A DNA stretch of 64,000 nt from Burkholderiales bacterium (GTDB taxonomy: Bacteria; Pseudomonadota; Gammaproteobacteria; Burkholderiales; Usitatibacteraceae): NCBI GenBank assembly GCA_043773745.1, contig JAYVEV010000132.1, positions 1,073 through 65,072 on the forward strand. The letters are read 5' to 3'. The notes below the pieces were generated by a model. That model ran no database searches and was not told where the DNA came from. It worked only from the letters and a program-made list of their open reading frames with translations. The translations under genes and the position numbers were made by a program. How positions within the stretch are numbered: position 1 is the first letter of the stretch; the number at the start of each line of letters is the position of its first letter. Below, one piece after another: positions 1 through 64,000 of this stretch.

Positions 1-2
1 AT

Positions 3-2189
3 TTGGAATTGCGCGGAAAGCTTGGCTTCAATGAGCCCGTAGCCAAACTTTCATTGCGCTCGGGCTGTAAAGATGAGCAGACAACTACCCGCGATTACGT
101 GGTGTTGCTTGATCCGTTCCCCGTTATTGCAACACCCGTCACCATGGCATCTTTCTCAGCATCGCCTGAGTCCACTGCAAGCGCCGCCGCGCTTGCCTCG
201 GCAGGACAATGGCAAGTTTATTCAGGCGATACACTAGCCGTGATTGCCAAGGGAATTCATCCCAAAAACCGCAATCGTCGTGCCCAATATATTGCCGCGT
301 TGCGTACACTCAATCCATCGCTCTCGGGCGTGGCCGACGATGCCCCGCTGCCGCCTGATCTCTACCTGATTTTGCCCGATCTGAAGGTATTGTCCGGTAT
401 GGCGCCAAGCAGCGCAGTAGCAGTACGGGAATCAACGAAACGCACCGCTAAAGTGGCAAACGAAACACCACGATCCGAACCCAAGGCCAGTGCTGAGCGG
501 CCTGCTGTGCCGACGAAATCGGCACGAGCCAATCCTCCATTACCGGTACCCCGGGAAACTGCCGTCGTTGCACCAGTCGCGAAAACAAAAGCACCGCTAT
601 CGGCAACCACCATTACACCACCCCCATCAAAACCGCCAAAACCCACGGCCACCATCACTATCCCAGTATCGCCCCCGGTTGTTGAAGCGCCGAAGAAAGC
701 AACCCGTGGTGGATTTCAGTTGCGTCTGTCCGGCTCGGAAATCGATTTATCCCGCAGCCGCGGCATCACGGAAGAGATGCGTGCAGGGTTGCGTGAAAAA
801 CAATTATTGCTGGATGCGGACGACCAAATCGCACAACTGTTATCGCTGAAAAATACGGTCAAACAATTGGAGCTACGGCTAAACGATATTCAGTTAAAAA
901 TGCCAGAAGCTGTCGCGGCGAGCAAAACCACGCCAGCGCCCCCTGCTTCTGCGCCTGCCCCTGTGCCCACTCTCGCCTCCACTCCGGCAGTCACCCCTAC
1001 CTCTGCCCCTGCCGCAGCACCAGCGGCCGAACCTGCTGCCACGTTGCCCATGCCCGTCAAGGCGACTCCACCCGCCCCAGATGCAAACCAATCTGCGCCT
1101 GCTGTGCCTGCCGTGCCTGCTGCGGCGCCGGCAACAGCTGATTTATGGGCTGGCTGGCTGGATTCGAAATTTTTCGGTGTGCCGATCACTTGGCTAGCGG
1201 CGCTGCTGCTTGCATGTATTGCGGTCATGGTTGTGCTGCGCTGGCTATACCGGCGCGGTGCTGAACAGTCAACGGCAAACGACGATGCAGCCGCTCTGGC
1301 TAACAACAACCCAGCAATTTCCCCGGATATTTTTTTTGCAGAATCCTCCGGTAATAACGATGCTCGGGACGGCTTTGTTGCGACAACTTCATACCAGGCA
1401 GCAACTCCTGATGATGCAAATTTGCATGCCGAAGCTGAAGCCACGGCAATACGCGATGAGGCTGAACTGGAAATGATCCGGCAACGACGCACAGGCCAGA
1501 TGCCGGCACTTGACCTGTCAGACATCGAGACTGCGCGTTTTGAGCTGGATACATCACCCTCCACCACGGTTGATTTTTTGTTGAGTGGCGACGACTTCGC
1601 TAATCATGATCATGTTCGCCGGCTCCAATATATGTTTGGCCGCTACCCGGAACTCGCGTCAAAAACGGTCTCCATTGACGAACCTGATTCGGTTATCAAT
1701 GCTGCTCGGCTCTATTACGAGGAAGCCAAAACTGAAAGTGCGCGCGATAAAGCTTGCGAGCTGCTGACCTTTGCGATCGAGGAGCGCCCGCAGGAAATTC
1801 GCTTCTGGCTTGCGCAATTTGAAATTTATCGCCTCGATAACCTCGCTAAAGAATTCTCTGAACTGGGCAACAAATTTAATGTCATGTTTGGTCACACCGA
1901 CTCATGGCCGAAAGTACGCCACGTCGGCCATGAACTTGATCCGACCAATCCGTTATTCGCTGCAGCGGGCGGCGCTTCACTGGCAAGTGATCGATTTGAT
2001 TCGCTGGCTGAGAATTGGTTGTTGGCACCGATGGACTTCACTTCCGACGCACTGGTAGGCGAGATGCGGCAGTCATTATTTGACGACCATGACGTCAATG
2101 CCGCCGACCTCGAAAAAATAGCCGCGACACTCAAAGCGCTGCATGAGTCAGCAACCTCAGCGTCTGAAAACGCTGCCACTTCTCGTTGA
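3..2189 (+). CDS. fimV: FimV/HubP-like peptidoglycan-binding pilus-assembly scaffold (5' end outside window)
   Basis: The ORF is open from the window edge. It has a LysM-like segment (YSGDTLAVIAKGI...QYIAALRTLNP), a long Pro/Ala/Thr-rich spacer, one TM helix (ITWLAALLLACIAVMVVLRWLY) and an acidic C-terminal part with a TPR-like FimV C-terminal motif (RFWLAQFEIYRLDNLAKEF). Confidence 0.65.
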   Translation: MELRGKLGFNEPVAKLSLRSGCKDEQTTTRDYVVLLDPFPVIATPVTMASFSASPESTASAAALASAGQWQVYSGDTLAVIAKGIHPKNRNRRAQYIAALRTLNPSLSGVADDAPLPPDLYLILPDLKVLSGMAPSSAVAVRESTKRTAKVANETPRSEPKASAERPAVPTKSARANPPLPVPRETAVVAPVAKTKAPLSATTITPPPSKPPKPTATITIPVSPPVVEAPKKATRGGFQLRLSGSEIDLSRSRGITEEMRAGLREKQLLLDADDQIAQLLSLKNTVKQLELRLNDIQLKMPEAVAASKTTPAPPASAPAPVPTLASTPAVTPTSAPAAAPAAEPAATLPMPVKATPPAPDANQSAPAVPAVPAAAPATADLWAGWLDSKFFGVPITWLAALLLACIAVMVVLRWLYRRGAEQSTANDDAAALANNNPAISPDIFFAESSGNNDARDGFVATTSYQAATPDDANLHAEAEATAIRDEAELEMIRQRRTGQMPALDLSDIETARFELDTSPSTTVDFLLSGDDFANHDHVRRLQYMFGRYPELASKTVSIDEPDSVINAARLYYEEAKTESARDKACELLTFAIEERPQEIRFWLAQFEIYRLDNLAKEFSELGNKFNVMFGHTDSWPKVRHVGHELDPTNPLFAAAGGASLASDRFDSLAENWLLAPMDFTSDALVGEMRQSLFDDHDVNAADLEKIAATLKALHESATSASENAATSR

Positions 2190-2196
2190 TACCACC

Positions 2197-3756
2197 ATGC
2201 AGACCGGTGAATTACCTCCTCTCAATCCGCAAAGCCCGAGCCTCGCTTTGGAACTGATTTCACCGCCCGCCTTCACCTCGCTCCAGTTGCGGGAACAGCG
2301 CGCAAGCATTATTAGCGCAGTGAAATCTTTTGCCGATGCGCCCTCACCCATCGCCGCCGAAACGCTGCGCCAAATTATTGTCTTTGAAAATAAGCTGTAC
2401 CCGCTTATCCAAGCCGACAAACTCTGGTTTTTTTCGCTCGCCAACAAAACTGAAGCGTTGCAATTTGCGCGCGATGTGTTTCTTCTTCACAGCATTGCCG
2501 CCCTTACTCTTGAGCAGCTCATTGAACGTCGCGGCGAATGGGCAAGCTCGGACAGCGATGTTTTGCTTCATCAAATCCTTGCTTTTTCGCTTTACCATCA
2601 TGGTGCCGCAATCAAGTGGTCGTTCTTTCGTCACGAGCCCGTTAAAGCAACCGTCTGGCCGCAGTTGCATCGCCTATTTTTATTTGCTGAACAAAATTAT
2701 TTCGCAACTGAGTCGGTCAGGCTTTTTGACGATGAGGCGCTATATCCAACCTCTGCGCAATCGCTCTATATACGCGCCTTATTGCTGGAGGTGCTTAACA
2801 CCGGCAGCCTGACGATTGAACAGGTTGAAATAGCCGATGGCTGGTTGGCAGAGTGGTCGCCCGATTACTTGTTTGATACTGCCTATCTGCCGCGCGCCCA
2901 CAGTCTGTTTGTTGATCTGAACGCCGGGACCGGGCTGCAACTTGCCAATGGCAATACCGCAAAACCGAGCTATCGATACCTGCGCATGGACAGCCTAAAA
3001 AATCAGGTTGAAACCATTCGTATCGAGCTGCGGGCAGGTCGCCCCTATCATGGTCGCGGCACACCCAATGCATTTTCGATGGAGCAACATGTTGCGCTCC
3101 TATCGACTATCGAGCGGCTGTATCAGACCCTCCTCAATGCCAGCGCCTCGCGCATTGAAGAACGTATGCAGGTCAATAATCTATTGGCGGATATTCGTCT
3201 GGACTTGAACGACGCACTTACCGCTGTGGGGGATGAAGAAAAACCCGCACTCAGTACAGAAGCAGCCACACAAAACACTCGCTGGACGCGCTGGCGAGTA
3301 CACGACATCAGCTCAAAAGGCGTTGGCCTATTGGTTGATCGCGCCACCGGCGAACGGGTCAGTATCGGCCAGTTATTGACCATCAAACCCGACGGTCTCG
3401 AACATTGGCTGATGGGTGTCATCGTGCGCAAACTCACTCAGCGCACCGTTGGCGAAACCCTGCTGGGCGTCGAAATACTATGCTATCGCCCGCTACCGGT
3501 AACGCTTATGCGCTATGCCCATGTACGAGACGCCGAACCGGATCCAATTGCAACTCCGATTCGTGCCCTTTACTTGCCCGGCCGCGACGCTGATGGCAAA
3601 GTCGACATTCTGGTAATGCCCGCTGGTAACTTCCAGTTAAAAAATGTGTTCAGCCTCACCACCCAAAAAAATAAATTCCGCGTTCGTATCAATCGGGTGC
3701 TGCGCAAGGGCGGTGACTGGGTAGGGTTGCGGTTTGAGGTGATTGGCAAACAATAG
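2197..3756 (+). CDS. PilZ-domain (c-di-GMP binding) protein with large uncharacterised N-terminal region
   Basis: The ATG at 2197 lies 8 nt after the fimV stop and is in frame with the longer 2143 ORF. The PilZ signature RWTRWR (RxxxR, nt 3280-3297) is followed by DISSKG (D-x-S-x-x-G, nt 3304-3321). Confidence 0.7.
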   Translation: MQTGELPPLNPQSPSLALELISPPAFTSLQLREQRASIISAVKSFADAPSPIAAETLRQIIVFENKLYPLIQADKLWFFSLANKTEALQFARDVFLLHSIAALTLEQLIERRGEWASSDSDVLLHQILAFSLYHHGAAIKWSFFRHEPVKATVWPQLHRLFLFAEQNYFATESVRLFDDEALYPTSAQSLYIRALLLEVLNTGSLTIEQVEIADGWLAEWSPDYLFDTAYLPRAHSLFVDLNAGTGLQLANGNTAKPSYRYLRMDSLKNQVETIRIELRAGRPYHGRGTPNAFSMEQHVALLSTIERLYQTLLNASASRIEERMQVNNLLADIRLDLNDALTAVGDEEKPALSTEAATQNTRWTRWRVHDISSKGVGLLVDRATGERVSIGQLLTIKPDGLEHWLMGVIVRKLTQRTVGETLLGVEILCYRPLPVTLMRYAHVRDAEPDPIATPIRALYLPGRDADGKVDILVMPAGNFQLKNVFSLTTQKNKFRVRINRVLRKGGDWVGLRFEVIGKQ

Positions 3757-3781
3757 CCGGGCTATCATGGCGGTTCGCTGC

Positions 3782-4078
3782 TTAACGCTTTTTTGTATTT
3801 ACTCTGGCGCGCCGTGCATCTTTTGGATCCGCCTGCAATGGCCGGTAAATTTCGACCCGGTCCCCATCGCGCAACACATAGTCTGCCGGTCTTGTCTTTC
3901 CCCATATTCCGCAAGAAGCGTTCTCCATTAAAAAATTTTCGATGTGCTGCTGAATTCCGGAAGCGATAATTGCATCGCGCGTATTCGCACCCACTGGAAT
4001 ACTCAGCGCAATTTCACCAGACCATTCAGGCCCCGCGTAGGCAACAGACACATTAAGCCTCTTCACTCGTTCATCCAT
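3782..4078 (-). CDS. rnfH: RnfH family ubiquitin-like protein (UPF0125)
   Basis: MDERVKRLNVSVAYAGPE...DGDRVEIYRPLQADPKDARR is typical RnfH. The internal ATG at 4078 overlaps the ratA stop by 8 nt. The gene sits in the conserved smpB/ratA/rnfH neighbourhood. Confidence 0.85.
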   Translation of the reverse strand: MDERVKRLNVSVAYAGPEWSGEIALSIPVGANTRDAIIASGIQQHIENFLMENASCGIWGKTRPADYVLRDGDRVEIYRPLQADPKDARRARVNTKKR

Positions 4079-4532
4079 GCTGACTCTTCGAAGAATTTTG
4101 TTGCGCCGCCAATGTCTCGGCCCGCGATACAAAACGATCAATCATGGTGTCGGCAATCATGCCGAATACCGGGCCAATGGTGTGTTCCAGAACAATATTG
4201 GCGAATGTGTACTCAAGCTGTAGTTCAACTTTGCACGCATCAGCCGCCAGCGCCACAAAGTGCCAATGCCCCTGTAATTGTTTGAACGGGCCATCGCGCA
4301 AGCTCAGGACCATCCATTCATGCGGCTCTTTGGTGTTCTCGGTGGTGAACGATTGCGACACCCCCGCATAGCGGATATCGATGGTGGCAATGGTCTGTGC
4401 AGCATCGCGCATCAGCACCTTGGTGCCGCCGCACCAGGGCAGAAATTCGGGATAGTACTCGACCGCATCGACGAGATTAAACATCATCTCGGCAGAATGG
4501 GGAACGAGCACGGATTTTACGACTTTAGACAT
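4071..4532 (-). CDS. ratA: SRPBCC-fold RatA/YfjG (CoQ-binding COQ10-like) protein
   Basis: MSKVVKSVLVPHSAEMMFNLVDAVEYYPEFLPWC... matches the RatA family. It is divergent from smpB, as in most proteobacteria. I chose the start at the ATG at 4532. Confidence 0.85.
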   Translation of the reverse strand: MSKVVKSVLVPHSAEMMFNLVDAVEYYPEFLPWCGGTKVLMRDAAQTIATIDIRYAGVSQSFTTENTKEPHEWMVLSLRDGPFKQLQGHWHFVALAADACKVELQLEYTFANIVLEHTIGPVFGMIADTMIDRFVSRAETLAAQQNSSKSQHG

Positions 4533-4614
4533 GGTAATTAGCTGTAATGAGCGAGGAATTTCGGCGACGGCACAAGCCCGATCAGTTAAAATCAATACTT
4601 AACGAGAAGGCATT

Positions 4615-5064
4615 ATGAGCATTGTTGACAATAAAAAAGCGTTTTTTGATTATTTTATCGAAGACCGTTACGAAGCAGGTTTGGTACTGCATGGCTGGGA
4701 AGTCAAAGCTATCCGGGCTGGTCGCGCGCAAATTAAAGAAGGTTATGTGGTGCTGCAAAATGGCGCTTTTTATTTGATTGGCGCGCATATTTCACCGCTT
4801 GATTCCGCATCCACCCATGTCACCCCCGACACTGTGCGCACCCGCAAGCTGCTGCTGAACGCGGCTGAAATCGACAAGCTGATTGGCAAGGTCGAGCAGC
4901 GCGGTTATACCGTGGTGCCGCTGAATCTCCATTATTCAAAAGGCAATGTGAAGCTTGATATCGGCGTGGCCAAAGGTAAAAAGCAATACGACAAGCGCGC
5001 CACCGAAAAAGAAAAAGACGGCAAACGCGAGCAGCAACAGGCGATGAAAAAATTTGCTGAGTAA
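4615..5064 (+). CDS. smpB: SsrA-binding protein SmpB
   Basis: The N-terminus [30 protein letters not shown] and the basic C-terminal tail are canonical SmpB features. Confidence 0.95.
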
Positions 5065-6009
5065 TTAACCCTGCTCGGAGGCAGCACCCGTTGCCGGCTG
5101 CTGCCCAAAGGTCGTCGCCAACCCCGCGGCTACAATCATCACACCGCCCAGCCAGTCTTGCAGTCGTCCATTTTCATTGGCCAGAAAATGAGCGGCGATG
5201 GCGGCAACAATCAACTCAAACAATAAAATAACCGCTGCGCGATTGGCCGTGAGCTGACTCAGACCGTATTGAAGCGCGACGCTGGTTGAGAAAAGTACCA
5301 CGCCGATGACCGCGATCAACACAAAATGCGGAGCGGCGAGCGCGCCCCACTGCATAACGCTGGGCCCCAATAGCAATGCAACCGGCGCGGAAACAGTCGC
5401 AACGCCAATCGCGCCTGCCAATGATTTTGCCTCAGGCGTTAAATGATCGGCACCCTTTACCAGCACATTACAAAGCGCAAACGCGAAGCCCGCGCAAAGC
5501 CCCAGCCATTCATAGCCATTGCGCGGCGCGGGAAAGCCCAATTCCGGCCGCCACAACATGGTGGCTGCGCCGGCCATCGCCAGTGCCATGGTGGCGTAAC
5601 CAGCTGCCGTTAGCTGTTCGCGAAGTATCATGCGCGCCAGCGGCACTGTCCATAGCGGTGCCAGATAAAACAGCAGCACGATGCGCAGCACCTCGGCCTC
5701 CATGACGGCAACCAGATAGGACACATTGGTGATGCCCACCGACAAGCCAATACCGGCTATCCACGCGGCGTTCCGATAGCGCCATTCTCCCGGACGCGGG
5801 GCAAATTCACGCCACGCTCGCCTGAATAGCAGGCCGCCAACTGTAATCGAGACCAGATAAGTCAGCAGCGTGGCGACCGGCACCGCCAGACCCGCCCCCT
5901 GCAATAATCGGTACGGATACCACAGGATGCCCCATGATGTGGCACCAAGCAGTAACGCCAGTACAGGACGAGAAGTTGATGCAGAATGCTGACTTGAATG
6001 ATGAAACAA
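5065..6009 (-). CDS. DMT-superfamily (EamA-type) permease
   Basis: The product is about 10 hydrophobic helices with duplicated EamA-like halves. The only available start is TTG at 6009. Its stop codon abuts the smpB stop with zero gap. Confidence 0.7.
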   Translation of the reverse strand: MFHHSSQHSASTSRPVLALLLGATSWGILWYPYRLLQGAGLAVPVATLLTYLVSITVGGLLFRRAWREFAPRPGEWRYRNAAWIAGIGLSVGITNVSYLVAVMEAEVLRIVLLFYLAPLWTVPLARMILREQLTAAGYATMALAMAGAATMLWRPELGFPAPRNGYEWLGLCAGFAFALCNVLVKGADHLTPEAKSLAGAIGVATVSAPVALLLGPSVMQWGALAAPHFVLIAVIGVVLFSTSVALQYGLSQLTANRAAVILLFELIVAAIAAHFLANENGRLQDWLGGVMIVAAGLATTFGQQPATGAASEQG

Positions 6010-6178
6010 GAGTGAGCCCTTATAATGAAGATTGCTTAAGCGTGGTGTGCCGCGCAGATGGGCGTGGCAATCGCACGAAGCTTCTGCCTCTGGTGAGTTT
6101 TATTTATCTATTTAGCAATACAAAATTATATATTTTACCTATCCCCACAACCCCAAATCAAACTGAAATCAATCCGCC

Positions 6179-7012
6179 ATGAATACCGATCACCTGCAAA
6201 CCATTATTGACGCCGCCTGGGAAACTCGGGCAAATCTGAACCCCGCCACGGTCAACAACGATTTGCGCGAAGCAGTAGAACGCACCATCGCCTATCTCGA
6301 TACCGGCCTGATCCGGGTCGCTGAAAAAATCGGCGGCGAATGGGTGACGCACCAGTGGGTAAAAAAAGCGGTGCTGCTATCGTTCCGACTCAATGATAAC
6401 CAAGTGATGGCTGGTGACGGCCAACCCGTCGCAGCCTACTTCGACAAAGTGCCAACCAAATTTGCGAACTACACCGAATCCCATTTTCGCGCAGGCGGCT
6501 TTCGTGTAGTCCCGCCTGCCGTTGCGCGGCGTGGCGCATTCATTGGTAAAAATGTGGTGCTGATGCCTTCCTATGTAAATATCGGCGCCTATGTTGATGA
6601 AGGCACCATGGTTGATACCTGGGCGACTGTCGGCTCCTGCGCACAGATCGGCAAGAACGTACATTTGAGTGGTGGTGTCGGCATCGGCGGGGTGCTGGAG
6701 CCTTTGCAGGCCAACCCGACTATCATCGAAGACAACTGTTTTGTCGGCGCACGATCAGAGGTTGTCGAAGGCGTGATTGTTGGCGAGGGCTCGGTTATAT
6801 CCATGGGCGTATTCATTGGCCAATCGACCAAAATTTATAACCGCGCCACTGGCGAGGTCAGCTACGGTAAAGTACCGCCATACTCAGTCGTGGTGGCGGG
6901 CAGCTTGCCCTCGGCGGATGGAAAGTACAGCTTGAATTGCGCGGTTATCGTCAAACAAGTGGATGCACAAACGCGCTCGAAAACCAGCATCAACGATTTA
7001 CTCAGAGCCTGA
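6179..7012 (+). CDS. dapD: 2,3,4,5-tetrahydropyridine-2,6-dicarboxylate N-succinyltransferase
   Basis: The N-terminus is DapD-like ([15 protein letters not shown]). Hexapeptide-repeat left-handed beta-helix sequence follows ([40 protein letters not shown]). Confidence 0.92.
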
Positions 7013-7047
7013 TTAGCAGCGCTATCTCAAGGGAGCAGGGAGACAAT

Positions 7048-8190
7048 ATGGTGATTCTCGAAAAACTATTTCGCCTCATGTCGGAAAAAAAAGCATCGGA
7101 TATTTTTGTCTCCGCGGGTGCCGCAATTCATATCAAAATTAATGGCAACGCCGTGCCGGTCAATCCGCAAATCATGTCGGCGGAAGACTGCAAACGAGTT
7201 TGCTATGAAATTTTGAAGCCACAACAAATCGAAAAATTCGAGAAAGAGCTGGAGCTTAATTTCTCCTATCCGATTGAAGGCATCGGTAATTTCCGCGTCA
7301 ACATGATGATGCAAAAAGCGAGTGTCGCCGCCGTGGTTCGCTTCATCAGCAATAGCGTGCCGCCGTTTGAATCGCTTGAGCTGCCCAATGTGCTGCGACA
7401 GGTCATCATGGAAAAACGCGGTCTGGTGCTGGTGGTAGGTGCGACGGGTTCCGGCAAATCGACCTCGCTCGCAGCGATGATTGATTTCCGCAATCAAATG
7501 AAGACCGGTCATATTCTGACCTTTGAAGACCCGGTCGAATTTATGTTCACCTCGAAAAAATCCATCGTCAACCAGCGTGAGATTGGCAGCGATTCACACT
7601 CTTTCCATGACGCGATGCGCAACGCGTTGCGGCAGGCACCCGATTGCATTCTGGTCGGCGAGATTCGCGATGTCGAAACCATGAAGATGGCGATGATGTA
7701 TTCACTGTCCGGCCATCTGTGTCTGGCCACGCTGCATGCCAATAACAGTTATCATGCGCTGAACCGGATTATCAATTTCTTCCCGCTGGAGCAGCGCGCT
7801 GTGCTGCTGGGCGATTTGGCGGTGGCGCTGCGCTGCATCATGTCGCAACGGCTGGTGAAAAATATCGAAGGTACCCGCAGCCCGACCGTCGAGGTGCTGA
7901 TGAATACCCAGAATATTGCAGACTTGGTTGAGGAAGGCCGCGTATCGGAGATCAAGGAAGCAATGGAAAAATCCCTGACCCCCGGCTCACAAACCTTTGA
8001 GCAGGATTTATTCCGGCTCATCAAGGCAGGCCGTATTACGGTTGAGGAAGGAATGCTCAATGCTGATTCCGCCACCAACCTCTCGCTCCTGGTCGGCAAC
8101 AGCGGCATGATGGAATCATTCAAGGCCAGCGACTTGCCCACCAAGCCGGGCATGGGCGGGCCGAATTTCAGTGAGTTCAAAATTAGCTAG
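7048..8190 (+). CDS. PilT/PilU-family type IV pilus retraction ATPase
   Basis: The ATG at 7048 is preceded by GGGAGCAGGGAG. It has Walker A GATGSGKST, a PilT-type Asp/His-box region (ILVGEIRDVETMKMAMMYSLSGHLCLATLHAN) and a length of about 380 aa. Confidence 0.85.
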   Translation: MVILEKLFRLMSEKKASDIFVSAGAAIHIKINGNAVPVNPQIMSAEDCKRVCYEILKPQQIEKFEKELELNFSYPIEGIGNFRVNMMMQKASVAAVVRFISNSVPPFESLELPNVLRQVIMEKRGLVLVVGATGSGKSTSLAAMIDFRNQMKTGHILTFEDPVEFMFTSKKSIVNQREIGSDSHSFHDAMRNALRQAPDCILVGEIRDVETMKMAMMYSLSGHLCLATLHANNSYHALNRIINFFPLEQRAVLLGDLAVALRCIMSQRLVKNIEGTRSPTVEVLMNTQNIADLVEEGRVSEIKEAMEKSLTPGSQTFEQDLFRLIKAGRITVEEGMLNADSATNLSLLVGNSGMMESFKASDLPTKPGMGGPNFSEFKIS

Positions 8191-8215
8191 CCGCTGCACG
8201 TAAGGGAAGACTATC

Positions 8216-8707
8216 ATGAGCGACAGCCCCACACCTATTCCATCGGCAGCAATAATCGGGCCTGTAAAAGTTGATGCGCTGCCGTGGGAAAGCTGGGGCG
8301 AAGGCGAACGTTTCGGTAGCCGCGTGCAATGCTTGGCAGATTCGCGAAAAGGTGCGCAGATCGGCGTCATCATTGAGGAATTGCCACCCGGGAAACAATC
8401 CTGCCCTTTCCATTACCACCTGCTCGAAGAAGAACACTTGATGGTGCTGGAAGGTACCGTGACGCTGAGGTTGGGCGATAAAACATTTGAGATGAGTGGC
8501 GGTGACTACATCCGTTTTCCCGCCGGTGAAGCGCTTGGGCATTGCCTGATTAATAACAGCGACAAACCCTGCAAATATTTATGCTTCGGCCCGCGCAACC
8601 CCAACGAAGTCGCGGTCTATCCTGATTCCGATAAGGTCATGGTGCGCGGCCTCGGCGAAATCTATCGTAAATCGGCAACGCTGCAATATTGGGATGGCGA
8701 AAACTAG
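8216..8707 (+). CDS. Cupin-domain protein
   Basis: It carries the cupin_2 motif region (GKQSCPFHYHLLEEEHLMVLEGTVTLRLGDKTFEMSGGDYIRFPAG). The function is not assignable. Confidence 0.7.
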   Translation: MSDSPTPIPSAAIIGPVKVDALPWESWGEGERFGSRVQCLADSRKGAQIGVIIEELPPGKQSCPFHYHLLEEEHLMVLEGTVTLRLGDKTFEMSGGDYIRFPAGEALGHCLINNSDKPCKYLCFGPRNPNEVAVYPDSDKVMVRGLGEIYRKSATLQYWDGEN

Positions 8708-8910
8708 CGCGTGACAGAACAACATTCACAAGCACTGGCGCGGCTTTTAGAGCAAAATGGGCTGGTGATACCCGTAGATGCTGGTTTTTCATAGAACAAT
8801 TGATTGCCCAATTTGGGTTGAACTCTCATCATCCGCACGCAATCCAAACATCCGAAGGTAAGCAGTTGTTTGTGGTGTAAGCTATATTTGGACTTTATGA
8901 TTTATCTCGC

Positions 8911-9294
8911 ATGAAATATTCTCAACGCAAAATAATCAGCTTCATCGCCATCATCGCCTTGCTGTTTGCGCAGCTCGCGGGGTCGGCATATGCATGCCCG
9001 ATGCTGAATAGCAGCGTCACTGCGCAAATGCAAATGGCTAATTATGCTGATTTGACTTGCGATGATATGGATATGGCCCAACCGGCGATGTGCAAGCACC
9101 ATTGCGAAGATAACCAGCAAATCAACAATGATTCGCCGCTGGACCCATCCGCGCTCGCATTTATTCCTGCCTTCGTGGTCACTCTTACAGTCTCCGTTAC
9201 CACAACATTTGAAACCACAATTGTTGCTGCTCCCTCGCTGCATCACGCCACTTCCCCGCCGCTGTCGATTCGAAACTGCTGTTTCCGTATTTGA
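8911..9294 (+). CDS. Small exported Cys/Met/His-rich protein preceding the RND efflux operon (positional analogue of cusD/silD)
   Basis: It has a signal-like N-terminus (IISFIAIIALLFAQLAGSAYA|CP), a Cys/Met/His-rich segment (CDDMDMAQPAMCKHHCED), a hydrophobic segment and a C-terminal PPLSIRNCCFRI. It is co-directional with and 67 nt upstream of the OMF gene. No clear SD is present. Confidence 0.5.
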   Translation: MKYSQRKIISFIAIIALLFAQLAGSAYACPMLNSSVTAQMQMANYADLTCDDMDMAQPAMCKHHCEDNQQINNDSPLDPSALAFIPAFVVTLTVSVTTTFETTIVAAPSLHHATSPPLSIRNCCFRI

Positions 9295-9361
9295 TCTCCT
9301 GACGCATTGATGGCCTGACTCCAACGGGGTCCGGCCTTGATTGTTTTCGTCCGGAGGTTTT

Positions 9362-10654
9362 ATGCGTTGTCATTTTTATGCTGCCCTGCTGTCTGCTGTT
9401 TCATTGCTCATATCCTTGCCGTCGTATGCGGCACTATCGCTGGCCGAAGCTCAGCGCCTTGCCGCGAAAGACGCGCCTGCCGTTGACGCACAAGCCGCCA
9501 TCCTGCGCGCGGCACAGCAGTCGAGCCTGAGCGCAGGCGAATTATCCGACCCCAAGCTCATCCTCGGTGTTGATAATTTGCCGGTTGATACCGCTGACCG
9601 ATTCAGCCTCACGCGCGACTTCATGACGATGCGTAAGATCGGCTTCATGCAGGAGTTCACCCGCTCGGAAAAACTAAAGCTCCGTGGCGAACGCGCCAAT
9701 GCTGAGGTGCGCAAGGAAGCTGCCGTACTCGCGCTCACTGAAGTCAACCTACAGCGTGATGTTGCCTTGGCGTGGATTGATCGCTACTTCGCCGAGCGCC
9801 AGCTTGATCTGCTCAAAGAGCTTGCCCGTGAAAGTGAACTGCAAATCACCGCCGCACAGGCCGCGCTCGCGGGTGGCAAGGGGCAGGCTGCTGATCCGTT
9901 TGCAGCCCGTCTGGCCACCGCCCAGCTTGCTGATCGGATCATCGACAGTGAGCGGCTGGTGGCGCGTGCCCAAATTAATTTGGCACGCTGGCTTGGTGCC
10001 GCCGCGAAGCAGCCACTGGATGCCGCACCGGCATTCGATCAGCTTGCCCATCGCCATGCCGATTTAATCGCGCGGCTGGAAAGCCATCCGCATCTCGCCA
10101 TGTATGCGCCGATGCAGTCAATGGCTGACAGCGAGATGCGTCTGGCTGAAGCAGCCAAACATCCCGACTGGAGTCTGGAAGTCGCTTATGCGCAGCGCGG
10201 TCCAGCCTTCTCCAATATGCTGTCGGTTGGGGTGCGGATTGACTTACCGATTTTTCAGAGCCGCCGGCAGGACCCGACCATGGCATCCAAAGCCGCATTG
10301 GTTGAGCAGGTGCGGGCGCAAGCAGAAGACGCCAAGCGTATTCATACGGCCGAAATCGAGTCCCTGCTGGCTGACTGGGACGCCGCTGCCAATCGCGTAC
10401 AGCGTTATCGCACCGAGCTGCTGCCGCTCGCGCACGAACGAACCGAAGTCGCGCTTGCCAGCTATCGCGGCGGCAGGAGCGATCTTGCGCCGGTACTCGA
10501 GGCGCGCAAAGGCGAGATCGAAACACGCATGAATCACCTGGGTGCGCAAAGCGAACTGGCACGCGCTTGGGCCCATCTCAACTTTCTGATCCCCGAGACA
10601 AACATCAGCAGCAGCAAAGAAAACGAAAACAAATGGAAATCAAATGAAAAATAA
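9362..10654 (+). CDS. TolC-family outer-membrane efflux factor (CusC/SilC-like)
   Basis: The ATG at 9362 follows GGAGG. It has a signal peptide, the duplicated coiled-coil/beta-barrel layout of the OEP family, and an 11-nt overlap with the adaptor gene. Confidence 0.85.
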   Translation: MRCHFYAALLSAVSLLISLPSYAALSLAEAQRLAAKDAPAVDAQAAILRAAQQSSLSAGELSDPKLILGVDNLPVDTADRFSLTRDFMTMRKIGFMQEFTRSEKLKLRGERANAEVRKEAAVLALTEVNLQRDVALAWIDRYFAERQLDLLKELARESELQITAAQAALAGGKGQAADPFAARLATAQLADRIIDSERLVARAQINLARWLGAAAKQPLDAAPAFDQLAHRHADLIARLESHPHLAMYAPMQSMADSEMRLAEAAKHPDWSLEVAYAQRGPAFSNMLSVGVRIDLPIFQSRRQDPTMASKAALVEQVRAQAEDAKRIHTAEIESLLADWDAAANRVQRYRTELLPLAHERTEVALASYRGGRSDLAPVLEARKGEIETRMNHLGAQSELARAWAHLNFLIPETNISSSKENENKWKSNEK

Positions 10655-12176
10655 ACTTAGCTTGATATTGGCCATCGCCATCATTCTGGGGTTGGGCATG
10701 GGTGGTGGTTACTGGTTTGCCATGCGCCGCATGATGGCTGACACGACCATGCAAGCCGATTCCGGTGCGGCCGATGCAGCCAACAAAAAGCCCTTGTACT
10801 ACTACGACCCGATGTACCCGCAGCAAAAATTCGATAAGCCCGGCAAATCACCCTTCATGGACATGATGCTGGTGCCGGTGTTTGGTGACGACGGCGCCGA
10901 CAGTGGCTCGGTCAAAATCAGCTCGCGCATCGTGCAGAACCTGGGCATCCGCACCGCCGCAGTCAGCAAAGGCTCAATCGATAAAAAAGTGCAGGCCGTC
11001 GGCGCCGTCACATTCGATGAGCGCGCGGTTGCAGTGGTGCAGGCACGCGTCAATGGTTTTATCGAAAAACTATGGGTGCGCGCGCCACTAGATCTTGTCC
11101 GGAAAGGACAGCCATTGGCGGAAATCCTGGCGCCGGAATGGGTTGCTGCGCAGGAAGAGTATCTGGCCCTGCGAAACAGTCCGCAGGCCAGCAATGAATT
11201 ACGGCAAGCGGCACGCCAGCGTCTTATTTTGTTGGGCATGGCCGCATCAACCGTTGCCGCGATAGAGGCAGATGGCAAAACACGACCACGCATCACGCTA
11301 CTGGCCCCGATCAGCGGTGTGATTAGCGAACTCGGCGCGCGTGAAGGCATGACCGTGATGGCCGGCGCGATGCTGTTTCGCATCAACGGGCTGTCAACCG
11401 TATGGGTGAATGCTGATGTGCCGGAAACGCAGGTAGCGTGGCTGAAACCGGGCAGCAATATTGAGGCGACCGTACCCGCCTATCCCGGCGAAGTATTCAA
11501 GGGCCGCATCACCGCGCTGCTGCCCGATATCAACGCCAGTACTCGCACGCTCAAGGCCCGCATCGAGGTCGCCAATCCCAATAGCCGCCTGGTGCCGGGC
11601 ATGTATGCCACGGTCACCGTGACCGGCGCAGCCGCGCGTGAAGTACTGTTGGTGCCGTCCGAAGCTGTAATCCAGACCGGCAAGCGTGCCGTGATTATCG
11701 TTGCCGATAGTGCGCAGGATGGCAAACAACAATTCGCCCCGATCGATGTGGCTATCGGTGCTGAAGCGAATGGCATGACGGAAATCCGCAGTGGCCTGTC
11801 AGAAGGGATGAAGGTGGTGCTGTCGGGCCAATTCCTGATTGATTCCGAAGCGAGCCTCAAATCCACCACCACGCGCATGAGTAATGCGCCAGGAACATCG
11901 CCAGAACTGCATAAGGGCGAAGGCAAGGTTGAGAAAATCGGCAAAGACAGCGTGATCATTTCACACGGGCCGATCCCGACGATGCAGATGGGCGCTATGA
12001 CGATGGAATTCAAAGCGCCAAAATCAGGCGTGCCCGCCAACATCAAAGAAGGCGGGATGGTCTCGTTTGAATTGATGATGACACCGAAGGGCGAGATGGC
12101 GCTTGGCAGTATTCAGCCGCTTGCTGCACAGGGCGCTGCCCCGGATGCGATGAAATCTGAAGGGATGAAAAAATGA
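10644..12176 (+). CDS. RND periplasmic adaptor (CusB/SilB-like) with C-terminal CusF-like metallochaperone domain
   Basis: The N-terminus has the motif [28 protein letters not shown], followed by an HlyD/barrel-sandwich region. The C-terminal ~70 aa carry the CusF-type site H-x7-M-x2-M-x-M ([17 protein letters not shown], nt 11964-12005). Confidence 0.85.
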
Positions 12177-15100
12177 TTGCGCGACTCATCCGCGCCTCGA
12201 TCGTCAACCGTTTTCTGGTATTGCTGGTCACCCTGATCGTCACCGCATGGGGCATCTGGTCGGTCGGCAAAACCCCGCTCGATGCCATTCCCGATCTCTC
12301 GGATGTGCAGGTCATCATTCGCACCAGCTACCCCGGACAGGCACCGCAGATTGTTGAGAACCAGATCACCTATCCGCTCACCACCACCATGCTGTCAGTA
12401 CCGGGGGTGAAAACGGTGCGCGGCTATTCATTCTTCGGTGATTCGTTTGTTTATATTATTTTTGAAGATGGCACGGATCTTTACTGGGCTCGTTCGCGGG
12501 CCCTCGAATATTTGAATCAGGTGCAATCGCGTTTGCCGCAAAACGCCAAGGCCTCGCTGGGCCCGGATGCAACCGGGGTGGGCTGGATTTACGAATACGC
12601 ACTGGTGGACCGCACCGGCAAACACGATCTGGCTGAGCTGCGCGCGCTGCAAGACTGGTTCCTGAAATACGAATTAAAGACCCTGCCCAATGTGGCCGAA
12701 GTCGCCACCATCGGCGGCATGGTCAAGCAGTATCAGGTAGTGCTCGATCCGGATCGCCTGCGCGCGTACAACATCCCGCATAGCAAAATCATCGCCGCAA
12801 TTCGGAATGCCAATCAGGAAACCGGCGGCTCGGTGCTGGAGCTGGGCGAGGCAGAATACATGGTGCGCTCGGGCGGCTATCTGAAAACGCTGGCCGACTT
12901 CCAATCAATTCCCATCATGACCAGCGATACAGGGGTAGTGGTATTGCTAAAAGACGTAGCCCGTATTCAGACCGGCCCTGAAATGCGGCGCGGCATTGCC
13001 GAATTAAACGGTGAAGGCGAAGTAGCGGGTGGAGTGATTATCATGCGCTCGGGCAAGAACGCGCTCGAGACCATTGAGGCCGTTAAAGCCAAACTGGCAA
13101 CGCTCAAACCGGGCTTGCCATCAGGTGTGGAAATCATTACTACCTACGACCGCTCCGATTTGATCACGCGCGCGGTTGAAAACCTGCGCGGCAAATTGAT
13201 CGAAGAATTCATCGTGGTTGCGCTGGTATGTTTCGCATTTTTATTTCATCTGCGCTCGGCACTGGTGGCGATTGTTTCATTGCCCATCGGCATCCTGATG
13301 GCGTTTATCGTCATGCGTTATCAGGGTGTGAATGCCAATATCATGTCGCTGGGCGGGATCGCGATTGCGATCGGCGCGATGGTCGATGCGGCCGTGGTGA
13401 TGATCGAGAACGCGCACAAGCATATCGAGGCGTGGCATCACCAGCATCCCAACCAAAAACTGGAGGGCGATACACAGTGGCAGGTGATTGCGGATGCGGC
13501 GGCCGAGGTGGGTCCCGCGTTGTTTTTCAGTCTGCTCATCATCACGCTTTCGTTCATTCCCGTGTTCACGTTGGAAGCGCAGGAAGGCCGGTTATTTTCT
13601 CCGCTGGCGTTCACCAAAAGTTATGCGATGGCCGCTGCGGCCTGCCTGTCAGTGACCCTGATTCCGGTGCTGATGGGTTACCTGATTCGCGGCAAAATTC
13701 CGGATGAGCAAAAAAATCCACTGAACCGTTTTCTGATTGCGCTGTATCGCCCGCTGCTGGACAAGGTGCTGGCATTTCCGAAAGTAACACTTGCCGTGGC
13801 CTTGGTCATTCTGTTGGCAACCATTTTTCCCGCGTCACAAATTGGCGGTGAATTCATGCCGCCGCTCGACGAGGGCGATTTGCTATACATGCCTTCGGCT
13901 CTACCGGGTTTATCAAGCGGCAAGGCAGCGGAAATTCTTCAGCAAACCAACAAGCTGATCATGACCGTGCCGGAGGTGGCGCGCGTGTTTGGCAAGATTG
14001 GCCGCGCTGAAACCGCCACCGATCCCGCGCCACTGGAGATGGTCGAGACCACCATCCAATTCAAACCGCAGGCGCAATGGCGCGCGGGCATGACACCTGA
14101 AAAATTGATCGAGCAGCTGGATCGCACGGTGAAATTGCCGGGCCTCGCCAACCTGTGGATTCCGCCGATTCGCAATCGTATCGATATGCTCGCCACTGGC
14201 ATTAAGAGCCCAGTGGGCGTCAAGGTGGCCGGTACTGATCTTGCCGAAATCGACCGCATTGCCAGCGAGGTTGAACGCGTTGTCAAAAATGTGCCCGGAG
14301 TCACGTCGGCATTGGCGGAACGGCTTACCGGTGGGCGCTATATCGATATCAACATCAATCGTCTGGTTGCTGCCCGTTACGGCATGAATGTGGCGGATGT
14401 GCAGAGCGTGGTTTCAGCGGCCATCGGCGGCGACAATATTGGCGAGACCGTGGAAGGCCTTCAGCGTTTTCCGATCAATGTGCGCTATCCGCGCGAGATT
14501 CGCGATTCGGTCGAGAACATCCGTAACCTGCCCATCGTCACTGAACGCGGCGCACAAATTACTCTGGGTACCGTGGCCGATATCAAGATCGCCGATGGAC
14601 CGCCGATGCTCAAAAGTGAAAACGCAAGGCTCTCGGGCTGGGTCTATATCGATATTCGCGGACGCGATCTGCAGTCGGTGGTGAACGACATGCAGCAGGC
14701 AGTGGCGAAAGAAATCAAGCTCACCCCCGGTTATTCAATTGCATGGTCGGGACAGTTCGAATATCTCGAGCGGGCCAGCGCAAAACTAAAAATCGTTGTG
14801 CCGTTCACATTGCTGATTATTTTCGTGTTGCTGTATCTGACCTTCAAGCGTTTCGATGAGGCCATTTTAATCATGGCCACCCTACCGTTCGCGCTGGTGG
14901 GCGGCCTGTGGCTGATGTACGCCCTGGGTTATGCCATGTCGGTGGCGAGTGCCGTCGGCTTCATTGCGTTATCGGGGGTGGCAGCAGAATTCGGCGTAAT
15001 CATGCTGCTCTACCTGAAACAGGCCTGGGACAAACAACTCGCTCACGGCAACAGTGATTTGCCTTCGCTGCTCGCGGCCATTCGCGAAGGCGCTGTGCTG

Positions 15101-15325
15101 AGGGTGCGGCCCAAAGCGATGACGGTCGCGGTGATTCTGGCCGGCCTGTTTCCGATCATGTGGAGCGGTGGCACCGGCTCGGAAGTCATGCAGCGCATTG
15201 CCGCGCCGATGATCGGCGGCATGATTACCGCGCCATTGCTGTCGATGTTGGTGATACCGGTCGCGTATCTGCTGTTGCGTAGGCGGCACCTGCACTTGGA
15301 AGGGTCGAATGCGTTGTCAATATAG
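12173..15325 (+). CDS. cusA: CusA/CzcA-family heavy-metal efflux RND pump
   Basis: The product is 1050 aa with 12-TM RND architecture. The N-terminus [22 protein letters not shown] and other CusA-like blocks are present. ATGA start/stop coupling links it to the adaptor gene. Confidence 0.9.
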
Positions 15326-15334
15326 GAGAGCAAC

Positions 15335-16264
15335 ATGAGATCACACTTCATCCTGAGACTTGTTTGTACTCTGGCAGGCATTATTCTGCTAAACGGCTGT
15401 GCTACGTTTCTGCCGCACATGCCAGTCATTGACCCGCCGAGATCCGTAGCTGCCAAGCCGTTTCCAATAGGTGTCAAGCCTGTCGCCTTGGTACTTTCAG
15501 GCGGTTCTGCCCGTGGCTTTGCACATATCGGCATACTTAAGGTTCTTGAAGAGCAGGGGCTGAAGCCGGACATCATCGTTGGCACAAGCGCTGGCAGTAT
15601 TGTTGGTGCACTTTACGCATCAGGCCTAACCGCTTCTGAATTGGCGTCCGCACTCGCGCAACTAGACAAATCAACGTTTACCGATTTTGTCATGCCCAAC
15701 CTGGGATTTTTTCCAGGGGAAATGGGGTTTGTACGCGGCAACAAGCTGCATCGTTTTATTGATGCCCGATTAAAGCAACACCGTATACAAGATTTTCCGA
15801 TTCGATTCGCCGCCGTTACAACTGATCTAAATACTGGCAAACCGGTTGCATTTAATTCAGGTGATGCAGGACTGGCGGTGGTTGCATCATCTGCCGTACC
15901 CGGCATGATTATGCCAGTCGAAATTAATCGGCATCGGTATGGTGACGGACAAATTTCAAGTCCGCTACCGGTCAGCATCGCGCGCGCGCTGGGTGCAAAA
16001 GTTGTGATCGCGGTGGATGTTGTTTATCCGCCGGAAGATGCCTTTCTCAAAAGCACGGTCAGCGTACTGTTTCAGGCATTCACGATTTCTGTTTATCGTA
16101 TAAAAGAGTATGAGGCAGTCGATGCTGATCTGGTGATTAAACCGGATTTGGGCAAGACCACGGGACAAATGACCTTTGGCGACCGGGAGCGGTTGATTGC
16201 AGCCGGCGACGCGGCAATACGCGAAATACTGCCCGCAGTCAAAAAGCTGTTCAGGCAAGATTGA
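15335..16264 (+). CDS. Patatin-like phospholipase (RssA-type), probable lipoprotein
   Basis: It has a lipobox (LLNGC), an oxyanion motif (GGSARG), the nucleophile motif GTSAG and a later DG dyad (YGDGQ). Confidence 0.85.
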   Translation: MRSHFILRLVCTLAGIILLNGCATFLPHMPVIDPPRSVAAKPFPIGVKPVALVLSGGSARGFAHIGILKVLEEQGLKPDIIVGTSAGSIVGALYASGLTASELASALAQLDKSTFTDFVMPNLGFFPGEMGFVRGNKLHRFIDARLKQHRIQDFPIRFAAVTTDLNTGKPVAFNSGDAGLAVVASSAVPGMIMPVEINRHRYGDGQISSPLPVSIARALGAKVVIAVDVVYPPEDAFLKSTVSVLFQAFTISVYRIKEYEAVDADLVIKPDLGKTTGQMTFGDRERLIAAGDAAIREILPAVKKLFRQD

Positions 16265-16541
16265 TCGGTACTTCGCCCAGCTCGCTGCACTTGACTCCGT
16301 ACCATAGTACGGGGCGGATATTCAGTCTAGTTCCGGAGAATCCTCAGCGTGGGGCGCGCTGCAGCCCAGTTGAAGAATGGCTGAGCGGCATTCCTGTTGA
16401 CAGAGTCGCATGGCATCATGTGGCTCTGTCAGGCTCATGCAGTCAATCTGACTCAGCGAATCCAGCCACGACAGATCACTCTGCGGGTCCATTACTTCAC
16501 GAATCATCGATAAATTGTTACACACAGCGTGAAGGGACTCA

Positions 16542-16961
16542 TTACCAATGTCTGATGTAAGGACGGCCATCGATATAAGCTACATAGGGTCGGGGGGCCC
16601 AGACGCCGCCATATCCCCAACCCCAACCGCGCCCATACAGCCAATTGTCTTCATAAGCCTCGCGCCGTCCCTGGCGCTCGGCCATTTTCAGCTGACCCTG
16701 CTGCATGAAATCAAGCACTGCGTCGGGTACACCATCGCGCGAGAGCTTGGCGTACTGGCTGGCGGTGACGTCATAGGAAGTACGGGAAGTCTTGATCTCG
16801 CTGATGATGGTCGGCGCGTCCTTGCCCGCTTTCGACATTGCAACAATTTGCTCCAGTGTGATCGGCTGACGTTCCGGTCCGCCCATGGTTGCGCAGCCGC
16901 CCAGCACAATCAGACTTGCGCCTATACAAAGTTTGCCAATTGTGAGTAAACTATGTTGCAT
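16542..16961 (-). CDS. Lipoprotein of unknown function
   Basis: The ATG at 16961 is preceded by AGGAGG. It has a lipobox (VLGGC) and a Gly/Trp/Tyr-rich C-terminus (YGRGWGWGYGGVW). Confidence 0.6.
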   Translation of the reverse strand: MQHSLLTIGKLCIGASLIVLGGCATMGGPERQPITLEQIVAMSKAGKDAPTIISEIKTSRTSYDVTASQYAKLSRDGVPDAVLDFMQQGQLKMAERQGRREAYEDNWLYGRGWGWGYGGVWAPRPYVAYIDGRPYIRHW

Positions 16962-17227
16962 GAAACACCTCCTATCCTCAATGCATAAAGAATCTGCTAC
17001 CCAACGCTGTTGCTTCCGTTCGGCCTTATGGGTCGTCGTTAAGCGACGCGGATCCCATTCCGGCATTTACTGCCACGCCTAGAAATTCATTCTAGCGCGG
17101 CATTGTCAGCTTGTCGCGCCCGGCCTGTAACAAATTAAAACGCCTGCAACTCGCCTCGCGATGACAATTAGTCAGACGCTTCTACTTTTAATACGTTCCC
17201 CACCGCCCGGTGAATGATGGAGACAAA

Positions 17228-18349
17228 ATGAATCTTGTTAATAACCCTGTTGATCAAGCCTCCGACCGGCAAGCTGGCCAACCAGCCAAGCTGCCATTCG
17301 ATAACCCGATGGGTACCGACGGCTTTGAATTTGTTGAGTACACCGCGCCCGATGTCAAGGCCTTGGGCCGCCTGTTCGAGAGCATGGGCTTCGTTGCCGT
17401 GGCCAAGCACCGCTCAAAAGATGTGACCCTCTACAAACAGGGCGATATTAATTTCATTGTCAATGCCGAGAAAGACAGTTTCGCGCAATCGTTCGCACGG
17501 GTACACGGACCGTCAGCCTGCGCGTTCGGTATCCGTGTGAAGGACGCCGCCGCCGCGTTTAAGCGGGCGATTGCACTGGGTGCCAAGGCCTACGATGGCC
17601 CGGTAGGTCCGATGGAATTGAATATTCCGGCCATTCAGGGCATCGGCGGCTCACTGCTGTATTTGATTGATCGCTACGGGCCGCGCACTATTTATGATGT
17701 GGATTTCCAGCCTATCGAAGGTGCTGACCCCACTCCCATAGGCGTCGGCCTGCAATATGTCGATCACCTGACCCACAATGTTTATATCGGCCGCATGGAT
17801 ACTTGGGCCGAGTTTTACGAGAAGCTGTTTAATTTCCGCGAAATTCGCTATTTTGATATCAAGGGCAAGAAGACGGGATTAACCTCACGCGCACTCACCA
17901 GCCCCTGCGGGAAAATTCGTATTCCGATCAACGAGCCGTCAGATCAAAAATCGCAAATTCAGGAATATCTGGATGCCTACAACGGTGAAGGCATTCAACA
18001 TATTGCGCTGGCCTGTTCGAATATTTATGAGACAGTGGAAGCGCTGCGCGCCGGAGGCGTAAAATTTCTGGATACGCCCGATGCCTATTATTCGCTGGTC
18101 AATAAGCGCGTGGCCAATCACGGTGAGGACTTGGCGCGATTGCAGAAAAACAAAATCCTGATTGATGGCGAAGGCCTGGACAAGGAATCGAACGAAGACA
18201 AGCTGCTGCAGATTTTTACCGATACGGTCATCGGCCCGATTTTCTTTGAAGTGATTCAGCGCAAAGGCAATGAAGGCTTTGGTGAAGGTAATTTCAAGGC
18301 GCTGTTTGAAGCAATTGAAGCGGATCAAATAGCGCGCGGTGTACTTTAA
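17228..18349 (+). CDS. hppD: 4-hydroxyphenylpyruvate dioxygenase
   Basis: The ATG at 17228 follows GGAG. It contains MGTDGFEFVEYTAPD..., GEGIQHIAL and FFEVIQRKG...GFGEGNFKALFE, which are the canonical HPPD iron-binding and C-terminal motifs. Confidence 0.93.
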   Translation: MNLVNNPVDQASDRQAGQPAKLPFDNPMGTDGFEFVEYTAPDVKALGRLFESMGFVAVAKHRSKDVTLYKQGDINFIVNAEKDSFAQSFARVHGPSACAFGIRVKDAAAAFKRAIALGAKAYDGPVGPMELNIPAIQGIGGSLLYLIDRYGPRTIYDVDFQPIEGADPTPIGVGLQYVDHLTHNVYIGRMDTWAEFYEKLFNFREIRYFDIKGKKTGLTSRALTSPCGKIRIPINEPSDQKSQIQEYLDAYNGEGIQHIALACSNIYETVEALRAGGVKFLDTPDAYYSLVNKRVANHGEDLARLQKNKILIDGEGLDKESNEDKLLQIFTDTVIGPIFFEVIQRKGNEGFGEGNFKALFEAIEADQIARGVL

Positions 18350-18430
18350 TAAACTCCAGAGCTGGCGCGGCTTTTTAGGCAAAAATGCCTTGAAATCCGC
18401 TCCAGCGCTTGACTTTAACCTGAATTCAAT

Positions 18431-19741
18431 ATGAAAAATTCCACCCTGCAATACCAGCCTGGCTTCGGCAATGAGTTTGCGACAGAGGCCATCCTTGGCT
18501 CGCTGCCACACGGACAAAATTCACCGCAGCGCGCACCGCACGGCTTGTATGCGGAGCAGGTTTCCGGCAGCGCATTTACCGCGCCGCGTCACGAAAATTT
18601 GCGCTCCTGGCAATATCGCCTGCGCCCGTCAGCCGCGCATTCGCCGTATCAAAAAATCGACAACAAGCTGATCCGCACCGCACCTTGCTCTGAAGTGGCC
18701 ACACCACCCAATCGGCTGCGCTGGAATCCTTTGCAGATTCCCACCCAACCAACTGATTTCATCGACGGCATGATGACCATCGCCACCAATGGTAGTGCGC
18801 GTCTGCAACAAGGCGTAGCGGTACATCTCTATGTCGCAAACCAGTCGATGCAGCGCTGCTTTTATAATGCCGATGGCGAACTGCTGATCGTGCCGCAGCA
18901 GGGTGCGCTGCAGCTCAAAACCGAGTTTGGTATTCTGGAAATATCGCCCGGCGAAATCGCGGTGATTCCACGCGGCATCAAATTTCGCGTCGATATCACG
19001 GACCAGGTGCGCGGCTATATTTGCGAAAACTATGGCGCACCGTTGCGCTTGCCCGAGCTCGGCCCGATCGGTGCCAACGGTTTGGCGAATGCGCGTGATT
19101 TTTTAGCGCCCGTCGCCTGGTTTGAAGAGGTCACCGGGACCACCACCATCATCGCCAAGTTCCACGGCAATATGTGGACTTATGAAACTGAAGGCTCACC
19201 ACTGAATGTAGTCGCTTGGCATGGCAACTACACGCCCTATAAATACGATCTTGCTAAATTCAATACGATCAACACCGTCAGTTTTGATCATCCTGACCCC
19301 TCTATTTTTACCGTGCTTACTTCGCCGTCAGAAACACCGGGCACGGCCAATATTGATTTTGTCATTTTCCCGCCACGCTGGATGGTGGCGGAACACACCT
19401 TCCGTCCGCCGTGGTTTCATCGCAATATCATGAGCGAATATATGGGCCTCGTTCACGGTGCGTATGATGCGAAGGCAGAAGGATTTTTCCCCGGCGGCGG
19501 CTCGCTGCACAATAGTTTTTCAGCCCACGGGCCAGATAAAGCCTCCTTTGAAAAAGCCTCCACCGCCGAATTAACCCCGCATTACATCGCCAACACACTG
19601 GCGTTCATGTTTGAAAGCCGCTACGTACTTGAGCCAACGAAATTTGCTCTGGAAGCGCCGGAATTGCAAGCGAATTACGATGCCGCTTGGACAGGATTCA
19701 ATGTGGCCAACATCGCCGCAAAACCAGGAAACACAAAATGA
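18431..19741 (+). CDS. hmgA: Homogentisate 1,2-dioxygenase
   Basis: It begins [23 protein letters not shown] and contains [15 protein letters not shown], both HmgA signatures. The length is 436 aa. Confidence 0.95.
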
Positions 19742-20748
19742 AATTTGCCTCTCTAAAAAATCAGAACCCTGACGGCTCATTACTCATTGTCAGCCGTGAT
19801 TTGAAGCGTGCTTCCAGCGTGACCGATATCGCGCCCACGCTGCAACATGCGCTTGAGAATTGGCATCATCTGGAGCGGGCGCTAGTCGACGCCTACGAGG
19901 GTCTGCAGTGCGGCAATGAGCGGCCCGAATTTGATTTTCAGGCGTTGTTGCGCGATGGCGAAATTGCCGCACCGTTGCCGCGCACCCACCAGTGGCTGGA
20001 TGGCTCGGCCTATCTCTCGCATGTGGAACGCGTGCGCCGCGCCCGCAACGATAAAGTGCCGGAAAGTTTTTATCACGACCCGTTGATGTATCAGGGTGGC
20101 GGCGATGCCATGCTCGGGCCGCGCGATGATATTCGCGTGATCAGTGAAGACTGGGGCGTTGATCTGGAAGGCGAAGTTGGCGTGATCACGGGTGATGTCA
20201 AGATGGGCGCCACACCGGCTGAAGCCTCGGCGGCGGTACGTTTGCTGGTGCTGATCAATGATGTGTCATACCGTAAATTGATTCCGCCGGAACTGGCCAA
20301 GGGTTTTGGCTTCGTCAACAGCAAAGGCGCCAATGCCCTCTCACCGGTGGCTGTGACGCCCGATGAACTCGGTGCGGCATGGAGCGGCGAAAAAGGCGCG
20401 GGCAAACTCGATTACCGTCTGATCTGTCATGTGCGCAATGAATGGTTTGGCAACCCGAATGCGGCCGATGACATGACATTTTCCCTGTTTGATCTGATCG
20501 CCCATGCAGCCAAAACACGCGAACTAAAAGCAGGCACCCTGATTGGCTCGGGCACCATTTCGAATCATAATGTCGCCACTGGCTATGCGTGCATCATGGA
20601 AAAACGCTTGGTCGAGCAGGTCGAGTTGGGCGCAGCCCAAACAGATTTTCTCCGCTTTGGCGAAACTGTCAGCATTGATATGTTCGATCACCACGGCGAC
20701 ACGATTTTTGGCTCGATTGAACAAAAACTTGTGAAGTACGGAACCTAG
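19738..20748 (+). CDS. Fumarylacetoacetate-hydrolase (FAH) family protein, short (~336 aa) form
   Basis: ATGA coupling links it to the hmgA stop. The FAH-fold C-terminal region ([16 protein letters not shown] ... [11 protein letters not shown]) is present. It lacks the N-terminal domain of the ~430-aa canonical fumarylacetoacetases. Confidence 0.75.
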
Positions 20749-20751
20749 AAT

Positions 20752-21579
20752 ATGGCTGGCCAAACCGATCATGCCCTGCGCGGCAACTACGACAATATTC
20801 GCGCGGATTTCACCGTCGATCAGGATTGGGCTGCGTATAGCGCCGCCGAGCACGATCTCTGGAGACGGCTCTACGCACGGCAGTCTGCCCTGCTGCCTGA
20901 CTATGCTTGCGATGAATTCTTGGATTCGCTAAACACACTTAATTTCAGTGCGGGTATTCCCAAATTTGATGACATCAATCCCAAGTTAAAAGCCGCGACC
21001 CATTGGCAGATTGTTGCCGTGCCCGGCCTGCTGCCGGACGATGTTTTTTTCACACATTTGGCCAATCGGCGCTTTCCGGTCACGGTTTGGCTGCGCAAGC
21101 CGGAAGAGTTTGATTACATCGTCGAGCCCGATATTTTTCATGATTTTTTTGGCCATGTGCCACTATTATTCAACCGCACTTTCGCGGATTACCTGGAAGC
21201 CTATGGCAAGGGCGGCGTGAAAGCCAAGGGACTCAACGCACTCGATTATTTGGCGCGCCTGTACTGGTATACGGTCGAATTTGGTCTGATCGAAACCCCC
21301 AAAGGTTTGCGCACTTATGGCGCGGGCATCTTATCATCCGGTGGTGAATTGCCATATTGCATTGAAAGCAAAAAATCGAACCGCATCCGCTTCGATTTGC
21401 TGCGTGTGATGCAATCAAAATACAAGATTGACACCTTTCAGGAAACCTACTTCGTCATCAAAAGTTTTAAAGAACTTTTCGAGGCGACTGCGCCTGATTT
21501 CACGCCGTATTACGACGAATTGCGTACGCGGCCCGAGCTGGCGGCGAACGAGGTGCTGGCCATTGATACGCTGCTGTAG
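20752..21579 (+). CDS. phhA: Phenylalanine 4-monooxygenase
   Basis: It has the aromatic amino acid hydroxylase catalytic core (EPDIFHDFFGHVPLL ... YWYTVEFGL) and the bacterial size of 275 aa. Confidence 0.93.
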   Translation: MAGQTDHALRGNYDNIRADFTVDQDWAAYSAAEHDLWRRLYARQSALLPDYACDEFLDSLNTLNFSAGIPKFDDINPKLKAATHWQIVAVPGLLPDDVFFTHLANRRFPVTVWLRKPEEFDYIVEPDIFHDFFGHVPLLFNRTFADYLEAYGKGGVKAKGLNALDYLARLYWYTVEFGLIETPKGLRTYGAGILSSGGELPYCIESKKSNRIRFDLLRVMQSKYKIDTFQETYFVIKSFKELFEATAPDFTPYYDELRTRPELAANEVLAIDTLL

Positions 21580-21624
21580 CGGAAGACAAACTCAGCCTGC
21601 GTCCATTTAATTTCTAATTAATCC

Positions 21625-22053
21625 ATGCTTGAATTTTCACCCGAAGCCGGTTTATGGGGGCTGTTCGCATCGGCATTTGTCTCAGCCACGATACTGCCCG
21701 GCAGCTCTGAAGTCGTCTTGATTGGCTTGCTGGCCAAATATCCAGACACCCTCTGGTCCGCCATCGCCGTGGCCACTGTAGGCAACACGCTGGGCGGTGT
21801 TTCTTCCTATTGGCTGGGCAGACTTTTACCCAACAAAGCCGAAGGCCGCGCGATTGCATGGGTCAAGCGCTACGGCATGTGGTCGCTGTTGTTGAGTTGG
21901 ATACCCGTGATCGGCGATGCGCTGTGTGTTGCGGCAGGCTGGCTGCGGTTTAACGCATGGACGTGCACGCTGCTATTGGCGATTGGCAAACTGTTCCGCT
22001 ATTTATTGATTGCAGGTGGTTGGGCGTGGTTTGCCCAATCGTTTCTGGTTTGA
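21625..22053 (+). CDS. yqaA: YqaA-family (DedA/SNARE-associated related) membrane protein
   Basis: The product is 142 aa with 4 hydrophobic helices and the motifs ILPGSSEVVLIGL and PVIGDALCVAAGW. Confidence 0.7.
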   Translation: MLEFSPEAGLWGLFASAFVSATILPGSSEVVLIGLLAKYPDTLWSAIAVATVGNTLGGVSSYWLGRLLPNKAEGRAIAWVKRYGMWSLLLSWIPVIGDALCVAAGWLRFNAWTCTLLLAIGKLFRYLLIAGGWAWFAQSFLV

Positions 22054-22098
22054 CGGTTATTGTCGCCATTACCGCCATTGCTGCTATTGCCGCTGCAG

Positions 22099-23034
22099 CT
22101 ACGGGGATAGCAAATTAGCCGCCAGCACGCTGTCCACCGCCACACGCGTTAACTTCGGCGCCAGTAGCTCGATTAATTCATAGGTATAACCGCGCAAAAA
22201 TGCGCCGCGTTTCAAAGCAATTTTGGTCACGCTCTCGGCAAATAAATGCTTCGCAGAAATTACGCCCAGTGCGCTGTCCTGTTTAGGGTCATAAGCCATT
22301 TCCGCCAGCAGGCCAATGCCAATTCCCAGCTCAACATAGGTCTTGATCACGTCCGCGTCCATCGCCGAAATCACGAAAGTGGGCGTGATTCCTTGTTCCG
22401 CAAACGCGCGATTCACCGCGCCGCGACCGGTCATGGAAATATCGTAGGACACCAGCGGATAGGTCGCAATATCAGCGAGCGTCAGTTTGCGCTTGGCTAA
22501 AATCGGATGCCCCTTTTGCGCTACCACCACACGATTCCACGCATAAAGTGGCATCGTCACCAGCTCGGGGACCTCATCCAGATACTCAGTCGCGATACCC
22601 ACATCGGCCCGGCCAGATGCCACTTCAGCGGCCACCTGCATGGGATTGCCCTGATGAATGAACAGCGAGACCTTCGGGAATCGCTTCAAGAAAACCGGAA
22701 TGACCTTGGGCAGCAAATAGCGCGCCTGAGTATGGGTGGTGGCGATGACCATTTCACCGACATTCTCGTCCTGCAAATCCCGCGCGGCGCGTTTTAGATT
22801 GCCCGCATTGGCCAGCACCGCCTCCGCCATCGCCACCAGCCGTTTTCCGGCTGGGGTAATTTCGGTCAGGCGTTTACCGCGCCGTACAAACACCTGTACG
22901 CCCAGCTCATCCTCAAGCGCGAGAATTTGTTTACTGATACCGGGCTGGGAGGTGTGAAGTGCGGCGGCCGCATCTGACACGGAGAGATTGCGGCGAGCGA
23001 CTTCGCATAGGTAGCGGAGTTGTTGAAGAGTCAT
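22099..23034 (-). CDS. LysR-type regulator of the CysB/SsuR subfamily
   Basis: The N-terminal wHTH (MTLQQLRYLCEVARRNLSVSDAAAALHTSQPGISKQILALEDELG) is CysB-like. The gene is divergent from the sulfate-assimilation operon. Confidence 0.85.
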   Translation of the reverse strand: MTLQQLRYLCEVARRNLSVSDAAAALHTSQPGISKQILALEDELGVQVFVRRGKRLTEITPAGKRLVAMAEAVLANAGNLKRAARDLQDENVGEMVIATTHTQARYLLPKVIPVFLKRFPKVSLFIHQGNPMQVAAEVASGRADVGIATEYLDEVPELVTMPLYAWNRVVVAQKGHPILAKRKLTLADIATYPLVSYDISMTGRGAVNRAFAEQGITPTFVISAMDADVIKTYVELGIGIGLLAEMAYDPKQDSALGVISAKHLFAESVTKIALKRGAFLRGYTYELIELLAPKLTRVAVDSVLAANLLSP

Positions 23035-23062
23035 GGCGTATTCCTGTATGCGCTGTTTCTAT

Positions 23063-23077
23063 ATAGCTTAAAGCTAT
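23063..23077. promoter_or_regulatory. Perfect 15-bp palindrome ATAGCTTAAAGCTAT (T-N11-A LysR-type box) in the divergent cysB-like/tauE-cysI promoter region
   Basis: I read it directly at 23063-23077, 29 bp upstream of the regulator start. The 10-mer TCTATATAGC also recurs at 23058-23067 and 23107-23116. Confidence 0.45.
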
Positions 23078-23248
23078 TTAATATTAACTTATTATTCCTT
23101 TTCAATCTATATAGCAGCCACTAACATCACACCTTGCGATCAAAAAGATAGCATTTTAGATATTCGTCCCGTTCATGGCTCGACGGACTCACCACAAGCG
23201 GTAAAGAGTTTCAGAAATTTCCACCAATAACAGTCTAGAAAACACGAA

Positions 23249-24040
23249 ATGGATTTTGTTTATTCAATTGCGGGACTGGGTGTTGGCATCATCGTCGGCC
23301 TGACGGGTGTCGGCGGCGGCTCGCTCATGACGCCCCTGCTGGTGCTGCTGTTCGGCATAACCCCGGCAACCGCGGTGGGTACGGATCTACTCTATGCCTC
23401 GATCACCAAGGCGGGCGGGGTGGCGGTGCACGGTATCAAAAAAACGATTGACTGGAAAATTGTCGGCTGGCTGGCTGCAGGCAGTGTCCCGGCCAGTTTG
23501 CTGGTGGTGTTGTATCTGATGTTTAGTCGAACAACGGGCACAGCGCCGGATGCGAAATTTTCATCATTGTTTTCATTTTCTCTGGGCATCATGCTGCTGC
23601 TGACCGCTCTGGCATTGGTGTTTCGTAAGCGTCTGCAACAGTGGGCTGCACACAGAAGCCCCGAACCCATCACCGCTTCGCGGAAACCGTTGTACACCGT
23701 GTTGCTGGGCGCCTTTATTGGTATCGCCGTATCGCTTTCATCCGTCGGGGCTGGCGCGGTAGGCGTCACCGCACTGATTTTGCTTTACCCGAAATTACCC
23801 ATCCCACGCATTGTTGGTACTGATATTGCCCACGCGGTGCCGCTAACCCTGATTGCGGGCTTGGGCCATGCCTCGCTGGGCCATGTGGATTTATCGTTGC
23901 TGGGTTCACTGTTGCTCGGCTCGTTACCGGGCGTGGCAATTGGCAGCCTCCTCGCCACGCGCTTGCCGGAATTTTTTGTGCGCCACTCACTGGTGGTGTT
24001 GCTGCTGATTATCGGCGGCCGTCTGGTTTTTTTAAGGTAA
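23249..24040 (+). CDS. TauE/SafE (TSUP) family anion exporter/permease
   Basis: It has about 8 TM helices and a Gly-rich first helix (GLGVGIIVGLTGVGGGSLMTPLL). It is the first gene of the cys operon. Confidence 0.8.
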   Translation: MDFVYSIAGLGVGIIVGLTGVGGGSLMTPLLVLLFGITPATAVGTDLLYASITKAGGVAVHGIKKTIDWKIVGWLAAGSVPASLLVVLYLMFSRTTGTAPDAKFSSLFSFSLGIMLLLTALALVFRKRLQQWAAHRSPEPITASRKPLYTVLLGAFIGIAVSLSSVGAGAVGVTALILLYPKLPIPRIVGTDIAHAVPLTLIAGLGHASLGHVDLSLLGSLLLGSLPGVAIGSLLATRLPEFFVRHSLVVLLLIIGGRLVFLR

Positions 24041-24046
24041 CAGCTT

Positions 24047-25735
24047 ATGTACAAATATGATTCCATTGATCAGAAAATCGTCGACGAGCGCGTGGCACAA
24101 TTTCGCGGCCAGACCGAACGTTTTCTGCGTGGCGAATTAAGCGAAGATGAGTTTCGTCCACTGCGTTTGCAAAACGGTCTGTACGTGCAAAAGCATGCGC
24201 CGATGTTGCGGGTGGCGATTCCTTATGGCCATCTTTCAAGCAAGCAGATGCGCATGCTGGCACATATCGCCCGCAAATACGACCGCGGCTACGCGCACTT
24301 CACCACCCGCCAGAACATCCAATATAACTGGCCCGAATTAAAGCGGGTACCCGATATTCTGGCGGATCTGGCGACGGTTGAAATGCACGCGATTCAAACC
24401 TCGGGCAACTGTATTCGCAACACCACCTCGGATCAATTTGCCGGGGTCGCACATGATGAGTTGATTGATCCGCGTCCCTATGCAGAATTGATTCGTCAGT
24501 GGTCAACCTTCCATCCCGAGTTTGCCTACCTGCCGCGCAAATTCAAGATTGCCGTCAATGGTGCAGTCGAGGATCGCGCCGGTACTTTGTTTCACGATAT
24601 CGGCATTCACACCGTTAAAACGGATGATGGTGAGGTGGTGTTCCGTATTCTGGTGGGTGGTGGCCTGGGTCGCACGCCGATCCTCGGCCACGTGATTCGC
24701 GAGGCGTTGCCCAAGCAACATTTGTTTACTTATCTTGACGCGATTTTGCGCGTCTATAACCGTTTTGGTCGCCGCGACAATATGTACAAAGCGCGCATCA
24801 AAATATTGGTTAAAGAACTGGGTCTCGAAAAATTCCGCGCTGAGGTTGAAGCCGAATGGGCGCATTTGAAGGATGGCCCCTCGACGCTAACGCAGGCCGA
24901 GATTGATCGCGTCGCCGCCTATTTTATCGACCCCGACTATGAGGTTTTGTCGGCCGTTGATGCGGATTATGAACGCAACCTGCTGGAGCATAAAGCCTTT
25001 GACCGCTGGGTCGAGCGCAATGTGTTTGGTCATAAGCAAGCGGGCTATGCCGCGGTCACACTGTCACTGAAAAAAACCGGCATCGCACCCGGTGATGCGA
25101 CCGACCTACAGCTAGATGCGGTAGCTGATCTCGCCGATGAATTCAGCTATGGTGAAATTCGCGTCTCGCATGAGCAAAATCTTATTCTTGCGGATGTAAA
25201 AAATCGCGATTTGTTCACTGTCTGGCAACGTGCTAAAGCTATCGGTTTTGCCACCCCCAATATCGGATTGCTCACCGACATCATCGCCTGTCCCGGCGGC
25301 GATTTTTGCTCACTGGCCAATGCAAAGTCAATCCCCGTTGCCGAAGCGATTCAGCGTCGCTTTGATGATCTGGATTATTTATTTGATATCGGCGATATCG
25401 CCATCAATATTTCAGGCTGCATGAATGCCTGTGGCCATCATCATGTGGGGCATATCGGCATTCTCGGTGTGGACAAGCATGGCGCGGAGTTTTATCAAGT
25501 CACGATTGGCGGCAGCCAGGGTTTGCAGGCGGCACTGGGCAAAGTGATTGGCCCGTCGTTCGCACAGGATGAAATGGCTGATGTGGTCGAAAAGTTGATC
25601 AAGACCTATGTCGCATTGCGCTTTGAAGATGAGCATTTTCTGGATACGGCCAAGCGCGTCGGCATTGAGCCGTTCAAGGCCAGCGTATACAACAAAAAAG
25701 CCGGGCACAGTGAAGTTGAGGTCGCCAATGTCTAG
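24047..25735 (+). CDS. cysI: Assimilatory sulfite reductase hemoprotein (nitrite/sulfite reductase family)
   Basis: It has duplicated NIR_SIR ferredoxin-like halves and siroheme/4Fe-4S ligand cysteines (ACPGGDFCSLA ... GCMNACGHHHVGHIGI). Confidence 0.9.
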   Translation: MYKYDSIDQKIVDERVAQFRGQTERFLRGELSEDEFRPLRLQNGLYVQKHAPMLRVAIPYGHLSSKQMRMLAHIARKYDRGYAHFTTRQNIQYNWPELKRVPDILADLATVEMHAIQTSGNCIRNTTSDQFAGVAHDELIDPRPYAELIRQWSTFHPEFAYLPRKFKIAVNGAVEDRAGTLFHDIGIHTVKTDDGEVVFRILVGGGLGRTPILGHVIREALPKQHLFTYLDAILRVYNRFGRRDNMYKARIKILVKELGLEKFRAEVEAEWAHLKDGPSTLTQAEIDRVAAYFIDPDYEVLSAVDADYERNLLEHKAFDRWVERNVFGHKQAGYAAVTLSLKKTGIAPGDATDLQLDAVADLADEFSYGEIRVSHEQNLILADVKNRDLFTVWQRAKAIGFATPNIGLLTDIIACPGGDFCSLANAKSIPVAEAIQRRFDDLDYLFDIGDIAINISGCMNACGHHHVGHIGILGVDKHGAEFYQVTIGGSQGLQAALGKVIGPSFAQDEMADVVEKLIKTYVALRFEDEHFLDTAKRVGIEPFKASVYNKKAGHSEVEVANV

Positions 25736-26246
25736 CTTAAAAATTATTCGTGATGGCGTGATTGTCAATGATGATTGGACCTTGGTTGCGGATCAGGACG
25801 CAGCCTGGCCGAGCGGCCAGCTGATTGTGCCGCTCAAGGTTTGGGGATTACGTAAGCATGAATTGCTCGCGCGCGCTGAACCCATTGGTGTGTGGCTTGA
25901 TGGTCATGGCGATGTTGCAATACTGGCCGACTCGGTTGGTCAGCTTTCGCTGATCGCCATCAATTTCCCCAAGTTTGCCGATGGTCGCGGCTACTCGGCA
26001 GCAGCGCTGTTGCGCACTCGATACGGCTTCAAGGGAGAGCTTCGCGCCATTGGCGATGTGTTGCGTGACCAGCTCTTTTATATGCAGCGGGTCGGTTTCA
26101 ATGCCTTTGCGGTGCGCGCGGACAAAGATATTGCGGATGCATTGAAAGCCCTGAACGATTTTTCTGAAACCTATCAGGGCTCCACTGATCAACCAGTGCC
26201 TCTATTTCGCCGCCGTGCGGCCCATCCATCAGAAAGTTCGGCATGA
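25728..26246 (+). CDS. DUF934 protein (sulfite-reductase-associated)
   Basis: The ATG at 25728 overlaps the cysI stop. The motif FPKFADGRGYSAARLLR-like (here FPKFADGRGYSAAALLRTRYGFKGELRAIGDV) is typical of DUF934, the cysX position in Burkholderia operons. Confidence 0.8.
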   Translation: MSSLKIIRDGVIVNDDWTLVADQDAAWPSGQLIVPLKVWGLRKHELLARAEPIGVWLDGHGDVAILADSVGQLSLIAINFPKFADGRGYSAAALLRTRYGFKGELRAIGDVLRDQLFYMQRVGFNAFAVRADKDIADALKALNDFSETYQGSTDQPVPLFRRRAAHPSESSA

Positions 26247-27022
26247 ACGCCTCGCTTGAAGCCAAAATTGCCGCACTCAAAGTACTGCTCGTCCACATCG
26301 AGCAAAACTTTGCGCCGGCGGTATTCGCCTCCAGTTTCGGCGCAGAAGATATGGTGTTGTTTGATCTCATCGCCCGCCACGGCAAAGGCATTGAAATTTT
26401 TACGCTTGATACCGGCCGCCTGCCGTCAGAAACTCTCAATCTCATGCATCGCGCGCAGGCAAAATACGATATCGATGTGACATCGTATACACCTGCGGCT
26501 AGCGCCGTACAAAGCTATATCGACAGCGTTGGACTTAATGGGTTTTATGAAAGTATTGAAAACCGCAAAGCGTGCTGCCATATCCGTAAAGTTGAGCCGC
26601 TTGCCCGCGCGCTCTCGGACAAGCGTGCATGGCTAACCGGACTGCGCCGCGAACAGGCGCCGACCCGTTCTGATCTTGGTGAATCTGAAATTGATGCGAC
26701 GCACGGTCTCACCAAATTCAATCCGCTCATTGATTGGACTAACGATGATGTATGGAACTATATTCGCGCCAATGAGGTGCCTTACAACGCACTGCATGAT
26801 CGCGGCTACCCCAGCATCGGCTGTGAGCCCTGCACACGCGCCGTAAAGCCCGGTGAAGATGCTCGTGCTGGACGCTGGTGGTGGGAATCAAAGGCTGAGC
26901 AGAAGGAATGCGGCCTGCATGTGGCCGAATCAGCAGCGGCATCCGCCATCCCTGCCTATGCATCCATTGCCATCAACGTTATCAACGCAATCGAAACACC
27001 CCTTCAGAAAGCAAGCGTATGA
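26243..27022 (+). CDS. cysH: Adenylyl-sulfate (APS) reductase, thioredoxin-dependent, Fe-S type
   Basis: It has a PAPS/APS reductase fold and the catalytic ECGLH. The Cys-Cys (KACCHIRK) plus CxxC (GCEPC) ligands are characteristic of the 4Fe-4S APS-reducing subclass. Confidence 0.88.
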   Translation: MNASLEAKIAALKVLLVHIEQNFAPAVFASSFGAEDMVLFDLIARHGKGIEIFTLDTGRLPSETLNLMHRAQAKYDIDVTSYTPAASAVQSYIDSVGLNGFYESIENRKACCHIRKVEPLARALSDKRAWLTGLRREQAPTRSDLGESEIDATHGLTKFNPLIDWTNDDVWNYIRANEVPYNALHDRGYPSIGCEPCTRAVKPGEDARAGRWWWESKAEQKECGLHVAESAAASAIPAYASIAINVINAIETPLQKASV

Positions 27023-27987
27023 GCTTCATTGATTCCATTATTCCCGCTGGCACTGCTCTCAGCGAAGCGCGTCTGAACAACAACCGCGCATCGTTGAGCA
27101 AACACCTGAGCTGGCTCGAGTCAGAAGCGATTCACATCATGCGCGAAACGGTCGCAGAAACACGCAACCCCGCGCTGCTGTTTTCCGGTGGTAAGGATTC
27201 GATTGTGATGCTGCGCATTGCGGAAAAAGCATTTCGCCCGGACCGCTTGCCGTTTCCGCTATTACATATTGATACCGAGCACAACTTCCCTGAAGTGATT
27301 GCTTTCCGCGACCAAAAAGTCACCGAGTTACAGGAAAAATTGATCGTGCGCTCGGTCGGCGAGGATATCCGTGCAGGCCGGGTGGTGTTGCGAAAGCCCG
27401 ATGAAAGCCGCAATGTGCACCAAACCACCACGTTGCTGGCGGCAATCAAGGAGTTTGAATTTGATGCACTATTTGGCGGTGCGCGCCGTGATGAAGAAAA
27501 AGCCCGCGCGAAGGAACGCATTATTTCGCACCGCGATGAATGGGGCCAGTGGGACCCGAAAAATCAGCGGCCTGAATTATGGAGCCTGTACAACCTGCGC
27601 ATTCATCCGGGCGAGCATGTGCGCGTATTTCCACTCTCGAACTGGACCGAGCTCGATATCTGGCAATACATCGCGCATGAAAATCTGGCCGTGCCATCGA
27701 TCTATTTTTCGCACGAACGTGAAGTCGTTGAACGCAAAGGTTTGCTGGTACCGGTCACCGAATTGACGCCGCCCAAAGCCGGTGAAACTGTCATCACCAA
27801 GCCAGTGCGATTCCGCACGGTGGGCGACATAACCTGCACCGCACCGGTTGCATCGGATGCGACCACGGTAGATGAAATTATTGAAGAGACTTTGCTGTCC
27901 CGATTGACCGAGCGCGGCGCCACGCGGCTGGATGATCAGACCTCGGATGCATCGATGGAGCAACGCAAAAAAGAAGGATACTTTTGA
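27019..27987 (+). CDS. cysD: Sulfate adenylyltransferase subunit 2
   Basis: ATGA coupling links it to cysH. It contains LESEAIHIMRE, FSGGKDS (PP-loop) and the C-terminus EQRKKEGYF. Confidence 0.93.
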   Translation: MSFIDSIIPAGTALSEARLNNNRASLSKHLSWLESEAIHIMRETVAETRNPALLFSGGKDSIVMLRIAEKAFRPDRLPFPLLHIDTEHNFPEVIAFRDQKVTELQEKLIVRSVGEDIRAGRVVLRKPDESRNVHQTTTLLAAIKEFEFDALFGGARRDEEKARAKERIISHRDEWGQWDPKNQRPELWSLYNLRIHPGEHVRVFPLSNWTELDIWQYIAHENLAVPSIYFSHEREVVERKGLLVPVTELTPPKAGETVITKPVRFRTVGDITCTAPVASDATTVDEIIEETLLSRLTERGATRLDDQTSDASMEQRKKEGYF

Positions 27988-29276
27988 TGAGCACGAATAT
28001 TGCCGCCACTATCGATACACTTCGCTTCACCACCGCAGGCTCGGTGGATGATGGCAAATCAACGCTGATAGGACGCTTGCTATACGACTCGAAATCGATT
28101 CTTGAAGATCAGATTGCCGCGATCGCGCGCACCACCAGCAAGCGCGGCCAAGAAGGGCTTGATTTATCGCTGCTCACCGATGGTCTCAGCGCGGAGCGCG
28201 AGCAAGGCATCACCATTGATGTGGCATACCGCTACTTCGCCACACCCAATCGCCGCTTCATCATTGCCGATACACCGGGCCATGAGCAATACACCCGCAA
28301 CATGGTCACGGGTGCTTCAACCGCGGATGTGGCGATTGTGCTGATTGATGCCGCCAAAGGTATTAAGCCGCAATCACGCCGTCACGCTGCCTTAGCCGTG
28401 CTGCTCGATTTGCCGCATGTGGTGGTAGCCGTCAACAAGATGGATCTGGTTGGCTACAAAAAAGAAGTGTTCCAGAAAATCAAAAGTGATTTCACCGCGA
28501 TTGCGCGTGAACTCGGTGTACGCGAGATTTCATTTATTCCGGTCTCGGCACTGCAAGGCGATATGGTGGTGAACAAGGAAAGTGCCGGCACCAACAATAT
28601 GCCTTGGTACAACGGACCGACACTGCTGGAATTCTTAGAATCGGTTCGCGTAGGCAAAGCAGTCGTACCGGCATTTCGGCTTCCTGTGCAATTAGTATCG
28701 CGTGTGCGCTTCGGCGCCAATCAGGACAGTCGCGGCTACTTGGGGCGCGTCGAATCGGGCAGTGTGAAAGTAGGCGACCATATTGTAGTGCTGCCCTCTG
28801 GCGAGACTGCGCGCATTGCCGAGATCATTACGCTTGATGGCAATGCACAGTCGGCAGAATCACTGGATTCCGTGACCATTACGTTGGACCGTCAGCTCGA
28901 TATTTCGCGCGGCGATGTGATTGCCGAGCGTTTCAAACCACCCCGCGTGACGCAAAATATCCGGGCCAATGTGTGCTGGCTAGGCAATGATCCGCTATCG
29001 ACAACCAGACGTTATTTGCTCAAGCACGGCACCCGTACCGTGCCCGCGAAAATTTCGTCAGTCAATTCGCGCTACGACATTCTCACGCTGCAACCCACAG
29101 CCACCACCACGCTGAACACCAACGATATCGGTGCGCTGTCGATTCATGTCGCCCAGCCGGTCATGGTCGATGCATACTGGGCAAACCACGCTGGCGGCAG
29201 TTTTATCTTGCTCGATGAAGCGACTAATGCGACGGTGGCTGCAGGCACGATTCTTTCGGAGCCGACAGATGTTTAA
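27984..29276 (+). CDS. cysN: Sulfate adenylyltransferase subunit 1 (GTPase), no fused APS kinase
   Basis: The GTPase motifs GSVDDGKST, DTPGH and NKMD are present. The product is 430 aa and ends without a CysC domain. Confidence 0.92.
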   Translation: MMSTNIAATIDTLRFTTAGSVDDGKSTLIGRLLYDSKSILEDQIAAIARTTSKRGQEGLDLSLLTDGLSAEREQGITIDVAYRYFATPNRRFIIADTPGHEQYTRNMVTGASTADVAIVLIDAAKGIKPQSRRHAALAVLLDLPHVVVAVNKMDLVGYKKEVFQKIKSDFTAIARELGVREISFIPVSALQGDMVVNKESAGTNNMPWYNGPTLLEFLESVRVGKAVVPAFRLPVQLVSRVRFGANQDSRGYLGRVESGSVKVGDHIVVLPSGETARIAEIITLDGNAQSAESLDSVTITLDRQLDISRGDVIAERFKPPRVTQNIRANVCWLGNDPLSTTRRYLLKHGTRTVPAKISSVNSRYDILTLQPTATTTLNTNDIGALSIHVAQPVMVDAYWANHAGGSFILLDEATNATVAAGTILSEPTDV

Positions 29277-30066
29277 CAACACTTCATCAAAAGTCTATTT
29301 GGTCGGCGCAGGTCCTGGCGCACCGGATTTGCTCACATTGCGTGCGGCACGATTACTGGAGCGCGCCGACATTGTTTTCTACGATGCGCTGGTTCATGCC
29401 GATACCATCGCCCTCGCGGTGAATGCCAAAAAAATTGCTGTTGGTAAACGCGCCGGACAAGTATCAACTGATCAGCGCTTCATCAATCGCAGCTTGGTGG
29501 AAGCCGCCGCCCGCTATGAAATCGTGGTGCGCCTGAAAGGGGGCGACCCAATGATGTTTGGCCGCGCGCAAGAAGAGATTGATGAATTGGTTGCGGCGGG
29601 TATCGCCTATGAAGTAGTGCCTGGCATCACCGCCGCGCTTGCCGCCAGCGCGCAGCTCGGCGTCTCGCTTACCCAACGCGGCGTTGCCCGCAGCGTAACC
29701 TTCGCCACCCCGCGCAGCGGCCCTGATGAAAGCCAAAGCGAATGGGTCAAAAGCGCCGCCGCCGCCGACACCACCGTGCTCTACATGGCCGTCGGCCAAG
29801 CCCCGCAAATTGCTGCCGCACTGATCGCTGAAGGCAAATCAGCCGCCACACCGGTGGCAATTATCGAGAGCGCCACACTGCCAGAAGAGCAAAGAATTTT
29901 CACCACACTGGCCGGGCTCACCGCCTCGTCACTGCAACTGCGCGGCCCCGCCGTGCTGTGTATTGGCGAGGTATTTTCGGTAGAGCGGATTAACGTCAAA
30001 AAAGGACACACGAGCACTGGCGAGGCGTTTGAGCCGATTATGGCTGGAAAAACCCGCCGATATTAG
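29269..30066 (+). CDS. cobA: Uroporphyrinogen-III C-methyltransferase (siroheme branch)
   Basis: The ATG at 29269 overlaps the cysN stop. It contains VYLVGAGPGAPDLLTLRA and VVRLKGGDPMMFGRAQEE, which are TP_methylase motifs. Confidence 0.88.
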   Translation: MFNNTSSKVYLVGAGPGAPDLLTLRAARLLERADIVFYDALVHADTIALAVNAKKIAVGKRAGQVSTDQRFINRSLVEAAARYEIVVRLKGGDPMMFGRAQEEIDELVAAGIAYEVVPGITAALAASAQLGVSLTQRGVARSVTFATPRSGPDESQSEWVKSAAAADTTVLYMAVGQAPQIAAALIAEGKSAATPVAIIESATLPEEQRIFTTLAGLTASSLQLRGPAVLCIGEVFSVERINVKKGHTSTGEAFEPIMAGKTRRY

Positions 30067-30150
30067 AATTCGGCACCCCTGAGCCACGTGAGGCGGCAAT
30101 TTCGCGAAGCCTTGCTTCACGCCGGCCGAGCCAGAAACCGGTGCCGCGTT

Positions 30151-31761
30151 TTATGGCAACTTCACCCAAGTCAATTCCAGCCAGGCATCCGGCCGATGCA
30201 CCACCAATACGCCCGCCTTTGAAGCCCACGGGGCGACCTGCAAATGCAGCGGAATATGCAGCACTTCATCATGGTGAATCTGCATCGCCTTGATGATCAT
30301 CTCCTGCCGCTTTTTTAAATCGGTTTCACCCTCGATGTTGTCGATCAACTGATCGAGCGCGGGATGTTTGTAATTGCCCCAGTTGTATTCGCCTGCGCCT
30401 TTGTCGTTGCGACTGTGCAGCACCGGCTTAAGGGTAAATATCGCGTCGGTTGTTGAGCCGCCCCAGCCGAGCATATAGAGGCTGTTGTCGAGCTTTTGCT
30501 GCTTGGGAAAATAATTGGCTTTAGGCATCGAGGCGACTTTTACGTTGACGCCAATCTTGGACCACATGCCGGCTAGCGCGACACAAATACGCTCATCGTT
30601 GATATAGCGATCGTTGGGACAATCGAGTGTAACGGTGAAGCCCTTCGGGTAGCCCGCATCGGCCAATAATTTTTTGGCGGCGTCGGCACTGATCATCGGG
30701 TGGCGTTTTTCCATCGAGTCGGGAATGCCCGCTTCTCTGCGCGAGGGCAGATTGATAGCGGTCGGTATCGAAAGCCCGCGCATGACGGAGCGCTTGATAG
30801 CTTCAACATCGGTGGATTGATACAGCGCCATGCGCACGCGCTTATCCTTGAACGGGTTTTTACCTTTCACATCGGAATAAAGCAACTCATCACGCGCCTG
30901 ATCCATGCCGATAAAAACAATTCGATTTTCGCGGCCTTCGTAAATTTTGATTTTTTTATCCTGTTGCAGCTTGGCGATATCCTGCAACGGCGGGTCCAGA
31001 ATGAAATCGAGCTCGCCTGAAATCAATGCGGCCACTCGAGTAGCGGGCGAGCGGATCGGTGTAAAAATCACGTCGGTGACATTACCTTCGAAGCGGCCTT
31101 CCCTGATGCCCCACCAGTTGGGGTTTTTCTTGAGCACGGTTTTTACATCGGGTTCGCGCGAGACGAGCGTAAACGGGCCAGTGCCCATGGCGTTGCGCAC
31201 GCCGAAAGTTTCTTCCTTGTTGGTGAAATCCTGCGGCTTTTCGATTTTATTTTTGATGCACCAGGCTTTCGACATGATGAACAGCGTGCTGCTGCCGAGC
31301 ATGTCGGGCAGCACTGAATTCGGCACCGGCGTGGTCAGCTCTACGGTGAAGTCGTCGATCTTGCGCGGCTTACCCAGCGCAATGCTGTACACCCGATAAT
31401 TTGACGTCGGCGCCTGAGAACGCAAAATCGAGAACACCACATCGTCAGCCGTGAACGCCGAGCCATCATGCCATTTCACACCTTTGCGCAGCGTGATCAG
31501 CCAGGCGGTGGGCGCGGTTTGCCTGACCGCAGTGGCCAACGTCGGGATCAGCTTCATGTTTTTATCGCGCGACAACAGCTGCTCGTAAATCTGGCCGTTA
31601 AACTGGTTGTTGAACGCTTCGTTTTGCGCATGCGGATCGTGCGTGGCAACATCACCCTGATTAGACCAGCGCAGGGTCTTGGCCCCGACACTCGTTCCCA
31701 GCGTCGCCGAGATCAGCAACAGGGCGCATAAAGCGGTGATGTTTTTCAGTAAAATTTTCAT
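30151..31761 (-). CDS. ABC transporter substrate-binding protein, family 5 (Dpp/Opp/Gsi-like), orphan
   Basis: I chose the ATG at 31761 (MKILLKNITALCALLL, signal peptide). It shares blocks with the two binding proteins at 51.8-55.3 kb (KTLRWSNQGDVATHDPH; WHDGSAFTADDVVFSI). No permease or ATPase gene is adjacent. Confidence 0.85.
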   Translation of the reverse strand: MKILLKNITALCALLLISATLGTSVGAKTLRWSNQGDVATHDPHAQNEAFNNQFNGQIYEQLLSRDKNMKLIPTLATAVRQTAPTAWLITLRKGVKWHDGSAFTADDVVFSILRSQAPTSNYRVYSIALGKPRKIDDFTVELTTPVPNSVLPDMLGSSTLFIMSKAWCIKNKIEKPQDFTNKEETFGVRNAMGTGPFTLVSREPDVKTVLKKNPNWWGIREGRFEGNVTDVIFTPIRSPATRVAALISGELDFILDPPLQDIAKLQQDKKIKIYEGRENRIVFIGMDQARDELLYSDVKGKNPFKDKRVRMALYQSTDVEAIKRSVMRGLSIPTAINLPSRREAGIPDSMEKRHPMISADAAKKLLADAGYPKGFTVTLDCPNDRYINDERICVALAGMWSKIGVNVKVASMPKANYFPKQQKLDNSLYMLGWGGSTTDAIFTLKPVLHSRNDKGAGEYNWGNYKHPALDQLIDNIEGETDLKKRQEMIIKAMQIHHDEVLHIPLHLQVAPWASKAGVLVVHRPDAWLELTWVKLP

Positions 31762-31876
31762 ATTTTTTTGGGCATAAAGCGCGTTAGCAGCAGAAACCTC
31801 ATCATAATCGAAAGCGCTGTCTATAATGAACACTTATAGCCGCAAAATCACAAGCAAGATCTCCATTTAAAACGCC

Positions 31877-33751
31877 ATGAATTCCAATCGCCAGACCGAT
31901 AGCGCATCGCACCATCAACTCACCCGCTACACGATTGCCCCCAAGCATTCCGCCGCGCACTTATTTGCAGTTACTGTCAGCATTGATCAGCCGGATCCTG
32001 CCGGACAGCGCTTCATGTTACCGAGCTGGATTCCAGGCAGTTATATGATTCGCGAATTTGCGCGCAATATCATCACCCTGACAGCGACCTTTGGTGACAC
32101 GTCCGTCGCTGTGGAAAAAAACGACAAGATGACCTGGCAGTGCGCACCCTGTCCTGCCGGCGCGGGCACTCTCACCCTCACCTACGAAGTTTATGCATGG
32201 GATTTGAGTGTGCGTGCGGCACATCTGGATGAGACCCACGGCTTTTTCAATGCGAGCAGCGTATTTTTAATGCCCGACGGTTATGGTGATGCGCCCTGCA
32301 CCGTGACAATCAGCGCGCCTGCCGCATGGCGCATCGCCACCGCGCTTAGCCAGACCCCAGCAATGGCGGGCATTGCAAAGCATTTTGCTTTGGAAACGAC
32401 CGACCAGATTGGACTCTTAGAAAATATTGTCCATCATTTCTATGCCGCTAACTATGATGAGTTAATCGATCATCCGGTCGAGATGGGTACTTTCACACAC
32501 GCGACTTTTGAAGCCTGCGGGGTGCAACATCATATTGCAATCACCGGTAAACACCGCGCAGACATGGCGCGGCTTTGCGCCGATTTCAAAAAAATCTGCG
32601 AAGCGCAGATTCGTTTGTTTGAGCCGGAATCGCAAGCCGCACCGTTTCGCGAATACTGGTTTCTGATCATGGTGGTGAGCGAAGGCTTCGGCGGTCTCGA
32701 GCATCGCGCCTCGACCGCGCTGATTGTCGGTCGCGATGATTTGCCGCTGGCACATGTGCCCGCCGTGAGGCCAGGCTATCGCAAGATGCTGTCGCTGACC
32801 TCGCATGAATATTTTCATACCTGGAACGTGAAACGCATCAGGCCTGAACGGTTCATGGACTATGATTTATTCAGTGAGAATTACACTCGGCAGCTGTGGT
32901 TTTTTGAAGGCTTTACCGATTACTACGACGACTTGATGCTGGCCCGTACCGGCCTTATCACGCCGCTGGAATATCTTGAAGTCGAGGCGGAAAACATCGG
33001 CCGCGTACTTTCGCAAAGCGGTCGCCTGAAACAAAGCGTGGCCGATTCTTCTTTCGATGCATGGACCAAATATTATCGCCAGGACGAGAACGCGCCCAAT
33101 GCCATCGTCAGCTACTACCAAAAAGGCGCGATCGTGGGCATGGCGCTTGATCTCACTATTCGGCAGCGCAGTAACGGCGCGAAATCGCTCGATGATTTGA
33201 TGCGCGCACTGTGGAATGAGTACGGCAAACCCGCTATCGGTGTGCCTGAACGCGCGCTTGAAACCATCGCCGAGACGGTGACCGGCCTGGATCTCAAAGC
33301 CTTCTTTGCCGAAGCTGTTTACAGCACCCGCGATATTGCACTCGCGCCCCTGCTCAGCTATGTCGGCATTGATATTGGCACCCGTGTCCCGGGCGTCAAT
33401 AAAACCGGCGATCCGCTGCCACCCACTATCGGCGCGCGTATCGGTGCCGATACCAATGGCGACGCCAAACTGGCGCAGGTATTTGATGGCGGCGCGGCGC
33501 AAGCGGCCGGACTGTCTGCTGGCGATACCATCATCGCGATTGATGGCTTGCGCGTCACTAGCAATAACATCGAGCGGCGCATCAAGTCTTATGCATCGGC
33601 AACCACCCTTGAATTTACTGCCTTTCGTCGCGATGAGATGATGCGCTTTGAGGTCACGTTGCAAGCACAGCCCGCGAGCATCTGCACCCTGACCACGCGG
33701 GATACGCCGCCCGAGGCGAAGCAGCAGCGTGAACGCTGGCTGAACCTGTAG
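31877..33751 (+). CDS. M61-family metallopeptidase (glycyl aminopeptidase-like) with C-terminal PDZ domain
   Basis: It has the HExxH site HEYFHTWNVKR and a PDZ-like segment (FDGGAAQAAGLSAGDTIIAIDG). The size is 624 aa. Confidence 0.85.
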   Translation: MNSNRQTDSASHHQLTRYTIAPKHSAAHLFAVTVSIDQPDPAGQRFMLPSWIPGSYMIREFARNIITLTATFGDTSVAVEKNDKMTWQCAPCPAGAGTLTLTYEVYAWDLSVRAAHLDETHGFFNASSVFLMPDGYGDAPCTVTISAPAAWRIATALSQTPAMAGIAKHFALETTDQIGLLENIVHHFYAANYDELIDHPVEMGTFTHATFEACGVQHHIAITGKHRADMARLCADFKKICEAQIRLFEPESQAAPFREYWFLIMVVSEGFGGLEHRASTALIVGRDDLPLAHVPAVRPGYRKMLSLTSHEYFHTWNVKRIRPERFMDYDLFSENYTRQLWFFEGFTDYYDDLMLARTGLITPLEYLEVEAENIGRVLSQSGRLKQSVADSSFDAWTKYYRQDENAPNAIVSYYQKGAIVGMALDLTIRQRSNGAKSLDDLMRALWNEYGKPAIGVPERALETIAETVTGLDLKAFFAEAVYSTRDIALAPLLSYVGIDIGTRVPGVNKTGDPLPPTIGARIGADTNGDAKLAQVFDGGAAQAAGLSAGDTIIAIDGLRVTSNNIERRIKSYASATTLEFTAFRRDEMMRFEVTLQAQPASICTLTTRDTPPEAKQQRERWLNL

Positions 33752-33758
33752 CACGGCG

Positions 33759-33786
33759 TTCGATAGGTACTGTCGAATTATTTTTT
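33759..33786 (+). terminator. Weak intrinsic-terminator-like hairpin after the M61 peptidase gene
   Basis: The stem TTCGATA/TGTCGAA pairs at 6 of 7 positions, with loop GGTAC, followed by TTATTTTTT. Confidence 0.35.
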
Positions 33787-33873
33787 AACCCCACTTGCTG
33801 ATGTGATGCCATTAAAGTTCGGCGAAAAAAAAGCGCAAAATATCAACTGCTTTCAAAAACCCAAGGAATTGCC

Positions 33874-35358
33874 ATGAACGCCCCGCATGATCTGAAGCCC
33901 CTCACCACGCTTGCTCTCAAAGACCCAACACTGTTTCGCACCCAAAGCTATATTGATGGCAACTGGGTTGAGGCGGACTCGGGCAAGCGTTTTGATGTGG
34001 ACAATCCGGCGACCGGTGCCGTCATTGCCAGCGTGCCCGACTGCGGCGCAGTTGAGACCCGGCGGGCGATTGGTGCCGCCAACGCCGCGTTACCTGGCTG
34101 GCGCGCGCTGACCGCAAAGGCGCGCAGTACCCTATTGCGCAAATGGTTTGATTTGATGTTGGCCCATGCCGATGATTTAGCACTGATCCTCACCACCGAA
34201 CAAGGCAAGCCACTGGCCGAGGCAAAAGGCGAAGTGATGTACGGCGCTTCGTTTATCGAATGGTTTGCCGAGGAAGGCAAGCGCATTTATGGCGACGTGA
34301 TTCCACCGCATATGGCGGATAAACGTTTGATCGTGATGAAGCAGCCGATTGGCGTAACAGCCGCCATCACGCCGTGGAATTTCCCCAATGCGATGATCAC
34401 CCGCAAAGCCGCACCAGCCCTGGCGGCAGGCTGTACGATGGTGCTGAAACCTGCTGAGCAAACCCCGATTTCTGCTCTGGCAATGGCAGAGCTGGCGCAT
34501 CGCGCAGGCATTCCCAAAGGTGTGTTCAATGTCATCACTGGGGATGCGCCCGCCATCGGTGGTGAGCTGTGTGCCAACCCCATTGTGCGCAAGCTCAGCT
34601 TCACCGGCTCCACCGAGGTCGGCCGGATTTTGATGCGGCAATGCGCACCCACGATTAAAAAATTATCGCTGGAACTCGGCGGCAATGCGCCCTTCATCGT
34701 CTTTGATGATGCCGATCTTGATGTCGCCGCCGATAGCCTGATGGCGTCGAAATACCGCAACGCCGGGCAGACCTGCGTATCGGCCAACCGCATCTATGTG
34801 CAGGCCGGTGTGTATGAAAAATTTGCCGAAAAAATGAAAGCGAAAATGGCCTCGCTGAAAGTTGGTGTTGGCACCGACAGCGGCGTAACCATCGGCCCGC
34901 TGATTGATGCGCAAGGCCTGGCGAAGGTAGAGGCGCATGTCGCTGACGCAATTGCCAACGGCGCGACCGTGGTGTCCGGCGGCAAGAAGAGTCCCCTCGG
35001 CGGATTGTTTTATGAGCCGACGCTGCTGACCAATGTGCCGATGTCGGCGCTGGCCTCCCGCGAAGAAACCTTCGGGCCGGTTGCACCGCTGATCAAATTT
35101 GACACTGAAGCCGAAGTAATTCAGCTGGCCAATGATTCGGAATTTGGTTTGGCTGCGTATTTTTTCTCGCGCGATGTGAGCCGTGTATTCCGCGTCAGCG
35201 AAGCGCTGGAGTCGGGCATGGTCGGGGTCAACACCGGCATGTTCTCAAACGAAGTCGCGCCGTTTGGTGGCGTGAAACAATCAGGTCTGGGACGCGAGGG
35301 CTCCAAGTACGGCATCGAGGATTATCTGGAAATTAAATATCTTTGTATTGGCGTTTAG
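33874..35358 (+). CDS. gabD: NAD(P)-dependent succinate-semialdehyde dehydrogenase
   Basis: It belongs to the aldehyde dehydrogenase family, with the catalytic Glu block SLELGGNAP and the Cys block NAGQTCVSANR. The N-terminus (FRTQSYIDGNWVEADSGKRFDVDNPATG) is GabD-like. Confidence 0.88.
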   Translation: MNAPHDLKPLTTLALKDPTLFRTQSYIDGNWVEADSGKRFDVDNPATGAVIASVPDCGAVETRRAIGAANAALPGWRALTAKARSTLLRKWFDLMLAHADDLALILTTEQGKPLAEAKGEVMYGASFIEWFAEEGKRIYGDVIPPHMADKRLIVMKQPIGVTAAITPWNFPNAMITRKAAPALAAGCTMVLKPAEQTPISALAMAELAHRAGIPKGVFNVITGDAPAIGGELCANPIVRKLSFTGSTEVGRILMRQCAPTIKKLSLELGGNAPFIVFDDADLDVAADSLMASKYRNAGQTCVSANRIYVQAGVYEKFAEKMKAKMASLKVGVGTDSGVTIGPLIDAQGLAKVEAHVADAIANGATVVSGGKKSPLGGLFYEPTLLTNVPMSALASREETFGPVAPLIKFDTEAEVIQLANDSEFGLAAYFFSRDVSRVFRVSEALESGMVGVNTGMFSNEVAPFGGVKQSGLGREGSKYGIEDYLEIKYLCIGV

Positions 35359-35422
35359 GAAAACACATTCGATGTGGAATAAAAACATAAACACCAGCAT
35401 TGAAGCGGGGTTTGGGGCATTT

Positions 35423-37195
35423 ATGACCCAAACGGCACGCCTCTGGCTGGGCTTAGCTTTTTATTTAATGCTGGGGGTTGTTACCCACACCGCGCTTGCG
35501 CAGCCCACCAAGGTTAGAGAACCGACCAGTGAAGCGCCCGAGCTTGCCACTGGCTTTATACAAAAACCAGTTGCCAATGCCAAGCACGCCATGGTGGCAG
35601 CGGCTCATCCGCTCGCGGTTGAAGCTGGCTTGAAAATGCTAGACCAGGGCGGCAGCGCAGTGGACGCTGCCATCGCCGTACAGATGGTGTTGAATCTGGC
35701 CGAGGCGCATGCATCCGGTATCGGCGGCGGTGCCTTCGTGATGCATTTTGATGCGAAGAAAAATACCGTCGTGGCTTACGATGGCCGTGAAGATGCGCCG
35801 CTGGCGGCCACGCCTGAATTATTCCTCGACCATGACGGCAAGCCGATGAAATTTATTGATGCCGTGATCGGCGGCAGATCGGTCGGCGTGCCGGGTGTAT
35901 TGCGGGTGCTCGAAATGGCGCATGCTCGTCATGGCAAGCTGGCATGGGCGAAATTATTCGAGCCCGCGATTGATCTCGCCGAGCATGGTTACCCGCTCAC
36001 TCTGCGGCTGCATCGGCATTTGGCAAATGACAATATTCTTCGTCACAACGCGGAAGCCAAGGTCATTTTTTACAACGAAGATGGCTCCCCCAAACCGCTC
36101 GGCACGCTGGTTAAAAATCCCGCCATTGCAGCCGTATTCAGACGCATCGCCCAAGAGGGTCCCGACGCTTTTTATAAAGGCGATATCGCCCGCGATATCG
36201 TGGCTGCGGTGCGCGGGCATGCCAGCAATCCAGGCGGCTTGACTGAAGCTGATTTAGCGCACTACCAAGCACGTGCGCTGACACCCGTTTGCGGACCTTA
36301 CCGTGTCTATAAGGTTTGCGGGATGCCGCCGCCATCCAGCGGCGGCATTGCGATATTGCAAATGCTGGAAGCGCTTGAACGCTTTGATATGAAAGCCGTG
36401 CGCCCGAACTCGGCCGAGGCGGTGCATTTATTTTCTGAAGCGGGCCGTCTTGCTTACGCTGATCGCGAGCGCTATGTGGGTGATGACCGCTTCGTCAACG
36501 TGCCGGTTGCGGGTTTGATTGATCCCGCCTACAACCATGCACGCGGGCTGTTGATTCAGCGTGAAAAATCCATGGGTAAAGCGCAGGCCGGCTCACCGGT
36601 CGGCATCAAGACCGCCATGGCGGACGGCGACACGCTGGAGTTTCCTTCCACCTCGCACATCTCGATTGTCGACAAGGATGGCAACGCCGTCAGCATGACA
36701 ACAACCATTGAATCTTTTTTCGGCAGCCGACTTTTTGTACGCGGCTTTCCACTCAATAACCAATTGACCGATTTTTCAATGACGCCCACTGATAACGGCC
36801 TGCCGGTAGCGAATGCAGTGGGGCCGGGCAAACGCCCGCGTAGCGCGATGTCACCAACACTGGTATTCGATCAGCAGGGCAAACTCTTGATGGTGATCGG
36901 CTCGCCGGGTGGCAGCGTGATTATTAATTACGTCGCCAAGACTTTGGTAGGCGTGCTGGATTGGGGGCTTGATATTCAGGCCGCGATTTCACTGCCCAAT
37001 ATTGGCAGCCGCAATGGACCAACCGAAATCGAAAGTGGCACCGCCGCCGAAAATTTAGTGGGCGCATTGCGTGCCATGGGCCACCAAATCCGCACCTTCG
37101 ATTTAAGCAGCGGACTGCACGGCATCGTGAGTACCGCGAACGGCTGGCAAGGCGGCGCGGACCCGCGGCGTGAAGGCATTGCCAAGGGTCGTTAA
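35423..37195 (+). CDS. ggt: Gamma-glutamyltransferase
   Basis: It has a signal peptide, the autoprocessing/nucleophile region [28 protein letters not shown], and GSPGGSVII. The start is ambiguous: ATG at 35423, or 35372. Confidence 0.9.
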
Positions 37196-37224
37196 TTATT
37201 TTTTCGCAATATATGGAGATCAAA

Positions 37225-37842
37225 ATGACATCACACTGCAAATCAAACAACGGCGATCGATTGCGATATTTGCTGGGCGCATTAGTCTTGTGTTCAATGA
37301 GCGCCTGCGCCGCACCGCCAGCAACTCCCACCGCAGTCAATCCCACACCAACCCCGAAGCCGCTGCCCGCGCGTGAACCCGTCGCCACAGGACCGCTGGC
37401 CGCCAATGCACCTGCACCGGCCGATGTCATGCCGGCAGTCGTGACCGATCTCATTATTCGCGATAGTGCATTGGGTAAGGGCGAAGCAGCAACGCCGGGT
37501 GCGGTGATGTCGGTGCATTACACCGGTTGGCTATACGACGCCAAAATGCCCGGCGGCAAAGGTAAAAAATTTGATTCGTCGCTGGACCGTAACGAGCGCT
37601 TCAGCATCACGCTGGGTATCAGCCGCGTCATTCAAGGCTGGACACGCGGCCTCGCCGGGATGAGGGTTGGCACCAAGCGCACACTTATTATTCCACCGAG
37701 CCTGGGATATGGCGAACGCGGCGCAGGCGGCGTCATCCCACCAAACGCCACGCTGCTGTTTGAGGTTGAATTATTCACCCTGACGCCAGGCCCTGCGCCT
37801 GCGCCCGCAACCGCGCCTTCCGCTGCACCCGCCACCAAGTAG
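37225..37842 (+). CDS. FKBP-type peptidyl-prolyl isomerase, lipoprotein with Pro/Ala-rich linker
   Basis: The ATG at 37225 follows GGAG, with an alternative at 37213. It has a lipobox (SMSAC) and the FKBP core VHYTGWL.DG..FDSS ... GW..GL.GM.VG..R.L.IPP.LGYG. Confidence 0.88.
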
Positions 37843-37845
37843 TCG

Positions 37846-38628
37846 GTGGAGTTCGATTTATCCTGGGCGTTTGCCGTCCTTTGTGTACTGGCTTTTTTTG
37901 CGGGGCTGGTAGATTCGGTGATCGGCGGCGGCGGCTTGATTCAGGTACCGGCGCTGCTGGTGATGCTGCCGGGGGTACCGGTTGCAACAATTTTTGGCAC
38001 CAATAAAATTATCTCGGTCGCGGGCACCACGGTTGCGCTGGCACAGATAGCGCGCAACGTGACGGTGCCGTGGCGCATGTTGTTGGCGGCTGCGATAGTC
38101 GGCGCGATCTTCGCTTTTATTGGCGCACGGTCAGTGACGCTGATTGATCCGGCATTGTTGAAGCCAATTATATTGCTGCTGCTGATTGCCGTCGCCATCT
38201 ATACCTTTATGCGCAAAGATTTTGGCCATTTGCATGCTCCCAAATGGCCCGAACCCAAACAACGCTGGATTGCCATGGGCATTGGTGCAGTGCTCGGATT
38301 TTACGAAGGTTTTTTTGGCCCTGGCACCGGCAGCTTTCTTATTTTTGCCTTCGTCGGTTTGCTCGGCTTCAATTTTTTGACGGCCTCGGCCTCGGCCAAA
38401 GTCATCAACATTACGACCAATCTGGCCGCTCTGGCATGGTTTGCCTGGAGCGGAAATATCCTCTATAAATTAGCGATCCCAATGGCTGTTTTTAATGTGG
38501 CGGGCGCGCTGGTCGGATCACGATTGGCCATTAAAAAAGGCAGCGGATTTTTACGCGTGTTCTTTTTGGTTGTGATGGTCGCGTTGATATTGCGCTATGC
38601 ATACGATATTTTTTGGAAAGCCAGTTGA
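37846..38628 (+). CDS. TSUP (TauE/SafE-like) family membrane transporter
   Basis: It starts with GTG. It has about 8 TM helices and the motif VDSVIGGGGLIQVPALL. Confidence 0.75.
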   Translation: MEFDLSWAFAVLCVLAFFAGLVDSVIGGGGLIQVPALLVMLPGVPVATIFGTNKIISVAGTTVALAQIARNVTVPWRMLLAAAIVGAIFAFIGARSVTLIDPALLKPIILLLLIAVAIYTFMRKDFGHLHAPKWPEPKQRWIAMGIGAVLGFYEGFFGPGTGSFLIFAFVGLLGFNFLTASASAKVINITTNLAALAWFAWSGNILYKLAIPMAVFNVAGALVGSRLAIKKGSGFLRVFFLVVMVALILRYAYDIFWKAS

Positions 38629-38649
38629 ACACTGCGGTAAGGAAACCAC

Positions 38650-39420
38650 GTGGAAAATAATCGAGAAAAAACTTTTGGCGCATTCATTATTGGCGATGAA
38701 ATCTTGTCCGGCAAAAGACAGGATAAGCATCTGGCCAAAACCATCGAAACCCTGGGCGCGCGCGGGCTGTCGCTGAGCTACGCACATTATCTTGGTGATG
38801 AGCCGGAACGAATTATCGCCGCGCTCAAACAGTCATTTTCGACCGATCATATTGTGTTCAGTTTTGGCGGCATTGGCGCCACACCCGATGATCACACCCG
38901 ACAATGCACGGCGGCCGCTCTGGGCGTGGCACTGCACCAGCACCCCGATGCAGTGGCGGCTATGGCATCAAGACCTAATTTTGAACTCTCCCCCAACCGT
39001 TTGAAGATGGCGGAATTTCCGCTGGGCTCCACGATCATTCCGAATCCCTACAACAGCATTGCGGCATTCTCATGCGGTGACCATCATTTCCTGCCGGGCT
39101 TTCCTGAAATGTCATGGCCGATGATGGCGTGGGTGCTGGACACCCAATATTCGGCGCTGTTTAATCGAACCCCGTTTGCGGAGGAAATCATCATTATCGA
39201 GCGGGCCGGTGAAAGTGATTTGATTGATGCGATGAATCGTATCGTCGTCAATTATCCGACGACTAAGCTGTCGAGCCTGCCGCAATTTTTGGCGAGTGCT
39301 GCCGGTGGCCGCATGATCGAACTCTCCATTCGCGGCGACCCCGCGGCAGTACCGTTGGCGATGGGCGAGATGAAACGCGAAATAGAACGCCTTGGTTTCG
39401 CGTTCCGGTCAAAGACTTAA
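38650..39420 (+). CDS. CinA-like MoCF-biosynthesis (molybdopterin-binding) domain protein
   Basis: It starts with GTG. The N-terminus is FGAFIIGDEILSGKRQDKH and it also contains GGIGATPDD. Confidence 0.7.
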   Translation: MENNREKTFGAFIIGDEILSGKRQDKHLAKTIETLGARGLSLSYAHYLGDEPERIIAALKQSFSTDHIVFSFGGIGATPDDHTRQCTAAALGVALHQHPDAVAAMASRPNFELSPNRLKMAEFPLGSTIIPNPYNSIAAFSCGDHHFLPGFPEMSWPMMAWVLDTQYSALFNRTPFAEEIIIIERAGESDLIDAMNRIVVNYPTTKLSSLPQFLASAAGGRMIELSIRGDPAAVPLAMGEMKREIERLGFAFRSKT

Positions 39421-39439
39421 ACAAAAAAACTGTACCCGA

Positions 39440-40204
39440 CTACCGTGGCGTATTGACCGGTACTGGCGGAGGAGCAGGCGGAAGAACGGGCACCACCAGT
39501 TCGTCGCGCTTCTTTTCATCTTTGCTGTCTGCATCGTTGACTGTCGGTGCCGCGTAAGCCACCAGCTCAATAATAATTTTCACGTCATCACTCACCGAGG
39601 CCGACCACGCCTTCATACCAAACTCGGAGCGGTTAATATTCAACACGGCATCGGCGGTACAGCGGGCACGCTTGGTTGCGCTGGCTGGCACGCAACCTGA
39701 TTTGTAGACCACCAGCGTAACGGGTCTGGTCTTGCCCAGCAGTGTCAGCAAACCGTCAATACTCGTTAAGCGCTCAATCTCCCAGACAAAGCGTGAAGAC
39801 TTGAACTCAATGGCCGGGAATTTTTCCACATCAAAAAAATCAGGTCCGCGCAACACTTTGTTGGTAGCACTGGCATTCACCACATTCGCGTAAAGCGTAG
39901 TGGCATCAATCACGGCGGTAATGGCATCATTAGTGCGGCTCTGCACATCGGTACGGGCGGGGTCATGGATTAAATGACCTGTGGTGCGGCTAAATTTCCC
40001 CCGCACGGTCATGAGACCCAAAAACATGGCTTCAAATCGTGAGTGTGTTTCATGCGGATCGATGATGTACTGCGGTGCCGCCAGTTGAGCATGCGCCATC
40101 GTGGGCACAACAAACATTGCGAGGCCCGTCAGCGTGGCAACAACTATGCGCACACGGGTTGCAAAATATTGATGCCCTCTGTGACAACTTATAAAGCTAC
40201 TCAT
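39440..40204 (-). CDS. YceI-family periplasmic polyisoprenoid-binding-like protein with Pro-rich C-terminal tail
   Basis: It has a signal peptide (..FVVPTMAHA|Q) and a YceI-like core (IDPHETHSRFEAMFLGLMTVRGKFSRTTGHL ... LLTLLGKTRPVTL). I chose the start at the ATG at 40204, which overlaps the hslR stop by 8 nt. Confidence 0.75.
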   Translation of the reverse strand: MSSFISCHRGHQYFATRVRIVVATLTGLAMFVVPTMAHAQLAAPQYIIDPHETHSRFEAMFLGLMTVRGKFSRTTGHLIHDPARTDVQSRTNDAITAVIDATTLYANVVNASATNKVLRGPDFFDVEKFPAIEFKSSRFVWEIERLTSIDGLLTLLGKTRPVTLVVYKSGCVPASATKRARCTADAVLNINRSEFGMKAWSASVSDDVKIIIELVAYAAPTVNDADSKDEKKRDELVVPVLPPAPPPVPVNTPR

Positions 40205-40652
40205 CGTCGCGCATCGCGTGGTCGCTGCTTGTGCTGTTGGCATGGCGTTCAAATTTTTGAATGGCACGCCGATCCTGCTTGGTAGGCCGACCTTTGAATA
40301 ACGGTGGCGGCATATTGCGCTGCTCGTGCAGAATCTGTTCGCGCGCAGCGATGCTTTCCACGGTCTCTTCGTAGAAACCGCGCGCCACCACCGCCGATGC
40401 GCGTTTTTCGATAATACTTTTTACGACCAAATGAAATACATAGGGCGGTTTGCGTAATAGCAGCACATCACTGACTTTAATGGTTTTGGCAGGCTTGGCA
40501 CGTTCATTGTTGACATCGACATGACCCGCATTAATGGCGTCGATGGCGATTTGGCGGGTCTTGAAAAACCGTGCCGCCCAAAGCCATTTATCGAGCCGCA
40601 CTTGCGGCGCGGCGAGCTCAGTCGCCGCCTTGCTTTCAGCGCGACTTGGCAT
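40197..40652 (-). CDS. hslR: Hsp15-like ribosome-associated heat-shock protein (S4 RNA-binding domain)
   Basis: It contains VRLDKWLWAARFFKTRQIAIDAINAGHVDVNNERAKPAKTIKVSD, the Hsp15 S4 motif. Confidence 0.85.
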   Translation of the reverse strand: MPSRAESKAATELAAPQVRLDKWLWAARFFKTRQIAIDAINAGHVDVNNERAKPAKTIKVSDVLLLRKPPYVFHLVVKSIIEKRASAVVARGFYEETVESIAAREQILHEQRNMPPPLFKGRPTKQDRRAIQKFERHANSTSSDHAMRDDE

Positions 40653-41247
40653 TTGCCTTCGCGCTCACTCTTGCGCTTAATTTCACGCTGGCGATATTCA
40701 TCGGCAGCCCGGTGCCGGTGTCATATTCGGCGCCGCACAGCACGCCCATCCTGGCAATTTCTTCGGCTGCTTTGCGGCCCTTGTGCTGTTCATAAACCGC
40801 AAACATCGCACCCAATGCAAAATCGCGGCCCGAGCCAATCGCCCAGAAGCGATCAAACTCAAACACCTCACGCATCGAATACACTCCAAAAATACCGCTG
40901 GAGTTGACGATCAGCGCGGTTAATTGTGATGACTCGTAAGCATCATCGTCTTCTTCCTTAGTGTTCAGGAATGCCTCATCTTTGAGCAGCGGATGAATTT
41001 TGCGAAAGCTTTCGTAAATTTCCTCGCGGCCATAAAACTTGAATTCGGGATGCCGCTTCAACAGACTTTCCAGCACCAGCTGGTGCGCGGCGGAACCGGC
41101 AATACCAAAATAAGTATCGCCATGCTTGAGTAATTTTTCCGGTGCAGCATCGTGCACGCTGCCCAAACGGGTTGAGCCAAATGTGGTGAGCGTGTCACCC
41201 GCGATCGTGACCATCCCATCTTTTTTAACCACCACGATTGTTGTCAT
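40636..41247 (-). CDS. HslV-related Ntn-hydrolase, probable betaproteobacterial proteasome homolog (BPH)
   Basis: The N-terminus MTTIVVVKKDGMVTIAGDT parallels HslV TTIV.V...G.V.IAGDGQ, with the Thr nucleophile right after Met. The product is 203 aa. No hslU or other AAA+ gene is adjacent. It overlaps hslR by 17 nt. Confidence 0.65.
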   Translation of the reverse strand: MTTIVVVKKDGMVTIAGDTLTTFGSTRLGSVHDAAPEKLLKHGDTYFGIAGSAAHQLVLESLLKRHPEFKFYGREEIYESFRKIHPLLKDEAFLNTKEEDDDAYESSQLTALIVNSSGIFGVYSMREVFEFDRFWAIGSGRDFALGAMFAVYEQHKGRKAAEEIARMGVLCGAEYDTGTGLPMNIASVKLSARVSAKANAKSR

Positions 41248-41330
41248 CTCAGTATCCTTTTTATTACCAATTCGATTACGACCCTGATTGCAAACTGCCG
41301 AGCCCGCACTTAAGCGTAGCCCAAAATGGC

Positions 41331-41792
41331 TCAGCTTCGCAGCCGATCCCCAAAATTGACCATTAACACACCGGCAATCACCAGCATCGCACCGATGGCG
41401 CGCGGCGCGGATAATTCACGCTCAACCATCCCCAGTATGCCAACGCGGTCAAACACCAGCGATGCCAGAACCTGCCCGGCAATCACCAGGCTCAACATGG
41501 TTGCCACACCAATGCGCGGCGCCAATAGCGTGGTGCCAAAGACAAACATGGCACCCAGCAGTCCGCCCATCAACTGCCACGGCGCAACACTGGAAAGCTT
41601 GAGCACACTGCCCCATTTCTCGCCCGAGGCCACACACACCACCACCAAAATAACGGAGCCGACTAAAAAATTGATGAGCGCCGCAAACACAGCGCCGCTG
41701 CCCACCGCAACACGCAGCGAATTATTAATAATCGCCTGCAATGGAATCATGCAGCCAATAAAAAAAGCAAACAGCAGCAAAAGCGTATTCAT
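41331..41792 (-). CDS. DUF606 (YdcZ-like) DMT-superfamily membrane protein
   Basis: The product is 153 aa with 5 TM segments. The N-terminus (MNTLLLLFAFFIGCMIPLQAIINNSLR) is typical of the family. Confidence 0.7.
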   Translation of the reverse strand: MNTLLLLFAFFIGCMIPLQAIINNSLRVAVGSGAVFAALINFLVGSVILVVVCVASGEKWGSVLKLSSVAPWQLMGGLLGAMFVFGTTLLAPRIGVATMLSLVIAGQVLASLVFDRVGILGMVERELSAPRAIGAMLVIAGVLMVNFGDRLRS

Positions 41793-42001
41793 GGGTAATC
41801 CGGTTGGTTAAGGTAATTGCGGGCCGCAACGCCATGGGGAAATATCCGCAGACACATAGCTCTAGATGAATAGCATTAGACACATGGCTATATTATCTAC
41901 CCGTATCTGCGGCCAAAATCAATCGTAGGCCGTGATAGTAGCGCGAGAAATCAAGTCACAAGGCGGCCCGCAAGTCCGGCAGACCGATGTGTTCTGTTTG
42001 C

Positions 42002-42029
42002 GCCAACCGCCAAGGATATGGCGGCTGGC
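42002..42029 (-). terminator. GC-rich hairpin 7 nt downstream of the giant ORF stop (terminator-like, no U-tract)
   Basis: GCCAACCGCC / GGCGGCTGGC pair at 9 of 10 positions around an 8-nt loop. No T-run follows on the minus strand. Confidence 0.35.
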
Positions 42030-42035
42030 ATAATT

Positions 42036-45000
42036 TCAACAGCTAGTCAGAAAGAAGCGCGCAGCAGCCGGCGAGAAGTACCGGCATCCCTTGCCTGATA
42101 GCAGTACCTTGTCCGGACTTGACGGTGCATTGCTGTTAATAACCAGTTTCCCCGCTATCGTCCCCAGACTAATGGGACTGAACGTGATGCTGATCGTGCA
42201 GAAAGCATTGGGTGCCAGCACTGTCCCGCAGGTATTGGTCTGGGAATAACTACTGTCGGTTGTTATGCTGGCGAGATTGAGCGGCAGATTGCCTACGTTG
42301 GTCAGCGTGACGCGCTGAGCCGGTGCCAGGCTGCCGTAAATGACATTGCCAAAGCCCAGGGTGGTGGCACTCAGCTTCGCGATCGGCGACGGGATGGGCA
42401 TGGCCATACCGGTCACCGTGATCGCGTTGACTATGGCCGCATTGCTGGCATTGCTCGGGATGCTGACCACGGCCGTTTTGGTGGCCGGGTTGAGGCTTGT
42501 CGCAAGCTGGGGCGTAAAGCTGATATTGAAACTGCAGCTGGCATTGGCCGCCAATGTTGCCGCGCAGGTTCCGGATAATGCAAAGTCATTGGCGAGCGTA
42601 TTCGCTCCCGGTTGTACGATGATGGCATCCAAGTTCAGCGGCGCGTTGCCAGTGTTGGAAATCGTAATAACCTGCGGTGCGCTGACCGTACCGATCACTT
42701 GTTCGGTGAAACTCAAATTGCCACTCAACTTGATAATCGGCGCCGGTGCGGGCGTGCCATTGGCAGTGATGGCGACGGTCAACGGGTTCGGCGTGCTGGG
42801 CGCAGTGACATTATGGGTGATCGTGATACTGCCATTGACCGCACCCGTCACAGCAGGCGCAAACAGCACGCTGATGTGGCACTGTGCCAATGGTGCCAAT
42901 GTGGTGCCGCAGTTGGGCACGGTAATAGCCGGTATCGTGGTTGTTGGCGCACTGGCCCTGACCAGACCCGCGCCATTGATCACCACGCCGGACAATAATA
43001 AATTGGCGCTTCCGCCATTGGTGACAATGACGCTCTGAATGGCCGAGACTGAACCAACCGATTGATCGCCAAACGCAAGCACAGCCGGGCTGACTGCAAT
43101 ATTGGGGGCCGGGACAACCACACCACTACCAGACACAGACACCGCTACGGATGACGGTGGTGCATTGCTGCTGATTAACAGAAATGTGTTTGAGGAGCCC
43201 GTGCCAAGTGGGTTGAAGGTGACACTAATATTGCAGGTCGCGCCGACTGCCAAAGTCGCTGGGCTAAGCGGGCAGTTGGAACTAAACGCAAAGTCACCTT
43301 GTGATGAAATGTTGTTAATAGCCAGCGGCAACTGCCCGCTGGAGGTAATGGTGATATTTTGCGCGGCGCTGGATACACCAACATTCACCGCACCAAAACT
43401 CAAACCGCCCGTTGAAACGGTGATGCCTGGTGCCAGTGCTGGCGCGACGATTAGCGCGACGCTGGAGGTATTGGTATTGTTACCACCGGCACTCAGATTG
43501 CTAGGCACAACATTGATAGTGTAGCTGCCCGCGCTTGCAGCCCGTACTGCAAACGTAATGGTGCAACTACCCATCGCCGAAATACTGCCCATACCAAAGG
43601 TGATGCCGGTACCGCCAGTTACGATACTGGGAAAAGTGCCGCAGTTGTTGGACGGCGCAGGCGTAGCCTGTACCAGAAGTCCCGCGGGCATGGTCACTGA
43701 GCCACTGCTAATGAGTTGGGGGGAAGGCGCCGGCGTACTGAGAGTCAGTGTAACCTGCGCATTGATACCGGCGAGTACGCTGGCCGGCGATACGGCGACT
43801 GTCATGGTTGGATTGAGATTGATGCCCGTGCCACTGAGCGCAATGATATGGGGGCTGCTGACCGTATTATCCGTGATGGTCAACGTGCCCGTGGCAGCAC
43901 CCGCAACGGTCGGGGTAAAAGTCACGTTGATTGTGCAGGTATTGGCGGGAGGGCTTGCCGGGGGTACCGCCAATAATGACGTACTGCAGGATGTCGTTGT
44001 CGTGAACGGACCGGTCAAGGTAAATGCACCGCCAAAGATAAGGTCAGCCGTACCGGTATTGGTTAAGGTCAGTGCTTGCGGGGCACTGCTGGTGCCGACT
44101 CCCTGCCCGCTGAAGGTAAGTATGCCGGCGCTGGCGCTGAACAGCGGAGCGGCCAACGGCGTAATAACAACGGTATAGGTCGCTGACGCATTCGGCAGCG
44201 TCCCGTTGGCGGCCTGTACGGTGAAGCTATAGCTGCCCGCCAAGGTTGGTGTGCCGGACAAAACACCCGTTGTCGTATTCAGGCTCAATCCCGTTGGCAT
44301 GGTGCCTGTCGCAATGCTCCAGGTGATGGTAGGACTGCCGGCAGCGGTAAAGCTAAAGCTGTAGCCTTTGCCGATTGATCCACCGGGCGGCGTAGCGCTG
44401 GTAATGGCGGGCGAAGTAGCAAGACCCGGTGCGGCAATCAAACTGTTGAGCGAGAGCGCTTCAGCGCCGGATAATGCACGGCCATAAATCAGCAGATTAT
44501 TGGCCAGGCCGTTAAACGCTCCGCCGTTAGCGTAATTAAAGAATGAAAACACGCGATCGGACGGATTGGCGCTGGAATAGAACGCATCAAAATTGAATCC
44601 GCTTGGTAGCGAAATGGGCGTCTTCAACACACCATCAATATACAAATTGATTGTTAACTTGGAGACATCAACCACCACAATCGCCCGATGCCATGTATTC
44701 AACGTCATCGGTGCCCCGAGCGTGAATGAGCTCACACCATTATTCAACGTGATGCGCGGCTCGTACAGCGGGGTTACACCCAGTTCCATCGCGCGATAGC
44801 TTGTGCCGAAGCTGAGTATCGTGCCGTTAGTGGGCAGCGTGCTTAGATTAAAATCCACCATGAATGAAAATTGGCGATAGTTAACTCCTTCGCGCAAACC
44901 GGAGGAGTTGCTACCACTGTACACACCATTCATCGACAAACTATTGCTGGCGAATGTGGCGCTAGGGTTCAACGAAAATGAAGCGCCCCCCATCAAGTCG

Positions 45001-47450
45001 CTTGCCGCAACGGTAAACGGAAAATAAGCGAGGAGTCCGTTTTGCGACACTGCAGCGGGCAATACAAATGCAGGTGTTGCAGGCATCACGCTATTGGACA
45101 CCACTGAAGATGTGCTGTTGCCGACACCGTTATTCGCCACCACCGTAAAGGTATAGGCAGTACCGTTAGTCAGCCCGGTAACAATATGCGAAGTAATGGC
45201 GCTGCCTGCATTACTGTCATAACCGCCAGCCGGTGACGACACCACGGTGTACCCCGTATTGCTAAACCCAGTGTTGGTAGATGGCGAAAAAGACACCATC
45301 GCATAACCGTTTGCCGCATTTGCATTGGGTGCGCCCGGTGCAGAAGGTACGTTACCGGCAACCCCGGTTCCACTCAGGGTAATGACGCTCGTACTAGGGG
45401 TGGCATTAGATATCATAGTAAGCGTCGCGCTCGTCAGCCCCAGCACGGTCGGCTTGAATATCAGTTGAAGTGTGCAGGACGAGCCGGGGGAAAGAGTTTG
45501 CATGCCGGTGAGTGGAGCGCCATTAACATCAGCGCCAATGAAGCACCAGTTATAGGGAATCGGGCGAGTATCGTCGAAATAGGAATCGCGGAATAGCGCA
45601 GCATTCGAATGGGCCAGGCTGAATGTGAGATTTGCAGTTCCACTATTTTGAATGGTCACGGCTTGTACCGCGCTGGATCCACCGACCGCAGTGCTCGGGA
45701 AAGTTGTTGCGCCCGAAACTGTCACCGCAGGACCGGCTGCTGGCGCGCTAGCCGCTCCGTTCAGCGCAAAGACGTAAGAAACAGCCGGCTTCACGGTCTC
45801 GGGCAAAACTGGCGGCGATGCAGACGAAATCGGTCCCAATGTGAGTGTTGCCGTTTCAGTAACAGTGGGACTGGGTTGGTTATAAGTCACCACCACTTGG
45901 CAACTCGCACCTGCGGCCACTGACCCACACGTGCTGGAGGTCACGGTGAACGCTGCCGAATTGCTGGTTGGCAGTGGCACCATCACCGCCACGCTGTCGG
46001 CATTCGTAAATGTAAATGTTTGCGATTGAGTCCCGCCAGCCGCAATGGAAAAGTTCGAATATGTCGATGTGTAGATCAACGGCGTTACGGCCTGCACGGA
46101 AATTTCCGACGTTCCGCCAATCGACCCGACAGGCGTCGATGCGGTCATCGACGGGTGATAGGTCGGGGGCCCGCTGGTGATCATTTGAATGGCGGTATAC
46201 CCGACTCCGTCAGTGATCTTTTTGCCGGTCAACACATATTTCACGCCGATACCCAGGTTTGATGTGTCAATGTTGTTGGTGTTGTCGAACAGGTCGATGT
46301 CGTATGTTGTGCTCGCTGCGGAGCTAAGCGTGGCATCGACAGTCGTGGCGACGCTGGCGCCGCTCCATGCGTAATTCACCGCAGTAATGATCGGATAATT
46401 CTGTGCAAATGCGGGCGAACCCGGTTGCCCGCCATTGGCGTGATAGCAACCCGGACTGTTGAGAAGGGCGTTACTGTCTCGGACGTCGCCCGCCAATATA
46501 TCCCCCAGCGCAATTCCCGGATAGGCGCCGTTCGGAATACCGATATTGTTGGCGCGTATCGAGATGCCCTGCGGAGCGCATTCACTCGCGTAGACGCGGA
46601 TACCACCCTGCAAGTTGGCGTTGATGGTGTTGTCGTGGATATCGGCCGGCCCTCTCAACATGCCAATGCCGGCACCCAGATTACCTGCGATGAGATTGTT
46701 GGCGATGACCGTGTTTGGAACATAGATCTCAATGGCGTTGTTGCCGCCATTGGGCGACCCAATGGCGCCGGATGGCGAGACACCGATGTAGTTATTTACA
46801 ATCCGCGTTCCGGTCGCGCCGGAGACGAAGGGGAGAAGAATACCCACTGAATTAGAAGAAATCGTATTGCGTTCGGCCGCTAGCAAACCGCCGATGTTCG
46901 CCATGGACCCGCCGGTCATTTTCACGCCAAAACCATTGCTAGAGATTGAATTGCCGGTGATAGTAGCGCCGTTGCCGCCCGCAATTAGGACGCCGGGATT
47001 TCCCGCGAAGTTGTTGATAGCTAAGCCGCGTACCGCAATGTTATTTGCGTTAATCTCGAGACCCGGTCCCGCCATCCCCAATGATGCACCGTTTAACGTG
47101 ATGAGTATGTTGGCATTGTTACCCGTTAACTGCTTATTAGCAGTTGCAAGGGGTTGTGAATAGCCGTCGAGGGTGGTGTCGTTACAAGAGAGGGTCGGCA
47201 ATGGCGAATTGAGCGAAATGACGACCGGCCCTGGTACCGGAATATTGAAATTGATCGTTGCCGTGGATCCGCATAATCCACCCGCGTTGGCGTCAGTAAT
47301 GGCCTGTCGCAGTGAGCCGGGCCCGGAGTCGTTGATATTTGTAACAGTGGCCACAATCGACTGCGCGTATGCGCCGCCGACCATACCAAGCAACAGCGAC
47401 GATGCCAGCGTTGCAAGGAAGCATTTAATGATCATGAGCTGTTTTAACAT
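42036..47450 (-). CDS. Giant secreted multi-domain protein: CSLREA-like motif + right-handed beta-helix, Cys-pair Ig-like (choice-of-anchor-D/ASH-like) repeats, FN3, LamG, Ig-like
   Basis: It has a signal peptide (MLKQLMIIKCFLATLASSLLLGMVGGAYA|Q). Start candidates are 47450, 47462 or GTG at 47513. GSLRQAITDAN is followed by about 300 aa of beta-helix-like repeats (NN.I.GN..G...). An FN3-like segment spans nt 45081-45350, a LamG-like segment nt 44436-45041, and a He_PIG/cadherin-like Ig segment nt 44160-44417. At least 8 repeats of ~100 aa each carry two Cys, with the motif C-x-[ILVF]-x-[IV]-x-[FY]-x-P. Confidence 0.8.
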   Translation of the reverse strand: MLKQLMIIKCFLATLASSLLLGMVGGAYAQSIVATVTNINDSGPGSLRQAITDANAGGLCGSTATINFNIPVPGPVVISLNSPLPTLSCNDTTLDGYSQPLATANKQLTGNNANILITLNGASLGMAGPGLEINANNIAVRGLAINNFAGNPGVLIAGGNGATITGNSISSNGFGVKMTGGSMANIGGLLAAERNTISSNSVGILLPFVSGATGTRIVNNYIGVSPSGAIGSPNGGNNAIEIYVPNTVIANNLIAGNLGAGIGMLRGPADIHDNTINANLQGGIRVYASECAPQGISIRANNIGIPNGAYPGIALGDILAGDVRDSNALLNSPGCYHANGGQPGSPAFAQNYPIITAVNYAWSGASVATTVDATLSSAASTTYDIDLFDNTNNIDTSNLGIGVKYVLTGKKITDGVGYTAIQMITSGPPTYHPSMTASTPVGSIGGTSEISVQAVTPLIYTSTYSNFSIAAGGTQSQTFTFTNADSVAVMVPLPTSNSAAFTVTSSTCGSVAAGASCQVVVTYNQPSPTVTETATLTLGPISSASPPVLPETVKPAVSYVFALNGAASAPAAGPAVTVSGATTFPSTAVGGSSAVQAVTIQNSGTANLTFSLAHSNAALFRDSYFDDTRPIPYNWCFIGADVNGAPLTGMQTLSPGSSCTLQLIFKPTVLGLTSATLTMISNATPSTSVITLSGTGVAGNVPSAPGAPNANAANGYAMVSFSPSTNTGFSNTGYTVVSSPAGGYDSNAGSAITSHIVTGLTNGTAYTFTVVANNGVGNSTSSVVSNSVMPATPAFVLPAAVSQNGLLAYFPFTVAASDLMGGASFSLNPSATFASNSLSMNGVYSGSNSSGLREGVNYRQFSFMVDFNLSTLPTNGTILSFGTSYRAMELGVTPLYEPRITLNNGVSSFTLGAPMTLNTWHRAIVVVDVSKLTINLYIDGVLKTPISLPSGFNFDAFYSSANPSDRVFSFFNYANGGAFNGLANNLLIYGRALSGAEALSLNSLIAAPGLATSPAITSATPPGGSIGKGYSFSFTAAGSPTITWSIATGTMPTGLSLNTTTGVLSGTPTLAGSYSFTVQAANGTLPNASATYTVVITPLAAPLFSASAGILTFSGQGVGTSSAPQALTLTNTGTADLIFGGAFTLTGPFTTTTSCSTSLLAVPPASPPANTCTINVTFTPTVAGAATGTLTITDNTVSSPHIIALSGTGINLNPTMTVAVSPASVLAGINAQVTLTLSTPAPSPQLISSGSVTMPAGLLVQATPAPSNNCGTFPSIVTGGTGITFGMGSISAMGSCTITFAVRAASAGSYTINVVPSNLSAGGNNTNTSSVALIVAPALAPGITVSTGGLSFGAVNVGVSSAAQNITITSSGQLPLAINNISSQGDFAFSSNCPLSPATLAVGATCNISVTFNPLGTGSSNTFLLISSNAPPSSVAVSVSGSGVVVPAPNIAVSPAVLAFGDQSVGSVSAIQSVIVTNGGSANLLLSGVVINGAGLVRASAPTTTIPAITVPNCGTTLAPLAQCHISVLFAPAVTGAVNGSITITHNVTAPSTPNPLTVAITANGTPAPAPIIKLSGNLSFTEQVIGTVSAPQVITISNTGNAPLNLDAIIVQPGANTLANDFALSGTCAATLAANASCSFNISFTPQLATSLNPATKTAVVSIPSNASNAAIVNAITVTGMAMPIPSPIAKLSATTLGFGNVIYGSLAPAQRVTLTNVGNLPLNLASITTDSSYSQTNTCGTVLAPNAFCTISITFSPISLGTIAGKLVINSNAPSSPDKVLLSGKGCRYFSPAAARFFLTSC

Positions 47451-47600
47451 TTTCGCCACCATTCGCAATTTATGACTCGCTATTGAATTTCCCACTATCT
47501 GGCACCCAATCACCCCCCTTCAGACGAGGCTCCCCAAGCATTTATGCCTGCGAACCCTCGTCAAATGGCGAGTTTGCCCTTTTTATGCCGGGGCTCGCGC

Positions 47601-49955
47601 CTATCCGCCTCGCCGACGCAGCGCCACTGCGCCTGAAATACTGCTATTCAGGTTGTACATGAGGCCGGCACCACGTCCGGTCGCGCCCGTAAAGAAACCA
47701 TCGATGCTGCCGGTGAAACGTGTTTGCGTGCAACTCGGGGCGCAGGTGATATTGAGCGCCACGGGGGTTGGCAGGCCGGGCACGATGGCACCACCGGTGT
47801 TGACCGCGAAGGTCATATCACGGTAGATCGGCACACCGTTGGCCGAGGCATTCCAGGTTTGCCCGGCGATGGTGAAATTGACGCTGGTATCAACCGTGCG
47901 CGTGCTGAAATTGGCATTCAGCGTGGCGCTGTTCAGATTACCGACATTGCCTTGAAAATCGGTGGGATGGGTCGAGCCGACTACGTCATACGACGCACTA
48001 CCAGTTAGCGGCAGTGTCGTGGGCACCGATTGAGCGGCACTGAAGATGTAATGCTGGCTGCGTCCTGCTAGCCCAGTCTCTACACCGCCAATCGTTGCGC
48101 TGGCACCGGACCAGCGACCCCACGAAAGCCCGGTCGTGGCATCCACACCGGTATCAAATGCTTGGGATGTACCTATCGCATAATTGGTGCGGCCATTGAT
48201 GGTTCCATCGCCGCGCGCATACGGCGCAACGAACGAGATGGCGCGACCATTAGCATCGATATTTACTTCCTCGGCTCGATTAATGGTGGCATAGGTTTGC
48301 GAATAGCTCGACTGGGAAAGTGAGCTGGTCGAGTCGGAAATCAAACCATAGCGAAATGGAGCAGCCGTATTTTGTGCGGGGCCGCGAAACGCCAGCACAC
48401 CGCTGACCGATTGCACATTGGTTGCGGCACTACTGTCGACAAAGCCATAACCCAGAATCACGCCATTCAGCCTGCTGCCGACAAAGCTGCCCTCAATTTG
48501 TCCGAAAATATTGAAATTATTGTTGGAGTTTTGATTGGTCGTATTGTTGGTAACGGTAAGGCCAAATCCGGTGAACGTAAAAAAGCTGTTGAGTGAAAAC
48601 GGCACGTTCGTCGCCTGCAGCGTGTAATTGTTGGCGCCCGCCGAGGTGGGCATTGACAATGCAATAGTGGCGTTGAGCAAGCGCTGCGTGAAATTCACAC
48701 TAAGCAATGTTGAGGTGATGGCACCAGCAGCGCCAGACTGGTTAGTCGGGGCGGTGCCGCCCACTTGGGTGTAGATCACCGTGCCGGTGAGGACATCTGA
48801 CAAATAGGGCGGATAGCCGGAACTGCCATAAATGAAATGGGTGCTGCCGCCAGCGAGCGAGCCGAAACCCAGAGCCTCGCTGCTGGACGGCGCATTCCAA
48901 CGGCCGAGCGTAATCGAAGAATTGTCACCCAGGTCGATGGTGCTGGCATTGGCAATCATACCGCCAACAATAACGGCGGACGTGTTTGCACCGCCCGGCG
49001 CAGCGGTAAAGCTACGTAAATTGCCATTTTCCAATGTGATGCCGCTTGGCAACGCCTGACCGCTATAGGTATTGCCAGCGCCTGCCAATACGATATCGCG
49101 CAAACCGGAAGGATCCGGCGCCGCCAGAGTCTGTGTATTGATGATGTTAGTACCTGCGGTGGTGCCACCGCTCGTGCTGCCGGTGCCGGTAGTCGGTGTA
49201 TTTGTATTGGTCGGCACAATTGACGGCGGCGGTGTGGTGGTGCCGGTAGATTGAACTGCAACCTGCGCCGGCGTTTCCTTGCCCACCATCGTATTGGAAG
49301 CGGACAAAATTTGTGGTGGCGTGGGGATTTTTTCGGGAGGCCGTCCCAGCTCAATTTTGACCGTGTCATTCGGGAAGCTGATGAACGGCGCAAAGTTACT
49401 CCCGAGGCTGGTAATAATATGACTGCCCTCAATGGTGTGATTGATGGTCACCACCTTGCCGTCTTCTTCCTCGTGCGAAAGAATGTTGCCGGAGCCGCGA
49501 ATACCGACGGTGGCAACTCGGGTTTTCATCAGGTACTTGTCGCGATTGGCGCCACTCAAAAGTCCGGTGAAGGTGCGCATGGTGCCACGCAATAATGACA
49601 GGATGGCACCGTCCTGATCGCTCGCTGTTTTTTGATAGCGTTCAATCTTAAGCTGCGAATTTGAGCGCAATGATAATTTGGCCAGATCGATCATTGATAG
49701 CTGTGCCATACCGTCCGCACCCGCGATAATGACATCGCCCGGGTTCACTTCCATGCCACGGATGGCGGGTTTACGGCTTTCGCCACTTTGAATTTGCACA
49801 TTGCCCGCCACGTAGGTGAACTGACCGCTCGCCGCAATCGCCTGAATGGACAGCGAGCTGACAAGCGCCCCGAGGGCAGCGACAAGATAATGACGGAACG
49901 AAGTGTCCGCCGTCGTTTGCAGAATTGCGGTTGTTGTGGACAAGTTCTTGATCAT
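47601..49955 (-). CDS. Secreted FecR-domain protein with two tandem TbpB-like (handle/8-strand barrel-like) C-terminal modules
   Basis: It has a signal peptide without a lipobox. The FecR pattern spans nt ~49356-49823 (GNVQIQSG...PGDVIIAGADGMAQLSMIDLAKLSLRSNSQLKI...ATVGIRGSG). A Pro/Thr linker follows, then two mutually alignable modules at nt ~48381-48938 and ~47616-48143. Confidence 0.65.
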   Translation of the reverse strand: MIKNLSTTTAILQTTADTSFRHYLVAALGALVSSLSIQAIAASGQFTYVAGNVQIQSGESRKPAIRGMEVNPGDVIIAGADGMAQLSMIDLAKLSLRSNSQLKIERYQKTASDQDGAILSLLRGTMRTFTGLLSGANRDKYLMKTRVATVGIRGSGNILSHEEEDGKVVTINHTIEGSHIITSLGSNFAPFISFPNDTVKIELGRPPEKIPTPPQILSASNTMVGKETPAQVAVQSTGTTTPPPSIVPTNTNTPTTGTGSTSGGTTAGTNIINTQTLAAPDPSGLRDIVLAGAGNTYSGQALPSGITLENGNLRSFTAAPGGANTSAVIVGGMIANASTIDLGDNSSITLGRWNAPSSSEALGFGSLAGGSTHFIYGSSGYPPYLSDVLTGTVIYTQVGGTAPTNQSGAAGAITSTLLSVNFTQRLLNATIALSMPTSAGANNYTLQATNVPFSLNSFFTFTGFGLTVTNNTTNQNSNNNFNIFGQIEGSFVGSRLNGVILGYGFVDSSAATNVQSVSGVLAFRGPAQNTAAPFRYGLISDSTSSLSQSSYSQTYATINRAEEVNIDANGRAISFVAPYARGDGTINGRTNYAIGTSQAFDTGVDATTGLSWGRWSGASATIGGVETGLAGRSQHYIFSAAQSVPTTLPLTGSASYDVVGSTHPTDFQGNVGNLNSATLNANFSTRTVDTSVNFTIAGQTWNASANGVPIYRDMTFAVNTGGAIVPGLPTPVALNITCAPSCTQTRFTGSIDGFFTGATGRGAGLMYNLNSSISGAVALRRRGG

Positions 49956-49972
49956 GGTCTTGGTCCCAGAAA

Positions 49973-51367
49973 TTACATAAAGTCGCAGCGGATGGTCGAC
50001 GACACTTCGTGACGCGTATAATCATAAATAGCAATATTGGAATCGTTGCGCGAAGCAGCCCACTGGCCACGCATGCTGCAGCGATCCTGGAAGCGCCAAT
50101 TAACGCCCAGAGTCAAATCAGTCAGGCGGTCGCGGCCCAGCGCAACCGTGGTCGAGCGCGCAAAGGCGCTATCATCCCGGCGTTGGGCATGACCCAGCGT
50201 GCTAAACAGCGACAAGCGATCAGAGAGATTGTATTGTCCATAGACGCGAACACCCGCGGTTTTCTTGGATTTATCGGTGAGTCCGTCGGCTAGCTTGTGC
50301 TTGGCGGTATCCCGGCTGTAAAAGCCGGAAAGTTGCAGTAGCGGGGTGCCCGTTCCGGCAAACGTGGTCAACCAGCCCGCAGATGCCATGACGGAATCAA
50401 AATCCTCGGTCGGGTTTTTTAGGAACTTGGTTTGCCCGGCGTTCAGGCCCATGCTGAGTTGGTTGGCCGCATTCATGTTAATCCGCCATTCAGCGCCGCC
50501 GTTAGCGTTGCTACGGTCATTGGTCGGTTTAGGGGCGCCGGGGGCGTCGCCCTCTTGGGCATATCGGTTGAAAGCGGCATGCAAACGCAGTTGTTGGCTG
50601 CCACTATCCCAAATCGCGCCGGCCCGCGCATCACCGGAATAGGAATTGAATTCCGCCTGCTTACGATACCCGCGGGCACGCAGCTCGCCACCAGCATAGC
50701 CGCTCCATTTTTCGGAAATGGGCGTAATAAAATCGGCGCCGACTGCCGCACCCAGATAGGGCGCTTTGCGTTTGATTGAATTGCCAGTAGGGTTAACGCC
50801 GACTAAATTGAATGACTGCTGTACCGCCGCGCTGAAATCGGTCGGCACCCCGGTGAGATTGCTATCGTAGCCAAGCGCCATCTCGCCCCATGCATTGAAA
50901 ATACGTCGGGAGGCTTTGCGTCGCTCGGCAATAACATTTAGATATTTATCAATCGCGCCAAGGGCGGCAGCAGGCGGGTTTGATGCTTTCAGCTTGCGAA
51001 ATGTACCTTCGGCCAGATCAAGTGAACCGGCGTTGAAATAGGCGCGAGCCAAATCCAGCTGTGCACCGGCATTGCGCGGCTCGACAGCCAATACGCGCTC
51101 AAAGGCAATAATGGCGTCATCGATTTTGCCGCTATCAAGCGCCGCCACGCCCAGCAGATAGTCATATTCGGGATTGCCCGCGAGTTTGTCCTGCTCGGCG
51201 ACCAGCAACATATAGGCCTGCTTGGCATTCTGTGCCGTAATCAAGCGGCGCGCTTCGTCATACAAAGCAGGATTAGCAGCGGCATTTAAATGCGTCAGCA
51301 ATGAGACTAACGCAACGGCAATGATGGTTGCAGCGCTGGATTGGAACGATATTTTTGTTGGTCTCAT
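49973..51367 (-). CDS. TPR + outer-membrane beta-barrel protein, Slam/DUF560-like (type 11 secretion system translocon candidate)
   Basis: It has a signal peptide and about 3 TPRs (YDYLLGVAALDSGKIDDAIIAFERVLAVEPRNAGAQLDLARAYFNAGSLDLAEGTFRKL). A barrel-like region of ~300 aa starts at ..LGYDSNLT and ends SNIAIYDYTRHEVSSTIRCDFM. At 464 aa it matches Slam proteins in size. The candidate cargo gene lies 17 nt downstream. Confidence 0.6.
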   Translation of the reverse strand: MRPTKISFQSSAATIIAVALVSLLTHLNAAANPALYDEARRLITAQNAKQAYMLLVAEQDKLAGNPEYDYLLGVAALDSGKIDDAIIAFERVLAVEPRNAGAQLDLARAYFNAGSLDLAEGTFRKLKASNPPAAALGAIDKYLNVIAERRKASRRIFNAWGEMALGYDSNLTGVPTDFSAAVQQSFNLVGVNPTGNSIKRKAPYLGAAVGADFITPISEKWSGYAGGELRARGYRKQAEFNSYSGDARAGAIWDSGSQQLRLHAAFNRYAQEGDAPGAPKPTNDRSNANGGAEWRINMNAANQLSMGLNAGQTKFLKNPTEDFDSVMASAGWLTTFAGTGTPLLQLSGFYSRDTAKHKLADGLTDKSKKTAGVRVYGQYNLSDRLSLFSTLGHAQRRDDSAFARSTTVALGRDRLTDLTLGVNWRFQDRCSMRGQWAASRNDSNIAIYDYTRHEVSSTIRCDFM

Positions 51368-51833
51368 GGAAGTTCCATTTTTTTGATCATCACGCAGACT
51401 CCACCCCCCCAGCTGCGCTACTCATTTACCTGCTTGGTCTGAACACATTACCCTTATTACAAACCAAACAGTGGATGCTATGCCCACTGATGCTGGAAGT
51501 AAACATCCGAATCAGTCAGAAACTGTCCGCGACACCCCTCATTCAGGGTATATTTTTTTGCTGCACGAGTACCCCAACCCGTACTGACGGCTTGCTGGCT
51601 TAAGGAATCACAAAGCATCACAACAAGCTCTCTTTAGCAATAACCGCCACAGAGACAATGGCATGCGCGAACGAGGGCGCGGGTATTGGACGACTAATAG
51701 GCTCATACCGTTGACTTCAATCCCCCGCTTGTGCAGACTCATTGACCTAGCAGTATGCGCCTTGCTTAACCAGCTGGCGCATTAGTGATTACCGCAAAAT
51801 ACCTTACGTGCGGTTGAACATTCGGAGTTATTC

Positions 51834-53444
51834 ATGAAATTCGTTTCATCTATTAAATGCGATGCCTTGATATGGCGTATCGGTGGCCTCACTTGTGCCT
51901 TCGCATTTTCAATTTGGATATCACCATCGACTGCCGATGCCAAAACGCTGCGCTGGGCCAGTAGGGGCGATGTATTCACGATGGACCCGCACTCGCAAAA
52001 CAATGGTCTCACCAACGATATGTCTGACCATATTTATGAGCCGTTAGTCACCCGTGGCAAAACCATGGCGGTGGAACCCGCGCTGGCCGTCTCATGGTCA
52101 CAAATCAATCCCAACACCATGCGCTTCAAGCTGCGCGATAAAGTCGTGTTTCATGATGGCGCCGCGTTCACGGCGGACGATGTGGTGTTCTCGATCAGCC
52201 GCGCGCTTGAGAAAACCTCGGATTTTTCGGCCTATATGCAGGGCATCAAGGAAGCTCGAAAAATAGACGCCCTGACGGTTGATATCATCACTGACGGACC
52301 AACACCAACACTGCTTGACCAATTGACCGAAGTCCGACTCATGAATAAAGCCTGGGCGTTCAAATTCAAAGCGCAGCGCCCGCAAGACTACAAAAACAAG
52401 GAAGAAACCTATACGGCGCGTCACGCCAATGGTACCGGACCGTTCGCCCTGAAAAGCCGGGAGCCCGATGTAAAAACTGTCCTAGTTGCCAACCCGAAAT
52501 GGTGGGGGAAGATTGATCCGTCTGTCACGGAAGTGGTGTACACCCCAATCAAATCGGATGCCACCCGTATCTCCGCCCTGATTTCGGGCGAGCTTGACTT
52601 CGTCTTAGACCCGCCGGTGCAAGACCTCGCGAAGCTAAAAGAAAACAAAGCCATCAAAATTTTAGAAGGCAACGAAAACCGTACCCTTTTCCTCAACATG
52701 GACCAAGGCCGCGATGAATTGCTGTACGGATCAAAAGGCAAAAATCCATTCAAAGATGTGCGCGTTCGCCAGGCAATGCTACTGGCAATAGACATTAACG
52801 CCATCCATAAAACTGTGATGCGGGGACTGTCGCTACCCACCATGTCGATGATTGCACCGCAGGTACGTGGCTACACCAAGGAGATTGAAAACCGGCCGGC
52901 AGTCGATATTGCAAAAGCAAAGAAACTAATGGCCAGTGCGGGTTTTGCCAATGGTTTTGATGTCACCTTTGATTGCCCCAACGATCGCTACATAAATGAT
53001 ATTCAGATTTGCACGGCCATCACCGGCATGCTCGCCAAAATTGATATCCGCGCAAAATTAAACGCCATGCCGGTCACGCTGTATTTGCCCAAATTGCAAA
53101 AAGGCGACACCAGCATGTATTTATTGGGTTGGGGAGTGCCTACCTTTGACGCACTGTATACCCTGCAATCCATTTTACGCACCCATACTGCCGGTAGCGA
53201 CGGCAACTGGAATTTTTCGGGCTACTCCAACCCCAGGGTGGATGCCATTATCGAAAAACTCAAAACTGAAATTGATTTCAAGAAGCGGGCAGAATTGACC
53301 AAAGAAGCACTATTACTAGACCAAGCTGATGTCGGCCACATACCGCTGCATCATCAGGTGATTCCGTGGGCGATGCGCAGCAATATCACCGTGATTCACC
53401 GCGCCGACAACCGTATGCATGCCAAATGGGCGATTATTAAATGA
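51834..53444 (+). CDS. ABC transporter substrate-binding protein, family 5 (paralog 1 of tandem pair)
   Basis: It has a signal peptide and the blocks KTLRWASRGDVFTMDPH and FHDGAAFTADDVVFSISRA. The size is 536 aa. Confidence 0.88.
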   Translation: MKFVSSIKCDALIWRIGGLTCAFAFSIWISPSTADAKTLRWASRGDVFTMDPHSQNNGLTNDMSDHIYEPLVTRGKTMAVEPALAVSWSQINPNTMRFKLRDKVVFHDGAAFTADDVVFSISRALEKTSDFSAYMQGIKEARKIDALTVDIITDGPTPTLLDQLTEVRLMNKAWAFKFKAQRPQDYKNKEETYTARHANGTGPFALKSREPDVKTVLVANPKWWGKIDPSVTEVVYTPIKSDATRISALISGELDFVLDPPVQDLAKLKENKAIKILEGNENRTLFLNMDQGRDELLYGSKGKNPFKDVRVRQAMLLAIDINAIHKTVMRGLSLPTMSMIAPQVRGYTKEIENRPAVDIAKAKKLMASAGFANGFDVTFDCPNDRYINDIQICTAITGMLAKIDIRAKLNAMPVTLYLPKLQKGDTSMYLLGWGVPTFDALYTLQSILRTHTAGSDGNWNFSGYSNPRVDAIIEKLKTEIDFKKRAELTKEALLLDQADVGHIPLHHQVIPWAMRSNITVIHRADNRMHAKWAIIK

Positions 53445-53546
53445 TGAAATCTTTAGGTGATGCCATGGGATGGGCCGAATGGACTGCACGGTCGGCAAGG
53501 AATAATCAAGCGCTGCTGAATTAAGACATTTCCATTACAATGCGCT

Positions 53547-53583
53547 GCCCGTCGGCTTGTTACCGGCGGGCTGTTTATTTGTG
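53547..53583 (+). terminator. Intrinsic terminator/attenuator between the two tandem binding-protein genes
   Basis: A 9-bp stem GCCCGTCGG/CCGGCGGGC (one G-U pair) closes a 7-nt loop and is followed by TGTTTATTTGTG. Confidence 0.6.
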
Positions 53584-53661
53584 ACATTTGTAACGGACGC
53601 CCCGCAGCAAGGGACTACTTTGTTGCTGCAATCAAGTTGAAATTTTTTGAATGGTGAAGTG

Positions 53662-55272
53662 ATGATGAATTTCAAAACAATGTTTTCCACCACCGTGCTG
53701 TTAATGGCGCTCACTATTTCCGCTGCCACCAATGCCGCTACCGCCGCGCCCCAAGCAAAAATATTGCGCTATGCAAGCCAGGACGATCCGCAAACGCTGG
53801 ATCCACATTCAGCCAACCTGACACCAACCAATCGTGTGATTTCGCAAATTTATGAGTCGCTCGTGGCGCGTGACAAAGACTTCAAAATTGTCCCCGGGTT
53901 GGCGCTTTGGTGGAGCGCCCCCGATAACAAAACCTGGCGTTTCAAGCTGCGCCCCAATGTGAAATTTCATGACGGCTCGCCATTCACCGCCGATGATGTG
54001 GTGTTCTCTGTCGAGCGTACTTTGCACCCACTGTCCCAACTAAAATCATCATTACAGGGCGTGGCCAGCGCCAAAAAAATTGACACTTTTACAGTAGATT
54101 TTGTGATGAAAGAGCCCAATCCGGTGCTGTTGAATCATCTGTATCAATTTCGCGTGATGTCCAAAAGCTGGGCCACCAAGAACAACGCGGTAGCACCTCA
54201 AAATTACAAATCTAACGAGGATACATTTTCCTCGCGAAACGCCAATGGCACCGGCCCATTCATATTGAAGCTTCGCCAGCCAGATGTGAAAACCGTGCTT
54301 ATCGCCAATCCCAACTGGTGGAACAACGCCAGCAAAGAAAAAGGCAATGTCACGCAGGTTGAAATGCTGCCGATCAAATCTAACGCGACGCGCGTGGCCG
54401 CGCTGCTGTCGGGCGAAATCGATTTCGTGCTTGATCCGCCCCAGCAGGACGTGGCTCGATTGAAGGCCGATCCCAATATCAGAATTGCGGAAGGAAACGA
54501 GGCGCGCATTCAGTATTTTGCGTTTGATCAATTCCGTGATGAGTTGCTGTACAGCAACGTAAAAGGTAAAAATCCGCTTAAAGATTTGCGCGTTCGCCAA
54601 GCGATTGGGTACGCCATTGATGTTAATGCCATCCGTCAAGTTGTGATGCGCGGCTTGTCGACCCCCACCGGCAGCATTGTGCCGCCTGGTACCCAAGGCT
54701 ATTCTAAAGAGGCCGATAAGCGCTTACTGTTTGACCGCGAAAAGGCCAAGACGCTACTGGCTGAAGCAGGTTATCCCATGGGCTTTTCAATCACGCTTGA
54801 TTGTGGTGCCAACCAGCCACCGGCCGATATTTGCCAAGCTGTTGCCGCCATGTTGACCCAGATTGGGATTCGCACCACACCGAATATCGTGCCGCTCGCC
54901 AATTATTTTTCGAAACTGCAGAAATTCGACACCAGTTTTTATCTATTGAGCTGGGGTGCAACCACTTTCGATTCGTTCTATACGCTGCAAGCACTTCTGA
55001 ACACCAATGCGGGCGAGCTATCAGCCAGCGGTGATTCGAATTATGGCCGCTATTCCAATCCCAAAATGGATGAATTGATCGGCAAAATTAAGTCCGAGTT
55101 TGATATGAAAAAGCGCGACGCCTGGATTCGCGAAGCGCTGCTTCTGAACCAAAATGATATCGCCACCCTGCCGCTGCATCAACCCGTGATACCGTGGGCC
55201 ATGCGCAAAAATATTGAGGCTTCCTTTGCGCCCAATAACATCGCGTATTTTTTCCGCTTCAAAATCAATTAA
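53662..55272 (+). CDS. ABC transporter substrate-binding protein, family 5 (paralog 2)
   Basis: I chose the ATG at 53662. It has a signal peptide (..ALTISAATNAATA) and the blocks KILRYASQDDPQTLDPH and FHDGSPFTADDVVFSVERT. Confidence 0.88.
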   Translation: MMNFKTMFSTTVLLMALTISAATNAATAAPQAKILRYASQDDPQTLDPHSANLTPTNRVISQIYESLVARDKDFKIVPGLALWWSAPDNKTWRFKLRPNVKFHDGSPFTADDVVFSVERTLHPLSQLKSSLQGVASAKKIDTFTVDFVMKEPNPVLLNHLYQFRVMSKSWATKNNAVAPQNYKSNEDTFSSRNANGTGPFILKLRQPDVKTVLIANPNWWNNASKEKGNVTQVEMLPIKSNATRVAALLSGEIDFVLDPPQQDVARLKADPNIRIAEGNEARIQYFAFDQFRDELLYSNVKGKNPLKDLRVRQAIGYAIDVNAIRQVVMRGLSTPTGSIVPPGTQGYSKEADKRLLFDREKAKTLLAEAGYPMGFSITLDCGANQPPADICQAVAAMLTQIGIRTTPNIVPLANYFSKLQKFDTSFYLLSWGATTFDSFYTLQALLNTNAGELSASGDSNYGRYSNPKMDELIGKIKSEFDMKKRDAWIREALLLNQNDIATLPLHQPVIPWAMRKNIEASFAPNNIAYFFRFKIN

Positions 55273-55313
55273 GCCTCACGTTTCACTACACCCAACCGGT
55301 CAAGTTATCGCCT

Positions 55314-56300
55314 ATGCTCGCCTTCGTTATTCGCCGTTTGCTGCAAAGTGTCCTTGTGATGTTGGCCGTTGGCTTTATCGCATTCTCATTGTTCAACTTC
55401 ACGGGCGACCCGGTCGCGCTGATGCTGCCGCCAGAAGCCACGCAGGCGGATCGTGAGGAGGTGCGTAAATCGCTGGGGCTGGACGAGCCTTCTTATGTGC
55501 AGTTTGCCGTGTTTGTGAAAAACGCCGTGCAAGGCAATTTCGGTATCTCACTCCGTCTGGGCCGTCCCGTTTCGCAATTGCTGGTCGAGCGCCTGCCGGC
55601 CACGCTGGAGCTGGCAATGACTGCCGCAGTGCTGGGGCTGTTGATCGGCATACCGATGGGCATTCTGACGGCGTTAAAGCGGGATATCTGGCTGTCGAAA
55701 CTGTTCCTGACCGGTTCGCTGATTGGTGTGTCGCTACCCAATTTTTTAATCGGTATTTTTTTAATTCTGATCTTTGCTGTGTGGTTGGGATGGTTACCCT
55801 CGTTTGGGCGCGGAGATGTGACCCAGATTGGTTACTGGTCAACCGGCTTCCTGACCCAATCAGGCTTGAGAGCGCTGGTGTTGCCCGCCATTACGCTAGG
55901 ATTTTATCCGGTCACGCTGATCATGCGCTTGGTGCGCGCTGAAATGCTGGAAGTGCTGCGCACCGATTACATCAAATTTGCGCGCGCCCGCGGCTTGACC
56001 AATAACGCCGTGCATTTTGGCCACGCACTTAAAAATACCCTGGTACCCGTGATCACCATCACCGGCTTGCAGCTGGGTGGTTTGATTGCCTTTGCCATTA
56101 TTACTGAGACGGTATTTCAGTGGCCGGGAATGGGACTGCTGTTTATACAAGCAGTACAGTTTGCCGATATTCCGGTGATGGCTGCTTACCTGTGCTTAAT
56201 CGGTTTTATTTTTGTGAGTATTAATTTGATGGTGGATATGTTGTATTACGTGGTGGATCCGCGCCTGCGTGTTGACCGTGCTGCATCAGGAGGCCATTGA
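55314..56300 (+). CDS. ABC transporter permease (DppB/OppB-like)
   Basis: The N-terminus MLAFVIRRLLQSVLVMLAV is typical of DppB. It has 6 TM segments and an EAA-loop region (RTDYIKFARARGL). Confidence 0.9.
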   Translation: MLAFVIRRLLQSVLVMLAVGFIAFSLFNFTGDPVALMLPPEATQADREEVRKSLGLDEPSYVQFAVFVKNAVQGNFGISLRLGRPVSQLLVERLPATLELAMTAAVLGLLIGIPMGILTALKRDIWLSKLFLTGSLIGVSLPNFLIGIFLILIFAVWLGWLPSFGRGDVTQIGYWSTGFLTQSGLRALVLPAITLGFYPVTLIMRLVRAEMLEVLRTDYIKFARARGLTNNAVHFGHALKNTLVPVITITGLQLGGLIAFAIITETVFQWPGMGLLFIQAVQFADIPVMAAYLCLIGFIFVSINLMVDMLYYVVDPRLRVDRAASGGH

Positions 56301-56301
56301 T

Positions 56302-57216
56302 ATGGTCGATTCATTACGACGTTTTTTTGATGGCGACCTTTGGTATAGCTTCAAGCGCAACCCACTGGTCATTATCGCCACTATCTTGGCCCTGATTTGC
56401 CTGCTGGCTGCCGCATTCGCGCCGTGGGTGGCACCGCACAATCCGTTTGATCTGAAGACGCTGAATTTACTGGATGCGTTCTCGCCCCCAGCCTGGACTG
56501 AAGCGGGTAAATCGCAGTTTTTGCTAGGCACTGATGATCAGGGCCGCGACGTGCTTTCCACCATCATGCACGGCTCTCGTGTGTCGCTGGTGGTGGGCAT
56601 CTGCGCGGTATTTTTATCGATGGTCATCGGCATCACGCTGGGCCTCATCAGTGGCTATGTGGGTGGTGCGGTGGATGCGTTCATCATGCGAGTAGCCGAT
56701 ATCCAATTGTCATTTCCGGCAATCTTGATTGCGCTGTTAATTGATGGCGTCGCCCGCGCCGTGATCGGTAAAGAGCATCATGATCAGGTGGCTGTCTATG
56801 TGCTGATTTTCGCGATTGCCGCCTCCGGCTGGGTGCAGTATGCCCGCACAGTACGGGGTTCTACGCTGGTTGAGCGCAACAAAGAATATGTACAGGCTGC
56901 GCGGGTGATTGGTCGGCGCTCGCTGGCGATTATGTTCTCGCATGTGTTGCCCAATGTGATGGGCCCGGTGATGGTGCTCGCCACCCTGCATGTCGGTACC
57001 GCCATCATTACCGAGGCAACGCTTTCATTCCTTGGTGTCGGTGTACCGCCTACTCAGCCTTCGCTTGGTACCCTGATACGCGTCGGCAATGATTTTTTAT
57101 TTTCCGGCGAATGGTGGATAACCGTATTCCCCGGTCTGGCGCTGGTGATTCTGGTGCTGTCAATTAACATCATCGGGGATTGGCTACGTGACGCCCTGAA
57201 CCCGAAACTTCGCTAA
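56302..57216 (+). CDS. ABC transporter permease (DppC/OppC-like)
   Basis: The ATG at 56302 lies 1 nt after the upstream stop. It has the DppC-like motif LLGTDDQGRDVLS and an EAA loop (EYVQAARVIG). Confidence 0.9.
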   Translation: MVDSLRRFFDGDLWYSFKRNPLVIIATILALICLLAAAFAPWVAPHNPFDLKTLNLLDAFSPPAWTEAGKSQFLLGTDDQGRDVLSTIMHGSRVSLVVGICAVFLSMVIGITLGLISGYVGGAVDAFIMRVADIQLSFPAILIALLIDGVARAVIGKEHHDQVAVYVLIFAIAASGWVQYARTVRGSTLVERNKEYVQAARVIGRRSLAIMFSHVLPNVMGPVMVLATLHVGTAIITEATLSFLGVGVPPTQPSLGTLIRVGNDFLFSGEWWITVFPGLALVILVLSINIIGDWLRDALNPKLR

Positions 57217-57234
57217 CGTTAAGCGCCGCACATC

Positions 57235-58257
57235 ATGACAACCCCTCTTTTACAAGTTAAAAATCTGCGGATTGAGTTTCCCACCCGACGCGGTACGCTG
57301 GTCGCGGTTGATGACATCAGCTTCGACATTGCCGCGGGTGAAGTGCTCGGCGTAGTGGGCGAATCTGGCGCGGGTAAATCACTCACCGGCGCAGCGGTCA
57401 TTGGTTTGCTGGAGCCCCCGGGCCGTATTGCCAGCGGTGAAATTATTTTCAACGGCAAGCGTATTGATAATTTACCGTTTGAAGAGATTCGTAAAATTCG
57501 CGGCCGCGAAATCGGCGCGATTTTTCAGGACCCGCTCACCTCATTGAACCCGCTTTACAGCATCGGCCGGCAGCTAACCGAAACGATCGAGACGCATTTG
57601 CCGCTTACCCACACCCAAGCGCGAGCAAGAGCGATTGAATTGCTGGAAGAAGTCGGCATTCCAGCTGCGGATAAACGCATTGATCATTACCCGCACCAAT
57701 TCTCGGGTGGCATGCGCCAGCGCGTGGTGATTTCATTGGCCCTGGCGGCCAACCCGAAACTCATCATTGCAGATGAGCCGACCACCGCGCTGGATGTGTC
57801 TATTCAGGCGCAGATCATCACGCTGCTTAAAAAACTCGGCCGCGAACACGGTACGGCCGTGATGCTGATTACTCACGATATGGGCGTGATTGCTGAAACG
57901 GCCGATCGGGTCGCGGTCATGTATGCGGGCCGCATTGCCGAAATCGGCCCGGTAGCCGAAGTCATTCATCATCCGCAGCATCCGTACACGATCGGACTGA
58001 TGGGTGCGATCCCAAGCGTTGGTGATAACAATGCACGCCTTGCGCAAATTGATGGTTCGATGCCGCGTCTGACGGCGATTCCGCGTGGTTGTGCTTTCAA
58101 CCCACGCTGTACTCGTGTTCAGGATGTACCGAATCAGCGCTGCACAACCGAGCGGCCGAGCTTGCTGCCAGCCGGCAAGACGATGGCATCTTGCTGGTTA
58201 CATGACAGCTCGCTCACAAAAATGGATTTGGCGGCCCGACAAAAGGTGATCGCATGA
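57235..58257 (+). CDS. ABC transporter ATP-binding protein (DppD/OppD-like)
   Basis: It has Walker A GESGAGKS, the signature FSGGMRQR, Walker [12 protein letters not shown] and a C-terminal oligopeptide-type Cys motif. Confidence 0.92.
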
Positions 58258-59273
58258 GCGCCTCAAAAATATTGCTTGAAGTTACCGACGTCGCCAAAGA
58301 GTTTGATGTCTCCAGACCGTGGCTTAACCGGTTACTTGAAGGCCAGGACAAACAAATTCTCAAAGCTGTCGACGGAGTTAGTTTCAGCATCAACCGCGGT
58401 GAAACACTGGCACTGGTAGGCGAGTCGGGTTGCGGCAAATCGACCGTGGCACGGCTGGTGTGCGGCCTCTACACGCCTTCACGCGGCTCGATTGTGTTCG
58501 ACGGCACCGACATGGCCAAGGTCGGCAGTGATGAGCTGCGCGGCCTGCGAGCGCGCTTCCAGATGATTTTCCAAGATCCGTATGCCAGCCTGAATCCACG
58601 CTGGCGCGTTGGCAAAATTATTGCGGAGCCGATTTTATCGCATGGGCTGGCCACCAGCGGCGAAGCACTCAAAGCTCGGGTTGGCGAATTGCTTACCCAG
58701 GTTGGTTTGTCACCACTCGACGCCGATAAATTTCCGCATGAATTTTCGGGTGGCCAGCGTCAGCGCATTTCAATTGCGCGCGCCTTGTCTAGCAACCCTG
58801 AATTTTTAGTCTGCGATGAACCCACTTCTGCACTCGACGTATCGGTGCAAGCGCAGATTTTGAATTTGATGAAAGACCTGCAACGCGAGTTCGGGCTTAC
58901 CTATTTGTTCATTTCGCATAATCTGGCCGTGGTGTCGCATATTTCCACCCGCGTTGGCGTCATGTATCTGGGTCGTCTCGTCGAGGTAGCCGATACCCAA
59001 CGAATTTTTACGACGCCATTGCATCCCTACACGCAGATGTTGCAATCGGCCATTCCCGATTTAAAAATGACTGGAAAACAGCGTACACCGGTCGCCGGCG
59101 AAGTGCCCAATCCGCTGACTCCTCCCAGCGGCTGCACATTTCATCCGCGTTGCCCGCATGCAAATGAGCGCTGCAAGCGCGAGCGCCCCGAAATGATTTA
59201 CCATCCGGAAGGCGGCCAGGTGGCTTGTCATGCCGTTGAGGAAAAGCGTATAAACATCAAATTGGCAGCTTGA
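58254..59273 (+). CDS. ABC transporter ATP-binding protein (DppF/OppF-like)
   Basis: It has Walker [10 protein letters not shown], the signature FSGGQRQR, Walker [12 protein letters not shown] and the C-terminal motif [18 protein letters not shown] coupling links it to the upstream gene. Confidence 0.92.
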
Positions 59274-59377
59274 TTCGTCACATAAGCCAAGCCACACAAA
59301 TCAAATAAATTGAGTTGCAAGCGGCGCCCATAAGCCGTAGGCAAATCAAAGATCGAACGAAGCTTTGGGGAGGTCGA

Positions 59378-59893
59378 TTGAGAGTTTTCTTTGCGGTATG
59401 GTTAGATGCCGATACGCTGACGGCGATTGAAGCCGTGCAGACGCGGCTGCTTGAAATCACCGGTGGCCGTCCGATAGTGCCAGAAACCATTCACCTCACT
59501 CTATCTTTTGTGGGGGAAATTGAACCCGACCGCCTGGATGAGTTGATTGTGATTGGCAATAAAATTCGCCAAAGATCGTTTCAATTTCACATCAACAAAA
59601 TCAGTTGTTTTGAAAAATCAAGAGTCGCGTGGGCCAGCTCCAAGCAAGTGCCCGAAGCGTTGCTGAAGCTGCAATCGACCATTGATAGCCAGGTGGTCAA
59701 GGCGGGATTCCCGCTCGATATCAGACCTTTCCGCCCGCATATTACCCTCATCCGCAATTTGCCCGCGGCGTTCGAAACTATGTCCACCCAGGAATTTACC
59801 TGGCCGATTACCGCCTTCTCGCTGGTGCAGGCCCATCAAAATACCAGCGGTATACCGTATGAAATTCTGCATGTTTGGCCATTAACGGGCTAA
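59378..59893 (+). CDS. thpR: RNA 2',3'-cyclic phosphodiesterase (2H phosphoesterase, ThpR/LigT)
   Basis: Two H-x-T-x motifs are present (IHLTLSF and PHITLIR). There is no in-frame ATG near the 5' end. The TTG at 59378 follows GGAGG (LRVFFAVW..., the typical family N-terminus). A TTG at 59315 is the alternative. Confidence 0.8.
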   Translation: MRVFFAVWLDADTLTAIEAVQTRLLEITGGRPIVPETIHLTLSFVGEIEPDRLDELIVIGNKIRQRSFQFHINKISCFEKSRVAWASSKQVPEALLKLQSTIDSQVVKAGFPLDIRPFRPHITLIRNLPAAFETMSTQEFTWPITAFSLVQAHQNTSGIPYEILHVWPLTG

Positions 59894-59914
59894 GCATGCC
59901 TGCGTGGTGTACCG

Positions 59915-60520
59915 TTATTTTTTTCCGGCCGAAGTAGGGCCAGGGGCGGAAGCGGCGGCAGGTGCTTTTGGCTTGAGCTGTTCAAGCCATGATGTCCAAT
60001 CGATAGGGCCATCATCGAAGCGTTTCTTAAGATTTTTCAGCACATTGGGCCAAGCCTTCGCAAAATACTCGAATGCCTTGTCCCACTCGCTGCCCTCGCC
60101 CCAACCAACATGGTGTATCGAAACATCTGTTAGCGCTTCACCACGCGCCACCATGCGCACGATCACCACGGTGCGCTGCTTGCGCGCCTCAGGCAATGAG
60201 GGCGGCGCATTCCAGGTAAAAGACAACATTTTTTTATCCTGAAAGCCAATCACACGCATCCCGTCGGCGCCCTTCAAGCCGGGTGCCGCGAATGGGTTCA
60301 TGTAAATTTGAAACGGGCCATCAACCCGCAACTCGACCTCGGCATCGGGGGCAAAAAATGTTTTGATGCCCTCGCTGGTTGTCCACGCTCTCCAAACTTC
60401 CTCCACGCTTGCTTTGACGGTTATTTTTTCATCGATAGCCCGTTCCTGCACTGGCACTGATGTTCCGCAGGCCGATAAAAACAATCCCCATATCAAAAAT
60501 ATAAAAAAAAGATTTTTCAT
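59915..60520 (-). CDS. SRPBCC/AHSA1-like domain lipoprotein
   Basis: I chose the ATG at 60520. It has a lipobox (LSAC) and an AHSA1-like core (ITVKASVEEVWRAWTTSEGIKTFF...). Confidence 0.7.
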   Translation of the reverse strand: MKNLFFIFLIWGLFLSACGTSVPVQERAIDEKITVKASVEEVWRAWTTSEGIKTFFAPDAEVELRVDGPFQIYMNPFAAPGLKGADGMRVIGFQDKKMLSFTWNAPPSLPEARKQRTVVIVRMVARGEALTDVSIHHVGWGEGSEWDKAFEYFAKAWPNVLKNLKKRFDDGPIDWTSWLEQLKPKAPAAASAPGPTSAGKK

Positions 60521-60543
60521 CAAAAACCCTTTGGCGCTAATGC

Positions 60544-61758
60544 TCATGATGTTCTCAAAACACGGGCGATCCGTTCAACTGCCTCTTGCAAACGCGCGAT
60601 ATTGTTCGTGTAGGCAATACGAATATAGCGCTCAGGATTATTTAAGCCAAAATCCTTGCCGGGTGTAATAGCGACATGCGCCTCCTGCAAAATACGTCGT
60701 GACAAGGCAAAACTGTCGTTCGCAATTTTTGAACAATCGGCATAAATGTAAAACGCCCCTTGCGGCTCCACCTCAATCACAAAACCCAGCTTACGCAGAG
60801 CGGGCATCAAAAAATTTCGTCTTGCTTCAAACTCGCGACGCCGCGCTTCAACAATCGCCAGCGTCTCTGGCAAAAACGCCGCAATAGCCGCATGCTGCGC
60901 CGGAGCGGATGGCGAGATAAATAAATTCTGCGCAAGCTTCTCGACCTCGCGCACATAAGACGGTGGCACCACCACCCAGCCGAGTCGCCAGCCAGTCATC
61001 TGAAAGTATTTGCTGAAGCTGTTGATGACAAATAAATTAGCTTGTGATTTTTCATCGCAGGATAGCGCGGTCGATGGCTCGACACCGTAGGTCAGCCCTT
61101 GGTAAATCTCGTCAACGATAAGCGTGCCGCCACGCGCAGTAACAGCTGTATGGATAGCCCGAAGTTCAGCCGTGCTTACCAACGTACCGGTCGGGTTTGA
61201 TGGTGTTGCCACCAGCGCCGCCACTGTTCGCGGCCCCCAATTTTCGTCGATATGTTTGGCCGTCAACTGATAACCATCATTAGCGCCGGCCAGAATGGTG
61301 TTTGGTACACCGCCCATGGCCCGCACGAAGTGGCGATTGCACGGATAACCCGGGTCGGCCATCAGTACTTCGTCGCCGTCATTAAGCAGCACGCCCATCG
61401 TCAGCAATAGCGCTGCGCTGGAGCCTGCGGTGACAATGATGCGGGCAGGATCGACCGTTACCTTATATTTACTTTGGTAGAACCCCGCGATCGCCTCACG
61501 CAGCGGCGGAATACCCAATGCCGAGGTGTAGAACATGGATTTTTCGTTTAGCGCGCGAATCGCGGCATCAACAATGGGTTGCGGCGTGGTGAAATCGGGC
61601 TCGCCGATTTCCATATGGATAACGTCATGGCCTTGACGTTCCAATTCGCGCGCGGCGGTTTGAATTTCCATTACCTCGAAAGGCGCAATATGAGACATTC
61701 GGTCAGCCAGACGATGCATTTTTTGTTGTGCTGCTTCAGCATTCATTTCCGCATTCAT
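60544..61758 (-). CDS. PLP-dependent aminotransferase, class I/II (aspartate/aromatic type)
   Basis: It contains IHMEIGEPDFTTP and the PLP-Lys block NSFSKYFQMTGWRLGW. The size is 404 aa. Confidence 0.88.
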   Translation of the reverse strand: MNAEMNAEAAQQKMHRLADRMSHIAPFEVMEIQTAARELERQGHDVIHMEIGEPDFTTPQPIVDAAIRALNEKSMFYTSALGIPPLREAIAGFYQSKYKVTVDPARIIVTAGSSAALLLTMGVLLNDGDEVLMADPGYPCNRHFVRAMGGVPNTILAGANDGYQLTAKHIDENWGPRTVAALVATPSNPTGTLVSTAELRAIHTAVTARGGTLIVDEIYQGLTYGVEPSTALSCDEKSQANLFVINSFSKYFQMTGWRLGWVVVPPSYVREVEKLAQNLFISPSAPAQHAAIAAFLPETLAIVEARRREFEARRNFLMPALRKLGFVIEVEPQGAFYIYADCSKIANDSFALSRRILQEAHVAITPGKDFGLNNPERYIRIAYTNNIARLQEAVERIARVLRTS

Positions 61759-61777
61759 TTGTGTGCTCGTTTTTTCA

Positions 61778-64000
61778 TTATTTTTGTATTTCTTCCCATA
61801 CCTTGCCCACGCGCTTCACGCTCACCGGATACAGCGTGCGCAGCTCCTGTGCAAACAAGCTGACGCGCAATTCCTCAACCAGCCAACGGTATTCGCAAAT
61901 ATTGGGTTCAAGCTGATTTTTCACGTCCAACCAATTTTGCCATAGCGGCCGAATGGATTTGTACTGTTCCAGATCGCGCTCCATCGCGCCCAACTTGGCT
62001 TTGTTGATGCGCATTGCAATCGCTTTCAGGTAGCGCGGATAATGAAGCAGCTGGCTACCGCGGGTTTCGCGCAAAAATTCTTTACCGAACAAATGCCGCA
62101 ATTGGTCTTCCACATCGGGGCCGATATGCTCCCAGCCTTTGACGTAACGCTCCGCCAACAGCTTCCTGATGTCCGCCACCAGCGAGAGTGATTCATCCAT
62201 CGCCGCACCAATAGCCTGGATATGGGCAATCACCTTTGATTTCATCGCATCGCGCATGCTGGCAAATAACACCGCATCACGAATCATTGGCTTATCATCG
62301 TCGCTATCCACGAAGCTCATCGCAAACGCGGCAAACACCAATTCGACTTTCAGAGCATCCTGCGCATGATTTTTCGCCTCGGGGAAAAAATTAGCGAATT
62401 GAAATGCGGCGACAGGCGAGACCTTGACAGCGCGTTCAGCGAACTTGGCTTGTTCAGCCAACTCCAGCATGAAAAGCCTTGTCAAGCCGCGCCGGTGGTT
62501 GAGATTGGCCAACAACGGTTCATCCAGAATGCGAATGGCCACATCAGTTTCATGATCCATCAATGCCGGATAACCATCGTAACGAATACCCGATTTTTCA
62601 AAATTAATTGTCTCGGGAATCTCGCCGGTTTCTTTCGGCCAAGCCTTTAACCCGTCCTGTTCCATGCGGTTACTGTGTAGTGTGGAAAATACCGTGCGCG
62701 AAGCATCAGCAAATTGCAATTTCAGCGCCGCGAAATCACGCGACATCGCCAGTTCTTTACCGTCCGCATCGACTATACAAAAGTTCATATTGAGATGCGG
62801 CGGAATACGCGCTAAATCCCATACGTCTTTTGGCGGCTCAATATTTTTGGCGCGTTTTAAGAAAGCGGTGAGAGCATCCGTCAGCGGTGTTTCAGCAACG
62901 GATAAATCACGCATACCATCTGCTTTTAAGATGTGCTCAATAAATTCACTAACCGTATCCGGCACCGGCACCAGCGGACTGCGTAAACGCTGCGGCAGGG
63001 TTTTAATAACGGCCGCCACTTTCTCCCGCAGCATACCCATCACCAGCCATTCAAAGCGCGCCGGTGGCACCTGATTCAGCACCGCAACCGGCAAGGTAAT
63101 GGTGACCCCATCCATCGGGTGGGTAGGCTCGAAACGATAGCTGAGAGGATAGGTGGCACCACGGGTTTTGAGCGTTTTAGGAAATAGCTCAAAGGTAATT
63201 TCCTGTGCGGTGCGACGCATCAACTGCTCCACCGTGAACTGCAAAATTTTTGGATTGGTACGTTCTGCCTCTTTACGCCAACGCTCAAAACCTGCCATGT
63301 TGACGATATCTGCCGGAATAATCGCGTCGTACAGCGCCACCATTTCCTCCTCGTCGATCAACACATCCTGGCGGCGGGCCTTATTTTCAATTTCCTCAAT
63401 TTCATCCACTAGGTGCAAATTGTGCTGCAAAAATTTGCCGTGCGTATCCACCTCGCCCGCGACCAGCCCCTGCCGAATAAAAATCTCCCGGGATTCAATC
63501 GGCTTAATGGCGCCGTAATGAATGCGCTTGCGCGGATTGACGATCAGGCCGTAAAGCGCCACCTGCTCGAACGCCACTACCTGCCCGCTTTTACGTTCCC
63601 AGTGCGGGTCAAAGTGGGTGCGCGTGACTAGGTGCGACGCAAGCTGCTCGATCCATTCCGGCTCAATACTCGCCACCGTGCGGGCATACACACGCGTGGT
63701 CTCAGTCAGCTCGGCGGCCATTACCCATTTCATGCGCGTCGCTTTCTGGCCCGCGTGCTGCTGTGCTGCGCGCGGCAATTGAAATTTTAGTGCGCGGGTG
63801 CCGAGATAGTGATCACCTTCCAGCGCCTTGGTGCCGACGTTGGCCAGCAGGCCGGTAAGCAGTGCGCGATGAATGTTTTCAAAACGGGCTGGCGCTTCAT
63901 TCAGCAACAAGCCAAGGGAAGTCACCATTTCAGACAACTGCGAATGCACATCACGCCACTCGCGCATACGCAACGGCGACAGGAAATTTTCGATCAGCAG
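61778..64000 (-). CDS. hrpA: ATP-dependent RNA helicase HrpA, C-terminal portion (5' end outside window)
   Basis: The frame stays open to nt 64000 (..LLIENFLSPLRMREWRDVHSQL). The HrpA-specific C-terminal DUF3418-like region ends ..YPVSVKRVGKVWEEIQK. Confidence 0.88.
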   Translation of the reverse strand: MLIENFLSPLRMREWRDVHSQLSEMVTSLGLLLNEAPARFENIHRALLTGLLANVGTKALEGDHYLGTRALKFQLPRAAQQHAGQKATRMKWVMAAELTETTRVYARTVASIEPEWIEQLASHLVTRTHFDPHWERKSGQVVAFEQVALYGLIVNPRKRIHYGAIKPIESREIFIRQGLVAGEVDTHGKFLQHNLHLVDEIEEIENKARRQDVLIDEEEMVALYDAIIPADIVNMAGFERWRKEAERTNPKILQFTVEQLMRRTAQEITFELFPKTLKTRGATYPLSYRFEPTHPMDGVTITLPVAVLNQVPPARFEWLVMGMLREKVAAVIKTLPQRLRSPLVPVPDTVSEFIEHILKADGMRDLSVAETPLTDALTAFLKRAKNIEPPKDVWDLARIPPHLNMNFCIVDADGKELAMSRDFAALKLQFADASRTVFSTLHSNRMEQDGLKAWPKETGEIPETINFEKSGIRYDGYPALMDHETDVAIRILDEPLLANLNHRRGLTRLFMLELAEQAKFAERAVKVSPVAAFQFANFFPEAKNHAQDALKVELVFAAFAMSFVDSDDDKPMIRDAVLFASMRDAMKSKVIAHIQAIGAAMDESLSLVADIRKLLAERYVKGWEHIGPDVEDQLRHLFGKEFLRETRGSQLLHYPRYLKAIAMRINKAKLGAMERDLEQYKSIRPLWQNWLDVKNQLEPNICEYRWLVEELRVSLFAQELRTLYPVSVKRVGKVWEEIQK

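Follow-up and report, generated by a model that had tools for sequence, protein, structure and literature searches.

What do three large genes in series on the minus strand of a Burkholderiales contig do together, one of them predicted to code for an outer-membrane barrel, the next for a protein combining a FecR domain with a TbpB-like fold, and the last for a giant repeat protein? In the window analyzed here (a stretch of 64,000 nucleotides of contig JAYVEV010000132.1), these genes, ORF1 to ORF3, had been read in the original prediction as a possible surface display or secretion module. The evidence tilts, by a modest margin and in the absence of interaction data, toward ORF1 and ORF2 being the conserved machinery of a derivative of type 11 (Slam) secretion, with ORF3 and other giant proteins that carry the same C-terminal tag as its clients. 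Read in this way, the trio has the appearance of a new mechanism for displaying very large proteins at the cell surface.

The predicted coordinates of the three ORFs, the gaps between them, the upstream spacer and the downstream hairpin all held (Table 1), the spacer measuring 466 bp instead of the 467 bp first given. ORF1 and ORF2 are separated by 17 nt (49956-49972) and ORF2 and ORF3 by 150 nt, or by 87 nt if ORF3 begins at an upstream GTG (42036-47513); the ATG at 47450 is favored by the public gene call and by the homologue P0269 (MLKQ...). The spacer presumably holds the promoter for all three genes. A consensus scan found no sigma-70-like site in it and one terminator-like hairpin (51489-51469), and Rfam gave no match there. 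The hairpin behind ORF3 (12-bp stem, -27.8 kcal/mol, z = -3.4, matched by none of 200 shuffles) has no U tract and likely marks the 3' end of the unit. The signal peptide predicted on each ORF also held, as a reading by eye: all three N-termini pass from basic to hydrophobic to small residues, as Sec signals do, and are unstructured or a single helix in the AlphaFold models. No Cys lipobox could be read in any of the three N-termini.

Table 1. Coordinates of the features discussed, as positions in the window.
Feature	Position	Strand	Remarks
ORF1	49973-51367	-	464 aa, ATG start
ORF2	47601-49955	-	784 aa, ATG start
ORF3	42036-47450	-	1804 aa from ATG
FecR/PupR-type domain of ORF2 (aa 45-210)	49325-49823	-	Pfam, Foldseek, conservation
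C-terminal eight-strand barrel of ORF2 (aa 640-784)	47604-48038	-	Fold match, conservation
C-terminal tag of ORF3	42039-42098	-	...SGKG-CRYFSPAAARFFLTSC-COOH
Non-coding spacer	51368-51833	.	466 bp, between ORF1 and divergent SBP_bac_5 gene
Hairpin	42001-42030	-	Directly 3' of ORF3 stop codon

Behind its Sec-type signal, ORF1 consists of a highly conserved periplasmic TPR domain (about aa 33-154; Pfam TPR_16, E 1e-10) and an outer-membrane barrel (aa 156-462) with 14 predicted strands (AF2 model, pLDDT 80). TPR helices followed by 14 strands are the layout that defines Slam (PMC5449769). At the sequence level, PF04575 (SlipAM, DUF560) reached 19.6 bits, under its cut-off of 22, and TPR_Slam 16 bits; among 26 orthologues, 18 matched SlipAM weakly (E < 0.01) and 13 TPR_Slam. 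Barrels of the EpsL and TIGR03016 types, outer-membrane proteins associated with PEP-CTERM systems, match at least as well as DUF560 does (26 and 17 of the 26 orthologues, respectively), these matches covering only ~100 residues with 15-35 bits against cut-offs of 90-275. The best Foldseek matches of the model were OmpG and CymA (14 strands), then BcsC and PelBC. No Slam structure was returned by the PDB fold searches, and therefore fold comparison cannot tell Slam from other 14-strand barrels. Two cysteines of the barrel, Cys430 and Cys461, are invariant. With a layout that rests on a model and a DUF560 signal that stays below threshold, ORF1 is a candidate for a Slam/T11SS-like translocon.

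ORF2 belongs to a family of 302 homologues of about 780 aa and runs from a signal peptide (1-42) through a FecR-type beta domain (45-210) and a disordered Pro/Thr/Gly linker of 60 residues (222-280) to two lobes, each made of a handle and a barrel (283-379 and 380-532; 533-639 and 640-784), ending in ...GAVALRRRGG. Its C-terminal 500 residues adopt the TbpB-type bilobe in the AlphaFold model (pLDDT 79.7): the 11 best Foldseek matches were all TbpB (4o3y, E 1.9e-8 over about 550-600 columns), followed by PupR (6ovk, E 3e-5), hemophilin (7re4, E 1e-4), NHBA, and fHbp. Besides TbpB, the barrel matches with a probability near 1 were hemophilin, NHBA, and fHbp, all of them surface or secreted proteins of the TbpB fold. 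Hemophilin and fHbp are named in the literature as Slam/T11SS cargo. NHBA is known as such too. The similarity to TbpB rests on a single model built from 34 sequences, and there was no sequence-level match to TbpB or any PDB chain. The two lobes are homologous to one another (hhalign probability 98.9%, E 3.5e-17), which shows an internal duplication, as the two-lobed layout of TbpB (PMC5449769) would suggest.

The FecR domain of ORF2 was found by Pfam at threshold (PF04773, 24.2 bits against 24) and by fold, with matches to the C-terminal signaling domain of PupR and to the anti-sigma protein 4m0n (TM 0.5). Across 33 homologues its mean identity is 65%, versus 26% for the linker. Conservation along the protein is highest in this domain and in the second barrel (65%, the most conserved lobe element, with Cys738 and Cys742 invariant) and lowest in the first handle and the linker, a pattern that fits a protein with fixed contacts at its two ends. 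That the FecR domain is a periplasmic retention or docking module is a proposal and an inference, with weak matches to the retention module of LapA (NF033682, 20 bits) and to the anchoring domain of MpIBP (5ix9, TM 0.72 over 61 columns) in its favor. The only family hint for the C-terminal barrel is NF041636, "Slam-dependent surface lipoprotein" (15.8 bits, E 0.013), far below its cut-off of 80; this barrel could be the targeting domain for the barrel of ORF1, although no interaction data exist. On the strength of the predicted model, ORF2 as a whole is probably a TbpB-like, conserved partner of ORF1.

This partnership is conserved across genomes. In 67 of the 68 informative loci, all in Betaproteobacteria, an ORF2 orthologue immediately follows ORF1, and the remaining locus holds two tandem pairs. 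The divergence of the two proteins is correlated (r = 0.90, with mean identities of 56% and 51%). The arrangement is not due to chance; it was found again in dozens of independent genomes. Its hosts are free-living Betaproteobacteria for which metagenome-assembled genomes are the only source. In the gene lists of related loci, ORF2 is accompanied by neither a TonB-dependent receptor gene nor any other gene for uptake. Most of what had been claimed for the pair was borne out: the Slam/DUF560-like nature of ORF1 in its layout, with a DUF560 sequence match that is near threshold only, the TbpB-like barrels of ORF2 by fold alone, its FecR domain, its lack of lipidation, and the absence of an adjacent TonB-dependent receptor gene. 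The synteny of the trio, which had been put forward as a check, held across Betaproteobacteria.

ORF3 carries, after its signal peptide, a NosD-like beta-helix (E 1.5e-6 at the N-terminus) and then Ig-like, fn3, He_PIG, LamG-like, and choice-of-anchor D domains, the last in seven copies (NF012200, E 3e-73); further matches were to Cep192_D4, HYDIN, ASH, and DUF1573. Its counterparts at the equivalent position in related loci are 560-2600 aa long and very diverse, with N-termini formed by beta-helices, YVTN propellers, LamG, or fn3 domains, and a constant tail. All that ORF3 and these proteins have in common is the last choice-of-anchor D domain and, behind it, a tag of 16 residues at the extreme C-terminus in which two Cys bracket 14 residues (C-R-Φ-F-S-x4-R-x5-C, preceded in the full consensus by G-x-G). 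Among 72 distinct variants, the 14-residue spacing is kept in 63, Arg at +1 in 63, and Arg at -7 in 67. To judge from NCBIfam and Pfam, in which it has no match, the tag is previously undescribed. Related choice-of-anchor D proteins without it have other tails, that of P0244 being what we take to be a T9SS-type C-terminal domain.

The tag is linked to the pair. Of 48 informative loci, at least 41 have a tagged gene adjoining ORF1/ORF2, and about 6 show none within the locus sequence examined. There are one to four such genes per locus, upstream of the pair in 6 loci and downstream in the rest. All 45 tagged ORFs in the loci examined are on the strand of the pair, and only three spurious matches occurred among about 2460 other ORFs. 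In the reverse direction, a look-up from the tag found an ORF2 orthologue alongside in all four informative cases. The tag is under strong purifying selection: between lineages its codons show 0 nonsynonymous versus 10-12 synonymous differences, and lineages with only about 50% identity between their ORF2 proteins share an identical peptide. A constant tail on proteins with unrelated N-termini is probably the signature of a sorting signal, although this is inferred, and the loop is likely closed by a disulfide, which has not been shown. Whether it would serve in translocation or in anchoring is a matter of inference, and either is possible. That ORF3 is without a known sorting signal had been stated correctly yet incompletely, since this conserved tag is present; the tag makes the idea of surface display or secretion considerably stronger. 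This overall reading is supported, most of the checks proposed for it having come out favorably.

In the mechanism that we propose, ORF1 would be the outer-membrane translocon, with TPR helices in the periplasm and a 14-strand barrel, and ORF2 its obligate, equally conserved partner, whose lobes would pass through ORF1 or beside it to reach the cell surface. Targeting would rest, as it does in known Slam cargo, on the C-terminal eight-strand barrel of ORF2. The FecR domain would remain periplasmic, acting as a stopper or docking module, and the linker would span the outer membrane; this topology is inferred. ORF3 and its variable counterparts would be the clients, and their tag loop would be recognized by the ORF1/ORF2 machinery. 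The binding partner is likewise inferred, the most likely site being in ORF2, one of whose TbpB-like lobes would keep the giant protein attached to the surface; alternatively, the loop may be a signal for export through ORF1. ORF3 is a candidate client, its export route being inferred. Adjacency alone does not establish ORF1 or ORF2 as the reader of the tag, and a 14-strand barrel is narrow for exporting proteins of 1800 residues, which counts against this reading.

One rival would be an ordinary type 11 pair and nothing more, in which ORF1 exports ORF2 as the final cargo, a ligand-binding protein for metal or nutrient capture like TbpB or hemophilin, and the tagged giants are neighbors exported otherwise, e.g., by type 2 secretion, their tail merely capping the last Ig domain as a structural element. 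In favor of this rival are the layout of ORF1, which resembles that of Slam, the TbpB fold of ORF2, the known pattern of a Slam gene adjoining its cargo gene (PMC5449769), the precedent of non-lipidated cargo such as hemophilin, and the loci in which the pair has no visible tagged gene. However, tagged genes accompany the pair despite changes in gene order, every judgeable look-up from the tag led to the pair, no uptake gene goes with ORF2, and the conservation of ORF2 equals that of ORF1 and far exceeds that of the N-terminal regions of tagged proteins, from which we infer a machine part and not cargo. Nor would a structural cap need to be free of nonsynonymous changes while the domain before it varies freely. 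We consider this reading unlikely. Equally unlikely in our view is that ORF1 itself is the translocon of the giants, its TPR domain or barrel reading the Cys loop as an export signal, with ORF2 as a periplasmic or outer-membrane accessory (plug, pilot, or chaperone) instead of a surface receptor and the clients threaded unfolded, C-terminus first, to fold outside as in type 5 secretion. TPR domains are known to bind C-terminal peptides, and that of ORF1 is highly conserved; the barrel is distantly related to EpsL/TIGR03016, companions of another C-terminal-tag system (PEP-CTERM); the clients are built of beta-helix and Ig repeats, which can fold sequentially outside the cell; and invariant Cys pairs occur in ORF1, ORF2, and the tag. 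Against it, a disulfide-closed loop would suggest a folded epitope and not an unfolded threading signal, the lumen of the barrel is narrow, the EpsL/TIGR03016 matches are short and far below their cut-offs, and the near-certain barrel matches of the ORF2 lobes are all surface-exposed or secreted, none periplasmic.

The least likely possibility, which we regard as very improbable, is that the locus is a sensor and not a display module, the FecR domain of ORF2 relaying an event at the outer membrane or surface to a regulator, on the model of FecR/PupR cell-surface signaling or of operons of a LysM-FecR protein and a CHASE2 kinase. The domain itself is confirmed by Pfam and by the PupR fold match, FecR-domain proteins are paired with CHASE2 histidine kinases in Burkholderia (PMC5192318), and some related loci have CHASE2 genes 8-10 kb upstream. 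However, ORF2 lacks a cytoplasmic anti-sigma domain and, beyond the signal peptide, any transmembrane segment; genes for an ECF sigma factor, a TonB-dependent transducer, or a kinase are not adjacent in the window or the related loci listed; and the CHASE2 block, which the window lacks, occurs in a single clade only (5-7 loci), where metabolic genes lie between it and the pair. The sensing role that the original prediction had allowed for ORF2 is left without support. The display module derived from type 11 secretion remains the reading that we prefer.

Compared with known systems, this module shares with Slam/T11SS (DUF560, PF04575; Neisseria Slam1, Xenorhabdus NilB) the Sec signal, periplasmic TPR, and predicted 14-strand barrel of ORF1 (PMC5449769), the weak SlipAM and TPR_Slam matches of its orthologues, and a gene position directly upstream of that for a TbpB-type handle-plus-barrel protein. 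It differs in that ORF1 falls below the Pfam threshold with a barrel equally close to EpsL and TIGR03016, in its free-living betaproteobacterial hosts, in the lack of TonB-dependent receptor or metal-uptake genes nearby, and in that ORF1 is always found with one highly conserved partner and not with variable cargo. ORF2 has the handle and eight-strand barrel of the bilobed lipoproteins TbpB and LbpB and of the single-lobe hemophilin, fHbp, HpuA, and NHBA, two tandem homologous lobes as in TbpB/LbpB (TbpB being its best PDB fold match), and, like TbpB-type genes, adjoins a Slam-like gene. In contrast to TbpB/LbpB, it has no lipobox, sequence-level similarity, or TbpA-like receptor partner, it is strongly conserved and not hypervariable, and the lipid anchor and anchor peptide of TbpB are replaced by the FecR-type domain and the Pro/Thr-rich linker. 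With FecR/PupR anti-sigma regulators it shares the FecR domain, by Pfam and fold (6ovk, 4m0n), here at the N-terminus of a secreted protein and without their anti-sigma domain, membrane span, partner sigma factor, or transducer. Its proposed topology, a folded N-terminal domain, a linker through an outer-membrane channel, and a surface part, resembles that of the LapA/MpIBP adhesins, whose retention modules are folded N-terminal domains that plug the outer-membrane channel from the periplasm. This likeness is below any family threshold and is only a lead; the LapA/MpIBP adhesins are exported by type 1 secretion via a TolC-like channel and set free by the protease LapG, and no such genes are present at the locus.

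The tag, for its part, resembles the signals of PEP-CTERM/exosortase, the T9SS C-terminal domain, GlyGly-CTERM/rhombosortase, and LPXTG in being a short conserved C-terminal element and, as choice-of-anchor sorting signals do, it follows a choice-of-anchor D domain on otherwise unrelated N-terminal parts and has a genomic link to dedicated machinery. What sets it apart is that it has neither a hydrophobic helix nor a basic tail and is therefore not a membrane-spanning sorting signal; its mark is instead the pair of Cys around 14 residues. Its locus has no gene for a sortase-like enzyme, and the genes linked to this tag are those for an outer-membrane barrel and a TbpB-like protein.

The module lies on the minus strand and consists of ORF1 (a Slam-like protein with TPRs and a barrel), ORF2 (its FecR and TbpB-like partner) and ORF3 (a giant repeat protein), with intergenic gaps of 17 nt between ORF1 and ORF2 and 150 nt between ORF2 and ORF3. 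Both the close homolog P0269 and a public gene call for the identical contig favor the ATG at 47450 as the start of ORF3. Between ORF1 and a divergent SBP_bac_5 gene lies a noncoding spacer of 466 bp, and a hairpin is found 3' of the ORF3 stop (12-bp stem, -27.8 kcal/mol, z = -3.4, without a U tract). The three-gene layout, its gaps, the upstream spacer and the downstream hairpin had been described accurately in the original prediction, which was made from the sequence alone, and all of them held.

Coordinates of the three genes of the module in the window
Feature	Position (nt)	Strand	Length (aa)	Remarks
ORF1	49973-51367	minus	464	
ORF2	47601-49955	minus	784	
ORF3	42036-47450	minus	1804	alternative GTG start at 47513

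The flanking genes are unrelated housekeeping genes, coding for YdcZ, a proteasome-like protein, an S4-domain protein, YceI and a peptide ABC transporter. Since an Rfam scan of window positions 41000-52500 gave no match, the region upstream of ORF1 holds no riboswitch or known RNA. A consensus scan for promoters and terminators around the module performed no better than on shuffled sequence, and a simple scan found no promoter-like site in the 466-bp spacer. On the strand of ORF1 and about 100 nt 5' of its start, the spacer does contain a terminator-like hairpin with a T-rich tail (51469-51489, minus strand). The proteasome-like protein is a 203-aa ORF (40636-41247, minus strand; start MTTIVV...) that matches the Proteasome subunit family (PF00227, E = 2e-6) and adjoins the S4-domain, Hsp15-like gene; we take it to be possibly a stand-alone bacterial proteasome homolog, of a type reported from Betaproteobacteria. 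The window also carries three paralogous family-5 solute-binding protein genes, among 30151-31833 (-), 51834-53444 (+), 53647-55272 (+) and 55314-59273 (+), two of which head a complete Dpp/Opp-type ABC operon with two permeases and two ATPases. At the usual chromosomal site, seen in the related loci L002, L003, L005, L088 and L089, the module adjoins amine oxidase and enoyl-CoA hydratase genes at one end and those for a Liv-type ABC transporter and ETF at the other, whereas in the window (41331-53444 region) it is flanked by the YdcZ exporter gene and the peptide ABC transporter operon. Its flanks thus differ from those of most relatives, and we therefore conclude that the whole module was relocated in the window lineage.

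The only domain that Pfam recognizes in ORF2 is FecR (PF04773, 24.2 bits with a cut-off of 24, residues 75-167). Its family (302 matches, about 780 aa long throughout) is annotated solely as "FecR domain-containing protein" and is restricted to Betaproteobacteria known from metagenome-assembled genomes. The alignment reveals two C-terminal modules with the pattern LTGxAxY...G...L.ANF..RT...GS.DGFF.G..G.GAG..Y......GA.AF.RRGG. The AlphaFold2 model (pLDDT 79.7) starts with a signal region (1-42) and a beta domain (45-210), from which a disordered Pro/Thr/Gly linker (222-280) leads to an all-beta part (286-784). When this model was compared with the PDB using Foldseek, the top 11 matches were all TbpB (E = 1.9e-8 to 1e-6, 540-600 aligned columns), with further matches to hemophilin (E = 1e-4), NHBA and fHbp; the N-terminal domain matched the C-terminal signaling domain of PupR (6ovk_R, E = 3e-5) and an anti-sigma factor (4m0n, E = 5e-5), with a TM score of about 0.5. 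We consider these matches decisive for the fold of ORF2, as far as a predicted model allows. In the type 11 literature, hemophilin and fHbp are listed among the cargo of Slam/T11SS. NHBA is also a cargo of this system. The two lobes of ORF2, each composed of a handle and a barrel (residues 283-532 and 533-784), are homologous to each other (hhalign probability 98.9%, E = 3.5e-17, 210 columns), and DSSP assigns about eight strands to each modeled barrel. This duplication is reminiscent of TbpB and LbpB, whose architecture has been described as two-lobed (PMC5449769).

At the sequence level, neither barrel matched TbpBBD (PF01298)/lipoprotein C or any other Pfam family at E <= 10, and the sole hint is the similarity of the last barrel to NF041636, "Slam-dependent surface lipoprotein" (15.8 bits, cut-off 80). 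A profile of 34 ORF2 sequences found no PDB chain at E <= 10, so the relationship to TbpB rests on the fold only. ORF2 lacks a lipobox, with no Cys in residues 1-60 and a signal ending in ...IQAIA/ASGQ. This absence excludes only the surface-lipoprotein subclass, since nonlipidated T11SS cargo, namely hemophilin, is known. Neither the window flanks nor the gene lists of related loci contain TonB-dependent receptor, metal or heme genes, neighbors that are frequent in T11SS cluster 1 without being obligatory. The FecR domain sits directly after the signal peptide; it is shared with FecR-type anti-sigma regulators, but ORF2 has neither their cytoplasmic anti-sigma domain nor their membrane span, and no ECF sigma factor or TonB-dependent transducer genes adjoin it in the window or in the gene lists of related loci. 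An invariant Cys pair is found at residues 738 and 742, in the motif ITCxPxC, within a loop of the last barrel.

In ORF1, Pfam detects TPRs (TPR_16, E = 1e-10; TPR_19, E = 2e-9), and the AlphaFold2 model (pLDDT 80) predicts paired helices at residues 33-154 followed by exactly 14 strands between residues 156 and 462. TPR helices with a 14-strand barrel are the layout that defines Slam (PMC5449769). TPR_Slam (PF24575) scores 16 bits on ORF1 (cut-off 35) and matches 13 of 26 orthologs at E < 0.01. SlipAM/DUF560 (PF04575) scores 19.6 bits (cut-off 22, E = 7e-4) over residues 208-322 only; scanned singly, 18 of the 26 orthologs match it at E < 0.01 (best E = 1.3e-6), and a precomputed PF04575 match is present on many orthologs. 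There are 1369 ORF1 homologs at E <= 0.001, the best 120 being 55-93% identical to ORF1. Two NCBIfam models, EpsL (all 26 orthologs, best E = 5.8e-9) and TIGR03016 (17/26), also match weakly, at scores far short of their cut-offs, over the last ~100 residues, to which they are likewise confined in ORF1 itself (26 bits with a cut-off of 275, and 15.5 with a cut-off of 91). As these matches are as weak as the one to DUF560, ORF1 can be assigned by sequence to a broad barrel superfamily, with DUF560 membership near threshold. By fold, its best PDB matches were the 14-strand barrels OmpG and CymA, followed by the TPR-plus-barrel exporters BcsC and PelBC, and its sequence profile matched only TPR proteins in the PDB; no Slam structure appeared in either search. 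ORF1 has an invariant Cys pair too, at residue 430 (start of strand 13) and residue 461 (three residues from the C terminus); Cys is rare in outer-membrane barrels.

ORF3 has an N-terminal NosD-like beta-helix together with Ig-like, fn3 and He_PIG domains, and seven stretches match choice-of-anchor D (NF012200, E = 3e-73, 243 bits, cut-off 45). No NCBIfam or Pfam model matches its tail at E <= 10, and the tail has no hydrophobic span. The proteins encoded after ORF2 orthologs have unrelated N-terminal parts, and all of them share a similar C-terminal end. That of ORF3 is ...LLSGKGCRYFSPAAARFFLTSC, and the identical 17 residues close proteins of the related loci L002, L003 and L032. We refer to this ending, with the motif G-x-G-C-R-Φ-F-S-x4-R-x5-C, as the tag. 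Among 72 distinct variants, the spacing of the two Cys is 14 residues in 63, Arg directly follows the first Cys in 63 and occupies position -7 from the last Cys in 67, and Phe at +3 and Ser at +4 are found in 50 and 47, respectively; the last Cys is followed by 0 to 3 residues. The tail pattern matched 48 of the 2505 complete ORFs of related loci, of which 45 were genuine, all 45 on the strand of the adjacent ORF1/ORF2 pair. When the 50-aa tail was searched against cluster representatives, generic choice-of-anchor D strands dominated, and only matches that reached their own C terminus were counted as informative; at least 33 of the 150 best tail matches carry the tag at the extreme C terminus. 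The N-terminal parts of these representatives include beta-helices, YVTN propellers, LamG, fn3 and He_PIG domains, while their untagged relatives end in other tails.

The tag peptide is under strong purifying selection. Among four lineages with ORF2 identity of only ~50%, 10-12 synonymous differences and no nonsynonymous one were counted in the 17 codons of the tag, and 11-17 nonsynonymous differences in the 32 codons preceding it. The many synonymous differences in the tag codons exclude recent horizontal transfer as the source of the identical tags. Many tagged proteins have a second motif right after the signal peptide, (A/V)-x-C-Q-F-N/I-x3-G-x-W-N/D-x-P/A-x-N-W-x2-C, with two Cys and followed by a beta-helix-like region; it was seen in the representatives P0252, P0268, P0283, P0287, P0292, P0318, P0329 and P0337 and in L002 (12420-16409), and is absent from the ORF3 of the window. 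The Cys pairs of ORF1, ORF2 and the tag, taken together, might point to disulfide chemistry in the system.

The genes occur together across related genomes. The five ORF2 homologs examined on long contigs all have a TPR protein of 470-490 aa immediately upstream, and four of them have one to four giant Ig-repeat proteins downstream. A scan with one genome per species gave 80 further loci, all from Betaproteobacteria (Burkholderiales, Usitatibacter/Usitatibacteraceae, Rhodocyclaceae and Nitrosomonadaceae; one complete genome, CP019169.1, from Betaproteobacteria bacterium GR16-43) except two bins labeled Lysobacter and one labeled only Pseudomonadota. Where enough upstream sequence was available, an ORF1 ortholog directly precedes ORF2 in 67 of 68 loci, and the 68th consists of two tandem pairs. 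The strict pattern finds a tagged gene next to the pair in 41 loci, a relaxed one adds L038, and about six loci have none; this count leaves out 37 loci where the contig ends. The tagged gene is usually downstream of the pair, being upstream in six loci. In the Usitatibacter locus L059 (1657-14941), a tagged gene (5282-8602) is located between two tandem ORF1/ORF2 pairs. The reverse look-up, starting from the tag, placed the tagged gene beside an ORF2 ortholog in all four contigs that could be judged, with an ORF1 ortholog where the sequence allowed; the contigs of P0266 and P0319 begin at the tagged gene and are neutral, their downstream context matching that of loci with the pair.

Over 62 loci, mean identity to the window proteins is 55.7% for ORF1 and 50.7% for ORF2, and the divergence of the two is correlated (r = 0.90). 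Conservation along ORF2 is highest in the FecR domain and the last barrel (65% each) and lowest in handle 1 (46%) and the linker (26%). Considering that ORF1 and ORF2 diverge together and that conservation of the tagged proteins is limited to their C-terminal end, we infer that the pair is a conserved apparatus and the tagged giant proteins are its variable clients.

Other genes recur near the pair in part of the loci. A glycosyltransferase-like gene (~415-430 aa, with a faint EryCIII-like_C match) is found beside it, usually between ORF2 and the tagged gene, in 14 related loci: L001 (12407-13690), L013, L046, L050, L055, L064, L070, L071, L073, L075, L076, L077, L081 and L084. It is absent from the window; its product might glycosylate the clients or the Pro/Thr-rich linker. 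In one clade (L005 1-4242, L006 1-1392, L002, L020, L023, L024, L025 and L036), a block located 8-10 kb upstream of the pair codes for a CHASE2 sensor (cyclase or histidine kinase), an unknown 282-aa protein and a caspase-like Peptidase_C14 with MORN repeats. The window has no such block. CHASE2 kinases are known to pair with FecR-domain proteins (PMC5192318), and the proximity of this block may or may not be meaningful.

The original prediction, a candidate non-canonical type 11 secretion module, had made several claims about these proteins, and most of them held. The Slam-like nature of ORF1 was borne out by the modeled TPRs and 14-strand barrel, with PF04575 remaining below its cut-off, and the TbpB-like barrels of ORF2 by the Foldseek fold, with PF01298 negative. 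The FecR domain, the lack of lipidation of ORF2 and the absence of an adjacent TonB-dependent receptor gene (in the window flanks and related loci) were confirmed, and the checks it had proposed for choice-of-anchor D domains and for co-occurrence of the trio were positive. Its interpretation as a surface display or secretion module is supported, and is strengthened by the discovery of the tag.

It seems likely that ORF1 and ORF2 form a Slam-type pair. A C-terminal eight-strand barrel encoded beside a Slam-like gene is the hallmark of T11SS cargo, and on this analogy the ORF2 lobes would most likely be brought to the cell surface by ORF1; topology and export are inferred here, without experimental data on surface exposure by ORF1. 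The FecR domain would remain in the periplasm as a stopper, and the linker would cross the outer membrane. This proposal is based on the periplasmic location of FecR in known contexts (the domain is not known to occur outside the periplasm) and on the weak resemblance of the N-terminal half of the ORF2 FecR domain to the retention modules of LapA/MpIBP (NF033682, 20 bits; 5ix9, TM 0.72 over 61 columns). Being a short Cys-bracketed loop without a hydrophobic span, the tag looks more like a folded receptor epitope than a membrane anchor. In all known relatives, such TbpB-like lobes serve as platforms for binding a ligand. In the simplest model, for which there are no binding data, one ORF2 lobe would bind the tag and hold the giant protein on the cell.

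Alternatively, the TPR domain or the barrel of ORF1 could read the tag as an export signal, with ORF2 as an accessory. This reading gets some support from the distant likeness of the ORF1 barrel to PEP-CTERM-linked outer-membrane proteins, and we cannot decide between it and lobe binding. That likeness has limits: compared with EpsL and TIGR03016, the PEP-CTERM-associated outer-membrane proteins, ORF1 has no full-length match at the curated threshold and no exosortase or polysaccharide locus, and no exosortase gene was found in the gene lists of related loci examined. A role of ORF1 as an exopolysaccharide porin of the EpsL, BcsC or PgaA type is not favored, because there are no polysaccharide genes at the window locus and its partner has a TbpB fold. 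A sensing role for the locus was rejected as well, since the CHASE2 genes occur in a single clade, at a distance of 8-10 kb, and are missing from the window.

Returning to the Slam-type pair, we lean toward the inference that the tagged proteins depend on it, and a little less firmly toward the combined model of surface lobes, periplasmic stopper and captured client, whatever the binding partner of the tag may be. A bolder reading, which we offer as a speculation with the balance slightly against it, is an unrecognized outer-membrane protein-sorting system made of a C-terminal loop tag and a two-protein machine. In this view, a 16-residue, probably disulfide-closed loop would mark very large Ig-repeat, beta-helix and propeller proteins for capture or export, and the machine would be a Slam-like barrel plus a TbpB-like bilobed adaptor held by a periplasmic FecR-type domain replacing the lipid anchor. 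A type 11 "cargo" would thus have turned into machinery, and choice-of-anchor proteins would gain a new "anchor."

If the pair does read the tag, the attachment or export of one choice-of-anchor class would be explained, the Slam mechanism would extend to adhesin-like proteins of megadalton scale, and a simple transplantable display tag would need no more than ~20 residues and two genes. Type 11 secretion experiments have covered only cluster 1, mostly from animal-associated bacteria, and only small cargo binding heme, metals or host factors; for the many DUF560-like clusters from the environment, no cargo is known (PMC8406197, PMC12282271). The locus supplies a concrete environmental example, conserved widely, in which three elements are new: a protein of TbpB fold that lacks a lipid anchor and has a FecR domain, the use of such a protein as a conserved machine part and not as variable cargo, and a C-terminal tag on giant, highly diverse surface proteins. 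T11SS cargo is unified by its C-terminal barrel, and about ten architectures have been listed in those two surveys, neither of which mentions a FecR fusion; in the papers on hemophilin and HphA, "FecR" denotes regulators encoded by separate genes. Nor did we find a paper on this tag in the literature searched. For these reasons, the locus is probably best placed as a new variant of type 11 secretion, in which the tag and its link to the pair seem to be without precedent. With Slam/T11SS proteins, ORF1 shares the N-terminal TPR domain, the predicted 14-strand barrel and a gene next to that of a TbpB-type barrel protein. Compared with other choice-of-anchor D proteins, ORF3 lacks a known anchor (PEP-CTERM, T9SS C-terminal domain, LPXTG, etc.) and ends in the Cys-bracketed tag instead. 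Finally, in place of the lipid anchor and anchor peptide of TbpB, ORF2 carries a folded FecR-type domain and a 60-residue linker.

Follow-up and report, generated by a model that had tools for sequence, protein, structure and literature searches.

The locus described here raises the question of what a FecR-type domain is doing at the front of a protein that otherwise consists of two TbpB-like lobes. The gene is an open reading frame encoding 784 amino acids at positions 47601-49955 of the window (the whole stretch of 64,000 nucleotides that was analysed). It had been picked out in an earlier note, which gave the right coordinates, and all of whose quoted peptides are present in the translation; no strand was given there, and the gene lies on the minus strand. 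We refer to the product as the FecR-lobe protein and, as a candidate substrate for type 11 secretion (T11SS), as the cargo. From the N-terminus, it is built as follows.

49833-49955, minus strand: probable cargo signal peptide, residues 1-41, with the likely cleavage site between ...SIQAIA and ASGQF; Cys-free and not a lipoprotein signal.
49326-49832, minus strand: FecR-like or retention-module-like all-beta head, residues 42-210, beginning at the mature N-terminus.
49107-49325, minus strand: Pro/Thr/Ser/Gly-rich disordered linker, residues 211-283, with pLDDT <50 at 223-280.
48375-49106, minus strand: N-lobe, with a handle (residues 284-365) and a TbpB-like barrel (366-527), from DSSP strands and Foldseek.
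47604-48368, minus strand: C-lobe, with a handle (residues 530-630) and a TbpB-like barrel (631-784), ending ...SGAVALRR.

The signal peptide is recognized from a hydrophobic stretch and an AIA-AS site in the translation, with the cleavage position judged by eye; the orthologs have similar N-termini, and residues 1-39 have pLDDT <50 in an AlphaFold2 model built from a 42-sequence alignment (mean pLDDT 79.5). Because the sole cysteines of the 784-aa translation are C738 and C742, the cargo has no lipobox, as the earlier note had proposed, and with no cysteine ahead of residue 738 it could belong at most to the non-lipidated subclass of T11SS cargo. Both cysteines lie in the C-terminal barrel, where the pair is invariant. 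The linker is 57-80 aa long in 42 orthologs, and its sequence is not conserved.

The assignment of the head to the FecR type stands, albeit marginally: over residues 75-167 the PF04773 model scores 24.2 bits (E=4.7e-5), just past its gathering cut-off of 24, and it matches 21 of 38 distant relatives at E<0.001. The retention_LapA model NF033682 scores the head at E=5.8e-4 and 20.1 bits, short of its cut-off of 50 bits, and matches 38 of 42 orthologs at E<0.01, with a best E of 3.8e-6 and all of them far below that cut-off; on sequence grounds, these scores indicate a common motif and fold, not membership of the LapA-type retention modules. Foldseek matches of the head are PupR (6ovk, 8e-5), an anti-sigma factor (4m0n), and the anchoring domain of MpIBP (5ix9, TM 0.70, rmsd 1.7). 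The sequence similarity to the LapA/MpIBP retention module, seen in 38 of 42 orthologs, is weak but consistent. The head is the second most conserved domain of the cargo (majority frequency 0.73), following the C-lobe (0.77).

The two lobes resemble each other in sequence and TbpB in fold. Residues ~346-528 and ~610-781 align by BLASTP with E=9e-11 and 27% identity over 184 columns, and a barrel HMM of one lobe matches the other at 1e-12 to 1e-14; the internal duplication claimed in the earlier note is therefore significant. The AlphaFold2 model contains two all-beta handle-plus-barrel units, 284-527 and 530-784, with eight strands per barrel, one or two of them broken (a count based on the DSSP string together with the fold matches), and the last strand of the C-terminal barrel stops at residue 781 of 784. 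When the model is compared with the PDB using Foldseek, the top 18 matches are all TbpB chains (E from 1.8e-8 to 1.9e-6, probability 1.00), aligned over 527-617 columns that take in both lobes, followed by PupR (8e-5), hemophilin (7re4, 1e-4), an anti-sigma factor, and the C-terminal barrel of NHBA (TM 0.65). Whole-chain TM-scores with TbpB are low (0.16-0.26) because the orientation of the lobes differs from that in TbpB. The three outcomes that the earlier note had named as speaking against its reading (no barrels, an insignificant repeat, and no PF04773 match) were all looked for and none was found, and its architecture of a FecR segment, a Pro/Thr linker, and two TbpB-like lobes in a non-lipidated protein holds under sequence, profile, and fold tests.

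The relationship to TbpB is nonetheless at the level of fold only, since PF01298 (TbpB_B_D) has no match in the cargo at E<=0.1 and none genome-wide at E<=10, and searches of all PDB chains with the cargo sequence and with a 42-sequence family profile give no usable match. When a 24-sequence barrel profile is aligned to the PF01298 segment of a relative with hhalign, the match is weak (probability 17%, 50 columns); the subfamily HMM aligns that same segment at i-E 0.0015 and in the same register, which is no proof. The predicted structure does place a handle and barrel at the extreme C-terminus of the cargo, and the modeled C-terminal barrel is presumed to be a T11SS targeting domain.

The gene that lies directly upstream, 17 nt away and likewise on the minus strand, encodes a protein of the outer membrane (OMP), one of a kind that might read such a domain.

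49973-51367, minus strand: Slam-like OMP of the T11SS family, 464 aa, with a signal peptide, TPRs at residues ~33-154, and a 14-stranded barrel at 156-463.

Its Pfam TPR matches are significant, and its SlipAM (PF04575) score of 19.6 bits falls just under the cut-off of 22, which both of its paralogs in the same genome exceed (24.5 and 23.0 bits). Among its orthologs, SlipAM is found in 25 of 38 and TPR_Slam in 20 of 38 at E<0.01. An AlphaFold2 model (pLDDT 80.6) has helices at 33-154 and exactly 14 strands at 156-463, and this predicted structure, an N-terminal periplasmic TPR region and then a 14-stranded barrel, is the Slam/DUF560 layout; 14 strands is the topology reported for DUF560 (PMC8406197). 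A fold search of the PDB with the OMP model gives the best TM-scores with 14-stranded OmpG and CymA, and also finds FadL and BcsC (14-16 strands). It finds no Slam structure in the PDB, and the barrel match is therefore generic.

The association between the two genes is invariant. A strict script finds a Slam-like gene directly upstream of the cargo in 54 of 59 GTDB loci with room for one, and in the remaining five a Slam-like open reading frame also ends beside the cargo match; these were missed by the script because stop-to-stop reading frames ran into the cargo match. The same arrangement is present in six of six distant genomes of the phylum, with four of five scanned OMPs beside distant relatives passing the SlipAM cut-off (25.8-31.3 bits), and a Slam-like gene adjoins the multi-lobed relatives too. 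In the genome studied here, such OMPs number exactly three, as do such cargos, and each OMP adjoins a cargo, a one-to-one pairing. As the cargo gene is always just downstream of the Slam-type pore gene, its product is very probably the cargo of that pore, and the link to Slam cargo drawn in the earlier note is borne out by the adjoining TPR and 14-strand OMP. We are accordingly fairly confident that the two genes form a T11SS OMP-cargo pair.

The closest parallel is Slam1/TbpB of Neisseria, in which the OMP likewise has a periplasmic TPR region and a 14-stranded barrel, the OMP gene lies next to the cargo gene, and TbpB has two lobes of a handle and a small barrel, with a barrel at the extreme C-terminus. 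The differences are nevertheless substantial. A FecR-like domain and Pro/Thr linker here take the place of the lipid anchor and anchor peptide, there being no lipobox; the barrels are missed by the Pfam TbpB_B_D model; no TonB-dependent receptor equivalent to TbpA is linked; the genes come from an environmental betaproteobacterium that is uncultured; and the OMP sits on a divergent branch that is borderline for the SlipAM model.

We infer the following route for the cargo. It would cross the inner membrane via Sec without lipidation, and the 14-stranded TPR-barrel OMP would then use the C-terminal TbpB-like barrel for targeting and move both handle-plus-barrel lobes to the cell surface. The FecR-like head would fold in the periplasm and, because Slam is reported to translocate unfolded substrate only (in vitro, Slam1 moved only urea-unfolded TbpB; PMC9090332), would be unable to pass the OMP and so would act as a stopper. 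The linker, at 57-80 aa, would span the outer membrane, and we therefore propose that the bilobed module is tethered without a lipid anchor. In keeping with a stopper, the parts under most constraint are the head and the C-terminal barrel, and the linker is variable in sequence while constrained in length. To our knowledge, a polypeptide held stably through a 14-stranded barrel has been shown for no T11SS.

A precedent for such an arrangement comes from type 1 secretion. LapA consists of an N-terminal head, repeats, and a C-terminal targeting domain (10.1101/198937), and the LapA/MpIBP retention module is, as here, a small all-beta N-terminal domain on a long surface protein with a C-terminal secretion signal, although those proteins use a TolC-like T1SS pore and no Sec step, in contrast to the 14-stranded barrel here. 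Tethering by the FecR head may be convergent with that of LapA. Because the NF033682 matches fall so far below the model cut-off, the stopper role is an analogy, and we put forward the head as a stopper or tether tentatively, at somewhat less than even chances.

What the surface lobes would bind is a more speculative matter. The best candidate for a protein ligand is encoded by a linked third gene, whose product the earlier note had also suggested testing for binding.

42036-47513, minus strand: giant secreted protein, 1825 aa, with seven choice-of-anchor D stretches, fn3, and He_PIG.
About 42039-42095, minus strand: Cys-bracketed C-terminal tail of the giant protein, GKGC-x14-C.

A giant gene of this type (P0003-like) is present in 42 of 51 loci with enough downstream DNA, and the G-x-G-C...C tail occurs in 36 of 36 complete giant-protein relatives among those listed. 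The giant choice-of-anchor D protein could be bound by the lobes through this tail. It is, however, the only one of its type in the genome, and the two paralogous OMP-cargo pairs have no giant gene, so that it cannot be the ligand of all members of the family; that it is the ligand of these lobes we think rather doubtful. In its fullest form, this model would have the FecR head plug the Slam barrel from the periplasm and the linker thread it; in this subfamily the lobes, as a surface receptor or sorting partner, would receive giant choice-of-anchor D proteins by recognizing a Cys-bracketed tag at their C-terminus, G-x-G-C-x14-C, of a kind not described before. We consider this combined reading unlikely. 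As an overall account, the OMP-cargo pair, with its proposed tether and its more speculative giant ligand, is a likely explanation, and the best that we have of the locus.

A second explanation retains the same OMP-cargo pair and has the entire cargo, head included, released as a soluble binding protein in the manner of hemophilin, with the head outside the cell. In its favor, the cargo lacks lipidation, there are established cases of soluble T11SS cargo (10.1101/2024.09.26.615229), and hemophilin is among the Foldseek matches (7re4, above); the hemophilin family (Hpl, HphA, and HrpC, with HrpB/HsmA-type OMPs) is likewise Sec-dependent and non-lipidated, with a handle and an eight-stranded barrel. 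Hemophilins differ, however, in having a single lobe that binds haem, in being linked to TonB-dependent receptors, and in having FecR only as a separate neighboring regulator gene, never fused. Moreover, release leaves unexplained why the mature protein starts with a FecR/retention-like head in 97 of 151 relatives (most of the others look like fragments) and why this head is conserved to the same degree as the targeting barrel; FecR-type domains of known location are periplasmic (PMC5498481, and the PupR match), and no uptake receptor is linked. We regard soluble release as improbable, if worth keeping in mind.

The lack of a linked receptor also bears on the suggestion in the earlier note that the protein binds haem or iron chelates. 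No gene for a TonB-dependent receptor lies inside a distance of about 10 kb, whether in the window or in loci L001-L003, and the conserved neighborhood of this subfamily is devoid of ECF sigma factors, haem genes, cyclases, and kinases. Elsewhere in the genome there are 18 TonB-receptor matches, each on a contig other than this one, and the contigs with the two STN-domain matches carry none of them. The iron/haem reading is rejected on these grounds.

A third explanation is trans-envelope signaling, in which the lobes would sense the outside and the periplasmic head would relay this to a sensor in the inner membrane, for example a protein with a CHASE2 domain. Periplasmic FecR-domain proteins of Sinorhizobium are encoded beside CHASE2 cyclases (PMC5498481), and this genome encodes four CHASE2 proteins, but none of the four genes is on the contig stretches that carry the three cassettes, so that a link in cis is lacking. 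With neither cyclase nor kinase in the conserved neighborhood, and with a giant surface-type protein as the conserved third gene, signaling seems to us distinctly unlikely. A fourth explanation turns the roles around: the OMP would export or anchor the giant protein, and the FecR-lobe protein would be a periplasmic adaptor or chaperone for its tail rather than cargo. The linkage of all three genes in those 42 of 51 loci fits, as does the conserved C-terminal tail, which resembles a sorting tag in proteins with no recognized secretion signal. Nevertheless, neither of the two paralogous loci here has a giant gene beside the pair, nor does most of the wider family, and the lobes, which terminate in a targeting-type barrel, share their fold with known T11SS cargo of the surface or secreted kind, making an accessory role very improbable. 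Finally, a role as a FecR-type anti-sigma factor of the classical kind, or alongside a TonB-dependent transducer in iron cell-surface signaling, can be set aside almost entirely: the cargo does share a periplasmic beta domain with FecR/PupR anti-sigma factors (PF04773, and a fold like those of the periplasmic domains of the anti-sigma proteins PupR and BDI_1681), but its architecture contradicts that role, a Pfam scan finding PF04773 as the sole FecR-type domain and no anti-sigma domain, membrane helix, or C-terminal FecR_C/STN-like domain in the cargo, and no sigma factor or transducer partner accompanies it, its neighbors being unrelated to such a role and the TonB-receptor and STN matches being placed as described above.

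The tethered OMP-cargo pair thus remains our preferred reading, and it extends well beyond this genome. The lobe module is found in at least 571 protein clusters at 50% identity (phmmer E<=1e-3), and the usual family layout is a signal peptide, a FecR-like head, and one to eight barrels, with a barrel last; 89 of the 97 FecR-headed relatives have a terminal barrel of this type. A relative of 2808 aa has a bona fide PF01298 barrel within its array (E=4.9e-12), and another is annotated as transferrin-binding protein-like. A tblastn search of 72,556 plasmids with the C-lobe gave no match. The earlier note had called the fusion of FecR to a bilobed scaffold unusual, which is true of the literature but not of nature, where these at least 571 clusters have it as their norm. 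As a separate observation, P0266 appears to join a Slam-like OMP and three lobes in one protein; it is not counted as evidence.

Work on type 11 secretion has dealt almost entirely with animal-associated bacteria. According to the authors of the DUF560 network, its nine clusters from water and soil include no characterised protein (PMC8406197), and a 2025 survey that includes predicted T11SS surface cargo of Sphingomonas and Psychrobacter describes ten cargo architectures, drawn from DUF560 cluster 1, with a FecR head in none (10.1101/2024.09.26.615229). FecR-headed lobe proteins form a widespread environmental class that is not described in the type 11 secretion literature searched. The OMP-cargo pair is compact, at two genes and 3.8 kb, and other T11SS pairs have already been tested by co-expression in laboratory Escherichia coli. 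The FecR-lobe gene and its relatives, with one to eight lobes, make up a class that may be the cargo of Slam-like pores from the environment, and they raise the idea that a folded periplasmic head could stand in for a lipid anchor, keeping a secreted protein in its pore.

The minus-strand gene at 47601-49955 is a single ORF encoding 784 aa, and its translation contains every peptide quoted in the earlier note. The N terminus is a hydrophobic signal-like segment ending ...SIQAIA, followed by ASGQF after a cleavage site read by eye; it lacks a lipobox, as had been claimed, because the only cysteines are C738 and C742. The FecR-type segment was correctly recognized, with PF04773 matching residues 75-167 (E=4.7e-5; 24.2 bits, where the gathering score is 24) as the only Pfam match in the protein, and the NCBIfam LapA retention module model matches residues 48-114 weakly. 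The suspected internal duplication is real, since residues ~346-528 and ~610-781 align by BLASTP with E=9e-11 (27% identity, 184 columns).

An AlphaFold2 model was built with an alignment of 42 of the >423 homologs found at E<=1e-3. It has a mean pLDDT of 79.5, with disorder limited to residues 1-39 and 223-280, and divides the protein as follows:

Residues 45-205: head, all-beta by the secondary structure of the model
Between head and first lobe: linker, disordered
Residues 284-527: first lobe unit, a run of short strands (handle), then a barrel-like set of longer strands
Residues 530-784: second lobe unit, a run of short strands (handle), then a barrel-like set of longer strands

The TbpB-like lobes proposed from sequence reappear in this model, for which 18 TbpB chains top the Foldseek/PDB list (E 1.8e-8 to 1.9e-6, probability 1.00) in alignments of 527-617 columns covering both lobes; TM-scores over the whole chain are low, at 0.16-0.26, which is expected because the lobes are oriented differently. 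PupR follows with its C-terminal cell-surface signalling domain (8e-5), and further matches are hemophilin of Acinetobacter baumannii (1e-4), the BDI_1681 anti-sigma factor, the NHBA C-terminal barrel, and the cell-surface anchoring domain of MpIBP (target TM 0.70, rmsd 1.7, 61 columns). Sequence searches of the PDB gave no match, and Pfam TbpB_B_D (PF01298) did not match the lobes, even at E<=10 across the whole genome, which argues that the predicted likeness to TbpB is one of fold. Two relatives provide supporting sequence links: the barrel array of a 2808-aa FecR-headed relative has a gap in which lies a bona fide PF01298 barrel (E=4.9e-12), to which the family barrel HMM aligns weakly in identical register, and another relative is annotated as transferrin-binding protein-like.

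A 464-aa outer membrane protein (OMP) gene (49973-51367) ends 17 nt upstream of the 784-aa ORF, its putative cargo gene. Its TPR matches are strong and its SlipAM (PF04575, DUF560) match is below the Pfam threshold (19.6 versus 22 bits); among 38 orthologs, SlipAM matches 25 and TPR_Slam 20 at E<0.01. In the AlphaFold2 model (pLDDT 80.6), residues 33-154 form TPR helices and the strands number exactly 14, the same topology as that described for DUF560 proteins (PMC8406197). A PDB fold search found no Slam structure there, and the closest folds are 14-stranded OmpG and CymA, FadL, and the TPR-barrel protein BcsC. The window's genome (a 3.08-Mb MAG, 90% complete) encodes exactly three Slam-like OMPs and three FecR-lobe proteins, each pair adjacent, and both other OMPs pass the SlipAM cut-off. 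The other two Slam-like plus FecR-lobe pairs are:

Contig C139 (locus L014), 861-4728: paralogous pair, cargo 788 aa; no giant gene; FMN reductase, ferritin and PutA downstream
Contig C84 (locus L015), 3919-7580: paralogous pair, cargo 732 aa; no giant gene; MlaA downstream

Shorter FecR-like domain proteins without lobes are encoded on contigs C116 (87107-88261), C33 (143854-144852) and C9 (44060-44803), the first ~19 kb from a CHASE2 protein.

The pairing was followed through 80 loci from GTDB species genomes (MAGs of Usitatibacteraceae, Burkholderiales, Rhodocyclaceae and Nitrosomonadaceae, and complete genome CP019169), and a Slam-like gene lies directly upstream of the cargo gene in all loci with enough sequence. 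A strict scripted count gave 54/59; in the remaining five, a Slam-like ORF also ends beside the cargo match and was missed because stop-to-stop ORFs overran that match. T11SS pores carry Sec-exported lipoproteins or soluble proteins with a small C-terminal barrel (10.1101/2024.09.26.615229). Given the anatomy of both proteins and their invariant one-to-one pairing, the best reading is that they are probably a T11SS OMP-cargo pair. At one locus (L115, 8913-14705), a single Slam-like gene is followed by two FecR-lobe genes.

For the FecR-like head, we tentatively favor a role as a periplasmic stopper or tether, because it sits at the mature N terminus and those FecR-type domains whose location has been established lie in the periplasm (PMC5498481). 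This role is also suggested by conservation among 42 orthologs, where the C-terminal barrel and head are most conserved (majority frequencies 0.77 and 0.73) and the linker (0.46) is constrained in length alone (57-80 aa), as well as by the MpIBP fold match and weak LapA retention-module matches in 38/42 orthologs. LapA, which is anchored in its own pore, is built in the same order, from a head at the N terminus through repeats to a targeting domain at the C terminus (10.1101/198937). Slam1 translocates TbpB in vitro only in the unfolded state (PMC9090332), so a fast-folding head should stall. That the protein is instead wholly released as a soluble binder seems unlikely. Trans-envelope signalling to CHASE2 or another sensor is more doubtful: FecR proteins are encoded beside CHASE2 cyclases in Sinorhizobium (PMC5498481), but the four CHASE2 genes of the window's genome are unlinked to the FecR-lobe cassettes.

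Downstream of the cargo gene, the giant third gene (42036-47513, minus strand) encodes an 1825-aa protein, the only one of its kind in this genome, in which seven choice-of-anchor D stretches are accompanied by fn3 and He_PIG domains. A relative is present in 42 of the 51 loci with sufficient downstream DNA (7/7 where the copy is closely orthologous to that of the window, 35/44 elsewhere), and loci without one include close orthologs of the C139 paralog. A periplasmic accessory role for the FecR-lobe protein in giant-protein export is a slim prospect, and a classical FecR anti-sigma factor or iron-signalling component is highly improbable, as the required domains and partners are missing. All 36 complete giant relatives listed (543 to 2558 aa; loci L016-L090) end in a tail of the form G-x-G-C-x(12-16)-C, often with R.FS....R between the cysteines and with 0-3 residues after the last, which from its sequence resembles a tag for sorting or recognition that has not been described before:

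42039-42095, minus strand: Cys-bracketed tail of the giant protein

The 87-nt cargo-giant spacer (47514-47600) contains an inverted repeat of 7 bp, GACGAGG ... CCTCGTC, that is not followed by a T-run. Across the cassette, sites resembling promoters or terminators occur no more often than they do in shuffled sequence. Family-5 solute-binding protein genes adjoin the cassette in the window (51834-55272, two in tandem, then Opp/Dpp-type permease and ATPase genes) and at a distant ortholog locus (L001, 5803-7383), which may be conserved synteny or else coincidence. A 203-aa proteasome-family (HslV-like) ORF at 40636-41247 (minus strand) overlaps S4-domain (Hsp15-like) and YceI-like genes; no HslU was found among the ORFs scanned.

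The family extends well beyond these loci. When 1.84 billion cluster representatives (50% identity) were searched by phmmer with the C-lobe as query, at least 571 clusters matched at E<=1e-3. Of the 151 top matches, 97 begin with a signal peptide that leads directly into a FecR-like head and then one to eight barrel modules, and in 89 of these 97 the C terminus lies within 40 residues of the final barrel; the other 54 are mostly fragment-like. The barrel profile matches in 7/401 sampled genomes of the phylum; a TPR-barrel gene lies directly upstream of the lobe gene in all six foreign genomes, and four of five such proteins scanned pass the SlipAM cut-off. A SlipAM gene also precedes the lobe gene in both multi-lobed relatives examined on long contigs, and one of these loci has two pairs in tandem. 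Two adjoining SlipAM plus FecR-protein pairs are seen at L126 (1-12870; cargos of 501 and 2289 aa).

In the T11SS literature searched, FecR appears solely as a neighbouring regulator gene. The ten architectures set out in a T11SS cargo survey include proteins of Sphingomonas and Psychrobacter with two to three lobes, and the survey does not mention FecR (10.1101/2024.09.26.615229); environmental DUF560 clusters are stated to contain no characterised member (PMC8406197). Because FecR is absent as a cargo domain from this literature, we rate the window pair as a putative type 11 pair whose cargo architecture is widespread yet undescribed.

One metagenome cluster representative, P0266 (1239 aa), which was kept out of the evidence above, is apparently a single polypeptide in which a Slam-like TPR region and SlipAM barrel, running to ...YIRRSF, are followed by three handle-barrel lobes with no FecR head between. 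An artefact of assembly or gene calling is also possible; if real, P0266 would be a covalent OMP-cargo fusion.
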